Positions 1-64,000 of a stretch of DNA of 64,000 nucleotides are shown here, piece by piece. The translations under genes and the position numbers were made by a program. Each line of letters opens with the position of its first letter. Positions within the stretch are counted from its first letter, which is position 1. The DNA is taken from NCBI GenBank assembly GCA_035275065.1, contig DATENM010000150.1, positions 80,620 through 144,619 of the forward strand, in the 5' to 3' direction. The notes under the pieces are model-generated. The model had not been told where the DNA came from. It did not search any database and was given only the letters and a program-made list of their open reading frames with translations. The stretch is from Blastocatellia bacterium (GTDB lineage Bacteria > Acidobacteriota > Blastocatellia > UBA7656).

Positions 1-637
1 CGCCCGGCGTCAGGTCGCGCACGCCGCCCGATGCGACGTCCGCCAGAAAGACGTGGGTGCGCATCCCGTCTTTCCAATCCGTCCAGTGGCGATAAAGCAG
101 CGAATCGGCCATGTGCGCCTTTAGCGGGCCGTTCGACCAGGCTTCGGCGATGCGCTTGTTGCAGGCGTCGTCGCCATTGCATTCGGGATAGACATCGGTT
201 GAGAAGGCGAGCCATTTGCCGTCAGGCGACCACAGCGGGTCGGCCACCCCGGTCGAGATGTTGGTGACGCGACGCGCTTCGCCGCCTGTAGCCGCCATTA
301 CATAAAGATTCGGGCTGCCGTCGCGGTCGCTGATGAAGGCGATCCAGCGACCATCGGGCGAATAGACGGGCGAGCTGGAGCTCTTGTCGCCCTGCGTGAT
401 CTGCCGGGCATTGCGCCCATCGGCATCCATCAGCCAGATTTGCGTCAGCCGTTTGGCGCGCGCCAAATCCGAGGTCGAAACCGTGTAGAGAATCGTCCGG
501 CCATCCGGCGACAGATGCACGTCCGGGATCGCTTTGACGCGGTAGAGGTCTTCGATGCTGAAGGCGCGCTTTTGCGCCTGCGCCGCGCCCAGCGGCAGAA
601 CCAGTAAGAGTGCCAGTAAGATCAGTTGTCGTTTCAT
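1..637 (-). CDS. S9-type peptidase / TolB-like beta-propeller protein, N-terminal part (3' end runs off the window)
   Basis: Absent from the ORF track because there is no stop in the window. My reverse translation from the ATG at 637 gives MKRQLILLALLLVLPLGAAQAQKRAFSIEDLYRVKAIPDVHLSPDGRTILY...YSPDGRWIAFISDRDGSPNLYVM...WSPDGKWLAF. This is a signal peptide followed by repeated SPDG propeller blades. Confidence 0.7.
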   Translation of the reverse strand, partial: MKRQLILLALLLVLPLGAAQAQKRAFSIEDLYRVKAIPDVHLSPDGRTILYTVSTSDLARAKRLTQIWLMDADGRNARQITQGDKSSSSPVYSPDGRWIAFISDRDGSPNLYVMAATGGEARRVTNISTGVADPLWSPDGKWLAFSTDVYPECNGDDACNKRIAEAWSNGPLKAHMADSLLYRHWTDWKDGMRTHVFLADVASGGVRDLTPG

Positions 638-664
638 GAGAATCGCTCCTTGTCGTGCTGCGGA

Positions 665-1531
665 TCAATGATTGACCGCGTCAGCTTTCAAACCGGTGAG
701 CCGTGCGCTTTCGGCCCACAATCGTTGCGCCACGTCGTCGTCCCGCGCTTCGGCTGACGGCAGGACTTCGGCGCAGCGGACGAAATACTTGCCGGTGGTG
801 GCTTCGACCGCCGGCGAGCTGGCCAGATAAACGGAAGTCTGCGCGCCTTTTTCGGGACTCATCGTAACGAGCTTGATGATCGCTTCGAGGGGTTTCGGCA
901 GGGCGCGAAAGATGCCGGTGGCGACCGCGCCCGGGTGCAGAGAGTTGACCGTCACGCCCGTGCCCTTGAGCCGCCGCGCCAGCTCGCGCGTGAACAGGAT
1001 GTTTGCCAGCTTCGAGTGACAATAAGCCCGGACGCCGCTGTACTGCTGCTCGCCTTGCAGGTTGTCAAAGTTGATGTGACCGCTGGCGTGCGCGCCCGAC
1101 GCGACGTTGACGACGCGCGACGGCGCGCTCCGCTTCAGCAAGTCGAGCAGCAGGTTGGTCAGCAGAAAGTAGCCGAGGTGATTTGTGGCAAACGTCGTTT
1201 CCAATCCGTCAACGGTCGTCGCGCGCTTACGCAGATAGACGCCGGCGTTGTTGACCAGCACGTCCAAGCGCGGGTGCGTCGCTCTGAACTCATGGGCAAA
1301 GCGATGAATGTCAGCTTGCGATGACAGGTCGCAAAGCATCAGCTCGATGCGGTCATTGCCGGTCGCCTGTTTAATCCCCGCCATCGCGGCTTCGCCACGC
1401 GCGCGGTCGCGGCAGACCATCACGACTTGCGCGCCCTGCCGCGCCAGCTCAAGCGCCGTGATACGGCCTATGCCGCTGTTGGCGCCGGTGACGATGCAAA
1501 CTTTGCCCTGCATATTCGCGGTGTCGCTCAT
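665..1531 (-). CDS. short-chain dehydrogenase/reductase (SDR) family oxidoreductase
   Basis: Has the N-terminal TGANSGIG Rossmann motif, NNAG, and the catalytic YCHSK (YxxxK) motif. Length of 288 aa is typical of classical SDRs. Confidence 0.9.
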   Translation of the reverse strand: MSDTANMQGKVCIVTGANSGIGRITALELARQGAQVVMVCRDRARGEAAMAGIKQATGNDRIELMLCDLSSQADIHRFAHEFRATHPRLDVLVNNAGVYLRKRATTVDGLETTFATNHLGYFLLTNLLLDLLKRSAPSRVVNVASGAHASGHINFDNLQGEQQYSGVRAYCHSKLANILFTRELARRLKGTGVTVNSLHPGAVATGIFRALPKPLEAIIKLVTMSPEKGAQTSVYLASSPAVEATTGKYFVRCAEVLPSAEARDDDVAQRLWAESARLTGLKADAVNH

Positions 1532-1538
1532 AGGGTGA

Positions 1539-2690
1539 TCAATCTCCCAGCGCCTGCTCGAAATCGGCGATCAAGTCTTCGGGCGCTTCGATGCCGACCG
1601 AAACGCGGATCAGGCTGTCGGAGATGCCGAGCCGCGCCCGGTCCGCCGGCGCCATTCCCGAATGCGAAGTGGTTGCGGGCCGCGTGATCAACGTCTCGAC
1701 GCCGCCGAGACTGGGCGCGACGATGGGCAGATGGACGCGCCTGGTGACGCGGTCGGCGGCCTCGATGCCGCCCTCGACTTCAAAGCTCAGCACCCCGCCG
1801 AAACCGGCGAACAGCTCGCGCGCCCGACCGTGTTGCGGGTGGCTCTCAAGCCCCGCGTAGTTGACGTGCGTGACCCGCGGGTGCTTCTCCAAAAACTGCG
1901 CCAGCCGCAAGGCGCTGTCGTTTTGATAGCGCACTCGTAAGGCCAGCGTCTTCATGCCGCGATGCAGCAGGAAGGCGGCGTGCGGGTCCATCGAGCCGCC
2001 CAGGTGGTTGAGCTTGTGCGTGATCTTTTCGATTAAGTCGCGGCTGCCGACGACCGCGCCGGCGACGATGTCCGAATGGCCATTCAGGTATTTGGTGCCG
2101 CTGTGCAGCGAGAGATCAAAGCCAACCTCTGCCGGGCGAAAGTTGATCGGGCTGGCGAAGGTGTTATCAATGATCGTCACCAGGCCGTGGGCTTTGGCAA
2201 AACGCACGACCGCCTTCAGATCGGCGACCTGCAAGGTCGGGTTCGTCATGGCTTCGACGTAGATGGCGCGGGTGTTGGGCCGCAGCCGGGCTTCCCACGA
2301 ATCCGGGTCGTCACCGATGAAGTCATAGCTGAGGCCGAAGCGCGCGAAGTCTTTGGTCAGCAGGTCGTGCGTGCCGCCGTAGAGACAATCCTGCGCCAGC
2401 AGATGATCGCCTGCCCCAAGCACTGTAAGCAACGTTGTCGAAATCGCCGCCATGCCGCTTGCCGTGACCAGTGCGGCTTCGGCGTTTTCGAGCGCCGCCA
2501 GTTTCTCGTGCAGCACCTGGTGGTTCGGGGTGTTGTTCAGGCGAATGTATTTGATGTCGTGATAACTGGTCTCGCCGGCGTACTCGAACATTGCCGATTG
2601 AAAGATCGGCATGGCCACCGCGCCGTGGATGCGCGGCGAGACTTCGCCGGCGTGAATGATCTTGGTTTCGATGCGGTCGTATTCCGCCAT
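1539..2690 (-). CDS. Cys/Met-metabolism PLP-dependent enzyme (cystathionine gamma-synthase/beta-lyase/methionine gamma-lyase family)
   Basis: The 383-aa product carries SGTKYLNGHSD (PLP lysine) and DNTFASP motifs with family-typical length. It lies 8 nt upstream of the SDR gene on the same strand. Confidence 0.9.
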   Translation of the reverse strand: MAEYDRIETKIIHAGEVSPRIHGAVAMPIFQSAMFEYAGETSYHDIKYIRLNNTPNHQVLHEKLAALENAEAALVTASGMAAISTTLLTVLGAGDHLLAQDCLYGGTHDLLTKDFARFGLSYDFIGDDPDSWEARLRPNTRAIYVEAMTNPTLQVADLKAVVRFAKAHGLVTIIDNTFASPINFRPAEVGFDLSLHSGTKYLNGHSDIVAGAVVGSRDLIEKITHKLNHLGGSMDPHAAFLLHRGMKTLALRVRYQNDSALRLAQFLEKHPRVTHVNYAGLESHPQHGRARELFAGFGGVLSFEVEGGIEAADRVTRRVHLPIVAPSLGGVETLITRPATTSHSGMAPADRARLGISDSLIRVSVGIEAPEDLIADFEQALGD

Positions 2691-2908
2691 GACTTCTCCT
2701 CCAGATGAATCTGCGCAGGCCGCTGTTGAAGACAGTAAGCCGCGACGGGCGTGAAATCAACCCCGATGATAGAATGGATGCGCGATGCCAGGCAATCAGT
2801 GGCCTCGATGGCTTTCGGCGGCGCCAGGCCCCGGCCATCGAGTGTTGCGTGGCAGCGATGACTTTGATGCTCAAAGATGCCGGATTCTTTTGAAGGGGGC
2901 AGATCAGA

Positions 2909-3772
2909 ATGAGAAAGGCTTTCGTTGTTGTCGTGGGGGTGTTGCTGGCGGCGGGCGCGGCCTACGCGCAGGACTCGCACGCCGCCCACGCCGAGCACAT
3001 GACGGTTTCGATGATGGCGCAGGACTGGGCCAAGCAGAAGCTCGACAAGTCGCCGCGCCATCAGGAATGGGTGCAGGTCAAGCAGGGCAGCCGCACCGTC
3101 AACGCGTTCATCGTCTTTCCCGAAGTGAAGAAGAAAGCGACGGCGGTGGTCGTCATTCATGAAATCTTTGGCCTATCGGACTGGGTGCGCGGCGTCGCCG
3201 ATCAACTGGCCGAAGCCGGTTACATCGCTATTGCCCCCGACTTGCTGTCGGGCATGGGGCCGCAGGGCGGCGGGTCGAGCGAATTTGCCGACCGCGGCGC
3301 TGTCACCCAGGCGGTCCAGAAGCTGCCTGCGGATCAGGTGACGGCGGACTTGCAGGCGGTGGCCGATTTCGTCGCCAAGCTGCCGGCGGCCAATGGCAAG
3401 GTCGCGGTAGGGGGCTTCTGCTGGGGCGGCAGCCAGACCTTCCGCTTTGCCACCAACCGGCCCAGCCTTGTCGCGGCGTTCGTCTTCTACGGCACAGGCC
3501 CGGACAATGCCGAAGCCATCGCCCGGATCAAAGCGCCGGTCTATGGCTTCTATGGCGGCAACGATGCGCGAGTGACGGCGACGGTGGCCAAGAGCACGGA
3601 CCTGATGAAAGCGGCAGGCAAGAAGTACGAGCCGGTGACCTATGAAGGCGCAGGCCACGGCTTCATGCGCTCGGGCGAAGACCCGACCGCAACCGATGCC
3701 AACAAGGAGGCGAACAAGAAAGCGCACGACGAAGCCTGGACGCGCTGGAAAGCCATCCTCAAGAAGCTCTGA
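2909..3772 (+). CDS. dienelactone hydrolase family protein (secreted)
   Basis: Has a signal peptide (MRKAFVVVVGVLLAAGAAYA), VVVIHEIFGLSDW, a GGFCWGG nucleophile elbow and a C-terminal GAGHGF motif. Confidence 0.85.
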   Translation: MRKAFVVVVGVLLAAGAAYAQDSHAAHAEHMTVSMMAQDWAKQKLDKSPRHQEWVQVKQGSRTVNAFIVFPEVKKKATAVVVIHEIFGLSDWVRGVADQLAEAGYIAIAPDLLSGMGPQGGGSSEFADRGAVTQAVQKLPADQVTADLQAVADFVAKLPAANGKVAVGGFCWGGSQTFRFATNRPSLVAAFVFYGTGPDNAEAIARIKAPVYGFYGGNDARVTATVAKSTDLMKAAGKKYEPVTYEGAGHGFMRSGEDPTATDANKEANKKAHDEAWTRWKAILKKL

Positions 3773-3923
3773 GCCGTGACTGATACGGGCGAACTTGCCG
3801 GCGAATGCCACCACGTCGAAATCGGTTGGGCTCCACTCGCCGGTAAGTTTGCTCGTCACCGCGTGTCAAGCATGGTTTTGAAGTTTGTTTGACAAGCTCG
3901 CGACTGGTCATACGATAATCCTG

Positions 3924-4511
3924 ATGATGGCCGCATACCCGAAAGATTTTCCGCGCCACCACTACACGCTGGAGGAATACTTTGCCCTCGAACATGCCAG
4001 CGACGCGCGCTACGAATACTGGGATGGCGACATCCTCTGCATGAGTGGCGGCACCGCGCGCCATTACACAATCAGCGACAATCTTTTCCTCAAATTGACA
4101 AGCTTAGTGCAAGGCCAGAATTGCCGAGCATTCAGTGGCGCTGTGCCGATTCAAACGCCGTCGTTACCGCCTTACCGTTACCCTGATGCCAGCGTCGTCT
4201 ACGGCAAGCCGGTCTTTGTCAACATCAGCGGCATTGACGCGCTGACCAATCCCATTCTCGTCATCGAAGTCCTCTCGCCCGGCACCGAGCAGTTTGATAA
4301 AACGGCGAAACGGGACGCCTACCAAAAGCTTGCGAGTCTCAAGGAATATCTGATCGTTGCCCAGGACGCACCGCACATCACTCGATACCATCGTCAGGGC
4401 CGCCGCTGGCTGCGCCAGGACTTCAGCGACCTGAAGGCATCGCTTGACCTCACCTCGATCAACAATCAGATGCTGATTGCCGACATCTATGCAGGCATCA
4501 CGTTCGATTAA
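3924..4511 (+). CDS. Uma2 family (DUF820) putative endonuclease
   Basis: HHYTLEEYFALEHASDARYEYWDGDI and a later IEVLSPGT...D...K..Y pattern are typical of Uma2. The ORF track starts at a TTG at 3885; I prefer the in-frame ATG at 3924. Confidence 0.8.
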   Translation: MMAAYPKDFPRHHYTLEEYFALEHASDARYEYWDGDILCMSGGTARHYTISDNLFLKLTSLVQGQNCRAFSGAVPIQTPSLPPYRYPDASVVYGKPVFVNISGIDALTNPILVIEVLSPGTEQFDKTAKRDAYQKLASLKEYLIVAQDAPHITRYHRQGRRWLRQDFSDLKASLDLTSINNQMLIADIYAGITFD

Positions 4512-4828
4512 CCTGTCGGGCGCGGCAGCTTGAGCTAGCGTCGCCGCTCATCCTCTTTCAAACCCTCTGATCGCTCACCGCAGCAAGGCGGGCAACCTCT
4601 TCGCCGCGTCTACATCTAACGCGCTCGGTGAGAAGCCAACCACCGTCACGTTGAAGTGATTCGGCGCAGCCATTGCGATGGCGGTTTCCTACAGTGCGGC
4701 TGCGTCAAAGATCGAGGCAACGCCCTCGGTCTGAGATTGTCCGTAGGCTCAGCCTATAAGCCAAAGAGGGCCGGCCCTCGACAAACCGGCGGGCAACGCG
4801 GTTTGCCTGTGTGAGCGGAGGTGTGTTT

Positions 4829-6811
4829 ATGCAACCCAAGGTCAGGAATTTCTGTTTGCTGCTGATTGCGCTCGCCGTCTTTACGGTTCCCGGTTCCGCG
4901 CAGAACCCGAAAGATCAAACACTGTCGCCGTACTTCTTCGTGCAGGGAGACCCTGGCGTTGATCGCCTGCCGCTCAAAGACACGCACGTCGAGATAGACG
5001 TTTCCGGCATCATCGCCGACGTCACGGTACGGCAAACCTATCGCAACGAAGGCGCGCGGCCCATCAATGCGCGCTACGTTTTCCCTGCCTCGACGCGCGC
5101 CGCCGTCTACGCCATGCGCATGCAGATCGGCGATCAAGTGATCGTCGCCAAGATCAAAGAGCGCGACAAAGCCAAACAGGAATTCGAGGTGGCCAAACAG
5201 CAAGGCAAAAGCGCCTCGCTGCTCGAAGAAGATCGGCCCAATGTCTTTTCGATGAGCCTCGCCAACATCATGCCCGGCGATCAGGTCGAGATCGAGCTGC
5301 GCTATACCGAGCTGCTGGTGCCGACCGACGGCGTCTATGAAGTGGTCTTCCCGACGGTCGTCGGGCCGCGCTACTCGGCGCAGCCTGAATCGAGCGCGTC
5401 ACCTGAAGACCGCTTTGTGAAATCCCCATACCTCAGGCAAGGCGTCACGCCGACGAGCGGGTTTCACCTGTCGGCGAGAATTTCAGCCGGCGTTCCCATA
5501 CGCGACTTGAGCTGTGCGTCGCACACCGTTGTTCCGCAATGGCAGAGCCCGAGCATTGCCCGGCTGACGTTGGACGACTCTGACCCGGCGCAGGGGAATC
5601 GTGACTTCATCCTGCGCTACCGGCTGGCCGGCGAGCAGATCGCCTCGGGCCTTATCCTCTATCAAGGCAAGGACGAGAACTTCTTCCTTTACATGGCGCA
5701 GCCGCCGGCGCGCGTCGCCAGCGCCGACATTCCTGTGCGCGAGTACATTTTCGTGGTTGACGTATCGGGCTCGATGAACGGCTTCCCGCTCGATACGGCC
5801 AAGGTCCTGCTGCGCGAGCTGATCGGGCAGTTGCGGCCCACGGACCTCTTCAATGTCGTGTTGTTCGCCGGCGACGCCGCCGTGCTTTCCGAGCGCTCGC
5901 TGCCGGCAGACCCTGAGAACATCTCGAAAGCGATTGGCTTGATCGAACAGCAACGCGGCGGCGGCGGCACCGAGCTACTCGCGGCCATTCAACAAGCCAT
6001 GACGGTCCCACGGCAGGCGGACGTTTCGCGCAGCGTCGTGCTGGTGACCGATGGTTATGTTTCGGGCGAGAAGGGCGTCTTCGATTACGTGCGCGATCAC
6101 CTCGCTCAGTGCAACGTCTTCGCCTTCGGCATCGGCTCGTCGGTGAACCGCTATCTCATCGAAGGCGTCGCCAAAGCCGGCCTCGGCGAAGCCTTCGTCG
6201 TCACTCAGGCGGAAGAAGCCGGGGCGCAAGCGAACAAGTTCCGCGACTATATTCAGAGCCCCGTCTTAACCGACATTCAATTCAGCGCCAGCGGCTTTGA
6301 TATCTATGATGTGCAGCCGTCACACGTCCCTGACCTGTTCGCGCAGCGCCCGGTCATCCTCTTCGGCAAGTGGCGCGGGCCAGTCGGCGGAACGTTTGAG
6401 TTACGCGGCAAGACAGGGCAGGGAGAATACTCGACTCGCGTAGAGATCGCGGCAACGCAGCCGGATGACGCCAACCGCGCCTTGCGTTACCTGTGGGCGC
6501 GGTCGCGAATCGCTGAGCTGTCTGATTACGGCTCCGGCGAGCTAGACGCAGAGCGGATCAGCGCCGTCACCGCCCTCGGCTTGCGGTACAACCTGTTGAC
6601 GCCTTACACCTCGTTCATCGCGGTTCGCGAAGTCGTCAGGAATACGCAAGGGTCGGCTGAAGACGTAGATCAACCGCTGCCGCTGCCGCAAGGCGTGAGC
6701 GATCTAGCAGTCAGCGGCACACAGAGCGGCGATGAGCCGGAGTTGATCTGGCTGATGGCGGCGACCATGCTGATCGCCCTGTTGATGATCGTCAGGCGGC
6801 GGCTTGTATGA
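4829..6811 (+). CDS. secreted VIT + von Willebrand factor A domain protein with C-terminal PEP-CTERM-like sorting tail
   Basis: A GGAGGTG RBS precedes the ATG at 4829 and a signal peptide follows. The N-terminal layout is VIT-like, and the vWA MIDAS motif is DVSGSM. The C-terminus is GDEPELIWLMAATMLIALLMIVRRRLV. Confidence 0.85.
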   Translation: MQPKVRNFCLLLIALAVFTVPGSAQNPKDQTLSPYFFVQGDPGVDRLPLKDTHVEIDVSGIIADVTVRQTYRNEGARPINARYVFPASTRAAVYAMRMQIGDQVIVAKIKERDKAKQEFEVAKQQGKSASLLEEDRPNVFSMSLANIMPGDQVEIELRYTELLVPTDGVYEVVFPTVVGPRYSAQPESSASPEDRFVKSPYLRQGVTPTSGFHLSARISAGVPIRDLSCASHTVVPQWQSPSIARLTLDDSDPAQGNRDFILRYRLAGEQIASGLILYQGKDENFFLYMAQPPARVASADIPVREYIFVVDVSGSMNGFPLDTAKVLLRELIGQLRPTDLFNVVLFAGDAAVLSERSLPADPENISKAIGLIEQQRGGGGTELLAAIQQAMTVPRQADVSRSVVLVTDGYVSGEKGVFDYVRDHLAQCNVFAFGIGSSVNRYLIEGVAKAGLGEAFVVTQAEEAGAQANKFRDYIQSPVLTDIQFSASGFDIYDVQPSHVPDLFAQRPVILFGKWRGPVGGTFELRGKTGQGEYSTRVEIAATQPDDANRALRYLWARSRIAELSDYGSGELDAERISAVTALGLRYNLLTPYTSFIAVREVVRNTQGSAEDVDQPLPLPQGVSDLAVSGTQSGDEPELIWLMAATMLIALLMIVRRRLV

Positions 6812-7545
6812 AACTGAAATTGACATGGAGCCAGGTCGCGCAGTGGGCCATCGTGCTGCTCTGCGTCCTGGCGCTCAAGCTCTATTACGCGCAGGCGAGC
6901 GCCGATCAGTTGCGGTGGGTGCTGGCTCCGACGACGCTGCTGGTCGAGACCGTCAGCGGCACGTCGTTCGAGTTCGAGCCGCATGCGGGCTATCTCAGCG
7001 AGGATCGCCGCTTCCTGATCGCGCCTGCCTGCGCCGGGATTAATTTCTTGATCGCGGCCTTCTTGATGCTCGCGGTGCGCAGGCTTTGGCGAGACCGGGC
7101 GCAGGGCAGCGGCTGGGCGTTTATCCCTGCGGCGGCGCTGATTGCCTATGTGACGACATTGATCGCCAACGCCGCGCGCATCAGTATCGCCTTGCGGCTG
7201 GCGCGGCGACAGCCAGTCGCCGGCCTGAGCCCCGAAGCGCTGCACCGCGCCGAAGGCATCGTCGTCTACTTCGGTTTTCTATTGCTGGTGTTTGTGATTG
7301 GCGAAAAGATGAATGCGGAAAAGAGTCGCGGCCTGTGGCGGCAGTCTCTATTCCCGCTGGCGGTCTATTACGCAACCGCCTTAGGCATGCCGCTAGCGAA
7401 TGGCGCATACCGCCAGGGCGCTGACTTCTGGGAGCATGCGGTCTTCGTCTTGCTGATTCCCTTGCTGCTGATCCTGCCCTTCGCCCTGGCTCGCCGGCTG
7501 CGGATGGGCGTTATGCAACGGGGAAGTTTTCAAGGCGGTCAATAA
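6808..7545 (+). CDS. exosortase/archaeosortase-family membrane transpeptidase-like protein
   Basis: Its start overlaps the upstream stop by 4 nt (ATGA). The protein is polytopic and carries IAPACAGINF (Cys) and ANAARISI (Arg) motifs arranged as in exosortases. Confidence 0.7.
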   Translation: MKLKLTWSQVAQWAIVLLCVLALKLYYAQASADQLRWVLAPTTLLVETVSGTSFEFEPHAGYLSEDRRFLIAPACAGINFLIAAFLMLAVRRLWRDRAQGSGWAFIPAAALIAYVTTLIANAARISIALRLARRQPVAGLSPEALHRAEGIVVYFGFLLLVFVIGEKMNAEKSRGLWRQSLFPLAVYYATALGMPLANGAYRQGADFWEHAVFVLLIPLLLILPFALARRLRMGVMQRGSFQGGQ

Positions 7546-9460
7546 AGTCGCGGTCAATCTCGACGTCCGCATCAAAGCCGAAGACCCGCGAATAAAAGTA
7601 AAGCTCGCCCTCAAGGGTGCGCTTGATGTTGGCCGCTTGCCGAAAGCCGTGCGCCTCGCCGGCGAAGGCGACATAGGCCACCGGCAAGCCTTTGGCTTTC
7701 GCCGCTTCATACAACATCTCGGATTGATTCGGCGGCACCACTTTGTCTTCGAGCCCTTGAAAAAGGATGATCGGGCAGGAGAGGCGGTCGGTGTGGTGAA
7801 TCGGCGAGCGCGCTTTGTAAAGCTCCAGACTCTCCGGGTAGGGGCCGATCATGCTGTGGTTGTAGCGCGACTCGAACTTGTGGCAATCCTGTTCGAGCAA
7901 CTCAAGGTCACTGATGCCGTAATAGCTGGCGCCGGCTTTGAAGAAATCATGGAACGTCAGCGCCGCCAGCGTCGTGTAGCCGCCGGCGCTGCCGCCGCGA
8001 ATGATCAGGCGCTCGCGGTCGGCCTTGCCTTGCTCGACCAGAAAGCGCGCGCCGTTGATGCAGTCTTCGACGTCCGTGATTCCCCAGTTGCCATTCAACC
8101 GCTCGCGGTAAGCGCGACCGTAGCCGGTGCTGCCGCCATAGTTCACGTCCAGCACCCCAAATCCGCGGCTCGTCCAGTATTGAATGCTGAGCTTGAGCGT
8201 CGTCGTCGCCGCGCTGGTCGGCCCGCCATGACTGATGACAATCAGCGGCGGCTTCTCGCCCGCGGGCGCTTCGTAATCTCGATTACGCGGCGCGTAGAAG
8301 AAGGCGAAGGCCGTCAGCCCGCCCGCGGTTGGGAATTCGACGGTTTCAGGGAGCGATAGATAATCCGCATCCACCTCAATCGTGCCGGAGCGGCGCAGCT
8401 CGGTACTCGCTCGCGTCGTCAGATCAAGCTCGACAACCGCCATGGTCGCGGCAGGCGAGCCGCCGCAGAAGACGACGCGGTCGCCGCTGACGCGCAGGCT
8501 GTTGATCTCTGTGTACGGCGCCGCCATCGGCTCAAGCCGCCGCGTGTTGGTGTCGAGCAAGCCGAGCCGCCAGTTGCCCTGCTCGTTGAAAGCGCAGACG
8601 ATCTGCTCGGCAGAAGCAAAGCCGTAGGTCGCCATGCGGAAACCCCATTGCGGCATGCCGAACTCGGCGGGCATCTCGCAGAGCGTTTCCGCGCGCCCAT
8701 CGTCATAACGATAAAGGTTCCACCAGCCTGTGGGGTCAGAGACGAAATGCAAGCGACCGTCGGGCGACCATTCGGGTTGAAAGACCGACTCGCGCACGCC
8801 GCCGGCAACCCGCCGCCGCTCGCCAAGCGAGCCGTCATTGTTGATTTCAGCAAGCCATAGCTCTGTGCCGTCCCACGGCAAGTTCGGGTGATTCCACGCC
8901 AGCCACACCAGCCATCGGCCATCCGGGCTGAGGCGCGGCGACGAGTAAAAATCATTGCCTTCGACCAAGACCGTGCCGGCGTCGTCGCCGTCAAGGTTGA
9001 TGCTGACGAGGGTATTGAGGCAATCGTGATCTGACTGGCGGTGGTCTTCGCGCACACAGATCATGCGGTTGTGCCTGGCATCGATCACGCCGTCGGCATA
9101 GCGCATCTTCTCTGTCGTGGTGATGGGCTGCGGCTCGGCACCGCGGGCTTGCCGGTAGAGGCGCTGGTCACTGAAGTTTGAAAAGTAGACGATGCCGTTC
9201 AGCACCGCGTAAGCGCCGCCGCCGTATTCGTGAACCGTGGTGCGGGCGTTGAACGCCGGCGGTGTGATGTCCTCGGTGGTGCCGTCGGGCGCGCGCCGCA
9301 CGATGCAGTTGCGCCCGCGCTCTGCGGCCCGGCCTTCGATCCAGTAGATGTCGCTGCCGTCGAGCGCCACTTCGCTCAGGTTGATGGTGCCGGCGACGAT
9401 CAAGTCGGCGGTGATCGGCGATTTCCACGAGCCGTAAGGAGCAATGATTTTTTCTGCCAT
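7511..9460 (-). CDS. S9 family peptidase (prolyl oligopeptidase/acylaminoacyl peptidase type)
   Basis: 649 aa with an N-terminal propeller (SPDGRW, WSPDGR) and a C-terminal alpha/beta hydrolase domain carrying GGSAGGY (GxSxGG) plus Asp/His region motifs. Confidence 0.9.
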   Translation of the reverse strand: MAEKIIAPYGSWKSPITADLIVAGTINLSEVALDGSDIYWIEGRAAERGRNCIVRRAPDGTTEDITPPAFNARTTVHEYGGGAYAVLNGIVYFSNFSDQRLYRQARGAEPQPITTTEKMRYADGVIDARHNRMICVREDHRQSDHDCLNTLVSINLDGDDAGTVLVEGNDFYSSPRLSPDGRWLVWLAWNHPNLPWDGTELWLAEINNDGSLGERRRVAGGVRESVFQPEWSPDGRLHFVSDPTGWWNLYRYDDGRAETLCEMPAEFGMPQWGFRMATYGFASAEQIVCAFNEQGNWRLGLLDTNTRRLEPMAAPYTEINSLRVSGDRVVFCGGSPAATMAVVELDLTTRASTELRRSGTIEVDADYLSLPETVEFPTAGGLTAFAFFYAPRNRDYEAPAGEKPPLIVISHGGPTSAATTTLKLSIQYWTSRGFGVLDVNYGGSTGYGRAYRERLNGNWGITDVEDCINGARFLVEQGKADRERLIIRGGSAGGYTTLAALTFHDFFKAGASYYGISDLELLEQDCHKFESRYNHSMIGPYPESLELYKARSPIHHTDRLSCPIILFQGLEDKVVPPNQSEMLYEAAKAKGLPVAYVAFAGEAHGFRQAANIKRTLEGELYFYSRVFGFDADVEIDRDFIDRLENFPVA

Positions 9461-9499
9461 ACGATCTACCCTATCTCCCTTGTCGCGGTCTCATCACTT

Positions 9500-9826
9500 T
9501 CAACTCATCACTTCCTTCCCGTCACCTGTCACATCAAAGATCAGCACGCGTGTCCAGTAGCGCGAGCATTCTTGCCGGAAGCGGTCGTGCGTTTCGTGTA
9601 CCTGATAAACGTCGTGCCCCTGCTGGTCGTCAAATAGCAGGACCATGCCATAGCTGTAACTGCGCTCTATGATCGGACGGTCGGTGTCCGCGGGCACGCC
9701 GATGTGCGCCTGGCGCACGCTGTCGATAGCGGCAATCGCTCGCAACTGGCTAAGGAAATCTTCAAGCTCTTCGGCGGATAGTCCTTCTTTCAACCAGAAG
9801 TAAACCGAATGAACCAGCATCAGCAA
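9500..9826 (-). CDS. Dabb (stress-responsive alpha/beta barrel) family protein
   Basis: 108 aa starting MLVHSVYFWLKEGLSAEELEDF, with a later H..F pattern typical of the Dabb domain. Confidence 0.75.
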   Translation of the reverse strand: MLMLVHSVYFWLKEGLSAEELEDFLSQLRAIAAIDSVRQAHIGVPADTDRPIIERSYSYGMVLLFDDQQGHDVYQVHETHDRFRQECSRYWTRVLIFDVTGDGKEVMS

Positions 9827-10362
9827 TCCTCCCTTGGCTTTTTATCTTTGACGTTGTCGCTGGCGGCGACATCAGCGACGGTCATGCCGTTTGTGCCGAA
9901 GCTGGTGTCGAGTTGACCGTCCTCGTTCAGCCGCACCAGCGCCACCTGCTGGCTGCCATTGCTCAACAGCACGTCACCGCCGACGATCAGCTTACCGTCG
10001 GGCGTGCGCGCCAGAGCCTTCCCATAACTGAACAGGCCGCTGATGGCGATCCGCGCTCTGCCGAGATCGCCGAAGCTTTCGTCTCTCGACCCGTCAGCGA
10101 GGCAGCGGGCGACGACGAACTCTGAGATGTTCGAGCCGCTGCGTCCGGCGACGACGATTTTGCCATCCGGCTGAACGAGCACCCCGGCGGCTTCGTCGTC
10201 CAAGCCCTGCACGTCGAGCGTCACGACGCCGCCCGCGCCGAACGTGCCATCAAGACGCCCGGCGAGGCGCTGCGCCGCAGTCGGGGTCGCCGGGACAAGC
10301 GCGAGCGCGCCAAGCATGAAGATCAGGAACAGAGAGGCCCGCCTGTGAAAGGTTTTCATCAT
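9820..10362 (-). CDS. secreted delta-60 repeat domain protein
   Basis: Repeats of D..FG..G......DGKI(V)VAG / LVRLN.DG.LDTSFG. An AAGGAG RBS sits upstream of the ATG at 10362, followed by the signal peptide MMKTFHRRASLFLIFMLGALALVPA. The ORF track start at 10416 is probably too long. Confidence 0.7.
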   Translation of the reverse strand: MMKTFHRRASLFLIFMLGALALVPATPTAAQRLAGRLDGTFGAGGVVTLDVQGLDDEAAGVLVQPDGKIVVAGRSGSNISEFVVARCLADGSRDESFGDLGRARIAISGLFSYGKALARTPDGKLIVGGDVLLSNGSQQVALVRLNEDGQLDTSFGTNGMTVADVAASDNVKDKKPREDC

Positions 10363-10537
10363 GACTCCTTCTTGGTAACCGAGGCGCCAGCGCGTCAACC
10401 TCAGGGGTAGAACCATTCAACGCGAGGCCGCGATCACCACTCAGCCAGCGCGAAAGGCTGGCAGGAAGATCGGGATGAAGCGCCATCAAGCGTAGCACAG
10501 CCGGCGCTCACGGGCCACCGGCTGTGCCGCTATCGTC

Positions 10538-11572
10538 TCAGGGCCGCGCCAGCGGGAAGGGAAAGCGGCGGCGCGGGAACGGCAGGGTGGTCTTCTTCTT
10601 CTGCTCCTGCTTCTGGGCCGGTTCGGGCTCAAGCTGCGGCGGCGACGCGAAGCTGATCTCTTCGCGGAAGGTGGCATAGACCGGCTGGCCGTTCAGCAGC
10701 GCCGGCGAAAACTTGTATTGCCGGAAGGCTTGCATGGCGCGGTCATCAATCAACGAGTCAATCGAGCGGATGACTCGCACATTGGTGACCTTGCCTTCGG
10801 GGGTGATGACGCAGGCGAGCAGCACCGAGCCGTGAACCGCTTGCCCGCTCTCGAATTTTGGCGCGACGCGCTCGACCGCCACCGGCGGCGTGAAGCGGTC
10901 GCCCTCTTTCATCTCGACCGGGCGGCCAAATTCATCTACCGGGTGCGACAACTGCTCAGGCCGGTTGCGCAAATTCGTCAGCGGGACGATCTGTGGCGTC
11001 ACCGACACCAGCAGAGCGCGCTCAATGGGTGCGCTCTGCTGCGCGCCACCGGCGCCGATATAATACTTCACGCCGAACATACCCTTGCCGCCGCGCAGCA
11101 GCACCGTCTCGTAGCTGTCTAGCTCGATGTTCTTGACGTCGAGCAATGGGCGGTTGGCGTAGCGCACACGGACGTCGAGCTTCATTGAGCCGCGAATCAC
11201 TTCGCTCGGCGTAATCGTCAGCGTCATGTACTCTGGGCCGAGCAGCACGGCGTCGTTGAAGGTCTCGGCGGTGCGCAGCCCTACGGTGCGCGCGTGGCGC
11301 ACGGCCAGCTCATCGAGCTTGTGCTTGTCCTTGAGGTAGCCCAGTTCTTCGTCGGCGCTCGAATAGCTGCTGTTGAGCCGGGTGATCTCTTCAAGCGCCG
11401 GCGAGCGCTGCGGGTCGTACTGGAAAACCGCGAAGGTTAGATTAACGCCGTACTCGCCGCGCCCAGCAGCGCGGTTGGTTTGATTGCTGGCCGCGCCGCC
11501 CGATTGCGCGAGCGCCGAGGGCGACAGCACGATGATTGCGATGAAGGTGAAAACAAACCTGCGAACATCCAT
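10538..11572 (-). CDS. TonB C-terminal-domain protein (periplasmic)
   Basis: Has a signal peptide. The TonB_C-like segment is VAPKFESGQAVHGSVLLACVITPEGKVTNVRVIRS...AMQAFRQYKFSPALLNGQPV, followed by a Pro/Lys-rich tail. Confidence 0.65.
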   Translation of the reverse strand: MDVRRFVFTFIAIIVLSPSALAQSGGAASNQTNRAAGRGEYGVNLTFAVFQYDPQRSPALEEITRLNSSYSSADEELGYLKDKHKLDELAVRHARTVGLRTAETFNDAVLLGPEYMTLTITPSEVIRGSMKLDVRVRYANRPLLDVKNIELDSYETVLLRGGKGMFGVKYYIGAGGAQQSAPIERALLVSVTPQIVPLTNLRNRPEQLSHPVDEFGRPVEMKEGDRFTPPVAVERVAPKFESGQAVHGSVLLACVITPEGKVTNVRVIRSIDSLIDDRAMQAFRQYKFSPALLNGQPVYATFREEISFASPPQLEPEPAQKQEQKKKTTLPFPRRRFPFPLARP

Positions 11573-11577
11573 AAATT

Positions 11578-12453
11578 CTATTTTACATCTCCGGGTATGA
11601 CTTCTTGCGCGGCGCGCTCGGCCAGCAGCCGGCGATAAGCTTCGCTCTTGCCCAGGCCGCGGGCGCGCGCCACGCGCTTGAGCGCCGCCTTTTGCTCCAA
11701 GCCTTCGTCGCGCATCAGCGCCGCGACTTCTTCGACAATCGAGCCGGCGGCCTCTTGATTGACGGTCGCCGCCGCGCCTTCGATTAGAGGGCCGACGAGC
11801 AGCACGAGTTCGCCGCGCACCTCTCGTGATTGCATCACGTCGATCATTTCATCGAGCGGGCCGCGCAAAAACTCTTCGTGCAGCTTGGTTAGCTCGCGCG
11901 CCACCACACAATGACGATTGCCGAGCACGGCGCGCGCGTCGGCGAGCGTTGCGTTGATGCGGTGCGGCGCTTCGTAAAAAACGAGCGTCGCCTTGATCTC
12001 GGCCAGTGCGGCGAGCCGCGCTCGGCGTGGCGATGATTTGGCTGGGAGAAAGCCTGCGAAGTAAAACTCGTCGGTCTGAAGCCCTGAGGCCGCCAGCGCC
12101 GCAACGAGTGCCGACGCGCCTGGCACTGGCACCACTTGAACGCCGGCGGCGAGAGCTTCTTGCACGATACGGTAGCCGGGGTCTGAAACCAGCGGCGTGC
12201 CGGCGTCGGAAACCAGCGCGATGCGCTGGCCGGCGGCGAGGCGCGCCACCAGCTCGGCGGCGCGCTGACGCTCGTTGTGCTCGTGATAGCTGATGGTGGG
12301 CGTCGCGATCTGAAAATGCGCCAGCAGCTTGCGCGTGTGGCGCGTGTCTTCGCAGGCGATCAGATCGACTTCGCCGAGCAGCCGCAAGGCGCGCAGGGTG
12401 ATGTCTTCGAGATTGCCTATCGGCGTGGCGATGACGTAGAGCGCACCAGACAT
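11578..12453 (-). CDS. rsmI: 16S rRNA (cytidine1402-2'-O)-methyltransferase
   Basis: LYVIATPIGNLEDITLRALRLLGEVDLIACEDTRHTRKLL is the canonical RsmI N-terminus. Length of 291 aa fits. Confidence 0.9.
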   Translation of the reverse strand: MSGALYVIATPIGNLEDITLRALRLLGEVDLIACEDTRHTRKLLAHFQIATPTISYHEHNERQRAAELVARLAAGQRIALVSDAGTPLVSDPGYRIVQEALAAGVQVVPVPGASALVAALAASGLQTDEFYFAGFLPAKSSPRRARLAALAEIKATLVFYEAPHRINATLADARAVLGNRHCVVARELTKLHEEFLRGPLDEMIDVMQSREVRGELVLLVGPLIEGAAATVNQEAAGSIVEEVAALMRDEGLEQKAALKRVARARGLGKSEAYRRLLAERAAQEVIPGDVK

Positions 12454-12547
12454 CAGATGTATTAGGCGGCGCGGCGGCGGCGGCTGTCAACATGCCGCAG
12501 GCAATCGACCAGGGCCTATTCATTCTCGAATAACCATTGGGGATGAA

Positions 12548-12613
12548 CCGCCAAGACGCCAAGACCGCCAAGAAAAGTTCGGCGTTCTCTTGGCGGTCTT
12601 GGCGTCTTGGCGG
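12548..12613. repeat. 26-bp perfect inverted repeat (hairpin) built from tandem octamer-like units
   Basis: The left arm CCGCCAAGACGCCAAGACCGCCAAGA (12548-12573) and right arm TCTTGGCGGTCTTGGCGTCTTGGCGG (12588-12613) are exact reverse complements with a 14-nt loop. It lies in the divergent rsmI/GT intergenic region. Confidence 0.9.
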
Positions 12614-12724
12614 TTTAAGTCCGGAGAATGAATAGACCCTAGGCAAGCGACAACCGATCTAGGCCGCTTGTTAAGCGCTGTGATAGAATGCGCCGCATTG
12701 GCATCAGGGTCATTCTGAATCATC

Positions 12725-14128
12725 ATGGTTGAATCACATTCGAGCGAAAACCTCGCGCAAAGCCGCGAGGCCGTGTCTGCGTCTGCGTCGCGGCAGGCGC
12801 TGGGCTGGAAGCTCGCCCTGTTGTTGCTCATCGCGCTCGGCGTCCGCCTGGCGCTGGTGCCTGTGCGCCTGAATCGCCCCGACCGGCGCGACTATATCGG
12901 CTCGGCGCAAAAGATCGTGCGCTTCGGGCTGCCGAGTTTCTATGATCCCACGGAAGGCGACCGCGCCAACCGCGAAGCTCCTGTCCCTTACCCGCCGATC
13001 CCCGTCTATTTCTACGCCGTCGCCGGCTATGTCTATCAGACCTTCGATCCGGGCTTCGCCGAGATACGCCGATGGCGCGACGTCCCGGTTGACTCGCTCG
13101 CGCTCAACTACCTGATCGAGATTCCGATCTTCGTGTTCGATCTGCTGCTTGCCGCTCTGCTTTTCTGGTTCGTGCGGCGGCGGCACGGCGACCGGCAAGC
13201 CTGGCTGTGCGCCGGGCTGTACGCCTTCAACCCGGCGGTGCTGCTCGATGGGGCGATGTGGGCACAGCCCGACGCCATTCACTGTTTCTTTCTGGCGCTG
13301 GCCGTCGTCTTTCTGCTGGAGCGCCGGCCCGCGCTCTGTCTGCCGGCGCTCGCCCTGACCTTGCTGGCCAAGCCGCAGCCAGCGGTCATCGTGCCGGTGA
13401 TCCTGCTCATCGCCCTGCTAAATGCGACGATGCGACAGCGGCTGCAATCAATGCTTGCGGCAACGGCGGCGACGGTGATCGTGTTGCTGCCCTTTCTGCT
13501 GACGAGCCCTCATGCCATCGTCAGTATGATCCGCATCGCCACTCACGCGCACCCCTTTGTTTCGCTCAACGCGCATAACCTGTGGTGGCTGGTGACGACA
13601 TTGCAAGGGCTGAACCCCAGGTGGCTGTCTGACCACGCGCCGCTCTTTTATGGTCTGAGCTACTTTGCCGCAGGCTTGCTGATCTTCGCCGGCTTCTACG
13701 TGGTGGTTGTCGCGAAAACGCTGCGCACGCCACTCGCGCGATTGACCGCCGAGCCCTTCGCTTACATCGGCCTGATCTTCTTCGTCTTCGCCGTCCGCAT
13801 GCATGAGAATCATCTGGTCCAGGCGCTGCCGCTGCTGCTGCTGACCGGCCTGACGCTGCGCCATCAGAAAGTCGTCTTCGCTCTGTTGACGCTGGCGGTC
13901 TTTGCCAACCTGCTGCTGCACACCCACGAGATCACCGCCGACGCCACTTCGCCGTTGCTGCAATCGTTGCGCATGACGAACGCCGCGCTGCATCTGGCGA
14001 CGCTGGTTTACTGGAGCCGTCACGCGCTCAAAGGGGGAATAACCGAGCTGCGCGGCGCGCTCCACGCCGGCATTTCGCTTTACCGCCGCGAGCGCGGCGA
14101 TCCTTCGCTGTCCAGGCCGTCTGGCTGA
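12725..14128 (+). CDS. polytopic membrane protein, GT-C-type glycosyltransferase-like (PMT_2/DUF2029-like)
   Basis: 467 aa with more than 9 hydrophobic segments and a loop after TM1 containing D/E and PYPP. The overall layout resembles ArnT/PMT-like enzymes. This is a family-level guess only. Confidence 0.5.
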
Positions 14129-14217
14129 GCCGATCCCGGTTTCACCTTGACAACGTCTGGCAAAAGCATAACCTTGCAGATCAGGCGGATCATCTCTCTC
14201 TCATCAGAGCTGCACCG

Positions 14218-16227
14218 ATGGCAACGACGATTTCACACTACCGGCTCGAAGAAGAACTCGGCGCGGGCGGCATGGGCCGAGTGCATAAAGCCTATGACAC
14301 GACGCTCGACCGCACCGTCGTCTTGAAACTGCTGGCCCCCGACCTGATTGCCGAAGACGAATCGCGCCGCCGCTTTCTACGCGAAGCGCGGCTGGCGTCG
14401 GCGCTCGATCACCCGAACATCTGCACGATCTTCGAGATCGCCGAAGTCGATAATCAGTACTTCATCGCCATGCAGTACGTGCAGGGCAAGACGCTCAAGC
14501 GCGTCATCAATGGCCGCCCGCTCAACCTCGACAGTCTCTTCTCAATCGCCCTGCAAGTCGCTGACGCGCTCGCCGCCGCACACGCCAAAGGCATCGTCCA
14601 CCGCGACATCAAATCATCGAACATCATCGTCACGCCGCGCGGCCAGGCCAAGGTACTCGATTTCGGCTTGGCCAAGCTGCTCTCGGACAAAGAGCGCGCC
14701 GCGCAGAGCGAGACGGAAGAGTTGACGCGCGTCGGCTCACCGCTCGGCACGCCGAATTACATGTCGCCGGAACAGGCGCGCGGCGAGCGTGCCGACCACC
14801 GCAGCGACATCTACTCGTTCGGCGTCGTGCTATACGAGATGGCGACCGGTCGCCTGCCGTTCAAGGGACAGACCAATGTTGACCTGATGCACGCGGTGAT
14901 TCATGACCCGTTCAAGCCGGCCAAAGTGGTTAACGATAAGCTGCCGCCTGATCTATCAAGCATCATCGATCTGGCGCTGGCAAAAAAGCCGGGCGAGCGT
15001 TACCAGACCATGCAGCAGATGCTCGAAGACTTGCAGCGGTTGAGCATCGCCGTGCGCCTGGGCGCGTCGAGCGTTCCCGACGGCATCGTCACGCCCTTTG
15101 TGACGCCGAAGAAGCAGGGCGGGCGCGGCTCGATCAGCGCCTTCGTCAATCGCCTGTTCGGACGCAACCTGCCGGTCGACTCGCACCCGAGCCATGTTTC
15201 GCTGCCGTCGCCGCGCGAGGCCGTCAGCCAGGACTTTTCACTGATGAGCGGGCCGCGCCGGCAACTGGCGGTGCTGCCCTTCCGCAATCTGAGCGGTGAT
15301 GCGCAGGCCGATTTCTATGGCATGTCGCTGGCCGACAGCCTGATTACGGAGCTGGCAAAAGTGAAGACGGTCACGGTGATCCCATCGAGCCGTGTGGCCA
15401 AGTATCAGAACACGGCGGTTGACCCGGCGCAGGTGCGCGCCGAGCTGGGCGCCGACGCCGTGCTGATGGGCAACTTTCTGAAAGCCGGCGAGCGGCTGCG
15501 GGTGACGGCGCAACTGGTGGACGCGGCGAACGGCGGCATCCTCTGGAGCGAGAAGATCGATGCGGATTCGACCGACGCGCTGGCGATTCAGGATCGCATC
15601 TCGCACCGCATCATCGCCGGGGTGTCGGGCGGGCAGACGCCGGTTGACCCGACACAGTTGCTGAAGGACGATAACGAAGCCATCCGCGTTGACGCCGTCC
15701 GTACCTTGAAGTTTTCGCATGACCCGCGGGCGCTCGCGGCGCTGATCGAGGCGCTGCGCGACCAGAGCTTGCAGGTGAAAGCCGAAGCCGTGCAGGCGAT
15801 TGTTGCCCTCGGCGAGCAGGCCGCCGGGCCGGTGATCCGCCTGCTCAACGACGCCATTGACGAGAACGATCACCTGACGGCGCGCTTCGCGGCCAAGGTG
15901 CTGGGCCTGATTGGCGACCGCACGATCTCGCCGGTGCTGGTCGCGCTGTTGCACAGCGACGACAAGTTCGTCGCCTGCGAAGCGGCGCTGGCGCTGGGCC
16001 GGTTGGGCGAGACCCGCGCCGTCGGCGACCTGATCCCCTTGCTTGAAGAGACGAATGGCAATGTGCGATTCGCCACCGCCGAAGCGCTCGGGCAGATTTG
16101 CGACGCGGCGGCTTACGATGCCTTGCAGAAGCGCTTGAACGACGAGGACGAAGGGGTGCGCGCCAAAGCCCGCTGGGCCTTGAGCCGCTTGAAAAAGGCC
16201 GGCGCCCACGCGGCAGCCACCACCTGA
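14218..16227 (+). CDS. Ser/Thr protein kinase with C-terminal HEAT (PBS-lyase type) repeats
   Basis: Kinase motifs are [29 protein letters not shown] and SPEQ. The C-terminus repeats ...AV.ALG..G....V..L...L.D. Confidence 0.9.
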
Positions 16228-16234
16228 AATTTTG

Positions 16235-16324
16235 GATTTTAGATTTTGGATTTTGGATTAGGGGAAAGTGGACTTGGGGTGAACGTGTCGCATTCTGCCA
16301 ATCCAAAATCCAAAATCTAAAATC
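16235..16324. repeat. 25-bp perfect inverted repeat (hairpin) built from tandem GATTTTRG units
   Basis: GATTTTAGATTTTGGATTTTGGATT (16235-16259) and AATCCAAAATCCAAAATCTAAAATC (16300-16324) are exact reverse complements with a 40-nt loop. It begins 8 nt after the kinase stop codon. Confidence 0.9.
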
Positions 16325-16382
16325 GCCGGCGCGAAGCGCCAAGCCATGAAAATCTAAGGCGTTGGCAGGAACGATCAAAGCG

Positions 16383-17378
16383 ATGAGCACAGGAGATTCA
16401 AACCGTTACTACCTCGGCCTCGACGTCGGGCGCACGATTCGCGGCGCGATCATCGGCGCCGACGGCGCGATCATCGAGCAGGCGCGCATCGTTTCGGAAG
16501 TCAGCAACCCGCGCGTCTTCATCGATCAGTTGATCGAGGTCATCAATCAACTGCGCGCCGCCGAAGGGGCGGCGAACCAGGCCGCCGCCGCCGGCATCGG
16601 CTGGGCCGGGCTCATCAATCGCAGCACGCAGCGCGTCGAAGCCAACCCCAACCTCGTTGATGTTTCGTCATTCGACATCCACCACGAGCTGGAAGCGGCG
16701 ACGGGGCTGCCGATCATCATCGATAACGACGCCAACATGGCGGCTTACGGCGAGTGGCGGCGGGGCGCGGCGCGCGGCTGCCGGGATGTGTTTTTCATTA
16801 CCATGGGCACGGGCATCGGCGCAGGGCTGATTCTCGACGGCCAGATCCAGCGCGGCAGCCGCGGCTTTGCCGGCGAGTTCGGCCATTTCAAAGTCGTGCT
16901 CGACGGCATCGAGTGCGGCTGCGGCAGCACGGGCTGTCTTGAAACGCTGGCGTCCGGGCCGAACATCGTGCGCCGCGTGCGCGAGCAGTTATTCAGCGAC
17001 CCGACTTATTCGCTGTCGAGCCTGGCGCGCGATATGGAAGGAATGCTCACGGGCGAGCGCGTCGTGCGCGCGGCGATGGAGCAAGACGCGCTGGCGCTCG
17101 GCGTCCTGCGCGAAACGGGCCGCATCCTCGGCGCCGCCATCGCCAGCGTCATCAACTTGCTGAATGTCGAAGTCGTTGTTCTGGGCGGCGGCGTGATGGC
17201 GGCGGGCGAGTTGATCCTTGCGCCAATCCGCGAAGAGGTGCAGCGCAGCGTCGTGCAGCCATGCACGACGGGCTTGCGGATCGTCGCGGCAGAACTGGGC
17301 CAGGACGCCGGCATCATCGGCGCGGCGCTGCTGGCGCGGGATACGTTTGCTGAACGCGCCGGTCGCGCCGGCGGTTGA
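16383..17378 (+). CDS. ROK family sugar kinase (glucokinase-like)
   Basis: YLGLDVGRT, DNDANMAAYGE, GTGIGAGL and the zinc motif GHFKVVLDGIECGCGSTGCLE. The ATG at 16383 is preferred over the TTG at 16362. Confidence 0.85.
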   Translation: MSTGDSNRYYLGLDVGRTIRGAIIGADGAIIEQARIVSEVSNPRVFIDQLIEVINQLRAAEGAANQAAAAGIGWAGLINRSTQRVEANPNLVDVSSFDIHHELEAATGLPIIIDNDANMAAYGEWRRGAARGCRDVFFITMGTGIGAGLILDGQIQRGSRGFAGEFGHFKVVLDGIECGCGSTGCLETLASGPNIVRRVREQLFSDPTYSLSSLARDMEGMLTGERVVRAAMEQDALALGVLRETGRILGAAIASVINLLNVEVVVLGGGVMAAGELILAPIREEVQRSVVQPCTTGLRIVAAELGQDAGIIGAALLARDTFAERAGRAGG

Positions 17379-17395
17379 GCAATCGATTCAGCCCC

Positions 17396-18526
17396 TCACT
17401 TCTTCTGAAAGAGCAACACGTATTCGTGCTTGAAAACATAGAAGCCGCCGGCCAGCGCCCGATAGCGCCATAGCTGCCTCTGGTCGCGCTTGGCCCGCGT
17501 GGCGTCAAAGTTTTTGACGACGATGCTCTTCAAACGGTAGGCGCGCTTCAGCACTTCTTCCATGCAGCGAAAGCCAAGCGGCTGCCACTCGCCGCGCTCG
17601 TACTTGTCGCCGATGATCACCGCCAGATAGCGCCCGTCTTCGAGCAGCGGCGTGGCGTTGTCAATCACCTCGCCGAACATCCGCAAGAACGCCTCGGTCG
17701 TTTGCGCCGCCGATAAATCGTCAGCCCGATCCGAGAAGGCGATGATGTCGTGATACGGCGGGTGCAGGATGACCATCTGCACGCGCTCGACGCCGATACG
17801 GTCGAACGCGCGGCGCAGTTTTACACGCCGCGCGTCACCGCTGAGGACTTCGGTGCGGACGTGGTGCGGATTACTTTCATCGCGGATGCGCCGCCTGGTC
17901 TGGCGAGCGACATCTGTATTCAGCTCAATGCCGATGCCGTTGCGCCCCAGGCGACGGCACTCGATCAGCGTCGTGCCGCTGCCGAGAAAACAGTCCAGCA
18001 CCCAGTCGTTCTGCTTCGTGTAGCGCAGCATCAATTGACGCGGAATCTGCGGGATGAAATTGCCCCAGTAGGCGCTCGTGTGCGCCCCCGCCGTGTCGCG
18101 CCGGGGCTCGACCCAGAGGCTGTCAGTGAGCACCTCGTCATACTCTTTCCAGCGCCGTAGGTTGATGTCGTTGATGGCCGTCGTCTGCCGATCTTCGACG
18201 CCGCGCGCCAGCCGCTTCAAGTAATAGCGCGCCCGCTCCAGGGTGCGCGCCGCCACCACCTGCTCAAGCTCTGCGCTCAGAACGTCGCGCCGCAAGCGCA
18301 CGCCGTCGCCGTTGGCGTTGAACAACTCGTCGTGCCGGTTGTTGTCCTCGATGGCCTGGCGGATCGCCGCCGCTTTCTGCTTGAGCGCCGTGATGCGCCG
18401 CGCCGCGGCGGCTTCGCCGAGCCGCGCGATCAAGTGTGCGGGGTTCAGGTTAATCGTCGTGTGATTGGCCGCGGAGCCATTCACGTCTGCTGCAACGGGT
18501 GAGGGTCGCTTGCGATTCTTGGTCAT
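17396..18526 (-). CDS. SAM-dependent nucleic-acid methyltransferase (orphan)
   Basis: Motif I LDCFLGSGTTLIE is followed about 75 aa later by ILHPPYHD (an (D/N/S/H)PPY-type motif IV). There is an N-terminal coiled-coil-like extension and no neighbouring restriction enzyme. Confidence 0.65.
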   Translation of the reverse strand: MTKNRKRPSPVAADVNGSAANHTTINLNPAHLIARLGEAAAARRITALKQKAAAIRQAIEDNNRHDELFNANGDGVRLRRDVLSAELEQVVAARTLERARYYLKRLARGVEDRQTTAINDINLRRWKEYDEVLTDSLWVEPRRDTAGAHTSAYWGNFIPQIPRQLMLRYTKQNDWVLDCFLGSGTTLIECRRLGRNGIGIELNTDVARQTRRRIRDESNPHHVRTEVLSGDARRVKLRRAFDRIGVERVQMVILHPPYHDIIAFSDRADDLSAAQTTEAFLRMFGEVIDNATPLLEDGRYLAVIIGDKYERGEWQPLGFRCMEEVLKRAYRLKSIVVKNFDATRAKRDQRQLWRYRALAGGFYVFKHEYVLLFQKK

Positions 18527-18546
18527 CCGTCATCGCTCGTCGGGAA

Positions 18547-18999
18547 TCAAGATAGCGGGGGCTTCGCATAAACGTTCGGGTTGTGGCGTTCCATCCAGCG
18601 TTCAGGGGCTTTGACGCTGGTGAACCCGACTTTGCCGTAGAGCGTGTGCGCGTCGCGTGTCGCCAGCATCCAGCGCCGCAAGCCTTGCAAGTCCGGGTGC
18701 GCGACGATCACTTCGACGAGCCACTTCGCCAGGCCCTGGCCCCGATACGCTTCGATGATAAACACATCGGCGAGATAAGCAAAGGTCGCGTAATCGGTGA
18801 CGACGCGCGCAAAGCCGACCTGCCGATCCCGGTGATAGACGCCGAAAGGCAGCGAATGTTCGAGCGATCTTTTGACCACTTCCGCGGGCACACCTGCCGC
18901 CCAGTACGAAGTCGTCAGGAAGTCGTGAATCATCTTGAGGTCGAGCCGCGATGCAGTGGTGCTGATCGTGAACTCGCCGCGCCCGCATTCGTAGCTCAC
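18547..18999 (-). CDS. GNAT family N-acetyltransferase
   Basis: 150 aa with a RGQGLAKWLV (Q/RxxGxG/A) acetyl-CoA motif. Its start overlaps the upstream stop by 4 nt. Confidence 0.85.
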   Translation of the reverse strand: MSYECGRGEFTISTTASRLDLKMIHDFLTTSYWAAGVPAEVVKRSLEHSLPFGVYHRDRQVGFARVVTDYATFAYLADVFIIEAYRGQGLAKWLVEVIVAHPDLQGLRRWMLATRDAHTLYGKVGFTSVKAPERWMERHNPNVYAKPPLS

Positions 19000-19757
19000 G
19001 GGTTGGCCTCCTCCAGGGCTTCGGTCACGGCGGTAACCAGCATCCCTGCGAGCGCGGCGTAAGACGCTTCGCCTTCTTCAGGTGTGGCCTCGGCGGGGCT
19101 GCCGAAGTAAGCTTCGCCGCCGCCCGCTTCGTTGAACGTCCGCGCGCCGTCGCGAATCTTTTCGGCGATTGAAATCGGCACGCGCTCAAGCTGGCGGCGC
19201 ACCGCTTCGCGCACCAGCTCGGCCCGCGCCGCCAGCACCAGCGACGTTTCGTACGAGCCGGCGTGACAGTCGCCGCGCCGAAACTCTTCGGTGAGATGGG
19301 CGGCCCAGCGGCGGCGGCGCTTGTCGGGAAAGGCGACGTCGCGCCCGGTCTCGCGCTTCACCTGGGCGATAGCTTCATGGATCGAAGCGACGTGGTCGGG
19401 CTCAAGGTGCGAGTTGGCGACGGCCACGAGCCGCGCGCCCTGTTTGTAGAGCGACACACAGATGTCGCGAATGAGCGCCGTCGCGGTCTCGTGTCGAATC
19501 GAAATCGTGCCGGCGAAATCGGCGCTGAAATCAGTGACGCTGTAAGCGATGGGCGGCAAGACGAAGGCCGAGATGCCCCGCGCTTGCAGTCGAGCGGCGG
19601 CGCGGCGCGACATCTCTTCCGAGATAATCACGTCGGTCGCCAGCGGCAGGTGCGGCCCGTGCGCTTCGGTCGAGCCGACAGGCAAGATCATCACCGCGCC
19701 CGCGCCGAGCGCTGCTTGAGCTTCTTTCCAGGTCAGGTGGTGAAACGCGCTTTGCAT
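18996..19757 (-). CDS. creatininase (creatinine amidohydrolase) family protein
   Basis: ILPVGSTEAHGPHLPLATD and NSHLE...H motifs. The ATG at 19757 (MQSAFHH) avoids overlap with the upstream gene, whereas the ORF-track start at 19868 overlaps it. Confidence 0.85.
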   Translation of the reverse strand: MQSAFHHLTWKEAQAALGAGAVMILPVGSTEAHGPHLPLATDVIISEEMSRRAAARLQARGISAFVLPPIAYSVTDFSADFAGTISIRHETATALIRDICVSLYKQGARLVAVANSHLEPDHVASIHEAIAQVKRETGRDVAFPDKRRRRWAAHLTEEFRRGDCHAGSYETSLVLAARAELVREAVRRQLERVPISIAEKIRDGARTFNEAGGGEAYFGSPAEATPEEGEASYAALAGMLVTAVTEALEEANP

Positions 19758-19770
19758 ATCGCCGCCGCCC

Positions 19771-20214
19771 TCAATAAGGGCGAGAGTCTTCGCCGATGCC
19801 GTCAACGAACAGGTCAACATGGCCGCACTTGCGGCAGATGTAAACGTCCAGGAATTCATGCGCGCCATTCTTGTACATCTCGCCCAGCTCGCCCAACACG
19901 CTCATCTCCTTGTCGTCGTTCAGGCGGCGCGTGCCGGCGTATTCCAGCTCGCTCTTGCAGCGCGAGCAGAGCAGCGTGCCCGGCGGTTGCGCCGCCGCTT
20001 CGGGCTTCTCCGGCTCTTTCGCCGGCTTAATGACCTTGCCCTTTCGCGACAGGTGATAACCGCGTTTGACCAGCTCGGCGCGGGCGATGGCCAGCGCGTC
20101 GCCGCGGTACTGCTGCGGGTGAATGTTGATCATGTCAACAAGCTCGTCATCCGACAGCGCGGTGAACTGCTCGGCAAGGCGTTCCGGGTCTTTTGGCTCA
20201 CCGATTCGCATCAC
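19771..20214 (-). CDS. hypothetical protein with C-terminal zinc-ribbon (CxxC...CxxC)
   Basis: 147 aa containing CSRCKSELEY...CRKCGHVD. It lies co-directionally between the CoA ligase and creatininase genes. Confidence 0.5.
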   Translation of the reverse strand: MMRIGEPKDPERLAEQFTALSDDELVDMINIHPQQYRGDALAIARAELVKRGYHLSRKGKVIKPAKEPEKPEAAAQPPGTLLCSRCKSELEYAGTRRLNDDKEMSVLGELGEMYKNGAHEFLDVYICRKCGHVDLFVDGIGEDSRPY

Positions 20215-20244
20215 AGGTCACTCAACCGGTCGAACATCATCGGC

Positions 20245-21837
20245 TCATTGCTTCAAGGCGCGGCGATCCATCTTGCCGCGCTCGTTTTTCGGCAGGTCAT
20301 CGCGGAATTCAATCCAGCGCGGGTACTTATAGACTGCCAGCCGCGCCTTCACATAATCCTTCAGCTCGCGCTCCATCTCAAGGCCAGCAGCGCACCCTTC
20401 GGCAAGCACGACGAAGGCTTTCGGCTTGATCAGCCCTTGCTCGTCGGCTGCGCCGATGACGGCGCATTCGCGTATCGCTTCGTGTTCAAGCAGGCAGTTT
20501 TCAATCTCGGTCGGCGACACGAAGATGCCGCCGACTTTCAGCATCTCGTCCGTGCGCCCGCGGTACCAAAAATAGCCGCGCTCATCGACGGCGAACTGAT
20601 CGCCGGTCGTGCACCAGTCGCCGGCGAAGGTCGCTTTCGATTTCTCGTGCGCCTGCCAGTAACAGAGCGCCGCCGAATCGCCTTTGATCCTAAGCGTCCC
20701 CATCTCGCCCGCCGCGACATCGCGCCCGTCGGCGTCAACGATGCGCGCTTCGTACCCCGGCACCAGGCGGCCGAGGCTGCCCGGCACGACTTCGCCGGGG
20801 TAGTTGGTGATGTAGATATGAAACATCTCCGCCGAGCCGATGCCGTCGAGAATCTCGACTCCGAAGGCGTCCATCCAGCGGTGGTAAAGCTCAGGCGGTA
20901 AGGCTTCGCCCGCCGACAGACAGCAGCGCAGGCTCGACAGGTCATAGCGGTCGCGCGCCCCTTCGACTTGCAGCATGGCATTAATCATCGTCGGCACGCT
21001 GGTCAGGACGGTCGGGCGGAATTTCTCGATCATCTCGAACATGGTCTCGGCGGTCGAGCGCTCGGCAAACAGCGCCGTCGCGCCGCCAACGGCAAACGGG
21101 AAGAGCAGGTTGGTGCCGGTCGCATAGCCGAAGAAGAGCTTCGGCACAGACAACGTGATGTCCCGGTCGGTGATCTTCAGCACCTGCTTGGCGTAGCACT
21201 CGGTGTTGTACGGCAGGTCGTGTTGCATGTGGACGGCGGCTTTCGCCTGTCCCGTCGAGCCTGAAGTAAACAGCCAGATGGCCAGGTCGTCGCGCGAGGT
21301 CGGCGCGGTCGCAAGCTCAGCCGCCGCCGCCGCCGTCGCCCGCTCGTAAGAGATGATAGACGAGCGCCCGGTGATGCCTTCGAGGCTGCCCGACTGTTGC
21401 GTGCCGACAACAATGGTGTGACGCAGATGGCGCGAATGCGAAGCGGCGGGCGCAAAGCGCTCCATGACAGAAACGTGGACGACGGCGACCTTGGCGCGTG
21501 TGTAATCGAGGTAATATTCGTAGTCCGAGGCCGGCAGGATGGTATTGACCATAGTGATGATCGCGCCGATCTTAGCAATGGCGAACCATGTGGCGACGAA
21601 TTCGATGGAATCGGGCAGGACAATGAGCACGCGGTCTTCCATCTCAACACCGAGACTGAGCAACAGATTACCTACCTGGTTCGCCATGCGCTGCACGTCG
21701 GCGTAGGTGTACCGCTGATCCTCGCAGTAAACGGCGACCTTATCGCCTCGACCTTCCTTGATGCGGTCGTCAAGATAGTAGGTCGCCATATTGAACTGTT
21801 CTGGAAAAGTGATGGTCATCGCCCGGCGCTCCGTCAT
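20245..21837 (-). CDS. benzoate-CoA ligase family / AMP-dependent acyl-CoA synthetase
   Basis: AMP-binding motif FTSGSTGQAKAA, plus YGYATGTN, GD.....DE.GY..Y.GR.D and a C-terminal K. The N-terminus FPEQFNMATYYLDDR resembles aromatic acid-CoA ligases. Confidence 0.85.
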   Translation of the reverse strand: MTERRAMTITFPEQFNMATYYLDDRIKEGRGDKVAVYCEDQRYTYADVQRMANQVGNLLLSLGVEMEDRVLIVLPDSIEFVATWFAIAKIGAIITMVNTILPASDYEYYLDYTRAKVAVVHVSVMERFAPAASHSRHLRHTIVVGTQQSGSLEGITGRSSIISYERATAAAAAELATAPTSRDDLAIWLFTSGSTGQAKAAVHMQHDLPYNTECYAKQVLKITDRDITLSVPKLFFGYATGTNLLFPFAVGGATALFAERSTAETMFEMIEKFRPTVLTSVPTMINAMLQVEGARDRYDLSSLRCCLSAGEALPPELYHRWMDAFGVEILDGIGSAEMFHIYITNYPGEVVPGSLGRLVPGYEARIVDADGRDVAAGEMGTLRIKGDSAALCYWQAHEKSKATFAGDWCTTGDQFAVDERGYFWYRGRTDEMLKVGGIFVSPTEIENCLLEHEAIRECAVIGAADEQGLIKPKAFVVLAEGCAAGLEMERELKDYVKARLAVYKYPRWIEFRDDLPKNERGKMDRRALKQ

Positions 21838-22293
21838 CTGTGCTTATCGGGGGCAGTATACCACAACGGGCCCAATCGCCCGGCAGCGGCCCAGCCAGCC
21901 GCATCCAGAGAATTAATCCGGTTAACCAGCTACTAGACGAGTCTAGGATTCACAGAATCGGTGGGATGTTATTAAGGGAGATTAAAGGCGAGTCTCAATC
22001 CGCTATCCATCGCGTCTTCCGTTCAAAAGCCAGCCATCCTGATCTATTGTTTGTAACTGGACGGACCATCGGCTTGATTACTATGACCGGCTACGAACAA
22101 TAAGTCTTGGCTCTTGAACTACAAAAAATCCATATGTATGCAGTTGTCAATGATCGAGTCCAGCCTGATGACTGTGACAGTCTCGGCTGGTGATAAGCCG
22201 GCACTACTGTACGGGGGCTCCGATGGTTTTGACAATCACCATCGGTTCGAGCTTTCTCTTGCGCCTGAGCTGCGGCAAGCCTAGCTCGCTGCC

Positions 22294-23264
22294 TCAGCTT
22301 GCCAGCCATCGAGCGTAAGCGCGGATGTCAATCATTGGCACCGTGGCGCTGCTCTGGAGACGCGCGATTAATTCTAATAGGAATGCTGTGGCAGGTTTGC
22401 CTCCAACTATGATGGTGTAGCAGTCATTCGCGTCGCAGGTAAATGTGCCATGTGCAGCAACGCAGCCGATGTCAAGGTGGCCCTCTGGCCCACTACTGAG
22501 CGCATCCGTCAGGGGCTTACCCAGAGCAGGGTTCCATTCACTCTCAAAGGTTAGCAGACCTCCGAAGATGTGAGGCAATGGCCTTGCAGGGTACGTGCCG
22601 CCGGCATAGGGGATCGGAAGGCTGGTACGGTGAAGACGACGGACGCTGGCCACCTTTTCCTGGGCATATTCGACATGGCGAGCGTTAATAGATTGCTTGG
22701 CCTCAAACACTGCGTAGACGCTTTCGGAAGGGATGATGAGCTGGCCTTCATAATGAAAGATAAAGGGCGAATACTGTCGATCAAATACCACAACATCGAT
22801 TTGCTGGCTGAAGGCCCCATTGCTGTCCACGACGTGCGCCATTTCAGATTGATAGCGTTCGGGCAAATAGGTTTGGAGTAACTCGAGCCAGACATGCTCG
22901 GTAGCGTTACCCTTAGTGCCCCTCTGTGCAAAGCGGGTTCTGCATTCGAATGCTGCTGGGAGAGATTAGTCTCTACATCCGCCCATTTACTCGTAGCTAT
23001 TTCATGGGCCAGCTTCAAGAGCCTCTCAGCTGCTGAAGAGGGGTGATTTAAATTCAATACCAGTGCTCGCAAGTCGTCCTTGATCGCCGTCCAATGTCCA
23101 GGAAGGTCATCAATCACCAGGGCACTGAATGCCTCAAATCCCTGGTGGCTTTCCGAGTTCCCCTTGTCAGCATTGACGGATAGCGGTCGGCCAGTGCGCT
23201 CCCGAAAGCGGCCAATGTCGTACAGAAGCGCGGCTAAAATGATCGTCCGGTCATACTCTGACAT
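22294..23264 (-). pseudogene. DUF6602-like PD-(D/E)xK nuclease gene split by a 1-nt frameshift at a G4/C4 run (N-part carries a degenerate HD-like AALLYDIGRF motif)
   Basis: The downstream frame stays open upstream of the track's TTG start and reads ...RGTKGNATEHVWLELLQTYLPERYQ...QIDVVVFD...VFEAKQS (DUF6602 signature plus D..ExK). The upstream frame (ATG at 23264) reads sensibly up to ...EPALHRG and then turns to Ser-rich nonsense. The two frames meet at CCCC 22919-22922. Confidence 0.5.
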
Positions 23265-23336
23265 CTTCTCTCACATCTATTAAGCCGCGATAGGATACTG
23301 CCCCTGCCATACAGGGACTCTGACTCGCTTAAATCC

Positions 23337-23771
23337 TCAGGCCACAAGTTTGTATCTGCCTAACCCAAAGCTTGTGCCAGTTCCGATGTGTAATATCTCG
23401 CCAGCGATAATGAGCGGGATAAACTCCTGGATTTCTTCGCCAGCGTATTCGATGGTGCCAACAAAGCCACCCATGTTCATCTTGACCTTTTGTCGGCTCG
23501 AATATCTTTCCCAATCTCGCCAGTGTAGACCCGACGCGCTTGTCCGAACGTTCGATGCTTGTTCAATCAAGGCTCGATAATTCACGTCCAGCCGCCCACT
23601 TCCATGGACCGCTGCTAATAAGGAAATCCTTCGCAACAGGTTGCGAACCAACAGTTCAAAAGTCAGCGCCTGCTGCAAATCACCGTCTACACGGATTCGA
23701 GCCGGCGTCTGGAAATTTAATCGGATTTCATTCAGGTATAGTGACCCCGCCGGGCAGAAAATTTCATGGAG
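23337..23771 (-). pseudogene. Cas6-family RAMP endoribonuclease, C-terminal fragment (5'-truncated)
   Basis: The frame is open from the stop at 23772-23774 and reads LHEIFCPAGSLYLNEIRLNFQTPARIRVDGDLQQALTFELLVRNLLRRISLL...GEILHIGTGTSFGLGRYKL. The last part is the glycine-rich Cas6 C-terminal loop motif. There is no ATG, and about half the usual length is missing. Confidence 0.55.
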
Positions 23772-24129
23772 CTAAAGAAAACCTCTTGAAATGAGATGGG
23801 TCTAAAAAACCATGACCTGTAGTCGATATACATATTGCTTTTATTGTTCGCCGAGATTAAAGTGGGAACACTTCGAAAGGCAAAGTGACAATATTTGCTT
23901 TGCCGGACCACAAAATAAGACGCACCTCTTAGCGGATTGAAGTCGATACAGGGTCCAAGGCCCTGTGAATAATCAGCCGCGTTTGGCGATGACCACCGTC
24001 TATGCGAAAACGCTTCCCGAACGTTGATCGGGAGACTGCGCCGCCGGTCAGATTCGGGGCGTCTTCAGCCAGCGCAAGGTCTGTTATCCAGAAAGCCAAT
24101 CGCGATAGGGCCATCTGGGAGATCACAGG

Positions 24130-25545
24130 ATGAGCAAGAAAATTAAAATCCTCTTTCTCGCCGCCGAACCGACCGATCTGTTTCGCCTGCAACTGGGAAA
24201 GGAATGCGAGCGGATCAAGCGCGAAATCGAGCTGGAAGTAAACCGCGACCGCTTCGAGGTCGTCGAACACTGGGCGGTCACAACAAGCGAGTTGATCAGG
24301 GCGCTGCGCAAACACCAGCCAGACATCGTTCACTTCAGCGGTCATGGCGGCAAGAGTGGGATCATCCTTGAAGATGGTTCTGGCGATAGCCATTCGGTTC
24401 CCAAAGAAGGACTGGCGGAACTGTTCGAGATGTTCAGAAATAATGTCCGCCTGGTTTTTCTAAATGCCTGCTACAGCGAAGCCCAGGTGCAGGCTTTTAC
24501 GCAGACCATTGATTTCACGATTGGTATGCGAAAGCCTGTGGGAGATTCCGCAGCCATCAGCTTTGCGGCGGCTTTCTATGGAGGATTAAGTTTCGGCTAC
24601 TCAGTAGAACAGGCGTATAGAATGGCCAATATCTTGCTTAAGCTCGACCGGTTGCCGGACCAGAACAATCCAAGACTATTCACCCGCAGAGGCGTTGATG
24701 GCTCAAGGTCGTTTCTCGATCATATACCTGTTCCGCAATTGACTAAAAAATGGCGCGGGGCCAAAGGACTCCGCAGTAGTAAGGGGAAGAGAACGGACGA
24801 GCCACAGGTAGGTTTATGGATTCATGGATGGGTTAAACGACTGTATGATTGCCTTCCCACAGTCGAGCTTGACTGGACGGAATACTTCCGTCGCGATACC
24901 AGGAAAGTTCCGAGCCAGCAAGCCTGGAACCTTTCTTTATTTAAAGATCTTCAAAAAGCCAAGAAAGAGCTTGATAAGCATAGTCAGGGAGCCTTTATAG
25001 ATTTTCGGGGCAAGTTACCGCTAACGGCGCTGCTCGCAGTTGGGGCTACGTTTCCTGAGGTCGGAGGCTACAGCCTTCGCGCCGAACAGCCCACCCGTGG
25101 TAAGACGGTTCTGTGGAGGTCCGATGCTGGTTCATCGAAGCGCGGGTTTAAAATCTTAGTGGCCAAACAGAGAAAAGGCAGCCGCAAGCAGGATATTCTC
25201 ATCGCTTTATCAATTACCGGCAGCGCTAGAGATGAAGTTGTTGCACTCTATAATCAGTATCCTGAAACTTTCTCGACATTGATTTACGCTGAACCGAATG
25301 ATGGGACGGGGGATGGGAGCTTGCGCTCGGATAAGGATGCTATGGCTTTAGCCATCCATGCCAAGGAACTGATCCGAGAGTGCAAGCGCGATTACCAGGC
25401 CTCGCAAGTGCACCTGGTAGTCCATGGCCCGGGTGCGTACTGTCTGTTTCTTGGTCAGCGGCTCAATGCCTTAGGGACCCTAATCACGTATGAGAGGGCG
25501 CTGAACGGAAGCTACAGGCGATCAGTTACTCTGCATACGGGGTAG
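24130..25545 (+). CDS. CHAT (caspase-like) protease domain fused to a C-terminal SAVED/CARF-like sensor domain
   Basis: N-terminus: ILFLAAEP...DIVHFSGHG...VRLVFLNACYS gives a His/Cys dyad in the short CHAT layout. C-terminal ~270 aa: DILIALSITGSA...VHLVVHGPGAYCLFLGQRLNALGTLITYE follows the SAVED-type terminal pattern. No signal peptide. Confidence 0.65.
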   Translation: MSKKIKILFLAAEPTDLFRLQLGKECERIKREIELEVNRDRFEVVEHWAVTTSELIRALRKHQPDIVHFSGHGGKSGIILEDGSGDSHSVPKEGLAELFEMFRNNVRLVFLNACYSEAQVQAFTQTIDFTIGMRKPVGDSAAISFAAAFYGGLSFGYSVEQAYRMANILLKLDRLPDQNNPRLFTRRGVDGSRSFLDHIPVPQLTKKWRGAKGLRSSKGKRTDEPQVGLWIHGWVKRLYDCLPTVELDWTEYFRRDTRKVPSQQAWNLSLFKDLQKAKKELDKHSQGAFIDFRGKLPLTALLAVGATFPEVGGYSLRAEQPTRGKTVLWRSDAGSSKRGFKILVAKQRKGSRKQDILIALSITGSARDEVVALYNQYPETFSTLIYAEPNDGTGDGSLRSDKDAMALAIHAKELIRECKRDYQASQVHLVVHGPGAYCLFLGQRLNALGTLITYERALNGSYRRSVTLHTG

Positions 25546-25814
25546 GGACCAGTCCCAATCGAATGGCGTTGTAATTCTCTCATAAAGCGCATAGGCACTT
25601 TCCTGCTATCTAATCCCATATACTGAAAACTCACTCGACGTATGAAATTATTTCTTCCGAATCGTCACTTATATGTTGTGTGTAGCTTCGCGCGAGGCGC
25701 TCTAGATTAGTCTAATGAGTCACCGCTCGTCTGCCCGCTCTCGGCGTGAGCTGTTGCGAGTTAAAGAGTCAGACTGGGTAGCGGATGACGTAACGAATGA
25801 GAGGAGCGAAACAA

Positions 25815-26012
25815 ATGGCAGAACGCAAGACGACAAAAGAATCGACAAGAGATGGCACGCTTCAATCTTTGAGGACCGCCAAGGCCGGCAGCAAGAAGAA
25901 GCCCGCCAAAGACCTTGAAAGGAGTGGTTCTCTTCAATCATTGAGGGGGGCGTCTTCCAAGAAGGGAACAGGCACATCAAAAAAAGCTGTCCGCAGTAGT
26001 AGGACTCGCTGA
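25815..26012 (+). CDS. small (65 aa) Lys/Ser-rich basic protein with internal G(T/S)LQSLR repeat
   Basis: A GAGGAG RBS sits 8 nt upstream of the ATG at 25815. The sequence is MAERKTTKESTRDGTLQSLRTAKAGSKKKPAKDLERSGSLQSLRGASSKKGTGTSKKAVRSSRTR. I recognise no homology. Confidence 0.4.
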   Translation: MAERKTTKESTRDGTLQSLRTAKAGSKKKPAKDLERSGSLQSLRGASSKKGTGTSKKAVRSSRTR

Positions 26013-26148
26013 AGCGTCCGGGCTCGTGGTTGGAGTATCGACCAGCAATCTGTCTCCCTTTGCGCATCTCGGCTTAGATATGTCTGGGGCTGGCTCTAAG
26101 GGGCGATTGATTGATGCGCTAGTCGTGTCTCTGGCCTACCTTACGAAA

Positions 26149-26253
26149 CAAGCAATCCTCTCTGGCAGGGGTAGCGACTACGCGTCGTTAATCCCCGCCT
26201 GGGAGATAGGTTCGACGCGGCCCACGGGCTCCCCTGTCAGAGAGGATTGCTTG
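26149..26253 (+). other. 105-nt nested hairpin (candidate structured RNA or palindromic element)
   Basis: The outer 23-bp stem pairs 26149-26171 with 26231-26253, with a single G-T (G.U) pair. Inside is a 7-bp stem CGCGTCG/CGACGCG (26181-26187 / 26213-26219), and inside that TCCC/GGGA (26092-style apex at 26192-26204). It lies in a ~560-nt ORF-poor gap. Confidence 0.45.
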
Positions 26254-26575
26254 CACAATCACTCGCCCTTCAGGTTGCATTCACACCTGACGATCAATGC
26301 CAGGACCAGACTGGCGGGTACACCCTTCACCCCGGGTTTACCATCGAAAGTAAAATCTCATCATTAGAAACAGGTATCTGTAATATCCACCCCGCCAATC
26401 AGGTTGAACTGTCTGAAGTTTTCGTGGTAAATAACACCCGCACCGTCAGGTTGTCAGAGAACTTAGGGCAGTGGATGTTCCTGTATTGATTGTTTGTTCG
26501 ACGTACCGCTAAGTATTGACACTGTATCCTCTTGTTAGCTGACGATGAATAAAAGACTGACATAAGGCGATACCA

Positions 26576-29500
26576 ATGTTCCAACCAGGGAATTGTCGAT
26601 TCTCGTTGACCAACTTTCCCCGGCATACCGTATACAGGTTGATCTTGCTGATAGTTCTGCTAGCAAACGTGTGCCCCCGCTCGTTTGCGCATCGCTACAA
26701 CCGGGAAGCGGGAACGAGCCTTGGGACGGCGCTTAAGCCCGTAACCACTAATCAAGAGCCCATTCACTTATTGCCAGGAAAAACGATTAGGCAGGAGGTC
26801 GGCGCAGGTAAACGCACATCTTTCCAGATCATACTCTCTGCTGCCCAATTTGTGCGTGTGATCTTTGAAGGGGAGTGGGCTGTCTTCTCGGTGAGCCTGT
26901 CGGCTCCATCACATCACAGGATCTATGAGTTCAATACTCGCCGATTCAGACCGACTCCCCTTACATTCATTACAGACTTCTCAGGCACATATACCCTAGA
27001 CATTGAATCACGCGAAGAAGAAGGAGAAGCGGCACATTGTCAACTGACGATTGAGTCGGTGCGAAGGCCGGCCGCGGGGGATGGTTATCTGATCGCCGCT
27101 GAGCGAGCAACCGCAGAGGCTGAAAGGCTGCGGGAAGAATGGCAACTTAAATCGCTGACGCAGTGCATCGCGAAGTATAAGCAGGCACAGACTTACTGGC
27201 GCCGGCTCGATAATCGAGCCGAGGAAGCCAGTGCGCTCAAAAGCATCGGCGATGTCTACGCGACACTCGGCCAAAATCCGGCTGCCCTGACCTCCTTTAA
27301 TCTGGCACTTCCATTGAGTAAGGTCGCCGGTGATCGGCAGCTGGAGATTGATATTCTCAATGCATTGTCGGAAGTCCAGGCTGATCTAGGAAACTGGCAA
27401 GCCGCACTGGATAACGCTAGACAGGCACTCACCCTCAGCAACGAAGTCGGCTTCATTCGGGGGAAAGCCCGAGCCTTAAATGCTATTGGCCTGGTCTATC
27501 ACCTGTTGAGCGATTTTCAGCAGGCGCTCAACACTTTCGATCAGGCCATGAACCTCTGGCGAATATCCCAAGACCGCCGCGGTCAAGCGCAAACGCTAAC
27601 GAACATCGCCTATTCATATGGTGATCCCGGCGACCTGCAAAAATCCCTCTCATTGTTCAATGAGGCATTGCTCCTTTGGCGCAAATCAAAAGACCTGCGG
27701 GGGGAAGCTCAGACGCTGACGACAATTGCTTTGCTAAATAGCTCGCTTGGTGAAATGCAGAAGGCATTTGATACCCATACGCAGGCGATTCGTCTCTTCC
27801 GAATGATGGGGGATCTCGCGGGCGAGGCCGTTACCCTCAATGGGATGGCATATATTTATGAAACCCTGGGAGATCGCCAGAGGGCAGTAGAGCTTTTCGG
27901 CAGGGCCTTGAAACTCTTTCAAGTGGCTGGCAGGCGCTCTAGCGAAGCGATTACCTTAGGCTTGATTGGTGAAGTCTATTATTCACTCGGAGATAATCAA
28001 AAGGCCCTTGAGTATCACACGAAGAAGCTCAATGCAACTCGCTCTCTCGGTGATCAGAGAGCAGAGGCTTACACACTGAGAGACATGGGGATTGTCTTTG
28101 ACTCGCTCGGGAACAAAGACAAGGCGCTCGATTACTTGAGCCGTGCGCTCTCACTGAGCAAGGCGGTTTCTGACCTGCGTGCACAAGCCTCAACGCTTAA
28201 TGGTCTCGGATCCATTAGTGAGAGGTCTGGACAAAGGGAGAAGGCGCTCGTGTTTTATCAGCAAGCCCTCCACCTCAGCCGGGCCTCAGAAGATCGCGCA
28301 CAAGAGGCACAAACACTTCACAACATCGCTCGGGCTTACCGCGATCTTGGCAACCTTGCAGAGGCATATGAGCAGGCCAAGGCCCTGTTAGATATAGTTG
28401 AAACGCAACGCGTCAAAGTCGCCAGCCGGGAACTACAGGCATCCTACTTTGCCTCCGCGCATCAGCACTACGAGCTATATATCGGAATCTTAATGCGTAT
28501 GCACCGGCAGAATCCTGGCTCAGGCTATGACACTGTAGCCTTCGGAGCGAGTGAAAGGTCTCGCGGGCGAGTCTTGCTTGATCTATTGAACGAGGCCCAG
28601 GCAGACATTCGACAGGGTGTCGATCCGGTGCTGTTGCTGCACGAGCGCGAGCTCCAACAATTGCTCAATACCAAAGCAGAGCGACAGATGCGCCTGCTCA
28701 GTCGCTCGCATACAGAGGAGGAGGCAACAGCAATTAAAAAAGAGCTTGTAGACATTACAAGTCGGTATGAAGATGTACTAGCTCAGATCAGGGCGACCAG
28801 TCCGAAATATGCCAATCTAACGCAACCCCATACGATGACCCTTTCCGAGATCCAACAAATACTAGATGCAGATACCATGGTTCTGGAATATTCGCTCGGG
28901 GAAGAACAGAGCTACCTTTGGGCTGTGACATCGAAATGGGCTAAGGTGTTTGAGCTGCCCCCTCGTAAGAAAATAGAGGCCGCAGCAATTCGACTGTACA
29001 GATCCTTAACCGGAGACGCCCAAAGCCAAAGTAGCAAGTTTCCACAGCAACGAAGTAGGGCCTTAGAAAACGAAGCTTCTCAATACGGTGAGGCGGCAAC
29101 GGACCTCACAAGCATGTTACTCGATCCTGTCGCGCCTTACCTTGCAGCCAAGCGATTAGTTATCGTAGCGGATGGGGCACTACAATACGTGCCCTTTGCT
29201 GCGCTTTGCGATCCTAACAACCCCAAAGAAACCAGGCAAGAACAGCCTCTTGTGGTGAATCACGAAATCGTCAACCTGCCATCAGTCTCAATACTTTCAG
29301 CTCTGAGGTCAGAGACCAATGGACGCAGCCCTGCGCCGAAAGCGCTTGCAGTCTTCGCAGACCCGATATTTGAGCGTAACGACCCACGGGTCATAATGAA
29401 CGAAGGCCGTCGAAGGAATAATGTTAATAACAAGCCTGGCCACATTGAAGTGAGCCGAGGCCAGTACCAACCGAGGTCTGATGAACTACTAGATGAGGCT

Positions 29501-30097
29501 AAAGAAAGACTGCGGTTTGAGCGATTACCTTTTGCGGCAAGTGAAGCAATGACCATTGCCAGTCTTATACCTGAGCAACAGCGTAAGCTAGCTCTCGGTT
29601 TTGATGCAACCCTCTTTGCAGCAAAGAGCCCGGACCTACAGCAATATCGTATATTGCATTTTGCGACTCATGGACTGATCTATGGAGAGCACCCGCACCT
29701 GTATGGCGTCGTGCTCTCTCTGGTGGATAAGCAGGGAAATCCACAGGATGGGTTTCTTCGGCTTAACGAGATTTACAATCTAAAGCTCACCGCCGACTTA
29801 GTTGTCTTAAGCGCGTGCCAGACTGCCTTGGGAAAGGACATTCAAGGAGAGGGGATCGTGGGGCTGGCGCGCGGGTTTATGTATGCCGGGGTTGCGCGCG
29901 TAGTCGCCAGCTTGTGGAAGGTAGACGACAGAGCCTCGGCGGAGTTAATGAAGTATTTTTATGAAGAGCTGTTTGGTCGGAACCAATTACGCCCCGTCGC
30001 GGCTTTGCGAGCCGCCCAGGTGCGGATGTTGCAGCAACCGCGCTGGAAGTCTCCTTACTACTGGGCTGCCTTCATACTCCAAGGTGAATGGAAGTAG
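26576..30097 (+). CDS. secreted/membrane-anchored TPR-repeat protein with C-terminal CHAT protease domain
   Basis: N-terminal hydrophobic segment YRLILLIVLLANV. More than 12 TPR-like 40-aa repeats (A..L..IG.VY..LG....AL..F..AL.L). The C-terminal CHAT domain has ILHFATHG and LVVLSACQT (His/Cys dyad). Confidence 0.9.
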   Translation: MFQPGNCRFSLTNFPRHTVYRLILLIVLLANVCPRSFAHRYNREAGTSLGTALKPVTTNQEPIHLLPGKTIRQEVGAGKRTSFQIILSAAQFVRVIFEGEWAVFSVSLSAPSHHRIYEFNTRRFRPTPLTFITDFSGTYTLDIESREEEGEAAHCQLTIESVRRPAAGDGYLIAAERATAEAERLREEWQLKSLTQCIAKYKQAQTYWRRLDNRAEEASALKSIGDVYATLGQNPAALTSFNLALPLSKVAGDRQLEIDILNALSEVQADLGNWQAALDNARQALTLSNEVGFIRGKARALNAIGLVYHLLSDFQQALNTFDQAMNLWRISQDRRGQAQTLTNIAYSYGDPGDLQKSLSLFNEALLLWRKSKDLRGEAQTLTTIALLNSSLGEMQKAFDTHTQAIRLFRMMGDLAGEAVTLNGMAYIYETLGDRQRAVELFGRALKLFQVAGRRSSEAITLGLIGEVYYSLGDNQKALEYHTKKLNATRSLGDQRAEAYTLRDMGIVFDSLGNKDKALDYLSRALSLSKAVSDLRAQASTLNGLGSISERSGQREKALVFYQQALHLSRASEDRAQEAQTLHNIARAYRDLGNLAEAYEQAKALLDIVETQRVKVASRELQASYFASAHQHYELYIGILMRMHRQNPGSGYDTVAFGASERSRGRVLLDLLNEAQADIRQGVDPVLLLHERELQQLLNTKAERQMRLLSRSHTEEEATAIKKELVDITSRYEDVLAQIRATSPKYANLTQPHTMTLSEIQQILDADTMVLEYSLGEEQSYLWAVTSKWAKVFELPPRKKIEAAAIRLYRSLTGDAQSQSSKFPQQRSRALENEASQYGEAATDLTSMLLDPVAPYLAAKRLVIVADGALQYVPFAALCDPNNPKETRQEQPLVVNHEIVNLPSVSILSALRSETNGRSPAPKALAVFADPIFERNDPRVIMNEGRRRNNVNNKPGHIEVSRGQYQPRSDELLDEAKERLRFERLPFAASEAMTIASLIPEQQRKLALGFDATLFAAKSPDLQQYRILHFATHGLIYGEHPHLYGVVLSLVDKQGNPQDGFLRLNEIYNLKLTADLVVLSACQTALGKDIQGEGIVGLARGFMYAGVARVVASLWKVDDRASAELMKYFYEELFGRNQLRPVAALRAAQVRMLQQPRWKSPYYWAAFILQGEWK

Positions 30098-30130
30098 TAG
30101 GCTGAATCATCCGAAAGATGACCTCTAGAG

Positions 30131-30673
30131 ATGATCGATAAGAACTCTCAAGCCTTTGAAGCCTTACTGCTCCGTCTCGAGCCAAGCCTTCCTGACCCAG
30201 AAAAGAGGTATAAACAGTTGCGCTCAAAAATGGTAAAGTTCTTCGGGTGGAAACGTTGTGAGGAACCGGAGTCCCTTGCTGACGAAACCATCGGAAGGAC
30301 GGCCAGGAATCTTGGTGCGGGAGAAGCGATTCACGCGGATAATCCTTACTCCTACATCTATGCGATTGCCAGGAATGTATTCAGGGAATATCTTCGAGAT
30401 AAGAAGAAGCGAGAGATGATTAGCAATAATTTACCTGATCACACTCAAACATATTGTGAGGATTCGCAAGATTGTAGGAAGGAATGTTTGCACGGGTTGT
30501 CCCGGGATAAACGCAGTTTACTTCAGCATTATTATGCAGGCGAAGAAACCAGAGATAGATTAGCTCAGTCCCTAAACATGAGTCTCAATGCCCTGAGATT
30601 ACAAATACATCGGCTCAAACAGGAATTAAGGGCATGTGAGGAGCAATGTCTTCAGAATTACAAAAGGAGGTAG
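30131..30673 (+). CDS. ECF-like sigma-70 family RNA polymerase sigma factor
   Basis: 180 aa with a region-2-like segment (ESLADETIGRTARNL...YIYAIARNVFREYLR) and a region-4 HTH-like segment (LSRDKRSLLQHYYAGE..RDRLAQSLNMSLNALRLQIHRLKQEL). It starts 33 nt after the TPR-CHAT stop. Confidence 0.7.
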   Translation: MIDKNSQAFEALLLRLEPSLPDPEKRYKQLRSKMVKFFGWKRCEEPESLADETIGRTARNLGAGEAIHADNPYSYIYAIARNVFREYLRDKKKREMISNNLPDHTQTYCEDSQDCRKECLHGLSRDKRSLLQHYYAGEETRDRLAQSLNMSLNALRLQIHRLKQELRACEEQCLQNYKRR

Positions 30674-30816
30674 AAATTTATCCTTCTATTTTTTCACTTA
30701 TATGTAAAGGGCAAGATGGTGAGCGATCAGACTACCCTGGCCTGGGGTCGTAATCTGTTCCTGCTGCATTCGGAAGGGTTGTTGGCGATTTTAATACTGT
30801 ATTAAGGGTTACTACC

Positions 30817-31800
30817 GTGAAGCAGAAGACGCTGCAAGAAGACTTGATGATCCGCTATCTGCTGGGGGATTTGACGGAAGAGGAGCAAGCCCAAATTGAG
30901 GGGCGGTTCCTGGCTGATAATCAGTATTTTGAACAACTGTGCTCGGTTGAAGATGCTTTGATTGATGAGTATGCACAAGGCACCCTGGCCGAACATGAGC
31001 GTGAAAAGATCGAAAGTCTATTATTATCCTCTAAGCGCCAAGCTCACGAGATTGAATTTGTCCGCGACATGATCAAGTTCGTTTCCGAGCATCCTATTGA
31101 CGAGCCAGGCAAGCAAGGTTCGGCCCATTTCAAGCCTGCCAGTAAAGTGCGCTCTTTGATGACCTTTCTGCACCTGAGAAGTAGGCGTCTCTCTTTCGCC
31201 GGAATGATATTCTTGATTGGAATAGTTGTATCTTTAGTCTTATGGAATTTTTCACTTCAAAAGAGAATCAGACACATGGGCTCTCTGCAAGCGGTGCTAG
31301 AACAAAACCAAGAGGAATTACGGCAGCAAGTTATTGTAGAAAAAGACAGCCGTGAGGCAATGATTAAAGAGTTGGAAAGCGAACGCCGTGAGCGAGAGCA
31401 ACTTAAAGAAAAAGTCATCACCTTGCAGGAATCTGGACCATTGATCTCAAGGAATAATACTACCATTCTTGATGTCCAAGCTGCCGCCTTCACCAGAGGT
31501 CAAGGGCAGTTGAGGGTGGTACATATCAACCCGAACGTTTCTCGATTCCAAATCAGAATACATACGGATAAACCGGGCGGTTACCAGACCTACACCGCAT
31601 TGATCAAAACATTTGAAGGGACCCAAGTCTGGAGTAAGGATCAAATCAGACCGAATCAAATAAATTCAAGGACATTGGTTCTAACCCTCCCAGCCGCAAT
31701 TCTAAACAACGACGATTACATACTTACACTGGAAGGAAGAACTGAAGCTGGTACAACAGTAGGAATTGGAGATTATCCTTTCCGAGTCAAGAGATGGTAA
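30817..31800 (+). CDS. single-pass membrane protein, anti-sigma-factor-like
   Basis: The N-terminus MIRYLLGDLTEEEQAQIEGRFLADNQYFEQL resembles cytoplasmic anti-sigma domains. One TM segment (LSFAGMIFLIGIVVSLVLWNF), a coiled coil, and a ~130-aa external domain follow. The start is either GTG at 30817 or ATG at 30847. Confidence 0.6.
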   Translation: MKQKTLQEDLMIRYLLGDLTEEEQAQIEGRFLADNQYFEQLCSVEDALIDEYAQGTLAEHEREKIESLLLSSKRQAHEIEFVRDMIKFVSEHPIDEPGKQGSAHFKPASKVRSLMTFLHLRSRRLSFAGMIFLIGIVVSLVLWNFSLQKRIRHMGSLQAVLEQNQEELRQQVIVEKDSREAMIKELESERREREQLKEKVITLQESGPLISRNNTTILDVQAAAFTRGQGQLRVVHINPNVSRFQIRIHTDKPGGYQTYTALIKTFEGTQVWSKDQIRPNQINSRTLVLTLPAAILNNDDYILTLEGRTEAGTTVGIGDYPFRVKRW

Positions 31801-31917
31801 TGTGCGGCGGCCTTCGACATAAGGAATAAATGGTTTTTGAGTGAAATCCCATTGTAATAGCCGTTACGGTCTGAGAGTCATCGCGCCGCCTAACCTTCCT
31901 TTCCGGCCTAGTTCGAA

Positions 31918-33381
31918 ATGGACATTGTTCTCTATCCACGCGTCGCGCCGGGTGATCGGGTCAGAGTCTGGGTCGGCGTCTTTCAGGCGATGAGCGCGCC
32001 GGCCCTCGCCTGGTTTATTAATGATTCGCCGGCTGCCCCCGTCGCTTTACGGGAGTTGGCCAGCGTCCGCCCGGATGACATGCTGCCCGCGGGCGCCGAC
32101 CCGCGGAATACCCCCAGAGCCTTCACCGGCGTTTATGAATTCTCCGGGCTTACGCCTGATACCTTCTACAGGGTCTCCGTCCAGGCAGACGGCGACGGCA
32201 GAACATTGGAAGTTCGGACGCTGCCGGCGGCGGTCACGCCGCAACTCGACCGGACGTTTAACGTGCTGCTGACCTCCTGCTTTCATCAGGCGGAAGACCG
32301 TGGCGGCCTGGCCAGTCAAATCGTTTCGCAACTGCCGGCCACCTCCAGGCCACACATGACGCTGCTCGCCGGCGATCAGGTCTACCTTGACCTGCCGACT
32401 TTGAGAGACTTCCCGGATGACACCGCCTGGCTTGCAGAGAAGTTCGAAGAAGACTACACAGCCAACTGGCGCGGGCCGCTCGGCTACACCGGTGTCCTGG
32501 CGGCGGCGCCGAGCCTGTCTATCCCCGACGATCATGAGTACTGGAACAACTACCCGCACGTCAGCCCCATCGTTCAGAACAGCTTCCATCAGGCGGGTCG
32601 CGAGCGCTGGCGCGCGGCGGCACGACGGGTCTATGAAGGATTCCAGCTGGCTTACCCGGCGAAACTCGGCGAGCCGATTGTCGTCGAAGTCGCGCCCCTG
32701 TCTTTCTTCCTGGCCGACACGCGCAGCAATAAAGATTTCGACCGCCAGTTCACCATGACGGATGAGGCGCACCAGCAACTCGACGACTGGGTGTCGCAGG
32801 TGATCGCCAAACAGCAGTTCGGAGTATTCCTGTCCGGACAATCTCTTTTCCGCCAGGCTGCCGGGATGCTGACCGGCACCGTCGTCGATTATGAGCTGCC
32901 GAACTATGGGGACTATGGGCGCATCATGACGAGCTTGCAACGGCTCGCCGATGCCGGACGTCCGGCGCTCTGCCTGACGGGCGACGTTCACTGGGGCCGT
33001 GTGGTGACCGCCACCGATATTCAAACAGGCAGGACCGCCTTCGCCGAGGTCATCTCTTCGCCGGCGTCACTGGTAACCGACATCGGGCAGGATACGTTGA
33101 AGAAAGCGGGGGCGTTCATCGGCGGCATCTTCGGCTCGAAAACTCCATGGCCGCGGCACGCCGACCCGCAGGACCCGCCAGAATTTCTGGCCTCGGATGC
33201 TTTGCAGGGGCGGTTCCTTTGCTCGAAACTTCATGGCCAGCGCGGCAATCATGTCGTCCTGTTAATGTTTCGCCAACAGGGCGGCGGCCTGGAGTTGCGC
33301 GTCAAGTACTGGCCCCTGAGTCTGAATAGTCAGATCGGCGCGCCCATCGAAGTGAGCCCGATCAACTTGCTCAGCGCCTAA
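31918..33381 (+). CDS. PhoD-like metallophosphatase family protein (tentative)
   Basis: An Fn3-like N-domain (FYRVSVQADG...LEVRTLP) is followed by LLAGDQVYLD and PDDHEYWNN, which resemble PhoD-type metal-binding motifs. Confidence 0.5.
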   Translation: MDIVLYPRVAPGDRVRVWVGVFQAMSAPALAWFINDSPAAPVALRELASVRPDDMLPAGADPRNTPRAFTGVYEFSGLTPDTFYRVSVQADGDGRTLEVRTLPAAVTPQLDRTFNVLLTSCFHQAEDRGGLASQIVSQLPATSRPHMTLLAGDQVYLDLPTLRDFPDDTAWLAEKFEEDYTANWRGPLGYTGVLAAAPSLSIPDDHEYWNNYPHVSPIVQNSFHQAGRERWRAAARRVYEGFQLAYPAKLGEPIVVEVAPLSFFLADTRSNKDFDRQFTMTDEAHQQLDDWVSQVIAKQQFGVFLSGQSLFRQAAGMLTGTVVDYELPNYGDYGRIMTSLQRLADAGRPALCLTGDVHWGRVVTATDIQTGRTAFAEVISSPASLVTDIGQDTLKKAGAFIGGIFGSKTPWPRHADPQDPPEFLASDALQGRFLCSKLHGQRGNHVVLLMFRQQGGGLELRVKYWPLSLNSQIGAPIEVSPINLLSA

Positions 33382-33393
33382 GAGGGATACACT

Positions 33394-34125
33394 ATGATTA
33401 ACATCATCAGCTCTAATGCGACTTCGGCCAGCGACGCCTTGAAAAAGGTAGACAGGAGTGATGGCGAGGACAATCTCGAATGGCTCGCGCGGAACATGCC
33501 TGCCGGCGGTGAGCAGACGACGCTCGTCCTGGTCGGCGGCACGAGTCCGACCGCTTTCCGCCTGCGGGTCGCGCAGTCACACGTTCGCCATGACTTAGTG
33601 CCGAGCTATTGGTCGCATGTGATGCTGCTCGGCAAAGCAGCCAAGAACATGGCGTCGACAACGGTGACGGAAATCTCATTAGAGCCGCCGCAGGGATTCG
33701 CTTACCCGCCGCCTACTAACGGCCTGCAAAAAGGCAAGCTCGGCCATTACCGGGACGCGGCGCAATTCCCGAACATCGCCATCCTCAACGTCCCGCGTCC
33801 GCAGCGGGCCGTGGCCGAAGCGCTCGAGCGCTTCCAGAAGCAGCGGGGGGTCCTGGACGCCGTCGGTCTGATCGTCCGCTGGCTTGAGTACGTGTGGGGT
33901 GTGGCCCGCAGCAGCAACCCTCTCTTGGACGGCATCGGCATCCCTGCGGCGGCGATGCTTGAGGTGGCGGTCGGGGCCACGGGCTACGATCTGACGCCGG
34001 GGCTCGAGAGCCGTTCGAGCTGCCCGGAAGCCATCTGGCAGGCGGCAAAATGGTGGCATGAGTATTATAAGGATCAAAATCGCTCGCCGCTCACGGGAGC
34101 CTACCACGTCGGACATTCACTGTAA
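33394..34125 (+). CDS. hypothetical protein
   Basis: 243-aa ORF starting 12 nt after the previous stop with a GAGGGA RBS. Codon usage is like its neighbours. No motif recognised. Confidence 0.5.
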   Translation: MINIISSNATSASDALKKVDRSDGEDNLEWLARNMPAGGEQTTLVLVGGTSPTAFRLRVAQSHVRHDLVPSYWSHVMLLGKAAKNMASTTVTEISLEPPQGFAYPPPTNGLQKGKLGHYRDAAQFPNIAILNVPRPQRAVAEALERFQKQRGVLDAVGLIVRWLEYVWGVARSSNPLLDGIGIPAAAMLEVAVGATGYDLTPGLESRSSCPEAIWQAAKWWHEYYKDQNRSPLTGAYHVGHSL

Positions 34126-34172
34126 TACGGCCCGGGCGATTTCAGTTCGCCGCATGAGTCCTACAGAAGCTT

Positions 34173-35252
34173 ATGAATATTAAAGAGGCCACTCAGAGTT
34201 ATGAAACCTGGGCTGCGCAATACGCCGCCCTCATCCGAGAGGACCTGGATTACAAGCATCAGCAGATGTGCGCCTCGCCTTTCGCCTTTCTCCGGGCGAC
34301 GTTTTACCGCTGGGCGCAGGCGCTTCCTGAGGCAGGCCCGGAGCTGATGGCGGCGCCCGAGGTGCTGGCCGTTGGGGATCTGCACATCGAGAACTTCGGC
34401 ACCTGGCGTGACGCCGAGGGACGGCTGATCTGGGGCGTGAACGACTTTGATGAGGCGTCGGCCCTGCCTTACACGAATGACCTGCTGCGGCTGGCTGTCA
34501 GCGCGAGTCTCGCCATCAGCGCCAGTAACCTGGACATCGATCACAAGGATGCTTGCGCGGCGATTCTCGAAGGCTACCGCGAGGGCTTAGACAAAGGCGG
34601 CAGACCCTTCGTGCTGGCGGAGCGACACAAGGCGCTGCGGGAACTGGCGTTTGGTCAACAGCGCGATCCTGCCCAGTACTGGCAGAAGCTTGAGGGCCTG
34701 CCGGCAGTCAGCGAATCGCCCCCTGCCGCTGTTGAAGAGGCCATACGGGCGACCTTGCCCGAAGCGGGATTAGCCTATCGGGTCGTCCGGCGTGTCGCCG
34801 GGCTCGGCAGCCTCGGCAGGCCGCGGTACGTCGCCCTCGCAGATTGGCGCGGCGGCTGTGTGGCTCGCGAAGTGAAAGCTCTGATCCCGTCGGCGGCGGC
34901 CTGGGGCCAGGTAGGAAGCTATCGAAGCGAGGTCCTCTATCAAACGATTCTCGACGCGGCGGTGCGCTGCCCGGACCCGACAGCACAGGTAAGAGAAAGC
35001 TGGTTAGTGCGCCGGCTTGCTCCTGATTGCATTAAGATTGAACTGAGTGACCTGGCCAAGTCGCGAGACATGTGGCGACTGCTCGAAGTGATGGGGAAAG
35101 AGACCGCCAACATTCACATGGGTACGGAGGGGGCCGGCTCGCTGATTAACCAGGATTTGCGCGCCCGTCCCGAGAACTGGCTACATAAAGCCGCAAAGAA
35201 GTTGGCTGAGATCACGAACCAAGATTGGGAAGAGTGGAGAAAGGTCAGCTAA
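34173..35252 (+). CDS. DUF2252 domain-containing protein
   Basis: MCASPFAFLRATFYRWAQ...GDLHIENFGTWRDAEGRLIWGVNDFDEA...DLLRLAVSA matches the DUF2252 signature as I recall it. Confidence 0.75.
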   Translation: MNIKEATQSYETWAAQYAALIREDLDYKHQQMCASPFAFLRATFYRWAQALPEAGPELMAAPEVLAVGDLHIENFGTWRDAEGRLIWGVNDFDEASALPYTNDLLRLAVSASLAISASNLDIDHKDACAAILEGYREGLDKGGRPFVLAERHKALRELAFGQQRDPAQYWQKLEGLPAVSESPPAAVEEAIRATLPEAGLAYRVVRRVAGLGSLGRPRYVALADWRGGCVAREVKALIPSAAAWGQVGSYRSEVLYQTILDAAVRCPDPTAQVRESWLVRRLAPDCIKIELSDLAKSRDMWRLLEVMGKETANIHMGTEGAGSLINQDLRARPENWLHKAAKKLAEITNQDWEEWRKVS

Positions 35253-35358
35253 GGTTAATGGAAGGTTAGACGTGCCTAATGTCATCGGCTTGGTGGCAAC
35301 CTGAATATCAATGATCGCCTCTTTGCTCCAGCCTGAGGTTAAAGAGTAGAATTGCCTC

Positions 35359-35628
35359 ATGCCAGAACTGAGCCGTTTCTATGGAATAATCATTCGCATG
35401 TACTGGGAAGCTAAGGCGCCGCATCACCGTTCCCATTTTCACGCTTACTACCAAGATGAGGTCGCGGTTTTCAGCATTGATCCAGTCGAATTAATGGCTG
35501 GTTCACTACCGAGGCGACAACAGCGGCTCGTTTAGGCTTGGGCTGAACTACACCAACAAGAGTTATTAAACGACTGGGAGCTGTTGCAAACTGGACAAAC
35601 GCCACAGCCGATAGACCCGTTGAGCTAA
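35359..35628 (+). pseudogene. DUF4160 family gene interrupted by an in-frame TAG (35533-35535)
   Basis: My translation is MPELSRFYGIIIRMYWEAKAPHHRSHFHAYYQDEVAVFSIDPVELMAGSLPRRQQRLV*AWAELHQQELLNDWELLQTGQTPQPIDPLS. The family signature continues straight through the stop. A GGAG RBS and the DUF2442 gene follow. Confidence 0.7.
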
Positions 35629-35637
35629 GGAGCGACC

Positions 35638-35934
35638 ATGAATCATCCAATCTATCGCGTCGAGTCATTTGAGGTGGTCGGGGCTTATACCCTAAAAGTA
35701 AGATTCGATGACAACACGGAACAAACTATAGACTTTCAGCCGGTGCTGGCGGGTCAGTTATATGGACCATTGCAGGAACTTACTCTGTTCACTCAGGTTA
35801 AGCTCGATCCCGAAGTGAAGACGCTGGTATGGCCGAATGGGGCAGACTTTGATCCCGCAACATTGCATGATTGGCCTGAGCAAATCGAAGCCCTGAAAGA
35901 ATCCGCTCAACATTGGGAATTAACCGGTGCATAA
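35638..35934 (+). CDS. DUF2442 domain-containing protein
   Basis: 98 aa reading VESFEVVGAYTLKVRFDDNTEQTIDF...LVWPNGADFDPATLH. This is the usual partner of DUF4160. Confidence 0.85.
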   Translation: MNHPIYRVESFEVVGAYTLKVRFDDNTEQTIDFQPVLAGQLYGPLQELTLFTQVKLDPEVKTLVWPNGADFDPATLHDWPEQIEALKESAQHWELTGA

Positions 35935-35950
35935 AGTATCCGAAGCCCGT

Positions 35951-36039
35951 CTAACAAGGCGTTGCAGCGGAGGCCGTGAAGCGCAGTTCTTGTAGTTGCT
36001 TTTACTGCCGTTCACGGCCCCGCTGAACGCAGGCGTTAG
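35951..36039. terminator. imperfect ~30-nt inverted repeat between convergent genes (possible bidirectional terminator)
   Basis: CTAACAAGGCGTTGCAGCGGAGGCCGTGAA pairs with TTCACGGCCCCGCTGAACGCAGGCGTTAG. The core GGCCGTGAA/TTCACGGCC is perfect. There is no clear U-tract. Confidence 0.3.
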
Positions 36040-36069
36040 GCCGCCTCAAACCGCGCACGGACGCTGAAG

Positions 36070-38226
36070 TCACAACTCCTGAATAATGTTATCGGCGATC
36101 CTGAGCGCCAGCGTGGCGATTGTCAGCGAAGGGTTAACGCCGAGCGCCGTCGGAATCACTGAAGCGTCGGCGACATACAGCTTCTCATAAAACGGGCGGG
36201 CTCCCGTTTTTGAGGTGTCGAAGACGCGGCCAAATTCGTCCACCGTGCCTTGAGAAGCGTCTTTGCCCATCACGCAGCCGCCCAGCGGGTGACTGACCGC
36301 GATTGAGGTGGCGTCAAAGGCCCCCGCTGTGTTCGTCAGAAACGGGTTGATGAACTCGCTCGTCGGGTCAGCCGGGTCCCTGATGACCTGGGCCAGGCGG
36401 GCCAGCGATTTGCGAATCTCGCCGTAGATCGGGTCATCGTAAAACTTCTTGCCATCGGCGCGCGACAGGCGTAATGAAGATTCGCCGGACTTGCCGAGGC
36501 GGAACTGCCCGACCGCCGCCTCGCGCCCCATGCCGACGACACACATCATGTTGGCAGCGATCTCTTCTTCTGAGCGGAAGATGTCGTCGCGCTCGCGGTA
36601 GTTGGTGAAGAACGCCCGGACGGATTGCCGCAGGCGCTTCCACAAGTACCTGAGGATGGCGTGCAGGACGAACAGCCGGCCCTGGTTGCCTTTGCCTAAC
36701 GAGCGGATCAGCGGCACGCCCTGGCCGAGCAGCGAGGCGAGCGCCGGCGGGATGCCCTGGTCTTCGAGGGTGTGGAAGGCGGCGGGGTTGCCGCCGGTCG
36801 CCGGGTCGGTCGTATTAAAGTGGCCGTAAGAGGTGGTGACCGGGCCGCGGATCAGGCTGACGCGCTCTTGCGTCTTTTCGAGAAAGGCGATGTAGTCGCC
36901 GTTGGTCGAGAAGCCGAACCCGACTTTATCGCTCAGGTTGGGCAGCGTGCCGCGCTGCTTCGACCGCAGCATGATCTCGGTGGTGCCGACGCACCCGGCG
37001 GCGACGATGACGATGTCGGCGGTGACGGTCTTGCGCGTGATGTTGGAAAGATCGCCCTCCTTGCGTTGATCGTATTGGATTTCATAGCCGCCGGCCGGCA
37101 GCGCGCGGATCACGTCGACCTCGGATAAAGGCTCAAGGCTCATGTTCGAGAATTCGCGCGGCTTGTCTTTCAGCGGGTTGTCAGGCTCCGCCGGATCGAA
37201 GTTGCCGAGGATGGCGCGCATCAGTTGCTTATTGAGCGTGTGGCGCGCGCCGGGCAGGCAGCCGACGTTGCAGCGGCCCTGCCGCTCGCAGTAGTTGCGC
37301 GGCGGGCTAGCGGGCGGGTTGGGCGGATAGTTGGCCGGGAACTCGTTGGCGCCGACGGGCGTGTTTTCCGGCGTAAGGTCGCCGATTGCCAGGTCAACGG
37401 CGCCGAAATCTTTCGTGAGCTGGCTGACCGCCGTCTGGAAGACGCGGGCGCGGTCGAGCCAGTAGCGATTGGTTGAACCCGGCGGCAGTGGCTTGCCCGG
37501 CAGCATGCCCGGATCAAGATGAATCTGTTTGATCCCGCGGCTGTTGTTGGGGTCGGGCTTCACATCCCAGTGCGGGTCGAGGCGGGCCGTGCGCGCGACG
37601 ATGTTGTTGAGGCCCGGATTCACAACTAAATCGGGAAGGTTGACGCCCTTGAACGGGATCTTGCCATCGGCGCGCGCCTTCAAGGCCGAACTGATGCCAT
37701 AGCCGATGGCGTGGCGGGCCAGTTCGTAGTAATCGCTGCGCTGTTGTGGCGTCCAGGTCGTCGGCCAGCGTAGATCGTCGAAAATCAAGTCAGGCGGCCT
37801 AATGGTGATATTGGAGTAAACCAGCGAACCGCCGCCGACGCCGTTGGCGCGGACGATGCTGACGCCGTCATTCTGGCCGCCGAACAGGCCGAGCAGGCCG
37901 GGCTTTCCCAGGCGCACGACGTCGAAGAGGCCGTCCTCGTTCTTCTTGCGCCGGAAGCAGCGCGTGAAGAGGTCAATGAAGCCACGGAAGTGGTTGAGCG
38001 ACGACCAGAACTGCACGGGCTGCCCTTTGCGGGCAAGGAAATCGCGGGTCTTGACCTCTTTGTCCTGCACGGTGCTGACGGGCGTCGTCCACCATGTGCC
38101 GCGTTCGATCATCAGCACGGTCTCACCCTGATTGCGGTCCAGAAATTTTTTCGCCAAAGGGATGGCCGTCATGCTGCCGCCGAAGCCAGTCCCAATAACT
38201 ACTGCCGTGTAATGTTGATCGGCCAT
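36070..38226 (-). CDS. GMC family FAD-dependent oxidoreductase (cholesterol-oxidase-like, extended)
   Basis: N-terminal AVVIGTGFGGSMTA (GxGxxG) and C-terminal SHPLGGCVMG...LYVADASVIPTALGVNPSLTIATLALR motifs. Confidence 0.9.
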   Translation of the reverse strand: MADQHYTAVVIGTGFGGSMTAIPLAKKFLDRNQGETVLMIERGTWWTTPVSTVQDKEVKTRDFLARKGQPVQFWSSLNHFRGFIDLFTRCFRRKKNEDGLFDVVRLGKPGLLGLFGGQNDGVSIVRANGVGGGSLVYSNITIRPPDLIFDDLRWPTTWTPQQRSDYYELARHAIGYGISSALKARADGKIPFKGVNLPDLVVNPGLNNIVARTARLDPHWDVKPDPNNSRGIKQIHLDPGMLPGKPLPPGSTNRYWLDRARVFQTAVSQLTKDFGAVDLAIGDLTPENTPVGANEFPANYPPNPPASPPRNYCERQGRCNVGCLPGARHTLNKQLMRAILGNFDPAEPDNPLKDKPREFSNMSLEPLSEVDVIRALPAGGYEIQYDQRKEGDLSNITRKTVTADIVIVAAGCVGTTEIMLRSKQRGTLPNLSDKVGFGFSTNGDYIAFLEKTQERVSLIRGPVTTSYGHFNTTDPATGGNPAAFHTLEDQGIPPALASLLGQGVPLIRSLGKGNQGRLFVLHAILRYLWKRLRQSVRAFFTNYRERDDIFRSEEEIAANMMCVVGMGREAAVGQFRLGKSGESSLRLSRADGKKFYDDPIYGEIRKSLARLAQVIRDPADPTSEFINPFLTNTAGAFDATSIAVSHPLGGCVMGKDASQGTVDEFGRVFDTSKTGARPFYEKLYVADASVIPTALGVNPSLTIATLALRIADNIIQEL

Positions 38227-38603
38227 ACTTTGATCCTCCTCGAAGGGCAGGGAAGCGGAATTGGATGAATCGGGCGTACAACCGGACCCACTTGATGGCC
38301 GCCATCCTAATCAACAAAGCGCGCGTAGTCAACCTCACATAAATTTGTTTCTCTTAATCATCAGGCCCTGAGAGCGCCAGCTTCAGAAGTCAAGGTAAGG
38401 AGAAGCGCAGTGGCAGACGAGTCCGTGACGGCGGTGAGCGCAAGCGACCGCCCTGCCGGCGGTGATCTGCGGGGTGATCGGCCCGGCGCGCCTCCTACTC
38501 GCGATCCGCTGGGTTCTCGATGGGTTCTCCGCCTCGCACGTCATGCCTGAACGGAGGTCCCGCAGGGGGCCTGGAAGACCTGTTCGCCGCAGACTGTGGC
38601 CGC

Positions 38604-38631
38604 TTGAAATGGTTTTCGCAACTGTGATAAT
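38604..38631 (+). promoter_or_regulatory. candidate sigma-70-type promoter for the 38.8-54.7 kb operon
   Basis: TTGAAA (38604-38609), a 16-nt spacer, then GATAAT (38626-38631), about 160 nt upstream of the ATG at 38792. Pattern match only. Confidence 0.3.
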
Positions 38632-38791
38632 TTTCTCAGCGCCTGGTAGCTCACGTCGCTTACATATCCTTATTCATATACGATTTGCGGTTAGGGGTTG
38701 ATTCAGTCGGAATACGCGCTCTGGTAAATCGTTCGTAAGCTCATGGGCGGAAAAGGAGACCCATCGTCGGTCAGAAACAGCGAGCTCCTCT

Positions 38792-41700
38792 ATGAGCAAT
38801 ATCTTAATGGTTCCCATCCACGTGGACGCGCTGTTTCTCAGCCTGGACCAGCCGGTCGTCGAAGCGATGGCGGATTTCTCCCGGCTACCTTATTCAGATG
38901 GAACGCGCGAGTGGAATCCTGACATTGCCTATATCAGTGAAGACATCGTCTCCAAGCCCTTTCAAAATGATAACCTGCTCTTGAAAGCGGGCCTCCATCT
39001 GCATTGGGCCTTGCCCGACGCGTTGACGAAAGGCGCTCAAACAGCAGATGGGACAAGCTTTCCGGCGGTGCCGAATCGCTGGCTGGTTATGCGCAGTAAC
39101 CTGGACGAGAGCGGTCAACGGACGGTAGACAAACAATGGATCGTCGAGAGCGACTATCTTTATCCTGAAAGTGCTGGGGATGAAACGGCTGGCGTCAGCA
39201 TCGGTAACCTGACCAACCTGACAAACGGCGCACCCCCCAGGCCCTTTCGCTACCTGGGCCGAAAGATGTCTTTAACGGCGTGGCCGGCGGGGAGCGCGCA
39301 AGCCGACTTTGTCCTGACCGCCGTCGGGTATGGAGAACCTGCCTTCGCGGCTTTTTATCCGAATTGCCACAGCGTCTTCGGTCTATACGACGATGCGTAC
39401 TCGGACGCCCTCCCTCCGGGTCTGCAATATGATGTCGTCGGCTGGTACGCCGATGAGGGCCGGGATTATCTCGAAACATTTATCCGTGAGGTGACTGGCG
39501 ATTATCAAGAGCAGGGTCAAGCGCCGCCTGGCGACGACGACTTACAAACCGCCCTGGAAGAGCAAGCCCAATGGACGTATGAGACCAGTGGTAACCAGAC
39601 GTTCCCGGCTCGCATGCTCTGCTACACGCGATTGACCTTCAACCCGAACCCTGAATCCATCGACAATCCTGATAAAGCAGACCCCAATACCCGCATCACG
39701 GTGGCAAACACCGGCACAGAAGCCCTCTCGGCTTACCTGGCCGATAGGATTGTTCGCAGCCAGATGCCCGATCCCTCAACCGTAGGAATCGACAGGGAGA
39801 AAAAGTCGGAGGTCGAAGATCAACTGGAAGCCGTTCAATTTTCAGATTGGCTCGACACGCATCAGTTAGACATCGGCGCAAAATTTGTAGAGGCCCGTCA
39901 CGAGAAAGGCTTTACCGCCACGGGCGACGACACCCTCTGGACAGTCACACAGGAATCTCAGGACACCGAAGCCGATGCGGCGCGGGGCGACGCGCAGGCG
40001 CAGATCACCTTGCCCCAAGACATGGCGCATCAGCTCAACACGCTCAACCAGCGCCAAAAGACGTATGACCGCGCCCGGCAAGAGATCGAGTCTCTGCGCC
40101 AGCAGCTGTTTGCCGATTGGTACAAGTATATGCTCTGCGCTTACCCGCCCGAAGACTCGCAGGACGATTATCCGGATATAGATGAAGTGAAGCATTTCAT
40201 CGAAGTCAAAAGCATTGCTCCCTTGCAGAGCAAGCTGGCTGCCACAGGGGCGCTCTCCTTAGCGACCGAGAACGGACAAATCATTGCCTCCATCGCTGAC
40301 TCTTCCGGCGATTCTTTAGCGGCTCAGCTCAAGCAGGCCATAGACGCGCTACAGCAAGCCGTCACGGCCCACAACGGCATTCCCGAGGTGCAGGCGGCCC
40401 ACATGACCTACAAGCTCAAGCCGGTAGCGGGTGCGCGGTACTGGCAGCCGAACGAGCCGGTGGTGCTCTTGACGGGGCAGGCCGTGAAGCCCACTCCCAG
40501 ATATGGCAGGGATGGCTCTCCGCAAGATGACGGCTTGCTGGAGTGTGCGCTCTTAGTTGGACAAGAGATAGAGGACTTGCTGCCATATCACGGCGAGCGG
40601 GTCGCGGCCGCCATGGATAGCCTCGCAGCCGCCGCGAATGAGGAGAAGGTCGGCTTCAAGCTCTGGACGCAACAGCCCTGGAATCCCTTCTTGCTGGAAT
40701 GGGAGGCGGAGCTATTGCCCACCGAAATCGGCAACAATCTCGACCCTGAGACGGGAAGCTACGCGCATAGCTTCATCAAAGACAATTTCACTCTGGCGGT
40801 CAATGACGTTGACCTCTCGGTCACGCCGGGAAAGGGGGCCGTGGCGAAGGCCGCTAACGTCTACACCGGATCAAGCCTTCTGACCGCCCATGCCAGCGAG
40901 TTGTTGACCGAAGACCTGGGAAATTATCTGCAACAACAACTGCTCGGCGAATACTACGAGCAGCAGCAGGTCCCGCCCGCCGAGCAGACCGAGAATTACT
41001 TCAATGAGAACACGGCGACGATTCTTGATTGGTATAAACAGACCCATTGCAGCCAGGACTCCGACACCTCTACCTGTCACCTGATACAGGCCTATGAGAT
41101 GCTCACCGACCCGAGCTTCTACAGCCTGTCGCAATCGCTCGGCGGCTTTAACGAAGCCTTACTGATGCACAAGCAGACGCTGCAATTGGCCATCGCGGAT
41201 CCCCTGGGATTTGACGACTATCAAGCCTTCGCCGCCAGCGTGAGCGATGCCGTTGCGGGCAGCATCAAAAGCGCGCCGGAGCCGCTCAATGACTTCAACC
41301 CGATTCGCTCGGGGGCGTTGAAGCTGACGCGCCTGCGACTGGTGGATTCCTTCGGGCAGATCAAAGAGCTGGATTGCACGAGCGTCATCACCACGGAGAA
41401 GATGACGCTGCCGCAGAATCCTTATCTGATGATTTTGCCGCCGCGCCTGGCGCAGCCGGCTCGCCTCAACTTGCGCTGGCTCTCTGCGGCTCAAGATGAG
41501 CAGGAGATGAACGACCATCCGGCCACGACGCCGATCTGCGGATGGGTTTTGCCCAATAATCTGGACAGCAGTCTAATGATTTATGATGGCGACGGAAAAG
41601 CGCTCGGGTCAATCAATCGTAACGCCCAATGGGAGCCCACGCCCGCCAGCCCCTCTCCGGCGCAGCCCTCCGACATCAGCAATTCTCACCTGAACAAAAT

Positions 41701-42727
41701 GGTGATGACCCTCATTCGCCTGGGCGCTGCCTTCCTGGGCCATTTCATCTCGGCGATAGATAACGCTCTGGAGAAGATCGAGCCGGAAAACTATGCCCAG
41801 CATCAAGACCTGGCGCTTTTGATTGGCCGCCCGCTCGCGCTCGTGCGTGCCGCGCTCAATCTCGAATTGCAGGGACTGCCCGCCGTTCATCAAGGGTGGG
41901 AAGCTTTTCGTCAAGACCTGCAACGTATCAACAGAGAAACCAGCCACTTCGAGCACGTGGAGTTTCCGATCCGCATCGGCGAATACCAGCAATTCAATGA
42001 TGGCCTGGTAGGCTATTGGAAGGAGGCCGGCGACGCCTATGAGGACGACCTGTTTTATGCCCCGCAAACGGATCTTAGCGAAGATGAGCTGATCACGACC
42101 CATGCCGACGAAACCGGCGAATATGATCCGATGATTATCTACCGGACGCTAAAATCCGAGACGCAGGTCCTTGCCATGCTGGTTGACCCGCGCGGCGAGG
42201 CGCACGCCACATGCGGCGTCCTCCCCTGTAAATCGAGCCGCATCCCGCCCGACCAATACACGGATGCGCTGGCCGCTATAGAAGTCACCTTCCTCTCGGC
42301 GCCCATCCTGACGCCGAGCGGTGAGATCAGTCTGCCGCTCCCGCCGGAGCCCGGATACCGCTGGTCCTGGTTGCAGAAAGCAGACGGCGACTGGTCGGAA
42401 ACTTCATCAACCGGCGTGGTCGAGAAGCAGACCTTTTTGAGCGCCTTTACTAACGGGGAAGATGTCTGGAATCGCTTGAAGCAGGAGGACAAGCGGTGGA
42501 TTGAAGAGATCGATGCGACAAAGGCCAGCGTGACGGCTAAAGATCAGCGACAGAGTGCGGACCTGGGCGAGGATATGAAAGATGAGCTCCCGGCCATCGA
42601 GATCATTTTATCCCGCGCCTACATCGGACAAGTCGAATTGCAGGCCACCTTTTCCGGCACCCCGGTGGTGCGAGAGGGCTGGCTCAAATTGAGCGAGGCC
42701 GAAGACGCTCCCGCCTCGCCATCCTAA
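38792..42727 (+). CDS. giant hypothetical protein (1311 aa), no recognised domain
   Basis: Uninterrupted 3.9-kb ORF with protein-like composition, first gene of a co-directional cluster. It has no signal peptide, no P-loop, and a central Gln/Glu-rich coiled-coil-like stretch (QRQKTYDRARQEIESLRQQLF). Confidence 0.85.
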   Translation: MSNILMVPIHVDALFLSLDQPVVEAMADFSRLPYSDGTREWNPDIAYISEDIVSKPFQNDNLLLKAGLHLHWALPDALTKGAQTADGTSFPAVPNRWLVMRSNLDESGQRTVDKQWIVESDYLYPESAGDETAGVSIGNLTNLTNGAPPRPFRYLGRKMSLTAWPAGSAQADFVLTAVGYGEPAFAAFYPNCHSVFGLYDDAYSDALPPGLQYDVVGWYADEGRDYLETFIREVTGDYQEQGQAPPGDDDLQTALEEQAQWTYETSGNQTFPARMLCYTRLTFNPNPESIDNPDKADPNTRITVANTGTEALSAYLADRIVRSQMPDPSTVGIDREKKSEVEDQLEAVQFSDWLDTHQLDIGAKFVEARHEKGFTATGDDTLWTVTQESQDTEADAARGDAQAQITLPQDMAHQLNTLNQRQKTYDRARQEIESLRQQLFADWYKYMLCAYPPEDSQDDYPDIDEVKHFIEVKSIAPLQSKLAATGALSLATENGQIIASIADSSGDSLAAQLKQAIDALQQAVTAHNGIPEVQAAHMTYKLKPVAGARYWQPNEPVVLLTGQAVKPTPRYGRDGSPQDDGLLECALLVGQEIEDLLPYHGERVAAAMDSLAAAANEEKVGFKLWTQQPWNPFLLEWEAELLPTEIGNNLDPETGSYAHSFIKDNFTLAVNDVDLSVTPGKGAVAKAANVYTGSSLLTAHASELLTEDLGNYLQQQLLGEYYEQQQVPPAEQTENYFNENTATILDWYKQTHCSQDSDTSTCHLIQAYEMLTDPSFYSLSQSLGGFNEALLMHKQTLQLAIADPLGFDDYQAFAASVSDAVAGSIKSAPEPLNDFNPIRSGALKLTRLRLVDSFGQIKELDCTSVITTEKMTLPQNPYLMILPPRLAQPARLNLRWLSAAQDEQEMNDHPATTPICGWVLPNNLDSSLMIYDGDGKALGSINRNAQWEPTPASPSPAQPSDISNSHLNKMVMTLIRLGAAFLGHFISAIDNALEKIEPENYAQHQDLALLIGRPLALVRAALNLELQGLPAVHQGWEAFRQDLQRINRETSHFEHVEFPIRIGEYQQFNDGLVGYWKEAGDAYEDDLFYAPQTDLSEDELITTHADETGEYDPMIIYRTLKSETQVLAMLVDPRGEAHATCGVLPCKSSRIPPDQYTDALAAIEVTFLSAPILTPSGEISLPLPPEPGYRWSWLQKADGDWSETSSTGVVEKQTFLSAFTNGEDVWNRLKQEDKRWIEEIDATKASVTAKDQRQSADLGEDMKDELPAIEIILSRAYIGQVELQATFSGTPVVREGWLKLSEAEDAPASPS

Positions 42728-42749
42728 GAATATTTCGGACGCGAAAAAA

Positions 42750-42929
42750 ATGGACAGCTTAACCCTTAACTTAACGCTCGAAGAAATCAACACGGTGCTT
42801 GAGGCTCTGGGCCAGATGCCCTATGTCAGGGTCTATCAACTGATCTTGAAGATTCAGCAGCAGAGCGCGCCGCAACTATCCCATGCGAAGCCGCCTGAAG
42901 GAACCAGCGGGAAGGAGCAAGAGCAATGA
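42750..42929 (+). CDS. 59-aa micro-ORF translationally coupled to the LamG/fibre gene
   Basis: Below the ORF-track cutoff. My translation is MDSLTLNLTLEEINTVLEALGQMPYVRVYQLILKIQQQSAPQLSHAKPPEGTSGKEQEQ*. Its TGA (42927-42929) overlaps the ATG at 42926 (ATGA). It starts 22 nt after the previous stop. Confidence 0.45.
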   Translation: MDSLTLNLTLEEINTVLEALGQMPYVRVYQLILKIQQQSAPQLSHAKPPEGTSGKEQEQ

Positions 42930-45900
42930 GCGCTTCAGCAGAGAGCCTGATTCTTCATCTGATTTTTGAAGAGGTCAAAAATAACATGGTCGAGGATGCC
43001 TCCGACTATGACCATGATTGCACTTTACATGGCACGCGCCCGCCACAACTCATTCCGGATGACAACTTCGGCAGCTGCCTGAGCTTCGATGGCGTGGACG
43101 AATACGTGTCTCTTCCAGACCTTCAGGGGGATTACGCCGGCGGTCTCACGATTGAGGCCTGGGTCTTCTACTCCAGCTTTGATCTGCCGTCGAAGATCAT
43201 CGACCTGGGCAATGGGCCGGGCAGCGACAATATTATTTTGATGGCTGAGGCCATGCCGCCAAATGAAGCGTCATCGCCCAGCCTGAGTCTATCGATTTAC
43301 CGCGGCAGCGCCCAGCAAACTCTGTCGGCCGACAACGTCCTGCGGCTCAATGAGTGGATGCACCTGGCCGCGACCATTGACCCGCAGGCCAACGCGACGC
43401 TCTACATGAATGGGGAGGAGGTCAAGAGCGGATCCTTACAGTTGCCGCAGAAGGTAGACCGCCGGAATAACTATCTGGCGAAAGGCAACTGGCCTACAGA
43501 CCCCTACTTTCAAGGCAAGCTCGCCAGCATCCGAGTCTATAGCTCGGCGCTTTCCGCCGAAGAGATCAATCTGGATATGCAGGAGGATCAAACGGCGGCA
43601 GCTTCTTTCAGAACAACCCACCCGCTTGATTTTAATCTTTTTGACGATGACGACCAGCAGGTGCTCTACATTGCAGATGATTCATCTGCGGGAGAGAACC
43701 TGCATCTGGAAATCACCAACAGCTCGCGTCAAAGCATGGAGATGGCGCAACCGAACGGCAACCCGCCGGGTGTCGACAATCATCATTTTGAGCTGCGCTT
43801 CCGGCCCGGCACGCTTTCAGCTTCCTCTCTGAACAGCATCCGTCTGGCCGAGAGCGATTGGCAGATGGCGAAAGCGCAGCAGGCCGATGGCACCATCTCG
43901 CTCTTTCTTCTGAGTGCCGCGGCAATGACGCTTGCGCCGACGGCCAAGATTAAGCTCACACTTCAGCACGTCAACGCCGATGCGGGTGCGGGTGCGCGCG
44001 GCACCAGAGTCGAGCTCAGATACCAGCAGCTTCAATATGCCGGCAGCACGACTTCGGTTAATGGCAGCCGCGTGCAACACCTGAGCATCGTCAACCATAG
44101 CGGCAAGAAGAATATTCCGCTCCACGTCGGCTTCGTCGGCTCGAACACGATCTTGAACGACGCGGGCGAGACGGCGAGCGATTTGAAACTGCGAATCACC
44201 AATCTTCAGGTAGATCAGAGCCTCACTCTGAATACGATAGAGACTAGCGCGCCGACCCGATTTGTCCTCTCCTTCGACGGGCAGGATGAGGATGAAAGTA
44301 AGGAGTGGGCCCTGGGGAGTGATACCGAGTTGGCAAAGGTGGAGATACACTGGGGCTTGCTGGGCACGTTGGCCGAGGCCACCGTAAGCGGGGAGCCTGC
44401 GGAGCCGCTCACTCTTTCTATTACCCCTGCCCTTGATCGCGACCTCGCTGCCGGCACTTCCCTGGGCGTGGTTTCGCAGGCGGGAGATTCGGTCGTGGCG
44501 GTCGTTGCCAACACCGCCTTCAGGGGACAAAGCGCGATCCGGATACAGCCACTCAGCACGCAGCAAATAAGCATCCTTGAACAAGGCGCGGAGGTCTATC
44601 TACGCGATGTGGTTTGGAAAGCCGACGAGCCTTCCCTTCAGGGGATAACGCCGCAGTGGACTTTCACCAATCAGAGCCAGGTGGAGATTGGCCCGAGTGA
44701 GGGCATCCAATTGCGGATCACGAATATTCGATCTTCTCTGCCTTCGGGCTACGCCAACCTCTACGTCCGCTATGAAAACATCCCGGGCTATTGGGACGGG
44801 CAGTACGTCTGCGCCATTGAAAAAGCGCCAATCCTGTACAGGCAGAATTATGTCGGCATCGGCACGACGAAGCCGGGGTTCCCGTTGACGATTCGAGGTG
44901 CTTCAACGTCTGAAGAACTGCTCGGATTCGAGGACACCAATGGCCAGTTAAAATGGCACCTCAACCAAAAGCTCGATGCGGCGCCGCCCGGCCTGAATAT
45001 CGCCGAATCACGGGTTGCTGATGGGAGACTATTTATTCGGGCGGGCGGCAATGTCGGCATCGGCACGACCAGCCCGCAGGCGAAATTGCATGTTTCTCAA
45101 GGCGCGATCATGCCGGAACAAGGCAATTCGGAGCAGGCCGGTCTGTTGTTCCCCAAAGACCCTGGCGGCGGCAGCGGCGATGCGGCCTGGATCCGCTACT
45201 ATCCCGTCAGCGGCGAAGCCACGACGCTAGAGATCGGCGTTGCCAACAATGCGGACGACAATTTAGCGTTGACGGCTTCCGGCAAGATCGGGTTGACGGC
45301 TGCCAATGACATCGCGTTAACGGCGGCGGGCAGCATCGCGTTGACGGCTTCTGGCAGCATCGCGTTGATGGCGGCGGGCAGCGTCGGCATCGGAACGACG
45401 ACCTCTCCACAGGATTTCAAGCTCGCCGCGAGCGCCGCCAGTCAACATTTACAGTTGCGCCGAGAGACCAATCAGAGAGTCGGTGGGAAGGTCCTGTTTT
45501 TGGAGTTATTCCAGGCCGACCAATCACCGGCAGCCGTGCCGGAGGTTTATCCGAGCATACGGTTTCATCACCAGTCTCGTTACTGGCAGCGCATCGAGGC
45601 CCGCTCCGACGGCATTCACTTCAAAGGGGGTAACCTGGACTCTGATAGCTACACCCTCATTTATGCCGATCAGGGCGTCTTTGACGGATCGGTGAAGCTC
45701 GGCTCGGCCACCTCGGAGAACTACGTCGGGCGTGGGGCCAACTTTCACGTCAACAACGCAAGCTTTAAAACTCATTCGAGCGGCAATTATTCTTGGACTA
45801 ACACGTCGTCCAACACCATCCGAATTGCCGGCGCTGATGGAGGCGTGCTGGCGACGAAAGATGTAGAAGTGCTTGAGTGGCACACGAGTGCCGTCATCAT

Positions 45901-46264
45901 CAACGGGAGCATCTGGGCCAAGGATAAATACTTCCTTATCCAACACCCCGTCAAGCCCGATCATCAGCTCGCGCACGCCTGCCTGGAAGGCCCGGAAGTC
46001 GGCGTCTATTATCGCGGCACGGCGCGGCTCGAAAACGGCGAAGCCACCGTCAAGCTGCCCGCATATTTCGAGGCGCTGACGCGCAAAGAAGGCCGAACCG
46101 TGATGCTGACCGCCATCGGCGCGGAGCCTTACCGGTTGAGTTATGAAGAGATCAAAGACGGTCAATTCAAGGTCTACGGGAGCAAGGCTCGCGGCCAGTT
46201 CTCGTGGGAGGTGAAGGCCGTCAGAGCGGACGTGAATCCATTAGAAGTGGAGATTAAGCGGTGA
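42926..46264 (+). CDS. LamG/ConA-like N-terminal domain protein with tail-fibre-like C-terminal region (1112 aa)
   Basis: LamG pattern: DASDYDHDCTLHG...GSCLSFDGVDEYVSLP...LYMNGEEV...GKLASIRVYSSALSAEEI. There are repeated (V/N)GIGTT(S/K)P motifs and an 8-aa ALTAxGSI tandem. The C-terminal module FLIQHPVKPDHQLAHACLEGPEVGVYYRG is one I have seen at the ends of phage-fibre-like proteins. Confidence 0.8.
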   Translation: MSASAESLILHLIFEEVKNNMVEDASDYDHDCTLHGTRPPQLIPDDNFGSCLSFDGVDEYVSLPDLQGDYAGGLTIEAWVFYSSFDLPSKIIDLGNGPGSDNIILMAEAMPPNEASSPSLSLSIYRGSAQQTLSADNVLRLNEWMHLAATIDPQANATLYMNGEEVKSGSLQLPQKVDRRNNYLAKGNWPTDPYFQGKLASIRVYSSALSAEEINLDMQEDQTAAASFRTTHPLDFNLFDDDDQQVLYIADDSSAGENLHLEITNSSRQSMEMAQPNGNPPGVDNHHFELRFRPGTLSASSLNSIRLAESDWQMAKAQQADGTISLFLLSAAAMTLAPTAKIKLTLQHVNADAGAGARGTRVELRYQQLQYAGSTTSVNGSRVQHLSIVNHSGKKNIPLHVGFVGSNTILNDAGETASDLKLRITNLQVDQSLTLNTIETSAPTRFVLSFDGQDEDESKEWALGSDTELAKVEIHWGLLGTLAEATVSGEPAEPLTLSITPALDRDLAAGTSLGVVSQAGDSVVAVVANTAFRGQSAIRIQPLSTQQISILEQGAEVYLRDVVWKADEPSLQGITPQWTFTNQSQVEIGPSEGIQLRITNIRSSLPSGYANLYVRYENIPGYWDGQYVCAIEKAPILYRQNYVGIGTTKPGFPLTIRGASTSEELLGFEDTNGQLKWHLNQKLDAAPPGLNIAESRVADGRLFIRAGGNVGIGTTSPQAKLHVSQGAIMPEQGNSEQAGLLFPKDPGGGSGDAAWIRYYPVSGEATTLEIGVANNADDNLALTASGKIGLTAANDIALTAAGSIALTASGSIALMAAGSVGIGTTTSPQDFKLAASAASQHLQLRRETNQRVGGKVLFLELFQADQSPAAVPEVYPSIRFHHQSRYWQRIEARSDGIHFKGGNLDSDSYTLIYADQGVFDGSVKLGSATSENYVGRGANFHVNNASFKTHSSGNYSWTNTSSNTIRIAGADGGVLATKDVEVLEWHTSAVIINGSIWAKDKYFLIQHPVKPDHQLAHACLEGPEVGVYYRGTARLENGEATVKLPAYFEALTRKEGRTVMLTAIGAEPYRLSYEEIKDGQFKVYGSKARGQFSWEVKAVRADVNPLEVEIKR
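45266..45385 (+). repeat. 5 x 24-nt in-frame tandem repeat (ALTASGKI/GLTAANDI/ALTAAGSI/ALTASGSI/ALMAAGSV)
   Basis: Read directly from the sequence: GCGTTGACGGCTTCCGGCAAGATC ... GCGTTGATGGCGGCGGGCAGCGTC. It lies within the fibre-like region. Confidence 0.8.
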
Positions 46265-46337
46265 GCCTCCCGTCCGCACGCAAACATTCCGAGATTAACG
46301 ATGAGCGCGCGGATTGGCGCGGTAAAGGAGTTTGATT

Positions 46338-54979: not shown

Positions 54980-57900
54980 ATGAAAGCCACTCCGACGAAG
55001 CAATCCATGACGCAGACGTTCCGCTATGGCAACCCCCGTCTGGTTATTCTCATAGGGATTCTCATGTTAATCCTGATCATCGGAGAGACGATGCGGCAGG
55101 CGGCGGCCAGAACTGCCGCCGGGCCGGGGACGGGCAACGCTCGGATTGCTCTGGCGCGGCTCGGCGAGGCGGTGAGCGTGCGCGCGGCGGGCAGAGGTAA
55201 CCCTTATGTCAGCCTGGCTGATGGTCATGATTTGCTGTCCGGCTATGTCGGCGACGAGCGGCTGTTGAAGGTCCTGACGAGCGGGCAAGCCCGGCCCCTG
55301 TCGCTCGCTTCAGCGGATTTTGACGAAGATGGGGTGGCCGACTTGATTGCCGGTTATGAGTCGAGCGATGGCGAGGGCGCCATTGTTTTACATCGCGGCA
55401 ATGCGGATGCGATTTATCCGAACACACTGGAGGCAGAACAGCGACGCGGCAATGGAACATTGACCGACGCGCCCTTCTTATCGCCGGCGCTGGCTTACAG
55501 TGCGCCGCGCGCCGCCGATTTTATCGGCGCGGGAGATTTCGATGGCGATGGCCATGCGGATGTGGTCGTCGCATCGCACAATGATGACCGTCTCTACTTG
55601 CTGAGTGGCGACGGTCAGGGCGGCTTATTGGTGTCGCGCGCCGTCAGCCTGCCCGGCAAAGTGACGGCGATGCTTACGGGCGAAATCAATCGGCGCGATG
55701 GGCTGGCCGATCTGGTCGTTGGCATTCAGGGCGAGGCCGGGGCCGCGGCGCTGGTGTATGAGGGAAGCCAGGGCGCGCTCAATGCGAAGCCGGAAGCCTT
55801 CGGCTTGTCGCAGGCGGCAACTTCACTGGCTCTCGGCCAGTTGGACGGCGAAGCCTGTGCGGATCTGGCCATCGCCGCGGGGCGCGAGCTGATAATTGTT
55901 CATGGGCGAGATCGCAAGCTGTTGCCCGGCGGCGAGCCGTCCGTTGATGCGCCGCCGGCCATCATCGAAAGTCGCAGCTTTGCCGAGCCCATCGAGTCGG
56001 TCGTCACGGGGCACTTCACCGGCGAGCAGGTGGGCGAGATCGCTCTATCCTTCCAGGGCGGGCGGATCACCGTGCTGACGCCGCCAGTCAGGCAGGCCCG
56101 CGCTTCGAGCTTACCGGCGGCGGAAACGACGCTGTCGCGCAAGCCGTTCAATCCCATCGAGCCGTTGACGCCGGTGCTATCCTTCAGGGACGCTTCTAAC
56201 AAATTAAGCGAACCGAAAAGCCTTCAATCGCTTGGCACCTGGAGCATGCAATCTCTGGGTAACAGCGCGGCGATCAAGAATGCGCGGCTGGTCGGCGCGC
56301 GCGTTTCCAGCACGCCGGTTGATAACCTGCTGGTCGCCGGGGCGGCTGAGAACATGAAGATCGTCGTCGCCGGGCAGCCGGCAAACCAGGAGATGCACGG
56401 GCTGCGGGCCGCCGACCTCAACCGCGAGACCGTCGAAGCCAGCATCGATGCCGGGGGCGAGGTCGCCGCCGTGCTGCCGATGCGATTGAACAAAGATGCC
56501 TTGAGCGATCTGGTCGTCTTGAAAGCCGGCAGCGTCCGGCCCGCCGTCATCCCGACGGTGCCGCAAGCGATCTTCGTCGTCACCAACACGAACGACAGCG
56601 GCGCCAATTCACTCAGAGACATGATCACGCAGGCCAACGCCGCCGCCGGCGCCGACGAGATTCGCTTTAGCCTCGGCGGCTCAGGGGTGCGGACGATCTC
56701 GCTGGCTTCGGCCTTGCCGGCCATTACCGGGGCCGTGACCATAGACGGGTACAGTCAATCGGGAACCGTTCAGAACAGCTCGGCGAGTGGTGATAACGCC
56801 ACTTTACTGGTCGAGCTGAACGGCACCAGCGCCGGCGCGGCGGACGGCTTGAGCGTCACAACCGGCAACTGCGTCGTCCGCGGTCTGGTCATCAACCGTT
56901 TCTCGCGCGCCGGCATCAACGTTTCGAGCGCCGGTGCCAACCGCATCGAGGGGAACTTCGTCGGCGTCAATGCGACGGGAACGGCCAAGCTGGCGAATCA
57001 GACCAACGGCGTCAGCGTCAGCTCTGCCGGCAACACCATCGGCGGCACGACCGCCGCGGCCAAGAATGTCATTTCGGGCAATGTCGTTAATGGCATTCAT
57101 GTGTCGTCCGGGGCCGGCAATGTGATTCAGGGAAATCACATTGGCACCAACGCGGCGGCGACCGCCGTGCTCGGCAATGGCAATGACGGAGTGCTGATTC
57201 AGAGCGCCGCGAGCGCCACCGTCGGGGGAACCTCGGCCACGCGCAACATCGTCGGCGGCAACGGCAACGTCGGCGTCGAGATGAAAGCGTCGCAGGCGTA
57301 TTTAATTCAGATCGACAGCATCGGCACGGAATCAAGCGCGACCCTGAATCTCGGCAACCTCAAAGACGGCATCAAGATCGATAGCCAGTCGAATAACGGC
57401 ACCGTGCGCGACGTGGTTCTGGCGTTCAATGGCGGCGCCGGCATCAAAATCAGCACCGCCATCATCGCCACCCTGCGGCCCAATGTGCTGACGTTTGCCA
57501 ACGTCGGCGGCGATCAGGTCTCTTTTACGGATAGTTTTTGCACCGTCGCCTGCCCCGTCTTTCAATTGTGCTCTCTGCCTGCCGGCTTCGGCATCAACTC
57601 GGCGAGCGTTTCGGGCAACACCATATCGGTCACCGGCTACCTCTTTGATAGCGCCCGCCCCAACAAGACGATCACGTTCGATCTGTATTCCGGGGCGCTG
57701 AACGCATCAGGGGGTGATTCGTTCGGCTCGCTGCCGACCTACCTCGGCGCGGCAGCCGTGACGACCGACTTCCGCGGGCTCGCCAGCTTTACCCTATCGC
57801 CGATCACCCTGCCCGCCGGCAGCAGCGGTCACTTCGTCAACGCGCGCGCCACGGTTGATAACAACACCTTCAATAAATCGAATTTTCTGCAAATCGGCAG

Positions 57901-59374
57901 CGGCTGCTCATATGCCGTAACGCCCGCGACGCGTAGCGTTCCCGCCTCGGGCGGCACCGGGAGCTTTGCCGTTCAGACGCAGGGCAATTGCGCCTGGCAG
58001 GCGTCATTTGACAACTGTGCGTCGTCGGTCGATGTCGCCTCGGGCACCGGCTCAAAGACGGTGAATTACACGATCTTTACCAACTATTTCCCGACGCCGC
58101 GCACCCTAACCTTCCTGGTGCAAGGGCAACTGCATATCGTAACCCAGGCCGCCGCTCAGGGCGGTGGGGGTGGCAGTTGCCCGGCGACGGCGATCAGCCT
58201 CGGCCAGTCGGTCCCTGCCGCGATCAGCGATAGCGATTGCGCAGCGCCTCACGTCTTCGGACATAAAGCCGACCTCTATACCTTCAGCGCCACGGCGGGA
58301 CAGATCGTCACCATCAATATGAAGAAGCTGTCGAACAGCCTCGACCCGTTCTTGATCCTGTCGGCCCCGGATGGCACCGTCATCGCCGTCAACGACGACA
58401 CCGTCCAGGGGGTCGTGCAAGATTCGCAGATCACCTACCGCGTCCAGACGAGCGGCACCTATACGATTGAAGCGACGACCTACACAGACACGGATAGAGG
58501 CCCTTATATGCTGTCGCTGACCGAAAGCGTCTGTACGCCGATGCCGATCAACATTGGCCAGACTATCAATGCGAGCATCGCCGACAGCGATTGCAACGAT
58601 GCGCAGGGCTTCAAAGGCGATTTCTACAGCTTCACGGCGACCGCCGGGCAGACGATCATTGCGACGATGACGAAGTCGTCGGCGACAATAGACCCTTACC
58701 TGTTTCTCGTCGGCCCCGGCGGCAGTGTGCTGGTCGAAGATGATGACAGCGCCGGGCCGCCGAACGCGCAGATCACTTTCACCATTCCCAGCTCGGGCAC
58801 CTATACGATTGAAGCCACGACCTACGATCTTCTGGACAGAGGCGCGTATTCTTTATCGCTGGCCTTCATGTCGCTGACGACGTGCAATTTCACGCTCAGC
58901 CCGACGACGAGCGCCTCGGTCGGCGCGGCAGGCGGCACGGGGAGCTTCAACGTCAATGTGGGCAGCGGCTGCAACTGGACGGCGGTGAGCAGCAATACGT
59001 CGTGGCTGACGACGGCGAGCGCAGGCAGCGGCAACGGCCCGGTCAATTATTCGTACGCGCAAAATTCCGGCAGTGCGCAGCGCATCGCGACGATCACCGT
59101 CGGCGGTCAGACCTACACCGTCACACAAGCCGGGACGCCGACCCTGGAGATCACCGGCGTGGTTAAAGACGGCAAGCATTTTCTGGTCAGCGGCATAGGG
59201 TTTGTCGGTGGAGCGACGCTACTGGTCAACGGCGAGGAGAAGAAGACGCGGGTCGATTCTTCGACCAGCATCTTTAGCAAGAAGGGAGCCAAGGGCGTCA
59301 GCTACCCGGCGCACTTCCGCGTGCGCAATCCCGATAATTCGCTGTCGAACGATTTCACCCTCAATCAGCCATAA
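54980..59374 (+). CDS. large secreted/anchored multidomain protein: FG-GAP/VCBS repeats, right-handed beta-helix repeats, BACON-like and three PPC (pre-peptidase C-terminal) domains, C-terminal IPT-like domain
   Basis: N-terminal TM (LVILIGILMLILII). FG-GAP repeats: DFDEDGVADLI, GDFDGDGHADVVV. Beta-helix repeats: NRIEGNFVGVNATGT/NVISGNVVNGIHV/NVIQGNHIGTN. BACON-like: GGTGSF.V....C.W. PPC: three copies of DLYTFSATAGQ...DP.L.L..P.G.V...DDD. Confidence 0.85.
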   Translation: MKATPTKQSMTQTFRYGNPRLVILIGILMLILIIGETMRQAAARTAAGPGTGNARIALARLGEAVSVRAAGRGNPYVSLADGHDLLSGYVGDERLLKVLTSGQARPLSLASADFDEDGVADLIAGYESSDGEGAIVLHRGNADAIYPNTLEAEQRRGNGTLTDAPFLSPALAYSAPRAADFIGAGDFDGDGHADVVVASHNDDRLYLLSGDGQGGLLVSRAVSLPGKVTAMLTGEINRRDGLADLVVGIQGEAGAAALVYEGSQGALNAKPEAFGLSQAATSLALGQLDGEACADLAIAAGRELIIVHGRDRKLLPGGEPSVDAPPAIIESRSFAEPIESVVTGHFTGEQVGEIALSFQGGRITVLTPPVRQARASSLPAAETTLSRKPFNPIEPLTPVLSFRDASNKLSEPKSLQSLGTWSMQSLGNSAAIKNARLVGARVSSTPVDNLLVAGAAENMKIVVAGQPANQEMHGLRAADLNRETVEASIDAGGEVAAVLPMRLNKDALSDLVVLKAGSVRPAVIPTVPQAIFVVTNTNDSGANSLRDMITQANAAAGADEIRFSLGGSGVRTISLASALPAITGAVTIDGYSQSGTVQNSSASGDNATLLVELNGTSAGAADGLSVTTGNCVVRGLVINRFSRAGINVSSAGANRIEGNFVGVNATGTAKLANQTNGVSVSSAGNTIGGTTAAAKNVISGNVVNGIHVSSGAGNVIQGNHIGTNAAATAVLGNGNDGVLIQSAASATVGGTSATRNIVGGNGNVGVEMKASQAYLIQIDSIGTESSATLNLGNLKDGIKIDSQSNNGTVRDVVLAFNGGAGIKISTAIIATLRPNVLTFANVGGDQVSFTDSFCTVACPVFQLCSLPAGFGINSASVSGNTISVTGYLFDSARPNKTITFDLYSGALNASGGDSFGSLPTYLGAAAVTTDFRGLASFTLSPITLPAGSSGHFVNARATVDNNTFNKSNFLQIGSGCSYAVTPATRSVPASGGTGSFAVQTQGNCAWQASFDNCASSVDVASGTGSKTVNYTIFTNYFPTPRTLTFLVQGQLHIVTQAAAQGGGGGSCPATAISLGQSVPAAISDSDCAAPHVFGHKADLYTFSATAGQIVTINMKKLSNSLDPFLILSAPDGTVIAVNDDTVQGVVQDSQITYRVQTSGTYTIEATTYTDTDRGPYMLSLTESVCTPMPINIGQTINASIADSDCNDAQGFKGDFYSFTATAGQTIIATMTKSSATIDPYLFLVGPGGSVLVEDDDSAGPPNAQITFTIPSSGTYTIEATTYDLLDRGAYSLSLAFMSLTTCNFTLSPTTSASVGAAGGTGSFNVNVGSGCNWTAVSSNTSWLTTASAGSGNGPVNYSYAQNSGSAQRIATITVGGQTYTVTQAGTPTLEITGVVKDGKHFLVSGIGFVGGATLLVNGEEKKTRVDSSTSIFSKKGAKGVSYPAHFRVRNPDNSLSNDFTLNQP

Positions 59375-59395
59375 TCCCGACTCCGCGAGTCGGGA
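59375..59395 (+). terminator. hairpin immediately after stop codon
   Basis: TCCCGACTC-CGC-GAGTCGGGA, a 9-bp stem. No U-tract. Confidence 0.3.
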
Positions 59396-59551
59396 AGCCA
59401 TCAGTTACCTTGCGACATCTGGCGAGCGTTGGCGATCACGGGGCGAAAGCAATACTTGGTGGCTAAAGGCCGGAGATGCTATGTTATCCCTGCTCGGTTG
59501 GCGTATAATCTTTGCATACGACAGGCAATCTGGGCGGGGGCGACGACTCGC

Positions 59552-60322
59552 ATGCTGGTTTGTTCTAAGTGCCAGACCCGAAATCAACCTCAAGCGCGGT
59601 TTTGCTATATGTGTGCGCAGCCGCTGATTGCCGAATCGCCCGCCGAGGAAGCGGGCGAGCCCGATGCGGCGGCGCTTTCTAACCGCAGCACGGTGCTTTA
59701 CCTGAACCAGACAGCGCCGCGAAAATGCCCGGTCTGCGAAGCCATCAACGCCCCTGAGTATGTTTACTGCCAGGATTGCGGCAGTAATCTGCGCACGCCA
59801 CAACAGCCGGCCAACACGCCGACAGTCATCAATACCAGCATGCCACCGGCGGGGCGTGATGAGACCGCCCGCCGCCCCGCCGCTTCGCCGAGCCCGGCAA
59901 AGCCCGCCGCCACCGGCGTTTTGAAGCGCGCCTGCCCGCAATGCAACAATCCCGTAGGTGACGACAGCCTCTTCTGCAACCGTTGCGGCGCACAGCTATC
60001 GGCGACACAGACGGTGGCGATGTCATCAATTAAAAACGCCCCGCGCCATCGCCTGGTCTTGATCGTTGACGGCCAGGAGACTGACGAAGAGTTCGAGCTG
60101 AGCGGGGATGTGGTCATCGGTCGGTTGAACGGCGACATCACTTTTCCGTATGATGATTTTGTCTCGGGCAACCATGCGCGCATCGTCAAGCGAGGGAATA
60201 CGTATTATCTTACCGATCAGGACAGTCGTAACGGCACCTTCATCCGAATCAAGGAAGAGGTAGAGATCAAGCCCGGTGACGTGCTGCTGATCGGCAGGCA
60301 GATTCTTAAGTTCAAGGCGTAG
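59552..60322 (+). CDS. triple zinc-ribbon + FHA domain protein
   Basis: Zinc ribbons: CSKCQTRNQPQARFCYMC, CPVCEAINAPEYVYCQDC, CPQCNNPVGDDSLFCNRC. C-terminal FHA: VVIGR...D..VSGNHARI......YYLTDQDSRNGTFI. The ATG at 59552 is preferred over the track start at 59429. Confidence 0.85.
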   Translation: MLVCSKCQTRNQPQARFCYMCAQPLIAESPAEEAGEPDAAALSNRSTVLYLNQTAPRKCPVCEAINAPEYVYCQDCGSNLRTPQQPANTPTVINTSMPPAGRDETARRPAASPSPAKPAATGVLKRACPQCNNPVGDDSLFCNRCGAQLSATQTVAMSSIKNAPRHRLVLIVDGQETDEEFELSGDVVIGRLNGDITFPYDDFVSGNHARIVKRGNTYYLTDQDSRNGTFIRIKEEVEIKPGDVLLIGRQILKFKA

Positions 60323-60353
60323 CCGGCTCGCGGTGCCGGCGAGGGCTCGTCTT

Positions 60354-61469
60354 ATGCCCACGACCGAAGAGCACATCTCTGTATCGGTTTTCGCGAGGAC
60401 AGACACGGGGCTGCAACGTTCCGGCAACGAGGATGCTTTTCTGGTCGCCGACCTGACGACCGGCAAAAGCGGTCTGGGGCCGGACATGAGCACGCATACA
60501 ATCGGCGAGCGCGGCAGCTTGATGATGGTCTCGGACGGCATGGGCGGGGCGGCCGGCGGCGAGATCGCCAGCAACCTGGCGGTCAAGACCCTCCGCGAAG
60601 AGCTGCAAGCCCTGAGAGCTGACCGGGACATTACCGAGCAGCTCGATGAAGCGATTGATCTGGCGAACAAGACCATCTGGGACTATGCCGTGGCCCACCC
60701 ACGGCTCGCCGGGATGGGCGCAACGATTACCGCCGTCTTGATCAACCGCACGACGGCATTCATCGCCCATGTCGGCGACTCGCGCGCTTACTTGATTCGC
60801 GGCGATCAGATCAAGCAGTTGACCAAAGATCAGTCCTACGTGCAGTGGCTGATTGACGCGGGCGCGATCAAGCCCGAACAGGCGTCAAGCATTCCGCAGA
60901 ATGTCATCATGCAGGCGCTTGGCGCCAACCCGACGGTGCAGCCCGAATTGATCGAGCTTGACCTCTCGCAAGGCGATTACCTGGTGCTGTGCAGCGACGG
61001 GCTCTCGAACAAGGTCGAGGCCGCGGAGATCAAACGGATGGTGAGCGAGCCGCCGTCGCTGACTGCCGCCTGCAAGCAGCTCGTTGCCCTGGCCAACGAC
61101 CGCGGCGGCGAGGATAACATCACTGTCGTCGTCGCCCGCTTCGACGGCAAGGCGCTGCACTCTGCCGCCGATTCGAACTCGATCACCGGGAGCTTCAAGG
61201 TTCTCAAACAGCCGGGGATCGATTACGGCACCTCGGCGGCTGCCGACGAGACAGTCAGGCCGGCGCCCTCACAGTCGACCACCCTCGTCTTCCAATCCTC
61301 GCAGCCGGGATTAATGCTGGAAGAGGAAGAAAACTTGCCGGCAGCCGATCAGCGACCGGCGGGTCAATCGCCTGGCGGCAGTAAACGAGCCTATTACATC
61401 TGGGCGCTGGTGGCGCTGGCAATCATCGGCGGGTTGTGCCTGCTATGGCTGACCCACCTCTTCCGTTAA
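60354..61469 (+). CDS. PP2C-family Ser/Thr phosphatase with C-terminal membrane anchor
   Basis: Motifs are RSGNEDAF, MVSDGMGG, HVGDSRAY, LCSDGLS and GGEDNITVVV. The C-terminal TM is IWALVALAIIGGLCLLWL. Confidence 0.9.
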   Translation: MPTTEEHISVSVFARTDTGLQRSGNEDAFLVADLTTGKSGLGPDMSTHTIGERGSLMMVSDGMGGAAGGEIASNLAVKTLREELQALRADRDITEQLDEAIDLANKTIWDYAVAHPRLAGMGATITAVLINRTTAFIAHVGDSRAYLIRGDQIKQLTKDQSYVQWLIDAGAIKPEQASSIPQNVIMQALGANPTVQPELIELDLSQGDYLVLCSDGLSNKVEAAEIKRMVSEPPSLTAACKQLVALANDRGGEDNITVVVARFDGKALHSAADSNSITGSFKVLKQPGIDYGTSAAADETVRPAPSQSTTLVFQSSQPGLMLEEEENLPAADQRPAGQSPGGSKRAYYIWALVALAIIGGLCLLWLTHLFR

Positions 61470-61478
61470 CGCCGTTCG

Positions 61479-62918
61479 CTAATTTTGTCGGCCCTTTGCC
61501 TGCAACGGCTCGATGATCACGTCATCAATCAAAAACTTTTCTTTGCCAATCGTGCGGAAGCCGATGGTGCCGTAAGGATAGACGTCCTCGCGCAGCTCGG
61601 AATAATCGAGGGTGATCGCTTTGCCGGTGTCCGCCGGGGTGATCGTATGCTTGACCTTGTTGCCGGTAAATTCGATATCGATCTCGTACTGGCCGTCGGG
61701 CTTTAAGGCGAAGGGAATCCTGGCGGTGCTGACCGGGTCGTTGAGGTCGAGGCGGTTGTTACGCACGACGTAGATGTTGAACTGGTTCTTAAATGCCCCT
61801 TGCGGGCCCGAGAGATAGAAGAGGTAATAATTCTCGCCGTCTTTGGCGCGCAGCGCCCATGCCGCGCCACCGTCGTTTTCGAGCGTCAGGTGGAAGTGCA
61901 GCTTGAAATCGAAATAGCGCAAAGCGACGGCGAAGACCGGGCGCGGGCAATTGCTAAGGTAGAGCGCGCCGCCTTTTACGGTTGCCTCTTTGGGCATCTC
62001 CCACTGCTTATTCGGGCTGTCGAAGAACTCGCGGAACGGCGACGATGCCGGCAGCGGCGTCAGCATCTTTTCCAACTGCTCGCGCTTACCGAAGGCGAAC
62101 TGCCGCGCCTCTTTATGCTCTTGAAAACCGTCTTTGTAAAGCCGCACTTCATGGCGGCCCAGGCGCACCTCTTTCCTGAGCGTGCCGTCGGGCGTCGTCT
62201 GGCCGATCTCTTCATTGTCGATGTAGACCGACACGCCCGGCCCTGACTTAACGATCATCTCAGTTGTCGCCGCGACCGACTTGAAGGTGATCAGATACTC
62301 GCGGCTGGGCGCCACCTTGAGCTGGCGCTCCAGGGGGACGAAGTCCGGATGCTCGTAGCGCACGCGATAGTCTCCGGGGGGCAGCCCATCCAGCACGATG
62401 GTGTTGCTCTCTTTTTCTTGGCGCAGCCGGCCCTTTTCCACTTCCTTATCGTTGATAAAGAGGCGGGCGCCTTCGATTTCAGGGCCAATGCGCAGCAGCG
62501 CGTATTTTGAGACCAGCGGCGCCTGGATGATCTCCGAGCGATCCCGCCCGAAGCTAAAACTCTTTTCAACGGGGTCGTATTCGCTCCCCGACGAAACCCG
62601 CACGACATAACGGCGGCCAAGCGGCAGCTCGGTTTTGAACTGTCCGGCCTCTGCCGTGCCGGCGACTTTGCCATTGATCGAAATCTGCGCGTCGGGCGGG
62701 TCGGTGAGGATCACCAGGACGCCTTTGCGCTGCTCGACCGGGACCGCCTTGCTCACCTTGCGAACAATGGGCGCGGCGGTGCGCGCCGTTTCTTTTACTT
62801 CGCCGGTGATGCTCGGCGGCAAGATCTGTGATGCGGCGACGAGGCAGAGGGCGACCAGCAGGATGATGGCGCCGGGAAGCCTTCCGCGCCGGCATACTTG
62901 TGTGCGTTGCAATTTCAT
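61479..62918 (-). CDS. secreted protein with three PEGA domains and a C-terminal ConA-like (DUF1080-like) jelly-roll domain
   Basis: The ATG at 62918 (MKLQRTQV..., signal anchor AIILLVALCLVAA) avoids overlap with the upstream gene. PEGA patterns: LVILTDPPDAQISINGKVAGT and VSVYIDNEEIGQTTPDG. C-terminus: W..P....V.GGALYL...YFDFKLHFHL...GTIGFR. Confidence 0.6.
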   Translation of the reverse strand: MKLQRTQVCRRGRLPGAIILLVALCLVAASQILPPSITGEVKETARTAAPIVRKVSKAVPVEQRKGVLVILTDPPDAQISINGKVAGTAEAGQFKTELPLGRRYVVRVSSGSEYDPVEKSFSFGRDRSEIIQAPLVSKYALLRIGPEIEGARLFINDKEVEKGRLRQEKESNTIVLDGLPPGDYRVRYEHPDFVPLERQLKVAPSREYLITFKSVAATTEMIVKSGPGVSVYIDNEEIGQTTPDGTLRKEVRLGRHEVRLYKDGFQEHKEARQFAFGKREQLEKMLTPLPASSPFREFFDSPNKQWEMPKEATVKGGALYLSNCPRPVFAVALRYFDFKLHFHLTLENDGGAAWALRAKDGENYYLFYLSGPQGAFKNQFNIYVVRNNRLDLNDPVSTARIPFALKPDGQYEIDIEFTGNKVKHTITPADTGKAITLDYSELREDVYPYGTIGFRTIGKEKFLIDDVIIEPLQAKGRQN

Positions 62919-62989
62919 AATCGCGTTTCGTTCACCTCTGGCGAATGATACGAGAGCCGTTGTTTGCCCAGATTGGCCGGGGCGCGAGG

Positions 62990-64000
62990 TCACCGGGGAA
63001 TGTCTTTGGCGCAGCGAAATCCTAAATGGTCGTAATGCGCGCTGGGCTGGACTGTCCAGCGCACGAAGGTCTTGAGATACTCCTTTTCGTCTTTGAACGA
63101 GCCGCCGCGAAAGACGCGTAACAGTTCCCCCCGCGGCAGCGCCGCCTTCGAGCCGGGATAGTTCTTCGCCTCGTCCGCAACCCATTCAAAAACGTTGCCG
63201 GCCATATCGAAGGCCCCGCACCAGCTCTTGCCCTCGGTGTAGCTGCCGACGTTGACCGGCTTGTTGCGCCCGTCGGCTTTCGAGTTCGAGCGCTTCGGGT
63301 CCCACTCATTGCCCCAGGGATAGATACGATTCTCCTGGCCGCGCGCCGCGTACTCCCATTCGGCCTCGGTCGGCAGCCGCTTGTTGCGGAACTGCGCATA
63401 AGCTCTGGCGTCGTCCCAGGTGACGTTGGTGACCGGCAGGTCGCCTTCGCCCGGCTCAAATTCGCCCTGAGTCCATTGCGGCGGCGGCGGGTATCCCGAC
63501 TTGACGAACTCCTGATATTCGCGGTTCGTCACTTCATATTTATCGATATAAAAATCGCCGACCTCGGCCTCGTGCGCCGGCTTCCACTCTTCAGGCGCGC
63601 GCGCGTCATTCGTGCCCATCAGGAACTTGCCGCCCTTAACCAGCAGCATTCCCGGCGGTGGCGGCGGCGTGGTCGGAGTGGGTGCCGGCCCCGGCACGTT
63701 CTCCACACTCTTTCTGGTCATCAGGTAAATGCCCAGAACCGCCCCTAAAACCAGCACGGCCGCAATCGCCATCGCCAGCAGCCGATAACGTTTTACTAGC
63801 TCGGGAAGCGATGTCGCCGCCGCCGTGCTATTGGCCGCCGGGTCTTGTTCGCGCCGCGCCGCCTTAGCCCCATGAGCCGAACCGGCCGAAGCCACGCCGC
63901 CGCGGCCCATAGCGACCGTTGGGCCAAAGGCCGGTTCTTTTTCAAAGGCCGGCTGCATCTTTTCGGCGGCGTACCCCCTGGTGCGGGTGTCGGGCGCCGG
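62990..64000 (-). CDS. formylglycine-generating-enzyme (SUMF1/FGE-sulfatase) domain protein; N-terminus may extend beyond the window
   Basis: MLLVKGGKFLMG...FYIDKYEVTNREYQEFV...VTWDDARAYAQFRNKRLPTEAEWEYAARG...AGNVFEWV...RVFRGGSF. A TM segment lies upstream. The frame stays open from the ATG at 63958 to position 64000, so the true start may lie outside the window (such domains are often fused to kinases). Confidence 0.8.
   Translation of the reverse strand, partial: PAPDTRTRGYAAEKMQPAFEKEPAFGPTVAMGRGGVASAGSAHGAKAARREQDPAANSTAAATSLPELVKRYRLLAMAIAAVLVLGAVLGIYLMTRKSVENVPGPAPTPTTPPPPPGMLLVKGGKFLMGTNDARAPEEWKPAHEAEVGDFYIDKYEVTNREYQEFVKSGYPPPPQWTQGEFEPGEGDLPVTNVTWDDARAYAQFRNKRLPTEAEWEYAARGQENRIYPWGNEWDPKRSNSKADGRNKPVNVGSYTEGKSWCGAFDMAGNVFEWVADEAKNYPGSKAALPRGELLRVFRGGSFKDEKEYLKTFVRWTVQPSAHYDHLGFRCAKDIPR

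Follow-up and report, generated by a model that had tools for sequence, protein, structure and literature searches.

The locus described here raises the question of what is achieved by joining a CHAT protease domain to a SAVED domain in one protein, and whether such a protein can still act where the type III CRISPR-Cas genes beside it have decayed. To our knowledge, proteases that respond to cOA form the most recent class of type III CRISPR and CBASS output, and only two of them, CalpL and SAVED-CHAT, have been studied. The gene in question lies in a window of 64,000 nucleotides (the whole stretch of DNA that was analysed), and a first-pass annotation had read it as a CHAT-SAVED fusion and a candidate cyclic-oligonucleotide-activated protease. 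That reading holds up well: the open reading frame is as described, Pfam, NCBIfam, PADLOC, AlphaFold2 and Foldseek agree on the fusion, and the proposed activity is supported by the domains themselves, by homology to the CHAT domain of PDB entry 8tl0 and by the type III neighbourhood. The CHAT-SAVED family is an uncharacterised one that is linked to type III systems. It is likely that its members are cytoplasmic, cOA-activated caspase-like proteases that serve as type III signalling effectors, and that the downstream trio of TPR-CHAT protein, sigma factor and anti-sigma factor is a regulator of the island. The features of the locus are listed in Table 1.

Table 1. Features of the CHAT-SAVED island and of the decayed genes upstream of it, in positions of the window
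Feature	Positions	Strand	Remarks
Solitary diverged CRISPR repeat (TTTTGAACGGAAGACGCGATGGATAGCGGATTGAGAC)	21992..22028	-	Comparison with L169
nucC pseudogene	22297..22962	-	Open frame of 222 codons
cas10 remnant, about 105 N-terminal codons	22950..23264	-	HD-type N-terminus (MSEYDRTIILAALLYDIGRF...)
cas6 3' fragment, C-terminal ~132 codons	23337..23734	-	PADLOC Cas6, E 1.2e-44
Damaged promoter-like motif copy (GAAATTTTCTGCCCGGCGGGGTCACTATA)	23737..23765	-	Precedes cas6 in sister loci
CRISPR-repeat-like element (AAGACGCACCTCTTAGCGGATTGAAGT) in CHAT-SAVED leader	23917..23943	+	Sense orientation
CHAT-SAVED gene	24130..25545	+	ATG start, 471 aa
Promoter-like bipartite motif (GAAATTATTTCTTCCGAATCGTCACTTAT) upstream of small ORF	25644..25672	+	
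Small basic protein, 65 aa	25815..26012	+	19 K+R against 5 D+E
Conserved structured RNA, ~100 nt	26151..26252	+	
TPR-CHAT protein, 1173 aa	26576..30097	+	Signal-peptide-like N-terminus
Divergent ECF-like sigma factor, 180 aa	30131..30673	+	
Third promoter-like motif copy (GAAATTTATCCTTCTATTTTTTCACTTAT), between sigma and anti-sigma genes	30673..30701	+	
Putative single-pass membrane anti-sigma factor, 327 aa	30817..31800	+	

The CHAT-SAVED protein and its known relatives

AlphaFold2 models the protein as two domains (mean pLDDT 85.7), with CHAT at residues 1-199, a disordered linker at 200-223 and a Cap4-type SAVED domain at 224-471 (pLDDT mostly above 90), which is the domain order given in the first-pass annotation. 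The compact CHAT domain is matched by Pfam PF12770 at residues 49-168 (E 3.6e-10, 40.2 bits, cutoff 24). The SAVED domain is matched by Pfam PF18145 at residues 282-468 (E 1e-26, 94.3 bits, cutoff 26.2), by NCBIfam NF033611 at 221-468 (E 1.2e-31, 110.2 bits, cutoff 33) and by the PADLOC SAVED3 model (SAVED3-PDDEXK) at 218-471 (E 1.7e-89), and the C-terminal string earlier quoted for this domain is found at 427-455. The proposed catalytic dyad is equally well placed: the motifs HFSGHG (residues 68-73) and LNACYS (111-116) put it at H72 and C114, which are invariant across 41 homologues with identities down to 37% and correspond, in the alignment with 8tl0, to its HGxG and NAC motifs. A hydropathy scan found no hydrophobic segment in the protein, which fits the cytoplasmic location that had been suggested for it. 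The closest relative is P0002, with 90% identity.

Structure comparison bears out both halves. With the SAVED half, Foldseek finds Cap4 (7yia/7yib, 6vm6, 6wan) and cA3-bound TIR-SAVED (7qqk) at E 1e-11 to 1e-13, and further matches including Cap5 and CalpL bring the full range to E 1e-13 to 1e-7, supporting the SAVED fold (fused double-CARF-like); a profile of the CHAT-SAVED family matches Cap4 at E 1.4e-17. For the CHAT half, positions 7-187 of profile A1 match residues 287-473 of 8tl0 (E 1.1e-30), and the Foldseek superposition on the 8tl0 CHAT domain (rmsd 2.5 Å over 190 columns, 29% identity) supports a caspase-like fold. The SAVED domain of 8tl0 is not matched by the family profile, and chains with that domain alone rank 36th in Foldseek (E 6.5e-8), behind Cap4 and TIR-SAVED.

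The protein in 8tl0 is SAVED-CHAT, the cA3-activated protease encoded with a type III-B system in Haliangium ochraceum (Steens et al. 2024), in which filaments induced by cA3 switch on proteolysis. Both proteins share the homologous compact CHAT module with its His-Cys dyad, both are fused to SAVED and adjoin a type III system with a cyclase-competent Cas10, and each has a further protease of the CHAT/caspase family nearby, as well as a sigma factor (ECF-like here). The order of domains differs, however, as SAVED is N-terminal and CHAT C-terminal in Haliangium whereas CHAT is N-terminal here, and the SAVED domain here is of the Cap4 lineage and not that of SAVED-CHAT. In addition, the Haliangium locus has a PCaspase, PCi and a kinase, where the present locus has a probably exported TPR-CHAT protein paired with a membrane anti-sigma factor. 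Cap4, the nuclease-SAVED effector of CBASS and type III systems, is the nearer relative on the sensor side. The SAVED half shares 45-57% identity with its counterparts in nuclease-SAVED proteins of about 489 aa and can be superposed on structures of Cap4 in complex with cyclic trinucleotides, and the layout with an N-terminal effector and a C-terminal SAVED is the same, but the effector is a PD-(D/E)xK / DUF4297 nuclease in Cap4 and a CHAT protease here. The family shows that one and the same mini-CHAT module has been joined by recombination to another sensor, of the Cap4 type, with the order of the two domains reversed.

An N-CHAT/C-SAVED effector has already been noted, as a prediction, in the DdvS/DdvA island of Myxococcus xanthus (PMC11506125), which the first-pass annotation had overlooked. 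DdvS/DdvA consists of an ECF sigma factor and a transmembrane anti-sigma factor with a periplasmic TPR-CHAT part, and drives a type III-B operon as well as an operon with a CD-NTase and this effector (PMC11506125; PMC6061681). The domain order is as here, and the likeness is one of architecture and island layout: type III genes, a TPR-CHAT part (periplasmic there, probably exported here), an ECF or, here, ECF-like sigma and a transmembrane anti-sigma, putative here, recur as a common theme, and the sigma-dependent promoters of M. xanthus have their candidate counterparts here in the promoter-like motif. There are also differences. The M. xanthus effector is paired with a CD-NTase (type I CBASS), while no locus here has one; DdvA is a single polypeptide that includes the TPR-CHAT part, while here the function appears split between a 327-aa transmembrane anti-sigma-like protein and a 1173-aa TPR-CHAT protein; and the DdvS promoter motif is GTAA-N16-CGT, compared with GAAATT-N-TCACTTAT here.

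Type III association and local decay

A type III module stands beside the CHAT-SAVED gene in 11 of 11 distinct related loci (12 locus ids), counted over loci with sufficient flank (L001, L002, L003/L004/L007, L005, L167, L168, L169, L170, L087 and L088). Eight Cas10 proteins were checked, seven from CHAT-SAVED loci and one from locus L171, and all eight have GGDD and are without an N-terminal HD domain. Such HD-less systems should rely wholly on signalling. CHAT-SAVED is the sole cOA sensor recognised in the CHAT-SAVED loci, and no CD-NTase/SMODS cyclase was found beside it in any sister locus. The HD-less type III systems that adjoin the family are of at least three kinds and come from two phyla. 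A scan of metagenome contigs added just two full-length CHAT-SAVED loci, and a scan of genome contigs gave mostly proteins that have the mini-CHAT alone in common.

The window itself is different, in that no functional type III system was found in it, just truncated cas6, cas10 and nucC genes and one solitary repeat. The first-pass annotation had stated that neither a Cas10 nor a CD-NTase lies in the window; this is correct for intact genes, but there is a 105-codon Cas10 remnant, which had gone unnoticed together with the cas6 3' fragment, the truncated nucC and the solitary CRISPR repeat. Searches for tandem and direct repeats found no CRISPR array in the window, and the lone surviving repeat was revealed only by comparison with sister locus L169, where the 37-nt repeat of a 9-copy array matches it at 31 of 37 positions. 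The nucC pseudogene is 79-81% identical to intact NucC proteins of 239 aa, has no start codon, lacks roughly its first 20-30 codons and is fused out of frame to the cas10 remnant, whose frame past the segment 23264-22950 continues out of frame over nucC. The cas10 remnant directly follows cas6, the same arrangement as that of cas10 in the sister loci. It matches PADLOC Cas10a (E 6e-4), and in an exhaustive search it was matched by the N-terminal residues 11-99 of P0246, an 850-aa protein that is itself a Cas10 (E 1.6e-128); the fragment has no match in the PDB and no word-indexed homologue. In locus L171 a cyclase lies upstream of NucC, which raised the doubt that the fragment might be the remnant of a CD-NTase. 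This reading is rejected: the fragment has no similarity to the L171 cyclase, and the exhaustive search links it to a bona fide Cas10. The cas6 fragment covers positions 187-295 of the 296 in the PADLOC Cas6 model and has same-frame stop codons upstream. A deletion of about 870 bp, seen by blastn against L001 and L169 and by comparison with L001, took the 5' two thirds of cas6, the leader and part of the promoter. The solitary repeat and the truncated nucC, cas10 and cas6 genes thus mark a decayed type III locus, which has lost its type III effector genes and the greater part of its array through two deletions.

With the local type III genes lost, the intact CHAT-SAVED gene is an orphan, and its product is predicted to act only with a ligand from another cyclase elsewhere in the genome. 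The gene might instead be a decaying relic of a lost defence island that has no current function, a reading to which we give a weight not far short of even. The three truncated genes, an array reduced to one diverged repeat, the damaged copy of the cas promoter and a 64-kb window in which no cyclase (intact Cas10 or CD-NTase) was found are what a relic would leave behind. However, the CHAT-SAVED open reading frame is complete and keeps all family-invariant residues, and the leader elements, small ORF, RNA, TPR-CHAT, sigma and anti-sigma genes are all intact. Moreover, the window is 64 kb of a source contig of about 169 kb, and a cyclase could act in trans. The window in any case documents the decay of an island in which sensor-protease and regulator persist and the cyclase has been lost.

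The downstream cassette

Downstream of CHAT-SAVED lies a cassette of a small repeat-motif protein, a structured RNA, a TPR-CHAT protein, an ECF-like sigma factor and an anti-sigma factor, which is kept in 7 of 8 close loci. That the TPR-CHAT, sigma and anti-sigma genes belong to the same conserved island had been missed in the first-pass annotation. In the cyanobacterial clade and in L001, CHAT-SAVED is present without the cassette, which indicates that the protease is independent of it.

The TPR-CHAT protein retains the catalytic motifs HFATHG and LSACQT. An N-terminal signal-peptide-like hydrophobic segment scores above threshold in 6 of 7 orthologues and is weaker in L170, so that the protein is probably exported and kept apart from the cytoplasmic CHAT-SAVED. 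A sequence search of the PDB with it returned TPR proteins alone, and neither DdvA nor Csx29. The sigma factor matches Pfam Sigma70_r2 and r4_2 weakly and below threshold (E about 5e-3), and a profile of 12 orthologues matches the ECF factor SigL (6dv9) at E 4.8e-5 and, weakly, SigW (0.019) and SigE (0.027). It is also rich in cysteine. The putative anti-sigma factor begins with a helical domain, followed by a transmembrane helix at about residues 125-143, a coiled coil and, at the C-terminus, a domain rich in beta structure; the transmembrane helix is present in 6 of 6 orthologues. It has a weak Pfam match to zf-HC2, and its profile gave coiled-coil noise alone against the PDB, so that the assignment is based on position and topology.

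A promoter-like motif, GAAATT..N..TCAC(T)TAT, ties together three units of the island: it stands before the cas operon, again before the small ORF and a third time before the anti-sigma gene. It occurs 17 times at three conserved positions in eight core loci, against a background of 5 matches in 3.95 Mb, and is absent from L170 and from cassettes without SAVED. This enrichment, the DdvS/DdvA precedent, the signal-peptide-like N-termini of TPR-CHAT and the transmembrane helix of the anti-sigma factor together argue for a regulator. The exported TPR-CHAT, the ECF-like sigma and the membrane anti-sigma would most likely form an envelope-sensing module like DdvS/DdvA, which would drive three island promoters: one for the cas6-cas10 operon, one for the small ORF and one for the anti-sigma gene. 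We read the trio as a regulator rather than as obligatory protease substrates. It is worth noting that a substrate relationship would likewise fit the tight linkage of CHAT-SAVED and cassette, seen in 7 of 8 close loci. On the regulator reading, the acidobacterial islands carry a split version of the Myxococcus module, and with the shared promoter-like motif ahead of the cas operon, sigma-gated expression of CRISPR genes would be a feature not of the Myxococcota alone.

Other type III systems in which a protease and a sigma/anti-sigma pair are joined in one locus are CalpL-CalpT-CalpS and Craspase. In the former, the protease CalpL is of the Lon type and CalpT is a soluble protein, whereas here CHAT is fused to the cOA sensor and the anti-sigma factor is membrane-bound. 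The TPR-CHAT protease of Craspase, Csx29 (with Cas7-11, Csx30 and RpoE), is cytoplasmic, binds Cas7-11 and uses no cOA, while the TPR-CHAT protein here appears to be exported. These precedents (CalpL/CalpT/CalpS and Csx29/Csx30/RpoE) allow another circuit to be drawn, which we consider unlikely: cOA-activated CHAT-SAVED would cut the cytoplasmic part of the anti-sigma factor (about residues 1-124) or a sigma-bound fragment of it. That the freed ECF-like sigma would then raise transcription of the cas operon and of both the small ORF and the anti-sigma gene, giving feed-forward with a built-in reset, is unlikely to the same degree. The motif upstream of the cas operon and of the anti-sigma gene is consistent with such a circuit, as is the anti-sigma cytoplasmic linker before the transmembrane helix, which is poorly conserved and probably flexible. 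CHAT-SAVED is linked to sigma/anti-sigma in 6 of 8 close loci and to TPR-CHAT in 7 of 8, with the contig of L168 stopping just after the TPR-CHAT gene. Yet L001 and all loci of the cyanobacterial type have CHAT-SAVED without sigma/anti-sigma, mini-CHAT proteins without SAVED go with the same kind of cassette, which makes the linkage independent of cOA, and the anti-sigma linker holds no conserved candidate cleavage motif. One string in this linker, RSGKLQSLL, resembles the motif of the small protein, but it was found in L002 and L167 only and was rejected as a general cleavage site.

A protease cascade as in Haliangium, where SAVED-CHAT activates PCaspase (Steens et al. 2024), seems very improbable. 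In 7 of 8 close loci two CHAT-family proteases are indeed encoded next to each other, and TPR-CHAT keeps its catalytic His and Cys. The likely export of TPR-CHAT would, however, separate it from CHAT-SAVED, and it is not a homologue of the C14 PCaspase; among the genes tabulated for the window and its sister loci there is no C14-type PCaspase, and TPR-CHAT is the only second protease. [quoted passage not shown]

The small ORF offers a further candidate. Its 65-aa product, which is conserved in the sister islands, has two copies of R-[DS]-G-[TS]-L-Q-S-L-R and could be a dedicated substrate of CHAT-SAVED or a buffering pseudo-substrate; we hold this to be unlikely, if a little less so than cleavage of the anti-sigma factor. 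The same tentative standing applies to the proposal that the 2-4 copies of R-[DS]-G-[TS]-[LI]-[QK]-x-x-R in these proteins are the cleavage sites. In the window, L002, L003, L167, L168 and L169, the ORF comes directly after CHAT-SAVED and is preceded by a conserved Shine-Dalgarno sequence; L170 has a variant. One of the copies of the island's promoter-like motif belongs to this ORF. The strict repeat motif occurs nowhere else in those loci, and neither the cassettes without SAVED nor the cyanobacterial loci contain it. With its many arginines and a seemingly disordered chain, the protein would suit caspase-like proteases specific for Arg/Lys, such as the metacaspases. On the other side, neither L001 nor any of the cyanobacterial loci has the ORF, no homologue with a known function was found for the protein, and the evidence is purely correlative. 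The Steens preprint gives no cleavage site.

Ligand, leader element and structured RNA

From the sister loci we infer how an intact island would work. A crRNA-guided type III complex would bind invader RNA, and the HD-less GGDD Cas10 would then make cOA, most likely cA3. The C-terminal Cap4-type SAVED domain would bind the cOA, probably driving head-to-tail oligomerisation, which would turn on the N-terminal CHAT domain (H72/C114) and lead to cleavage of a protein substrate and an immune output. That cA3 is the likely ligand is suggested by the remnant of NucC, a cA3-dependent nuclease, in the same island, by the nearest SAVED structures, which are complexes with cyclic trinucleotides, and by the finding that effectors with different cOAs seldom occur together (PMC11229360). 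The argument from NucC is weakened by L171, which has the closest NucC relative beside a type III module among those examined; there NucC is paired with its own CD-NTase, so that the NucC of the window may have belonged to CBASS. The SAVED lineage, which differs from that of SAVED-CHAT, is a counterpoint to cA3 as well.

A more elaborate proposal, a four-part integrated circuit that combines protease-to-sigma feed-forward, a Cas6-recognised leader repeat and a regulatory RNA, is in our view improbable, about as much so as the anti-sigma circuit above. In its first part, cA3-activated CHAT-SAVED may cut the small repeat-motif protein, the anti-sigma factor or both, freeing the sigma factor, which in the second part may boost the type III cas operon and give a proteolytic feed-forward. 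In the third, Cas6 may recognise the repeat-like leader element and so tie effector expression to the CRISPR machinery, and in the fourth the RNA of about 100 nt may be a further cis- or trans-acting regulator, possibly one that senses a ligand. If true, this would be the first positionally conserved regulatory element derived from a CRISPR repeat in a type III locus, and a new route from protease to sigma signalling. The islands in any case supply compact, testable parts in the 65-aa candidate substrate, the repeat-like leader element and the covarying RNA.

A scan of positions 23650-26650 for sigma-70 promoters and terminators gave nothing above shuffled expectation. The sequence 3' of the repeat-like element was considered as a crRNA-like guide, an idea that found no support, with no consistent 11-mer complementarity within the islands. 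In Rfam, the window as a whole gave no match at gathering thresholds, and the part 23700-26600 gave none even at E<=5, and thus the structured RNA matches no Rfam family. This RNA is modelled with four stems, of which the pair count gives three helix blocks, and it covaries. In the CHAT-SAVED leader, the repeat-like element AAGACGCACCTCTTAGCGGATTGAAGT is followed by a short hairpin, and its position is kept in seven loci.

CHAT-SAVED and its relatives

The CHAT-SAVED gene starts with ATG and encodes 471 amino acids, with the motifs quoted in the first-pass annotation in place. The fusion proposed there is borne out by Pfam, which places a CHAT domain at residues 49–168 (E 3.6e-10, above threshold) and a SAVED domain at residues 282–468 (E 1e-26), and by the NCBIfam SAVED model (residues 221–468, E 1.2e-31). 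The PADLOC model SAVED3-SAVED_PDDEXK matches residues 218–471 at E 1.7e-89, via its SAVED part only. A confident AlphaFold2 model based on 41 homologues (mean pLDDT 85.7) has two domains, 1–199 and 224–471, joined by a disordered linker. Each half has its own matches when compared with the PDB by Foldseek, and the C-terminal half aligns with the SAVED domains of Cap4 and TIR-SAVED, several of which were solved with cyclic trinucleotides. The family profile matches the CHAT domain of the published SAVED-CHAT structure 8tl0 (E 1.1e-30) and the SAVED domain of Cap4 (1.4e-17), with no match to the SAVED domain of 8tl0. A hydropathy scan found no hydrophobic segment, in agreement with the cytoplasmic location assigned earlier. 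Across 41 aligned full-length members the catalytic H72 and C114 are invariant, together with H68, G71, L111-N112-A113 and many SAVED positions, so that neither of the outcomes that the annotation named as refuting its own reading, a variable His/Cys dyad or a C-terminal half unlike SAVED, is seen.

A search of a large protein database gave full-length CHAT+SAVED proteins (435–473 aa) in about 50 clusters. The closest are from metagenomes (90%, 67% and ∼60% identity), and Nostocales cyanobacteria hold a clade at ∼40%. The SAVED half alone is 45–57% identical to that of nuclease-SAVED (Cap4-like) proteins of ∼489 aa. In a genome-contig scan, the nearest species-level match was a Blastocatellia (Acidobacteriota) MAG, and the remaining matches were mostly limited to residues 1–190. 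This ∼190-aa mini-CHAT behaves as a mobile, portable protease module taken up by many sensor types. It is found alone, or fused to TIR-like plus NTPase-like regions, Sel1-type repeats and other regions. SAVED-less copies lie beside cassettes of TPR-CHAT and sigma genes in six other loci (L013, L046, L053, L055, L080 and L154), mostly of Acidobacteriota. Other mini-CHAT loci, including such fusions and some to unknown domains, are L044, L061, L041, L052 and L085.

Type III CRISPR-Cas loci and their decay in the window

The annotation associated SAVED domains with CBASS and type III CRISPR systems, and a type III CRISPR-Cas module adjoins CHAT-SAVED in every locus with enough flank. The module is of type III-B (Cmr) in L001 and L169, III-D-like with Csx19/Csm2/Csx21 in L002, L003/L007, L167 and L168, and a fused-RAMP variant in L170. 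Among cyanobacteria, the Nostocales locus L005 also has a type III module, and in L087 and L088 CHAT-SAVED is the last gene of the cmr operon, adjoining the adaptation genes cas2, cas1 and RT-cas1. Cas6 identity among these loci is 68–80%, and the Cas10 proteins are very divergent from one another. The GGDD motif is present, and an N-terminal HD domain absent, in all eight Cas10s checked (seven from CHAT-SAVED loci and one from L171, a further locus); because of this, these systems must, as judged from sequence, act through cyclic oligoadenylate (cOA). CHAT-SAVED is the sole cOA sensor recognised in its loci, and no CD-NTase lies beside it in any related locus examined. In L005 (11631–12452, plus strand) and L088 (12170–12988, minus strand) there is a ∼272-aa protein matching the PADLOC two-TM membrane protein Mem_02 (E 5e-108), a possible partner or substrate of CHAT-SAVED specific to the cyanobacterial clade.

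In the window, the gene is part of a ∼10-kb low-GC island (∼21900–31900; ∼51% GC against 62% in the flanks), and the minus strand upstream of it carries the remains of a type III locus (see table). A solitary CRISPR repeat, located between an AMP-binding gene and a nucC pseudogene, is the sole remainder of the array; the window contains two matches to the repeat pattern, where 0.01 would be expected. The nucC pseudogene is without start codon and N-terminus. In an exhaustive search the cas10 remnant matched P0246, an 850-aa homologous protein that is itself recognised as Cas10 (E 1.6e-128). Reading the remnant as a piece of a CD-NTase was rejected, as it has no similarity to the L171 cyclase. 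The earlier statement that the window holds no Cas10 or CD-NTase thus stands for intact genes among the ORFs, but not for a truncated cas10. At codon 15 of this HD-domain remnant (23219–23221, minus strand) the sequence reads LLYDIGRF, so that the HD motif has Tyr instead of its first His; canonical Cas10/Csm1 has LLHDIGK at this site. Comparison with L001 reveals that a ∼870-bp deletion took the 5' part of cas6 and extends into its promoter. The other ORFs of the window are mostly housekeeping genes. The decay is probably recent, since at the expected place of cas6 the closest relative (P0002, 90% identity) retains a gene that encodes at least 261 aa. The AMP-binding (acyl-CoA synthetase-like) gene flanking the island is common to the window, L001 and L169. 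In L169 a 139-aa 5' fragment of this gene is duplicated at the far end of the island (18568–18987), which hints at entry by site-specific integration.

Features of the island in the window, and positions of two of its elements in related loci
Feature	Locus	Position	Strand	Description
Solitary diverged CRISPR repeat	window	21992–22028	−	31/37 positions equal to repeat of nine-copy array in syntenic L169
nucC pseudogene	window	22297–22962	−	222 open codons, ∼80% identity to intact 239-aa NucC
cas10 remnant	window	22950–23264	−	105 codons; out-of-frame junction with nucC
cas6 3' fragment	window	23337–23734	−	PADLOC E 1.2e-44, model positions 187–295 of 296
Promoter-like motif, damaged	window	23737–23765	−	before truncated cas6
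CRISPR-repeat-like element	window	23917–23943	+	AAGACGC-N7-AGCGGATTGAAG/A; leader of CHAT-SAVED, sense orientation
CRISPR-repeat-like element	L001; L002; L003; L167; L168; L169	9760; ∼9914; ∼9771; 9900; ∼9681; 9772		
CHAT-SAVED gene	window	24130–25545	+	471 aa
Promoter-like motif, strict	window	25644–25672	+	
Small protein gene	window	25815–26012	+	65 aa, very basic, probably disordered
Structured RNA	window	26151–26252	+	∼100 nt, between small ORF and TPR-CHAT gene
Structured RNA	L002; L003; L167; L168; L169; L170	11770–11861; 12020–12113; 11773–11864; 12231–12328; 12026–12126; 11658–11743		
ECF-like sigma gene	window	30131–30673	+	
Promoter-like motif, strict	window	30673–30701	+	

Downstream cassette and regulatory elements

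CHAT-SAVED is followed by a small ORF, a structured RNA, a TPR-CHAT gene (1052–1174 aa) and genes for proteins of ∼180 and ∼325 aa. This cassette is present in seven of the eight close loci (the window, L002, L003/L007, L167, L168, L169 and L170), with the L168 contig stopping just past TPR-CHAT, so that the last two genes are beyond view there; L001 has an integrase in place of the cassette. A 12-sequence profile of the ∼180-aa protein matches the ECF sigma factor SigL (E 4.8e-5), then SigW and SigE. Across its 12 orthologues C43, C115, C119 and C169 are invariant and C173 nearly so; these cysteines are unusual for a sigma factor and may reflect metal binding or redox sensitivity. The ∼325-aa putative anti-sigma has an N-terminal helical domain, a single TM helix (6/6 orthologues), a coiled coil and a C-terminal beta domain, and a profile search detected no homologue in the PDB. 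The orthologues of TPR-CHAT begin with signal-peptide-like segments and retain the HFATHG/LSACQT motifs intact. The small ORF probably starts at 25815 rather than 25797, because a conserved Shine-Dalgarno sequence precedes the former. Its product contains R-[DS]-G-[TS]-[LI]-[QK]-x-x-R in two copies in the window (RDGTLQSLR and RSGSLQSLR) and in 2–4 copies among orthologues, and the motif is missing from the SAVED-less cassettes and cyanobacterial loci examined.

A bipartite motif, GAAATT(T/A)..N..TCAC(T)TAT, resembles SigW-type ECF promoters. Each island has it at three conserved sites: on the minus strand ahead of cas6, ahead of the small ORF, and between the sigma gene and that of the anti-sigma. 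Strict matches number 17 in the eight core loci, compared with 5 across 3.95 Mb of sequence from other loci. The window has only two strict copies, both inside the island. This placement and enrichment suggest, at the level of sequence, an island-specific sigma regulon that would include the type III cas operon.

The leader of CHAT-SAVED carries a CRISPR-repeat-like element ∼190 nt 5' of the gene, followed within ∼30 nt by a hairpin of 6–10 bp. Its position is fixed in seven loci; in a published survey, repeat-like sequences of type III loci had no positional conservation and were judged degraded (10.1101/2023.03.03.530964). A search for 11-mer complementarity within the islands found no target. 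Cas6 may bind or cut at this element, which would tie expression of the effector to the CRISPR machinery. In the case of the structured RNA, pairing is seen in 96% of cells, against ∼45% in slid controls, and double-sided compensatory changes occur at 13 of 32 pairs, a number reached by none of 500 shuffles. The MFE is −50 to −65 kcal/mol in six of seven loci, and the plus-strand score is much higher. The RNA is confined to islands with both CHAT-SAVED and TPR-CHAT and has no Rfam match at E≤5.

Mechanism, ligand and known systems

The best-supported mechanism is a two-tier model. In the first tier, transcription of the cas operon and from two further promoters of the island would be gated by TPR-CHAT, as an exported protein, together with the membrane anti-sigma and the ECF-like sigma, as the shared motif and the analogy with DdvS/DdvA of Myxococcus xanthus suggest. 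In the second, RNA-activated Cas10 would produce cOA, which would be bound by the SAVED domain, switching on CHAT (H72/C114) to cleave its substrate or substrates. As to their identity, the occurrence of CHAT-SAVED without the cassette in L001 and cyanobacteria argues that cassette proteins are not obligatory substrates. The 65-aa protein, with its motif limited to CHAT-SAVED islands, is the most attractive specific candidate for a substrate or pseudo-substrate. A Haliangium-style cascade, in which CHAT-SAVED would act on TPR-CHAT, is disfavoured, TPR-CHAT being apparently exported.

The ligand would most likely be cA3, because the island once had the cA3-dependent nuclease NucC, effectors using different cOAs rarely co-occur (PMC11229360), and the SAVED structures closest to this one bind cyclic trinucleotides. 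This case is weakened by L171, where a close NucC relative and its own CD-NTase (E 6e-97) form a CBASS pair (9243–10720, plus strand) that lies just upstream of a fused-RAMP type III module. A NucC encoded next to type III genes is thus not necessarily driven by Cas10, and that of the window may have belonged to a CBASS unit. L171, with TPR-CHAT near the CBASS pair, is another CBASS/type III hybrid island. The window copy of CHAT-SAVED has lost its cyclase and is thus orphaned, unless it receives its ligand in trans from a cyclase encoded elsewhere in the genome.

As a predicted cOA-gated protease CHAT-SAVED is similar to SAVED-CHAT and CalpL, but it falls outside the SAVED-CHAT family as defined, since the domain order is reversed, the SAVED domain is of another lineage and there is no PCaspase partner. 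The order CHAT then SAVED has been noted once, in an uncharacterised CBASS effector of M. xanthus (PMC11506125), and the term CHAT-SAVED was not found in the literature searched. DdvS/DdvA consists of an ECF sigma and a TM anti-sigma with TPR-CHAT as its periplasmic domain (PMC11506125), and the ECF-like sigma, putative anti-sigma and TPR-CHAT of the island match that system in split form. As a protein, CHAT-SAVED recombines known modules in a way that was to be expected, and it is orphaned here; the conserved island is undescribed and directly testable, and its parts are the split DdvA-like regulator, the promoter motif, the repeat-like leader, the small repeat-motif protein and the covarying RNA.

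Elsewhere in the window, six very large ORFs (1311, 1112, 642, 1469, 644 and 1464 aa) follow one another at 38792–59374 (plus strand), mostly without a Pfam match except for DUF6603, Laminin_G_3 and FG-GAP/PPC. They are followed by FHA/zinc-ribbon and PP2C phosphatase genes, and this cluster is unrelated to CHAT-SAVED.

Follow-up and report, generated by a model that had tools for sequence, protein, structure and literature searches.

The window, by which we mean the whole 64 kb stretch of DNA analysed, contains an island at 22-32 kb with a GC content of 0.46-0.53, compared with ~0.62 in the flanks. Within this island, CHAT-SAVED, a 65-aa protein, a ~105-nt element, TPR-CHAT, a sigma factor and an anti-sigma-like protein are arranged co-directionally beside a Cas6 relic, all where the original prediction had placed them. 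Searches of the 64 kb for Cas effectors, CRISPR arrays, tRNA genes and Rfam families were all negative. The decayed locus was identical in two independent samples (L001 from ENA and L002 from Logan), and its state is therefore no assembly artefact.

The CHAT-SAVED gene (24130..25545, +) encodes a 471-aa protein that combines an N-terminal soluble caspase-like protease with a C-terminal SAVED cyclic-oligonucleotide sensor. The SAVED assignment held in both profile collections (Pfam SAVED 1e-26, NCBIfam SAVED 1.2e-31), the CHAT domain was recognized by Pfam (3.6e-10), and the dyad His72/Cys114 was invariant among 23 homologues. Foldseek searches with the AF2 model (pLDDT 82.8) matched Cap4 cyclic-trinucleotide receptors (6e-14), TIR-SAVED bound to cA3 (7e-12) and the CHAT half of SAVED-CHAT 8tl0 (28% identity, rmsd 2.7 Å), and phmmer also related the two CHAT halves (3e-14). 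Since the SAVED domain most resembles cyclic-trinucleotide sensors, the ligand is probably cA3. The co-occurrence of NucC with CHAT-SAVED in the related locus L169 and in the window was also counted in favour of cA3; type III loci tend towards one cOA species per locus.

An alignment of eight cas6/CHAT-SAVED intergenic regions revealed a conserved block pointing at CHAT-SAVED, which we denoted as P1 (23834..23862, +) and which would function as a sigma-70-like promoter. The window copy, TTGCTT-N17-TAAAGT, departs at two positions from the consensus TTGACT-N17-TAAATT, and the locus may therefore be decaying. The CHAT-SAVED leader further contains a solo CRISPR-repeat-like element, PsiR (23917-23943, +), which ends in ATTGAAGT and is followed by a hairpin folding at -16.6 kcal/mol (23947-23967, +). 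PsiR occurs once in the window, with 0 occurrences expected by chance, and was found in 8/9 cassette loci. Compared with the true CRISPR repeat of L167, the L167 copy matched at 27/37 positions and the window copy at 23/37. A search for a target complementary to PsiR gave none.

The 65-aa low-complexity repeat protein is encoded at 25815..26012 (+) and starts with MAERK. The ORF at 25715-25918 was rejected as its frame. The window protein contains the motifs RDGTLQSLR and RSGSLQSLR, 24 residues apart, and orthologues with one to four repeats of this type (RDGTxxxxR, 24-aa spacing) were found in L003, L164-L170, L172 and L038. The window copy is basic, and net charge varies among the orthologues. 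Downstream lies the ~105-nt hairpin of the original prediction, whose arms (26149-26171 and 26231-26253) belong to a larger structured RNA (26147..26255, +). This element is a new, covarying three-way-junction RNA: 16/30 pairs covaried among eight sequences, 95.4% of alignment cells were paired, double changes occurred in 23/30 pairs, and 0/500 shuffles were as good. Its covariance model scored 65-110 bits on the plus strand in all cassette loci as well as in L170, L172, L171 and L038, and an Rfam search gave no match.

TPR-CHAT (26576..30097, +; 1173 aa) is a protease with a CHAT match (5.8e-74), the dyad His1032/Cys1081 and a set of invariant residues. Its hydrophobic N-terminal segment reached the threshold in 7/8 orthologues, the signal-like segment of L168 being read by eye, and on hydrophobicity the protein is predicted to be exported. 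With its AF2 model (pLDDT 80), Foldseek returned Csx29 (1.8e-13), separase (2e-11) and Myxococcus DdvA (2.5e-9); Csx29 was the top fold match of the CHAT domain (TMq 0.57) at 13-15% identity. A promoter-like motif, P2 (GTTGAA-N15/16-TGRTAAAT; 26403..26432, +), lies 145 nt upstream of TPR-CHAT. It was found in nine loci, including L140, L170, L171 and L173, with one copy per locus and always upstream of TPR-CHAT.

The divergent ECF-type sigma factor (30131..30673, +) begins 33 nt past TPR-CHAT. It matched weakly in Pfam, and its NCBIfam matches (TIGR02989, 3.4e-11; TIGR02937, 1.6e-8) were both under their cut-offs. A profile built from 12 orthologues matched the ECF sigmas SigW, SigL and SigE across sigma2-sigma4 (~1e-4). 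Four of its cysteines (C43, C115, C119, C169) are invariant, and a fifth, C173, is nearly so. The anti-sigma-like protein (30817..31800, +) spans the membrane once (residues 125-143), and eight orthologues share a layout of conserved cytoplasmic N-domain, transmembrane helix, coiled coil and conserved periplasmic C-domain. Its matches to zf-HC2 (0.017) and an NCBIfam anti-sigma model (2.5e-4) were weak, and no sequence relative was found in PDB.

Remnants of a type III system lie upstream on the minus strand. A truncated NucC, a cA3-activated nuclease, lacks ~60 N-terminal residues (22294..22920; PADLOC NucC 9e-85 over profile positions 51-241 of 244, Pfam DUF6602 2.8e-20) and covers residues 61-267 of L169 NucC by tblastn. 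Through a deletion it is fused to the N-terminal HD region of Cas10/Csm1 (22860..23264), which aligned by tblastn with residues 5-138 of the 849-residue L169 Csm1 (39% identity, E 4e-20) and matched PADLOC Cas10 models weakly. The Cas6 relic (23340..23747; PADLOC Cas6 1.2e-44) retains the C-terminal residues ~234-369 and is 71-79% identical to Cas6 of L163, L164 and L169; the N-terminal part has been lost to deletion, as has the promoter of cas6. These scars map onto an L169-like ancestor. As read from the sequence, two deletions account for the loss of csm2-5, of most of cas10, of the 5' part of cas6 together with its promoter and of the beginning of nucC, and CHAT-SAVED is therefore orphaned unless cA3 comes in trans. 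The signal generator is missing from the window, as originally noted, Cas10 persisting as an N-terminal relic only.

The cassette recurs in 8/9 of the closest CHAT-SAVED loci (49-67% identity). The proposed link between CHAT-SAVED and the triad of TPR-CHAT, sigma and anti-sigma had depended on the SAVED assignment and on their co-localisation in other genomes; both were found, and the link therefore stands. Five further co-localisations beyond this sample were deduced from contigs of shared length. An intact type III system adjoins the cassette in every close relative, being III-D-like in L003, L164, L165, L166 and L168, III-B in L167, and III-A plus NucC in L169. In the intact layout, cas6 runs in one direction together with the effector operon, which is of type III-A, III-B or III-D and in some loci includes NucC. 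The opposite arm consists of the sigma-70-like promoter, the solo repeat-like element, CHAT-SAVED, the small repeat protein and the structured RNA, followed by the predicted exported TPR-CHAT, the ECF-like sigma and the one-pass anti-sigma. With a Cas10 adjoining in every close relative and deletion scars in the window, the suggestion of a free-standing variant was not borne out.

It is highly improbable that the island brings together by chance an accessory protease of a type III system and an unrelated triad for envelope stress. Acidobacteria and Cyanobacteria do harbour TPR-CHAT paralogues in great number (hundreds at 40-45% identity), triads without cas genes also occur, and the triad is absent from the more distant CHAT-SAVED loci L083 and L084 and from L163. 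However, eight loci with type III systems of three subtypes agree in gene order, spacings, RNA and motifs although their proteins are only 50-65% identical, the triad was adjacent in 5/8 acidobacterial genome loci chosen by CHAT domain alone, and a bipartite motif is common to the cas6 promoter region and the anti-sigma gene. The core of small ORF, RNA and triad is found with CHAT-SAVED, CHAT-only, CHAT-pentapeptide or CHAT-NB-ARC partners; such exchangeable partners fit a regulator-plus-cargo design.

The bipartite motif is of ECF promoter-like type, with 36 matches vs 1.9 in shuffles. In the window it reads GAAATT-N15-TCACTTAT upstream of the small ORF (25644..25672, +; 0 mismatches) and GAAATT-N14-TTCACTTAT upstream of the anti-sigma gene (30673..30701, +), where it overlaps the sigma stop codon. 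The sites are syntenic, at cas6 in seven loci, at the small ORF in the window and at the equivalent position in six others (L169, L165, L167, L003, L172, L163), and at the anti-sigma gene in ten, with a perfect match in the window and sites also in L003, L164, L166, L167, L169, L170, L172, L173 and L038. The motif also precedes the CHAT-only genes of the SAVED-less relatives L038, L172 and L173. We infer that the cassette sigma reads this motif as its promoter; it could also be the site of another regulator.

We favour, with moderate confidence in the reading as a whole, the view that a type III CRISPR cassette conserved among acidobacteria (Blastocatellia-like) has kept only its accessory half in the window, and that the sigma module of this cassette would sense the envelope and stand upstream of the CRISPR and CHAT defence genes as their regulator rather than being an output of CHAT-SAVED. 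The upstream position of sigma is favoured because of the shared GAAATT motif and the Myxococcus DdvA/DdvS precedent. The Myxococcus xanthus DdvA/DdvS island contains a CHAT-N/SAVED-C effector, an ECF sigma and a type III-B system; DdvA is a single-pass anti-sigma with a periplasmic separase/craspase-type TPR-CHAT and a His-Cys dyad, and DdvS-dependent promoters drive the CRISPR and CBASS genes of the island (PMC11506125, PMC6061681). The parts list is the same as that of the cassette. However, TPR-CHAT forms the C-terminus of the anti-sigma in DdvA and a separate, predicted exported protein in the cassette, no CHCC zinc ligands are present in the N-domain of the cassette anti-sigma, the DdvS motif is GTAA-N16-CGT, and the DdvS-island counterpart of CHAT-SAVED is coupled to a CD-NTase instead of a type III Cas10. 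The cassette also adds the small repeat protein, the structured RNA and the solo repeat. HMMER detected no sequence similarity between DdvA/DdvS and the cassette proteins; the one match was that of the TPR-CHAT fold to DdvA.

For the substrates and order of events in this favoured model, we infer the following. The exported TPR-CHAT, anti-sigma and sigma would be a split version of the DdvA/DdvS sensor, in which a periplasmic or envelope cue leads to anti-sigma proteolysis and frees sigma. Freed sigma would fire the GAAATT promoters of the cas operon, of the small ORF plus RNA and, as negative feedback, of the anti-sigma gene; in SAVED-less relatives it would also fire the one ahead of the cytoplasmic CHAT gene. 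On meeting target RNA, the type III complex would have Cas10 make a cyclic trinucleotide, probably cA3, which would activate CHAT-SAVED as an effector, plus NucC where present. The leading candidate substrate of CHAT-SAVED is the co-transcribed repeat protein. Several observations run against this model: the motif is unlike the DdvS consensus, CHAT-SAVED itself is preceded by the sigma-70-like promoter and not by GAAATT, and, for the TPR-CHAT fold, DdvA is a slightly more distant match than cytoplasmic Csx29 and separase are.

The original prediction had instead placed the proteases upstream of sigma. In such a relay, cA3-activated CHAT-SAVED would cleave a cassette component (TPR-CHAT before export, the anti-sigma in its cytoplasmic linker, or the small repeat protein, which would then be an inhibitor) and release sigma for a transcriptional response, on the model of CalpL/T/S, Craspase-Csx30-RpoE and SAVED-CHAT to PCaspase to PCc-sigma. 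We consider this unlikely. It is in keeping with the coupling of protease and sigma in those three characterised CRISPR systems and with the short cytoplasmic CHAT protease that accompanies every triad locus, whatever its sensor domain, which the relay predicts as well and which counts against the favoured model. Furthermore, the anti-sigma juxtamembrane segment of L164 and L166 (RSGKLQSL) is similar to the repeat of the small protein (RSGTLQSI), with a score that was equalled by 0-24 of 1000 shuffles. However, five further loci, among them the window, were tested and lacked this likeness. A membrane-anchored anti-sigma with a conserved periplasmic domain and a TPR-CHAT with a signal-like N-terminus, as found here, are typical of extracytoplasmic sensing, the motif puts cas6 and the anti-sigma gene under a common control element, and the sole experimentally studied TPR-CHAT/anti-sigma/sigma system has sigma acting ahead of CRISPR and CBASS. 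The analysis gave no evidence of signalling from protease to sigma; the common motif and the DdvS regulon point from sigma to the defence genes. The conserved signal-like N-terminus disfavours TPR-CHAT as a Csx29-like or PCaspase-like cytoplasmic target, its nearest functional precedent being the periplasmic TPR-CHAT of DdvA. Of the original interpretation, a single CRISPR-linked unit without its generator stands, and the free-standing state, the cytoplasmic target and the direction from protease to sigma are not supported.

The three relay systems also differ from the locus in their parts. SAVED-CHAT of the Haliangium ochraceum type III-B system is cA3-activated (Steens et al., bioRxiv 10.1101/2023.06.23.546230; PDB 8tl0). 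That locus is likewise type III-linked, with related CHAT halves, a second caspase-like protease and a sigma, but its domain order is reversed, the window SAVED domain is nearer to Cap4 than to that of 8tl0, and its second protease is a cytoplasmic C14 PCaspase instead of a predicted exported 1173-aa TPR-CHAT. The window lacks PCi and PCk and has a membrane anti-sigma. Type III-E Craspase (Cas7-11/gRAMP, the TPR-CHAT Csx29, Csx30, Csx31, RpoE) likewise has a sigma in its locus, but the window lacks gRAMP/Cas7-11, Csx30 and Csx31, its TPR-CHAT has a signal-like N-terminus, and its sigma scored 19.5 bits against the NCBIfam type III-E sigma model (cut-off 100). Like the cassette, CalpL/CalpT/CalpS is built on the concept of a type III locus in which a SAVED-fused protease accompanies a sigma and an anti-sigma. 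However, CalpL is a Lon protease sensing cA4 and CalpT a soluble anti-sigma, whereas the window has a CHAT protease with a trinucleotide-type SAVED and a membrane anti-sigma.

Signalling in both directions, as a feed-forward loop or AND gate, seems to us quite improbable. Some sigma, released on envelope sensing, would turn on the small repeat protein together with the type III system; cleavage of this protein, or of the anti-sigma, by cA3-activated CHAT-SAVED would then either strengthen the response or end it. In favour of this, the small ORF with the RNA carries the sigma-type motif and sits between the two proteases, and each repeat of the small protein closes with an invariant Arg, after which a separase- or metacaspase-like protease could cut. 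A two-pronged inactivation was also proposed by the DdvA authors themselves. However, this scheme is purely inferential and needs more assumptions than either simpler model, and no robust substrate prediction was obtained.

Solitary repeat units, or crlRNA, regulate defence genes in described type I-C cases, in which they act on promoter DNA (bioRxiv 10.1101/2024.12.27.630466). The window resembles these cases in having a solo repeat-like sequence and then a hairpin beside a defence gene within a cas locus, but differs in that its element stands in a type III context, within the sense leader of the effector mRNA.

The gene block described in the original prediction was confirmed by domain hits, coordinates, the low-GC island and an inverted repeat. 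It lies on the plus strand within an AT-richer island at ~22-32 kb (GC of 0.46-0.53 versus ~0.62 in the flanks) and starts with the gene for a 471-aa CHAT-SAVED protein (24130-25545; Pfam SAVED, 1e-26, and CHAT, 3.6e-10; NCBIfam SAVED, 1.2e-31). This gene is followed by a small open reading frame (ORF; 25815-26012), an inverted repeat with 23-nt arms (26149-26171 and 26231-26253), a TPR-CHAT gene (26576-30097, 1173 aa; CHAT, 5.8e-74), a sigma factor gene that starts 33 nt later (30131-30673, 180 aa), and a gene for an anti-sigma-like protein with a single transmembrane (TM) helix (30817-31800, 327 aa). We refer to these elements as the cassette and to its last three genes as the triad. All five cassette ORFs of the window copy were full length and kept their catalytic residues, and identical window sequence was present in two independent samples. 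No CRISPR array, tRNA, or Rfam family was found in the 64-kb window. A minus-strand ORF (23929-24393) was set aside as an artefact, lying antisense to the conserved CHAT N-terminus and leader.

In CHAT-SAVED, the CHAT domain occupies residues 1-200 and the SAVED domain residues 220-471; the His72/Cys114 dyad was invariant, and the protein is predicted to be soluble. The SAVED assignment was borne out by Pfam, NCBIfam, and a fold search. When its AF2 model (pLDDT 82.8) was searched with Foldseek, the closest matches were Cap4 cyclic-trinucleotide receptors (6e-14), cA3-bound TIR-SAVED (7e-12), and the CHAT half of SAVED-CHAT (PDB 8tl0; 28% identity, rmsd 2.7 Å), all of which ranked above cGAMP-type Cap5 and cA4-type CalpL. 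Given these nearest SAVED structures, the co-occurrence of NucC, and the tendency of a type III locus to rely on a single cOA species, cA3 is the likely ligand of CHAT-SAVED. The described SAVED-CHAT (Steens et al., bioRxiv 10.1101/2023.06.23.546230), found in only three loci in a survey of type III effectors, shares the CHAT His-Cys dyad and the SAVED sensor. However, its domain order is the reverse of the CHAT-SAVED order seen here and in the Myxococcus xanthus CBASS effector, and its substrate is a C14 PCaspase, whereas our cassette has no Peptidase_C14 gene.

The original prediction had held that the signal generator was absent from this locus. This proved correct, and relics of three genes on the minus strand show that it was deleted: Cas6 (residues ~234-369 at 23747-23340), Cas10/Csm1 (residues 5-138 at 23258-22860), and NucC (residues 61-267 at 22920-22315), the last fused directly to the Cas10 relic. 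The deletion junction is marked by a 237-aa chimeric ORF (22551-23264, minus strand), which opens with the HD-region N-terminus of Cas10 (AALLYDIGRF) before running out of frame across the NucC relic. In locus L169, whose CHAT-SAVED is 56% identical to that of the window, Cas6, Csm1 (849 aa), Csm2, Csm3, Csm4, Csm5, and NucC are intact and divergent from the cassette, and two deletions from an L169-like ancestor account for the relics. The window has lost the cas6 promoter, cas6, cas10, csm2-5, and the start of nucC, and no second Cas10 was found elsewhere in it. The loss of the cas6, cas10, and csm genes therefore leaves CHAT-SAVED an orphan, unless another part of the genome provides cA3. 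The window exemplifies module decay in which the effector complex goes first and the accessory genes remain intact.

The genes around CHAT-SAVED homologues (49-67% identity) were then compared. The cassette was present downstream of CHAT-SAVED beside intact III-D-like loci (L003, L164, L165, L166, and L168), an intact III-B locus (L167), and an intact III-A locus (L169). The order after CHAT-SAVED in these loci was an ORF of 54-112 aa, a TPR-CHAT of 1052-1179 aa, a sigma factor of ~180 aa, and an anti-sigma of ~328 aa; in L165 the contig stops right after TPR-CHAT, so that sigma and anti-sigma lie outside the view. A Cas10-containing type III neighbour was found in all nine relatives examined in full and in two more distant loci, L083 and L084, while the window holds relics only. 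Five more co-localisations of CHAT-SAVED and TPR-CHAT were inferred from hits to both on contigs of identical length. With CHAT-SAVED and the triad together in relatives and the SAVED assignment holding, the proposal that they form a co-localising unit stands, and chance juxtaposition of the parts, for which loci having CHAT-SAVED without the triad could speak, is a highly improbable reading. The Cas6 relic was 71-79% identical to Cas6 from III-A, III-B, and III-D loci, which argues that cas6 moves along with the cassette.

CHAT-SAVED without the triad was seen in three loci. In L083 and L084, more distant CHAT-SAVED genes (35-40% identity) lie directly behind cmr genes; these distant III-B loci are probably cyanobacterial. 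Directly 3' of CHAT-SAVED in L084 (11527-12165) is a 212-aa PADLOC candidate defence protein, PDC-S17 (3.6e-73), which may be a partner or substrate of CHAT-SAVED in such loci. The third, L163, stands beside an intact III-B locus and is the closest full-context relative (67% identity), with an AMP-binding left flank as in the window. At 11521-15437 the promoter motif of the small ORF is kept after CHAT-SAVED, and an integrase replaces the small ORF, the RNA, and the triad, suggesting that the cassette was disrupted by a mobile element. In the long-read MAG locus L003 (12486-16021), TPR-CHAT is split into ORFs of 979 and 182 aa, which points to a pseudogene broken by a frameshift or else to an indel error in sequencing.

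The small ORF and the structured element behind it both differed in part from their original description. A basic protein had been proposed; the window ORF exists, but basic charge fails as a family trait, since net charge flips among orthologues. The conserved frame is 25815-26012, and an alternative at 25715-25918 was rejected as unconserved. Its product carries tandem RDGTxxxxR motifs at a spacing of ~24 residues; most orthologues have two to four of them, and L168 has one clear copy. The idea that the repeat mimics the juxtamembrane segment of the anti-sigma was rejected, since no loci other than the close relatives L164 and L166 gave a significant score; a weak match between the repeat and the window sigma (51/1000 shuffles) was not general. 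The supposed ~105-nt hairpin is indeed a structured element, but covariation gives it the shape of a three-way junction. This ~105-nt RNA showed nucleotide similarity in all loci, and 16 of 30 pairs covaried among eight sequences. After enlargement of the alignment, which was fitted to the model and includes two rows that are reverse-strand matches, 95.4% of cells paired versus 37-50% in slid controls, and double changes occurred at 23/30 pairs, a number equalled in 0/500 shuffles. No Rfam family reached its gathering threshold in the window, and at E<=10 the region gave only a chance snoRNA. The RNA lies upstream of every member of this TPR-CHAT clade, including those of L170 and L172, which lack CHAT-SAVED, and the solitary TPR-CHAT of L171.

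TPR-CHAT is predicted to be exported through its own signal-like N-terminus: a hydrophobic signal-like segment was present in 8/8 orthologues, seven of which reached the scoring threshold, with L168 judged by eye. Its His1032/Cys1081 dyad was conserved. Searches of PDB at the sequence level with the CHAT domain and the anti-sigma found nothing relevant, and a fold search was used instead. The CHAT-domain model (pLDDT 80) matched Csx29 (1.8e-13, TMq 0.57), separase (~2e-11), and DdvA (2.5e-9) at identities of 12-15%, which, as judged from the model, places TPR-CHAT in the separase/craspase fold class as an orthologue of none of the three. The fold is thus shared with Csx29 of Craspase; Cas7-11/gRAMP, Csx30, and Csx31 were absent from the window and all related loci.

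Against single models the sigma scored ~5e-3 for Sigma70_r2/r4_2 and 3.4e-11 for TIGR02989, the latter under the cut-off. A profile of 12 orthologues matched the ECF factors SigW, SigL, and SigE at ~1e-4 over sigma2-sigma4 (positions 46-173). Four cysteines of the sigma (C43, C115, C119, and C169) were invariant and C173 nearly so among the 12 orthologues, an unusual pattern for an ECF sigma that hints at a metal or redox site. In the anti-sigma, a highly conserved N-domain is followed by one TM helix, a coiled coil, and a C-domain that is also conserved. The N-domain contains one Cys and lacks zinc ligands (zf-HC2, E 0.017), and looks like a non-zinc anti-sigma domain, a putative sigma binder.

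Promoter-like motifs and a solo repeat mark the intergenic regions. A bipartite motif, GAAATT-N15-TCACTTAT, was found 36 times versus 1.9 in shuffles. It occurs upstream of cas6 and in the same orientation as cas6 in seven loci, upstream of the small ORF (25644-25672 in the window and six other loci), upstream of the anti-sigma gene (30673-30701 in the window and nine other loci), and upstream of CHAT-only genes in the SAVED-less L038, L172, and L173. Its form resembles that of sigmaE-type ECF promoters. In the window the copies before the small ORF and the anti-sigma gene are perfect, and the sigma-70-like promoter before CHAT-SAVED (23834-23862) is off consensus at two positions. The second motif, GTTGAA-N15/16-TGRTAAAT (P2; 26403-26432 in the window), lies ~95-145 nt upstream of TPR-CHAT only, and was for this reason rejected as a regulon marker. 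The spacer between sigma and anti-sigma (30674-30816 in the window, and in L003, L164, L166, L167, L169, L170, and L172) has a near-constant length of 143-164 nt and its nucleotide conservation extends past the promoter-like motif, with a hairpin-like ...TTCGGC... segment that recurs. A 29-aa mini-ORF called there by gene callers was rejected owing to stops in all frames; the spacer is a conserved nucleotide element instead.

Between cas6 and CHAT-SAVED, the conserved sigma-70-like promoter is followed by a solo CRISPR-repeat-like element (23917-23943 in the window), usually with a hairpin 3' of it. The one locus in which a cognate array could be checked, L167, had 27/37 positions identical between solo and array repeats, both ending in an ATTGAA[AG]C handle. 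Solo-repeat regulators have been described for type I-C (bioRxiv 10.1101/2024.12.27.630466). Like these solitary repeat units, or crlRNAs, our element has a sequence akin to that of the cognate CRISPR repeat. Its spacer-like part, however, showed no consistent complementarity of at least 10 nt within loci.

The closest precedent is the DdvA/DdvS island of Myxococcus xanthus, which combines a CHAT-N/SAVED-C effector, an ECF sigma, an anti-sigma with a periplasmic TPR-CHAT, and a type III-B system (PMC11506125, PMC6061681). DdvS-dependent promoters there drive CRISPR and CBASS genes, and DdvA loss or DdvS expression leads to phage resistance (PMC11506125, PMC6061681). The cassette shares the ECF-type sigma (sigma2 and sigma4). 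However, DdvA has a cytoplasmic CHCC zinc domain that the single-pass anti-sigma of the cassette lacks, and its TPR-CHAT is fused to the anti-sigma, whereas ours is a separate gene with a signal-like N-terminus. The DdvS regulon consensus also differs from the bipartite motif shared by cas6, the small ORF, anti-sigma, and CHAT-only genes; the DdvS consensus GTAA-N16-CGT itself did not fit the conserved blocks. By analogy, the triad looks like a split version of DdvA. The original prediction had seen a difficulty in the placement of the two proteases in different compartments. Reading the triad as a split DdvA removes the problem.

The DdvA/DdvS precedent and the motif shared by cas6, the small ORF, anti-sigma, and CHAT-only genes favour a chain that starts at the envelope, a reading we hold with slightly better than even confidence. 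An envelope cue would act on the anti-sigma via the exported TPR-CHAT and set the sigma free; the sigma would turn on the type III operon, the small ORF with its RNA, and the anti-sigma gene; Cas10, on meeting target RNA, would make cA3; and CHAT-SAVED, and NucC where present, would be the effectors. The original prediction ran the other way, from the CHAT-SAVED protease to the sigma. We consider this relay a less likely alternative, and a combined loop acting in both directions less likely again; a little weight goes to explanations other than these. All of these are functional readings of gene content, synteny, motifs, covariation, and folds.

With the cassette, the association of type III systems with an ECF sigma, a membrane-bound anti-sigma, and a TPR-CHAT predicted to be exported reaches a second phylum, extending the single Myxococcus precedent, and the candidate promoter motif makes the regulon testable. 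A literature search found DdvA/DdvS, SAVED-CHAT/PCaspase, CalpL, and Craspase; no description of the acidobacterial split cassette, its RNA, or its motif was found.

Some loci carry the small ORF, RNA, and triad but neither SAVED nor cas genes. With CHAT-SAVED as the seed, scans of genomes and metagenomes returned mostly CHAT-only relatives and led to SAVED-less triads, and SAVED-less loci were found by reverse look-up from close TPR-CHAT relatives. The partner is a CHAT-pentapeptide protein in L170 and a CHAT-only protein, followed by proteins of ~890 and 720-750 aa, in L172 and L173; more distant triads are paired with CHAT-only or CHAT-NB-ARC proteins. At 6499-9863 in L030, syntenic with L150, a short CHAT gene and the triad are directly preceded by genes for an M48 metallopeptidase (572 aa) and a C14 caspase (549 aa, 5.7e-19), so that four proteases stand in a row. 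Among eight acidobacterial genome loci selected solely on a short CHAT domain, five had an adjacent triad. This recurrence of short CHAT beside triads indicates that a short cytoplasmic CHAT is the constant partner and that the sensor domain is variable. L004 (10001-12493, an Acidobacteriota MAG) has tandem short-CHAT genes immediately ahead of a triad, and in one of them the CHAT is joined to an NB-ARC/STAND NTPase (1.6e-19); here the arrangement lacks SAVED and has a STAND sensor instead. L170 (ENA ERZ27257050) comes from the same sample as one of the identical window copies. In it the small ORF, RNA, and triad occur a second time, with a 66% identical TPR-CHAT, and their partners are the CHAT-pentapeptide protein and a secreted hydrolase-like protein of 720 aa. 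This module may be a paralogue in the same or a related genome.

Taken as a whole, we tentatively propose, at less than even confidence, that the cassette is an undescribed self-contained two-signal module, mobile among III-A, III-B, and III-D loci with its own cas6. The split TPR-CHAT/anti-sigma/ECF sigma would sense the envelope and license transcription of CRISPR effectors; a cA3-gated caspase-like protease would cut a dedicated repeat-peptide substrate; the three-way-junction RNA, always ahead of this TPR-CHAT clade, would take part; and the solo CRISPR repeat would put the effector mRNA under Cas6 or crRNP control. If so, the CHAT-only, CHAT-NB-ARC, and CHAT-pentapeptide versions would be CRISPR-independent members of the same protease-signalling family. 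The cassette offers a handle on transcriptional switching of type III CRISPR/CBASS effectors and on CHAT cleavage targets, nominates the small repeat protein as a candidate protease substrate, and adds an uncatalogued structured RNA and a solo repeat in a type III context.

Two further features of the window lie beyond the island. Just past it, a small gene pair (35359-35934) in a local low-GC patch (0.51) encodes DUF4160 (58 aa, annotated in the identical copy L002) and DUF2442 (98 aa, 2.5e-10), and may be toxin-antitoxin-like. Further on, six large co-directional genes (38792-59374, plus strand; 1311, 1112, 642, 1469, 644, and 1464 aa; GC of 0.48-0.59) have Laminin_G_3, DUF6603 (1e-147), and FG-GAP/PPC as their only recognisable domains. 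The run contains an AAC-repeat tract (46761-46858), and a weak P2-like site (38603-38632) lies ~160 nt upstream of its first gene.
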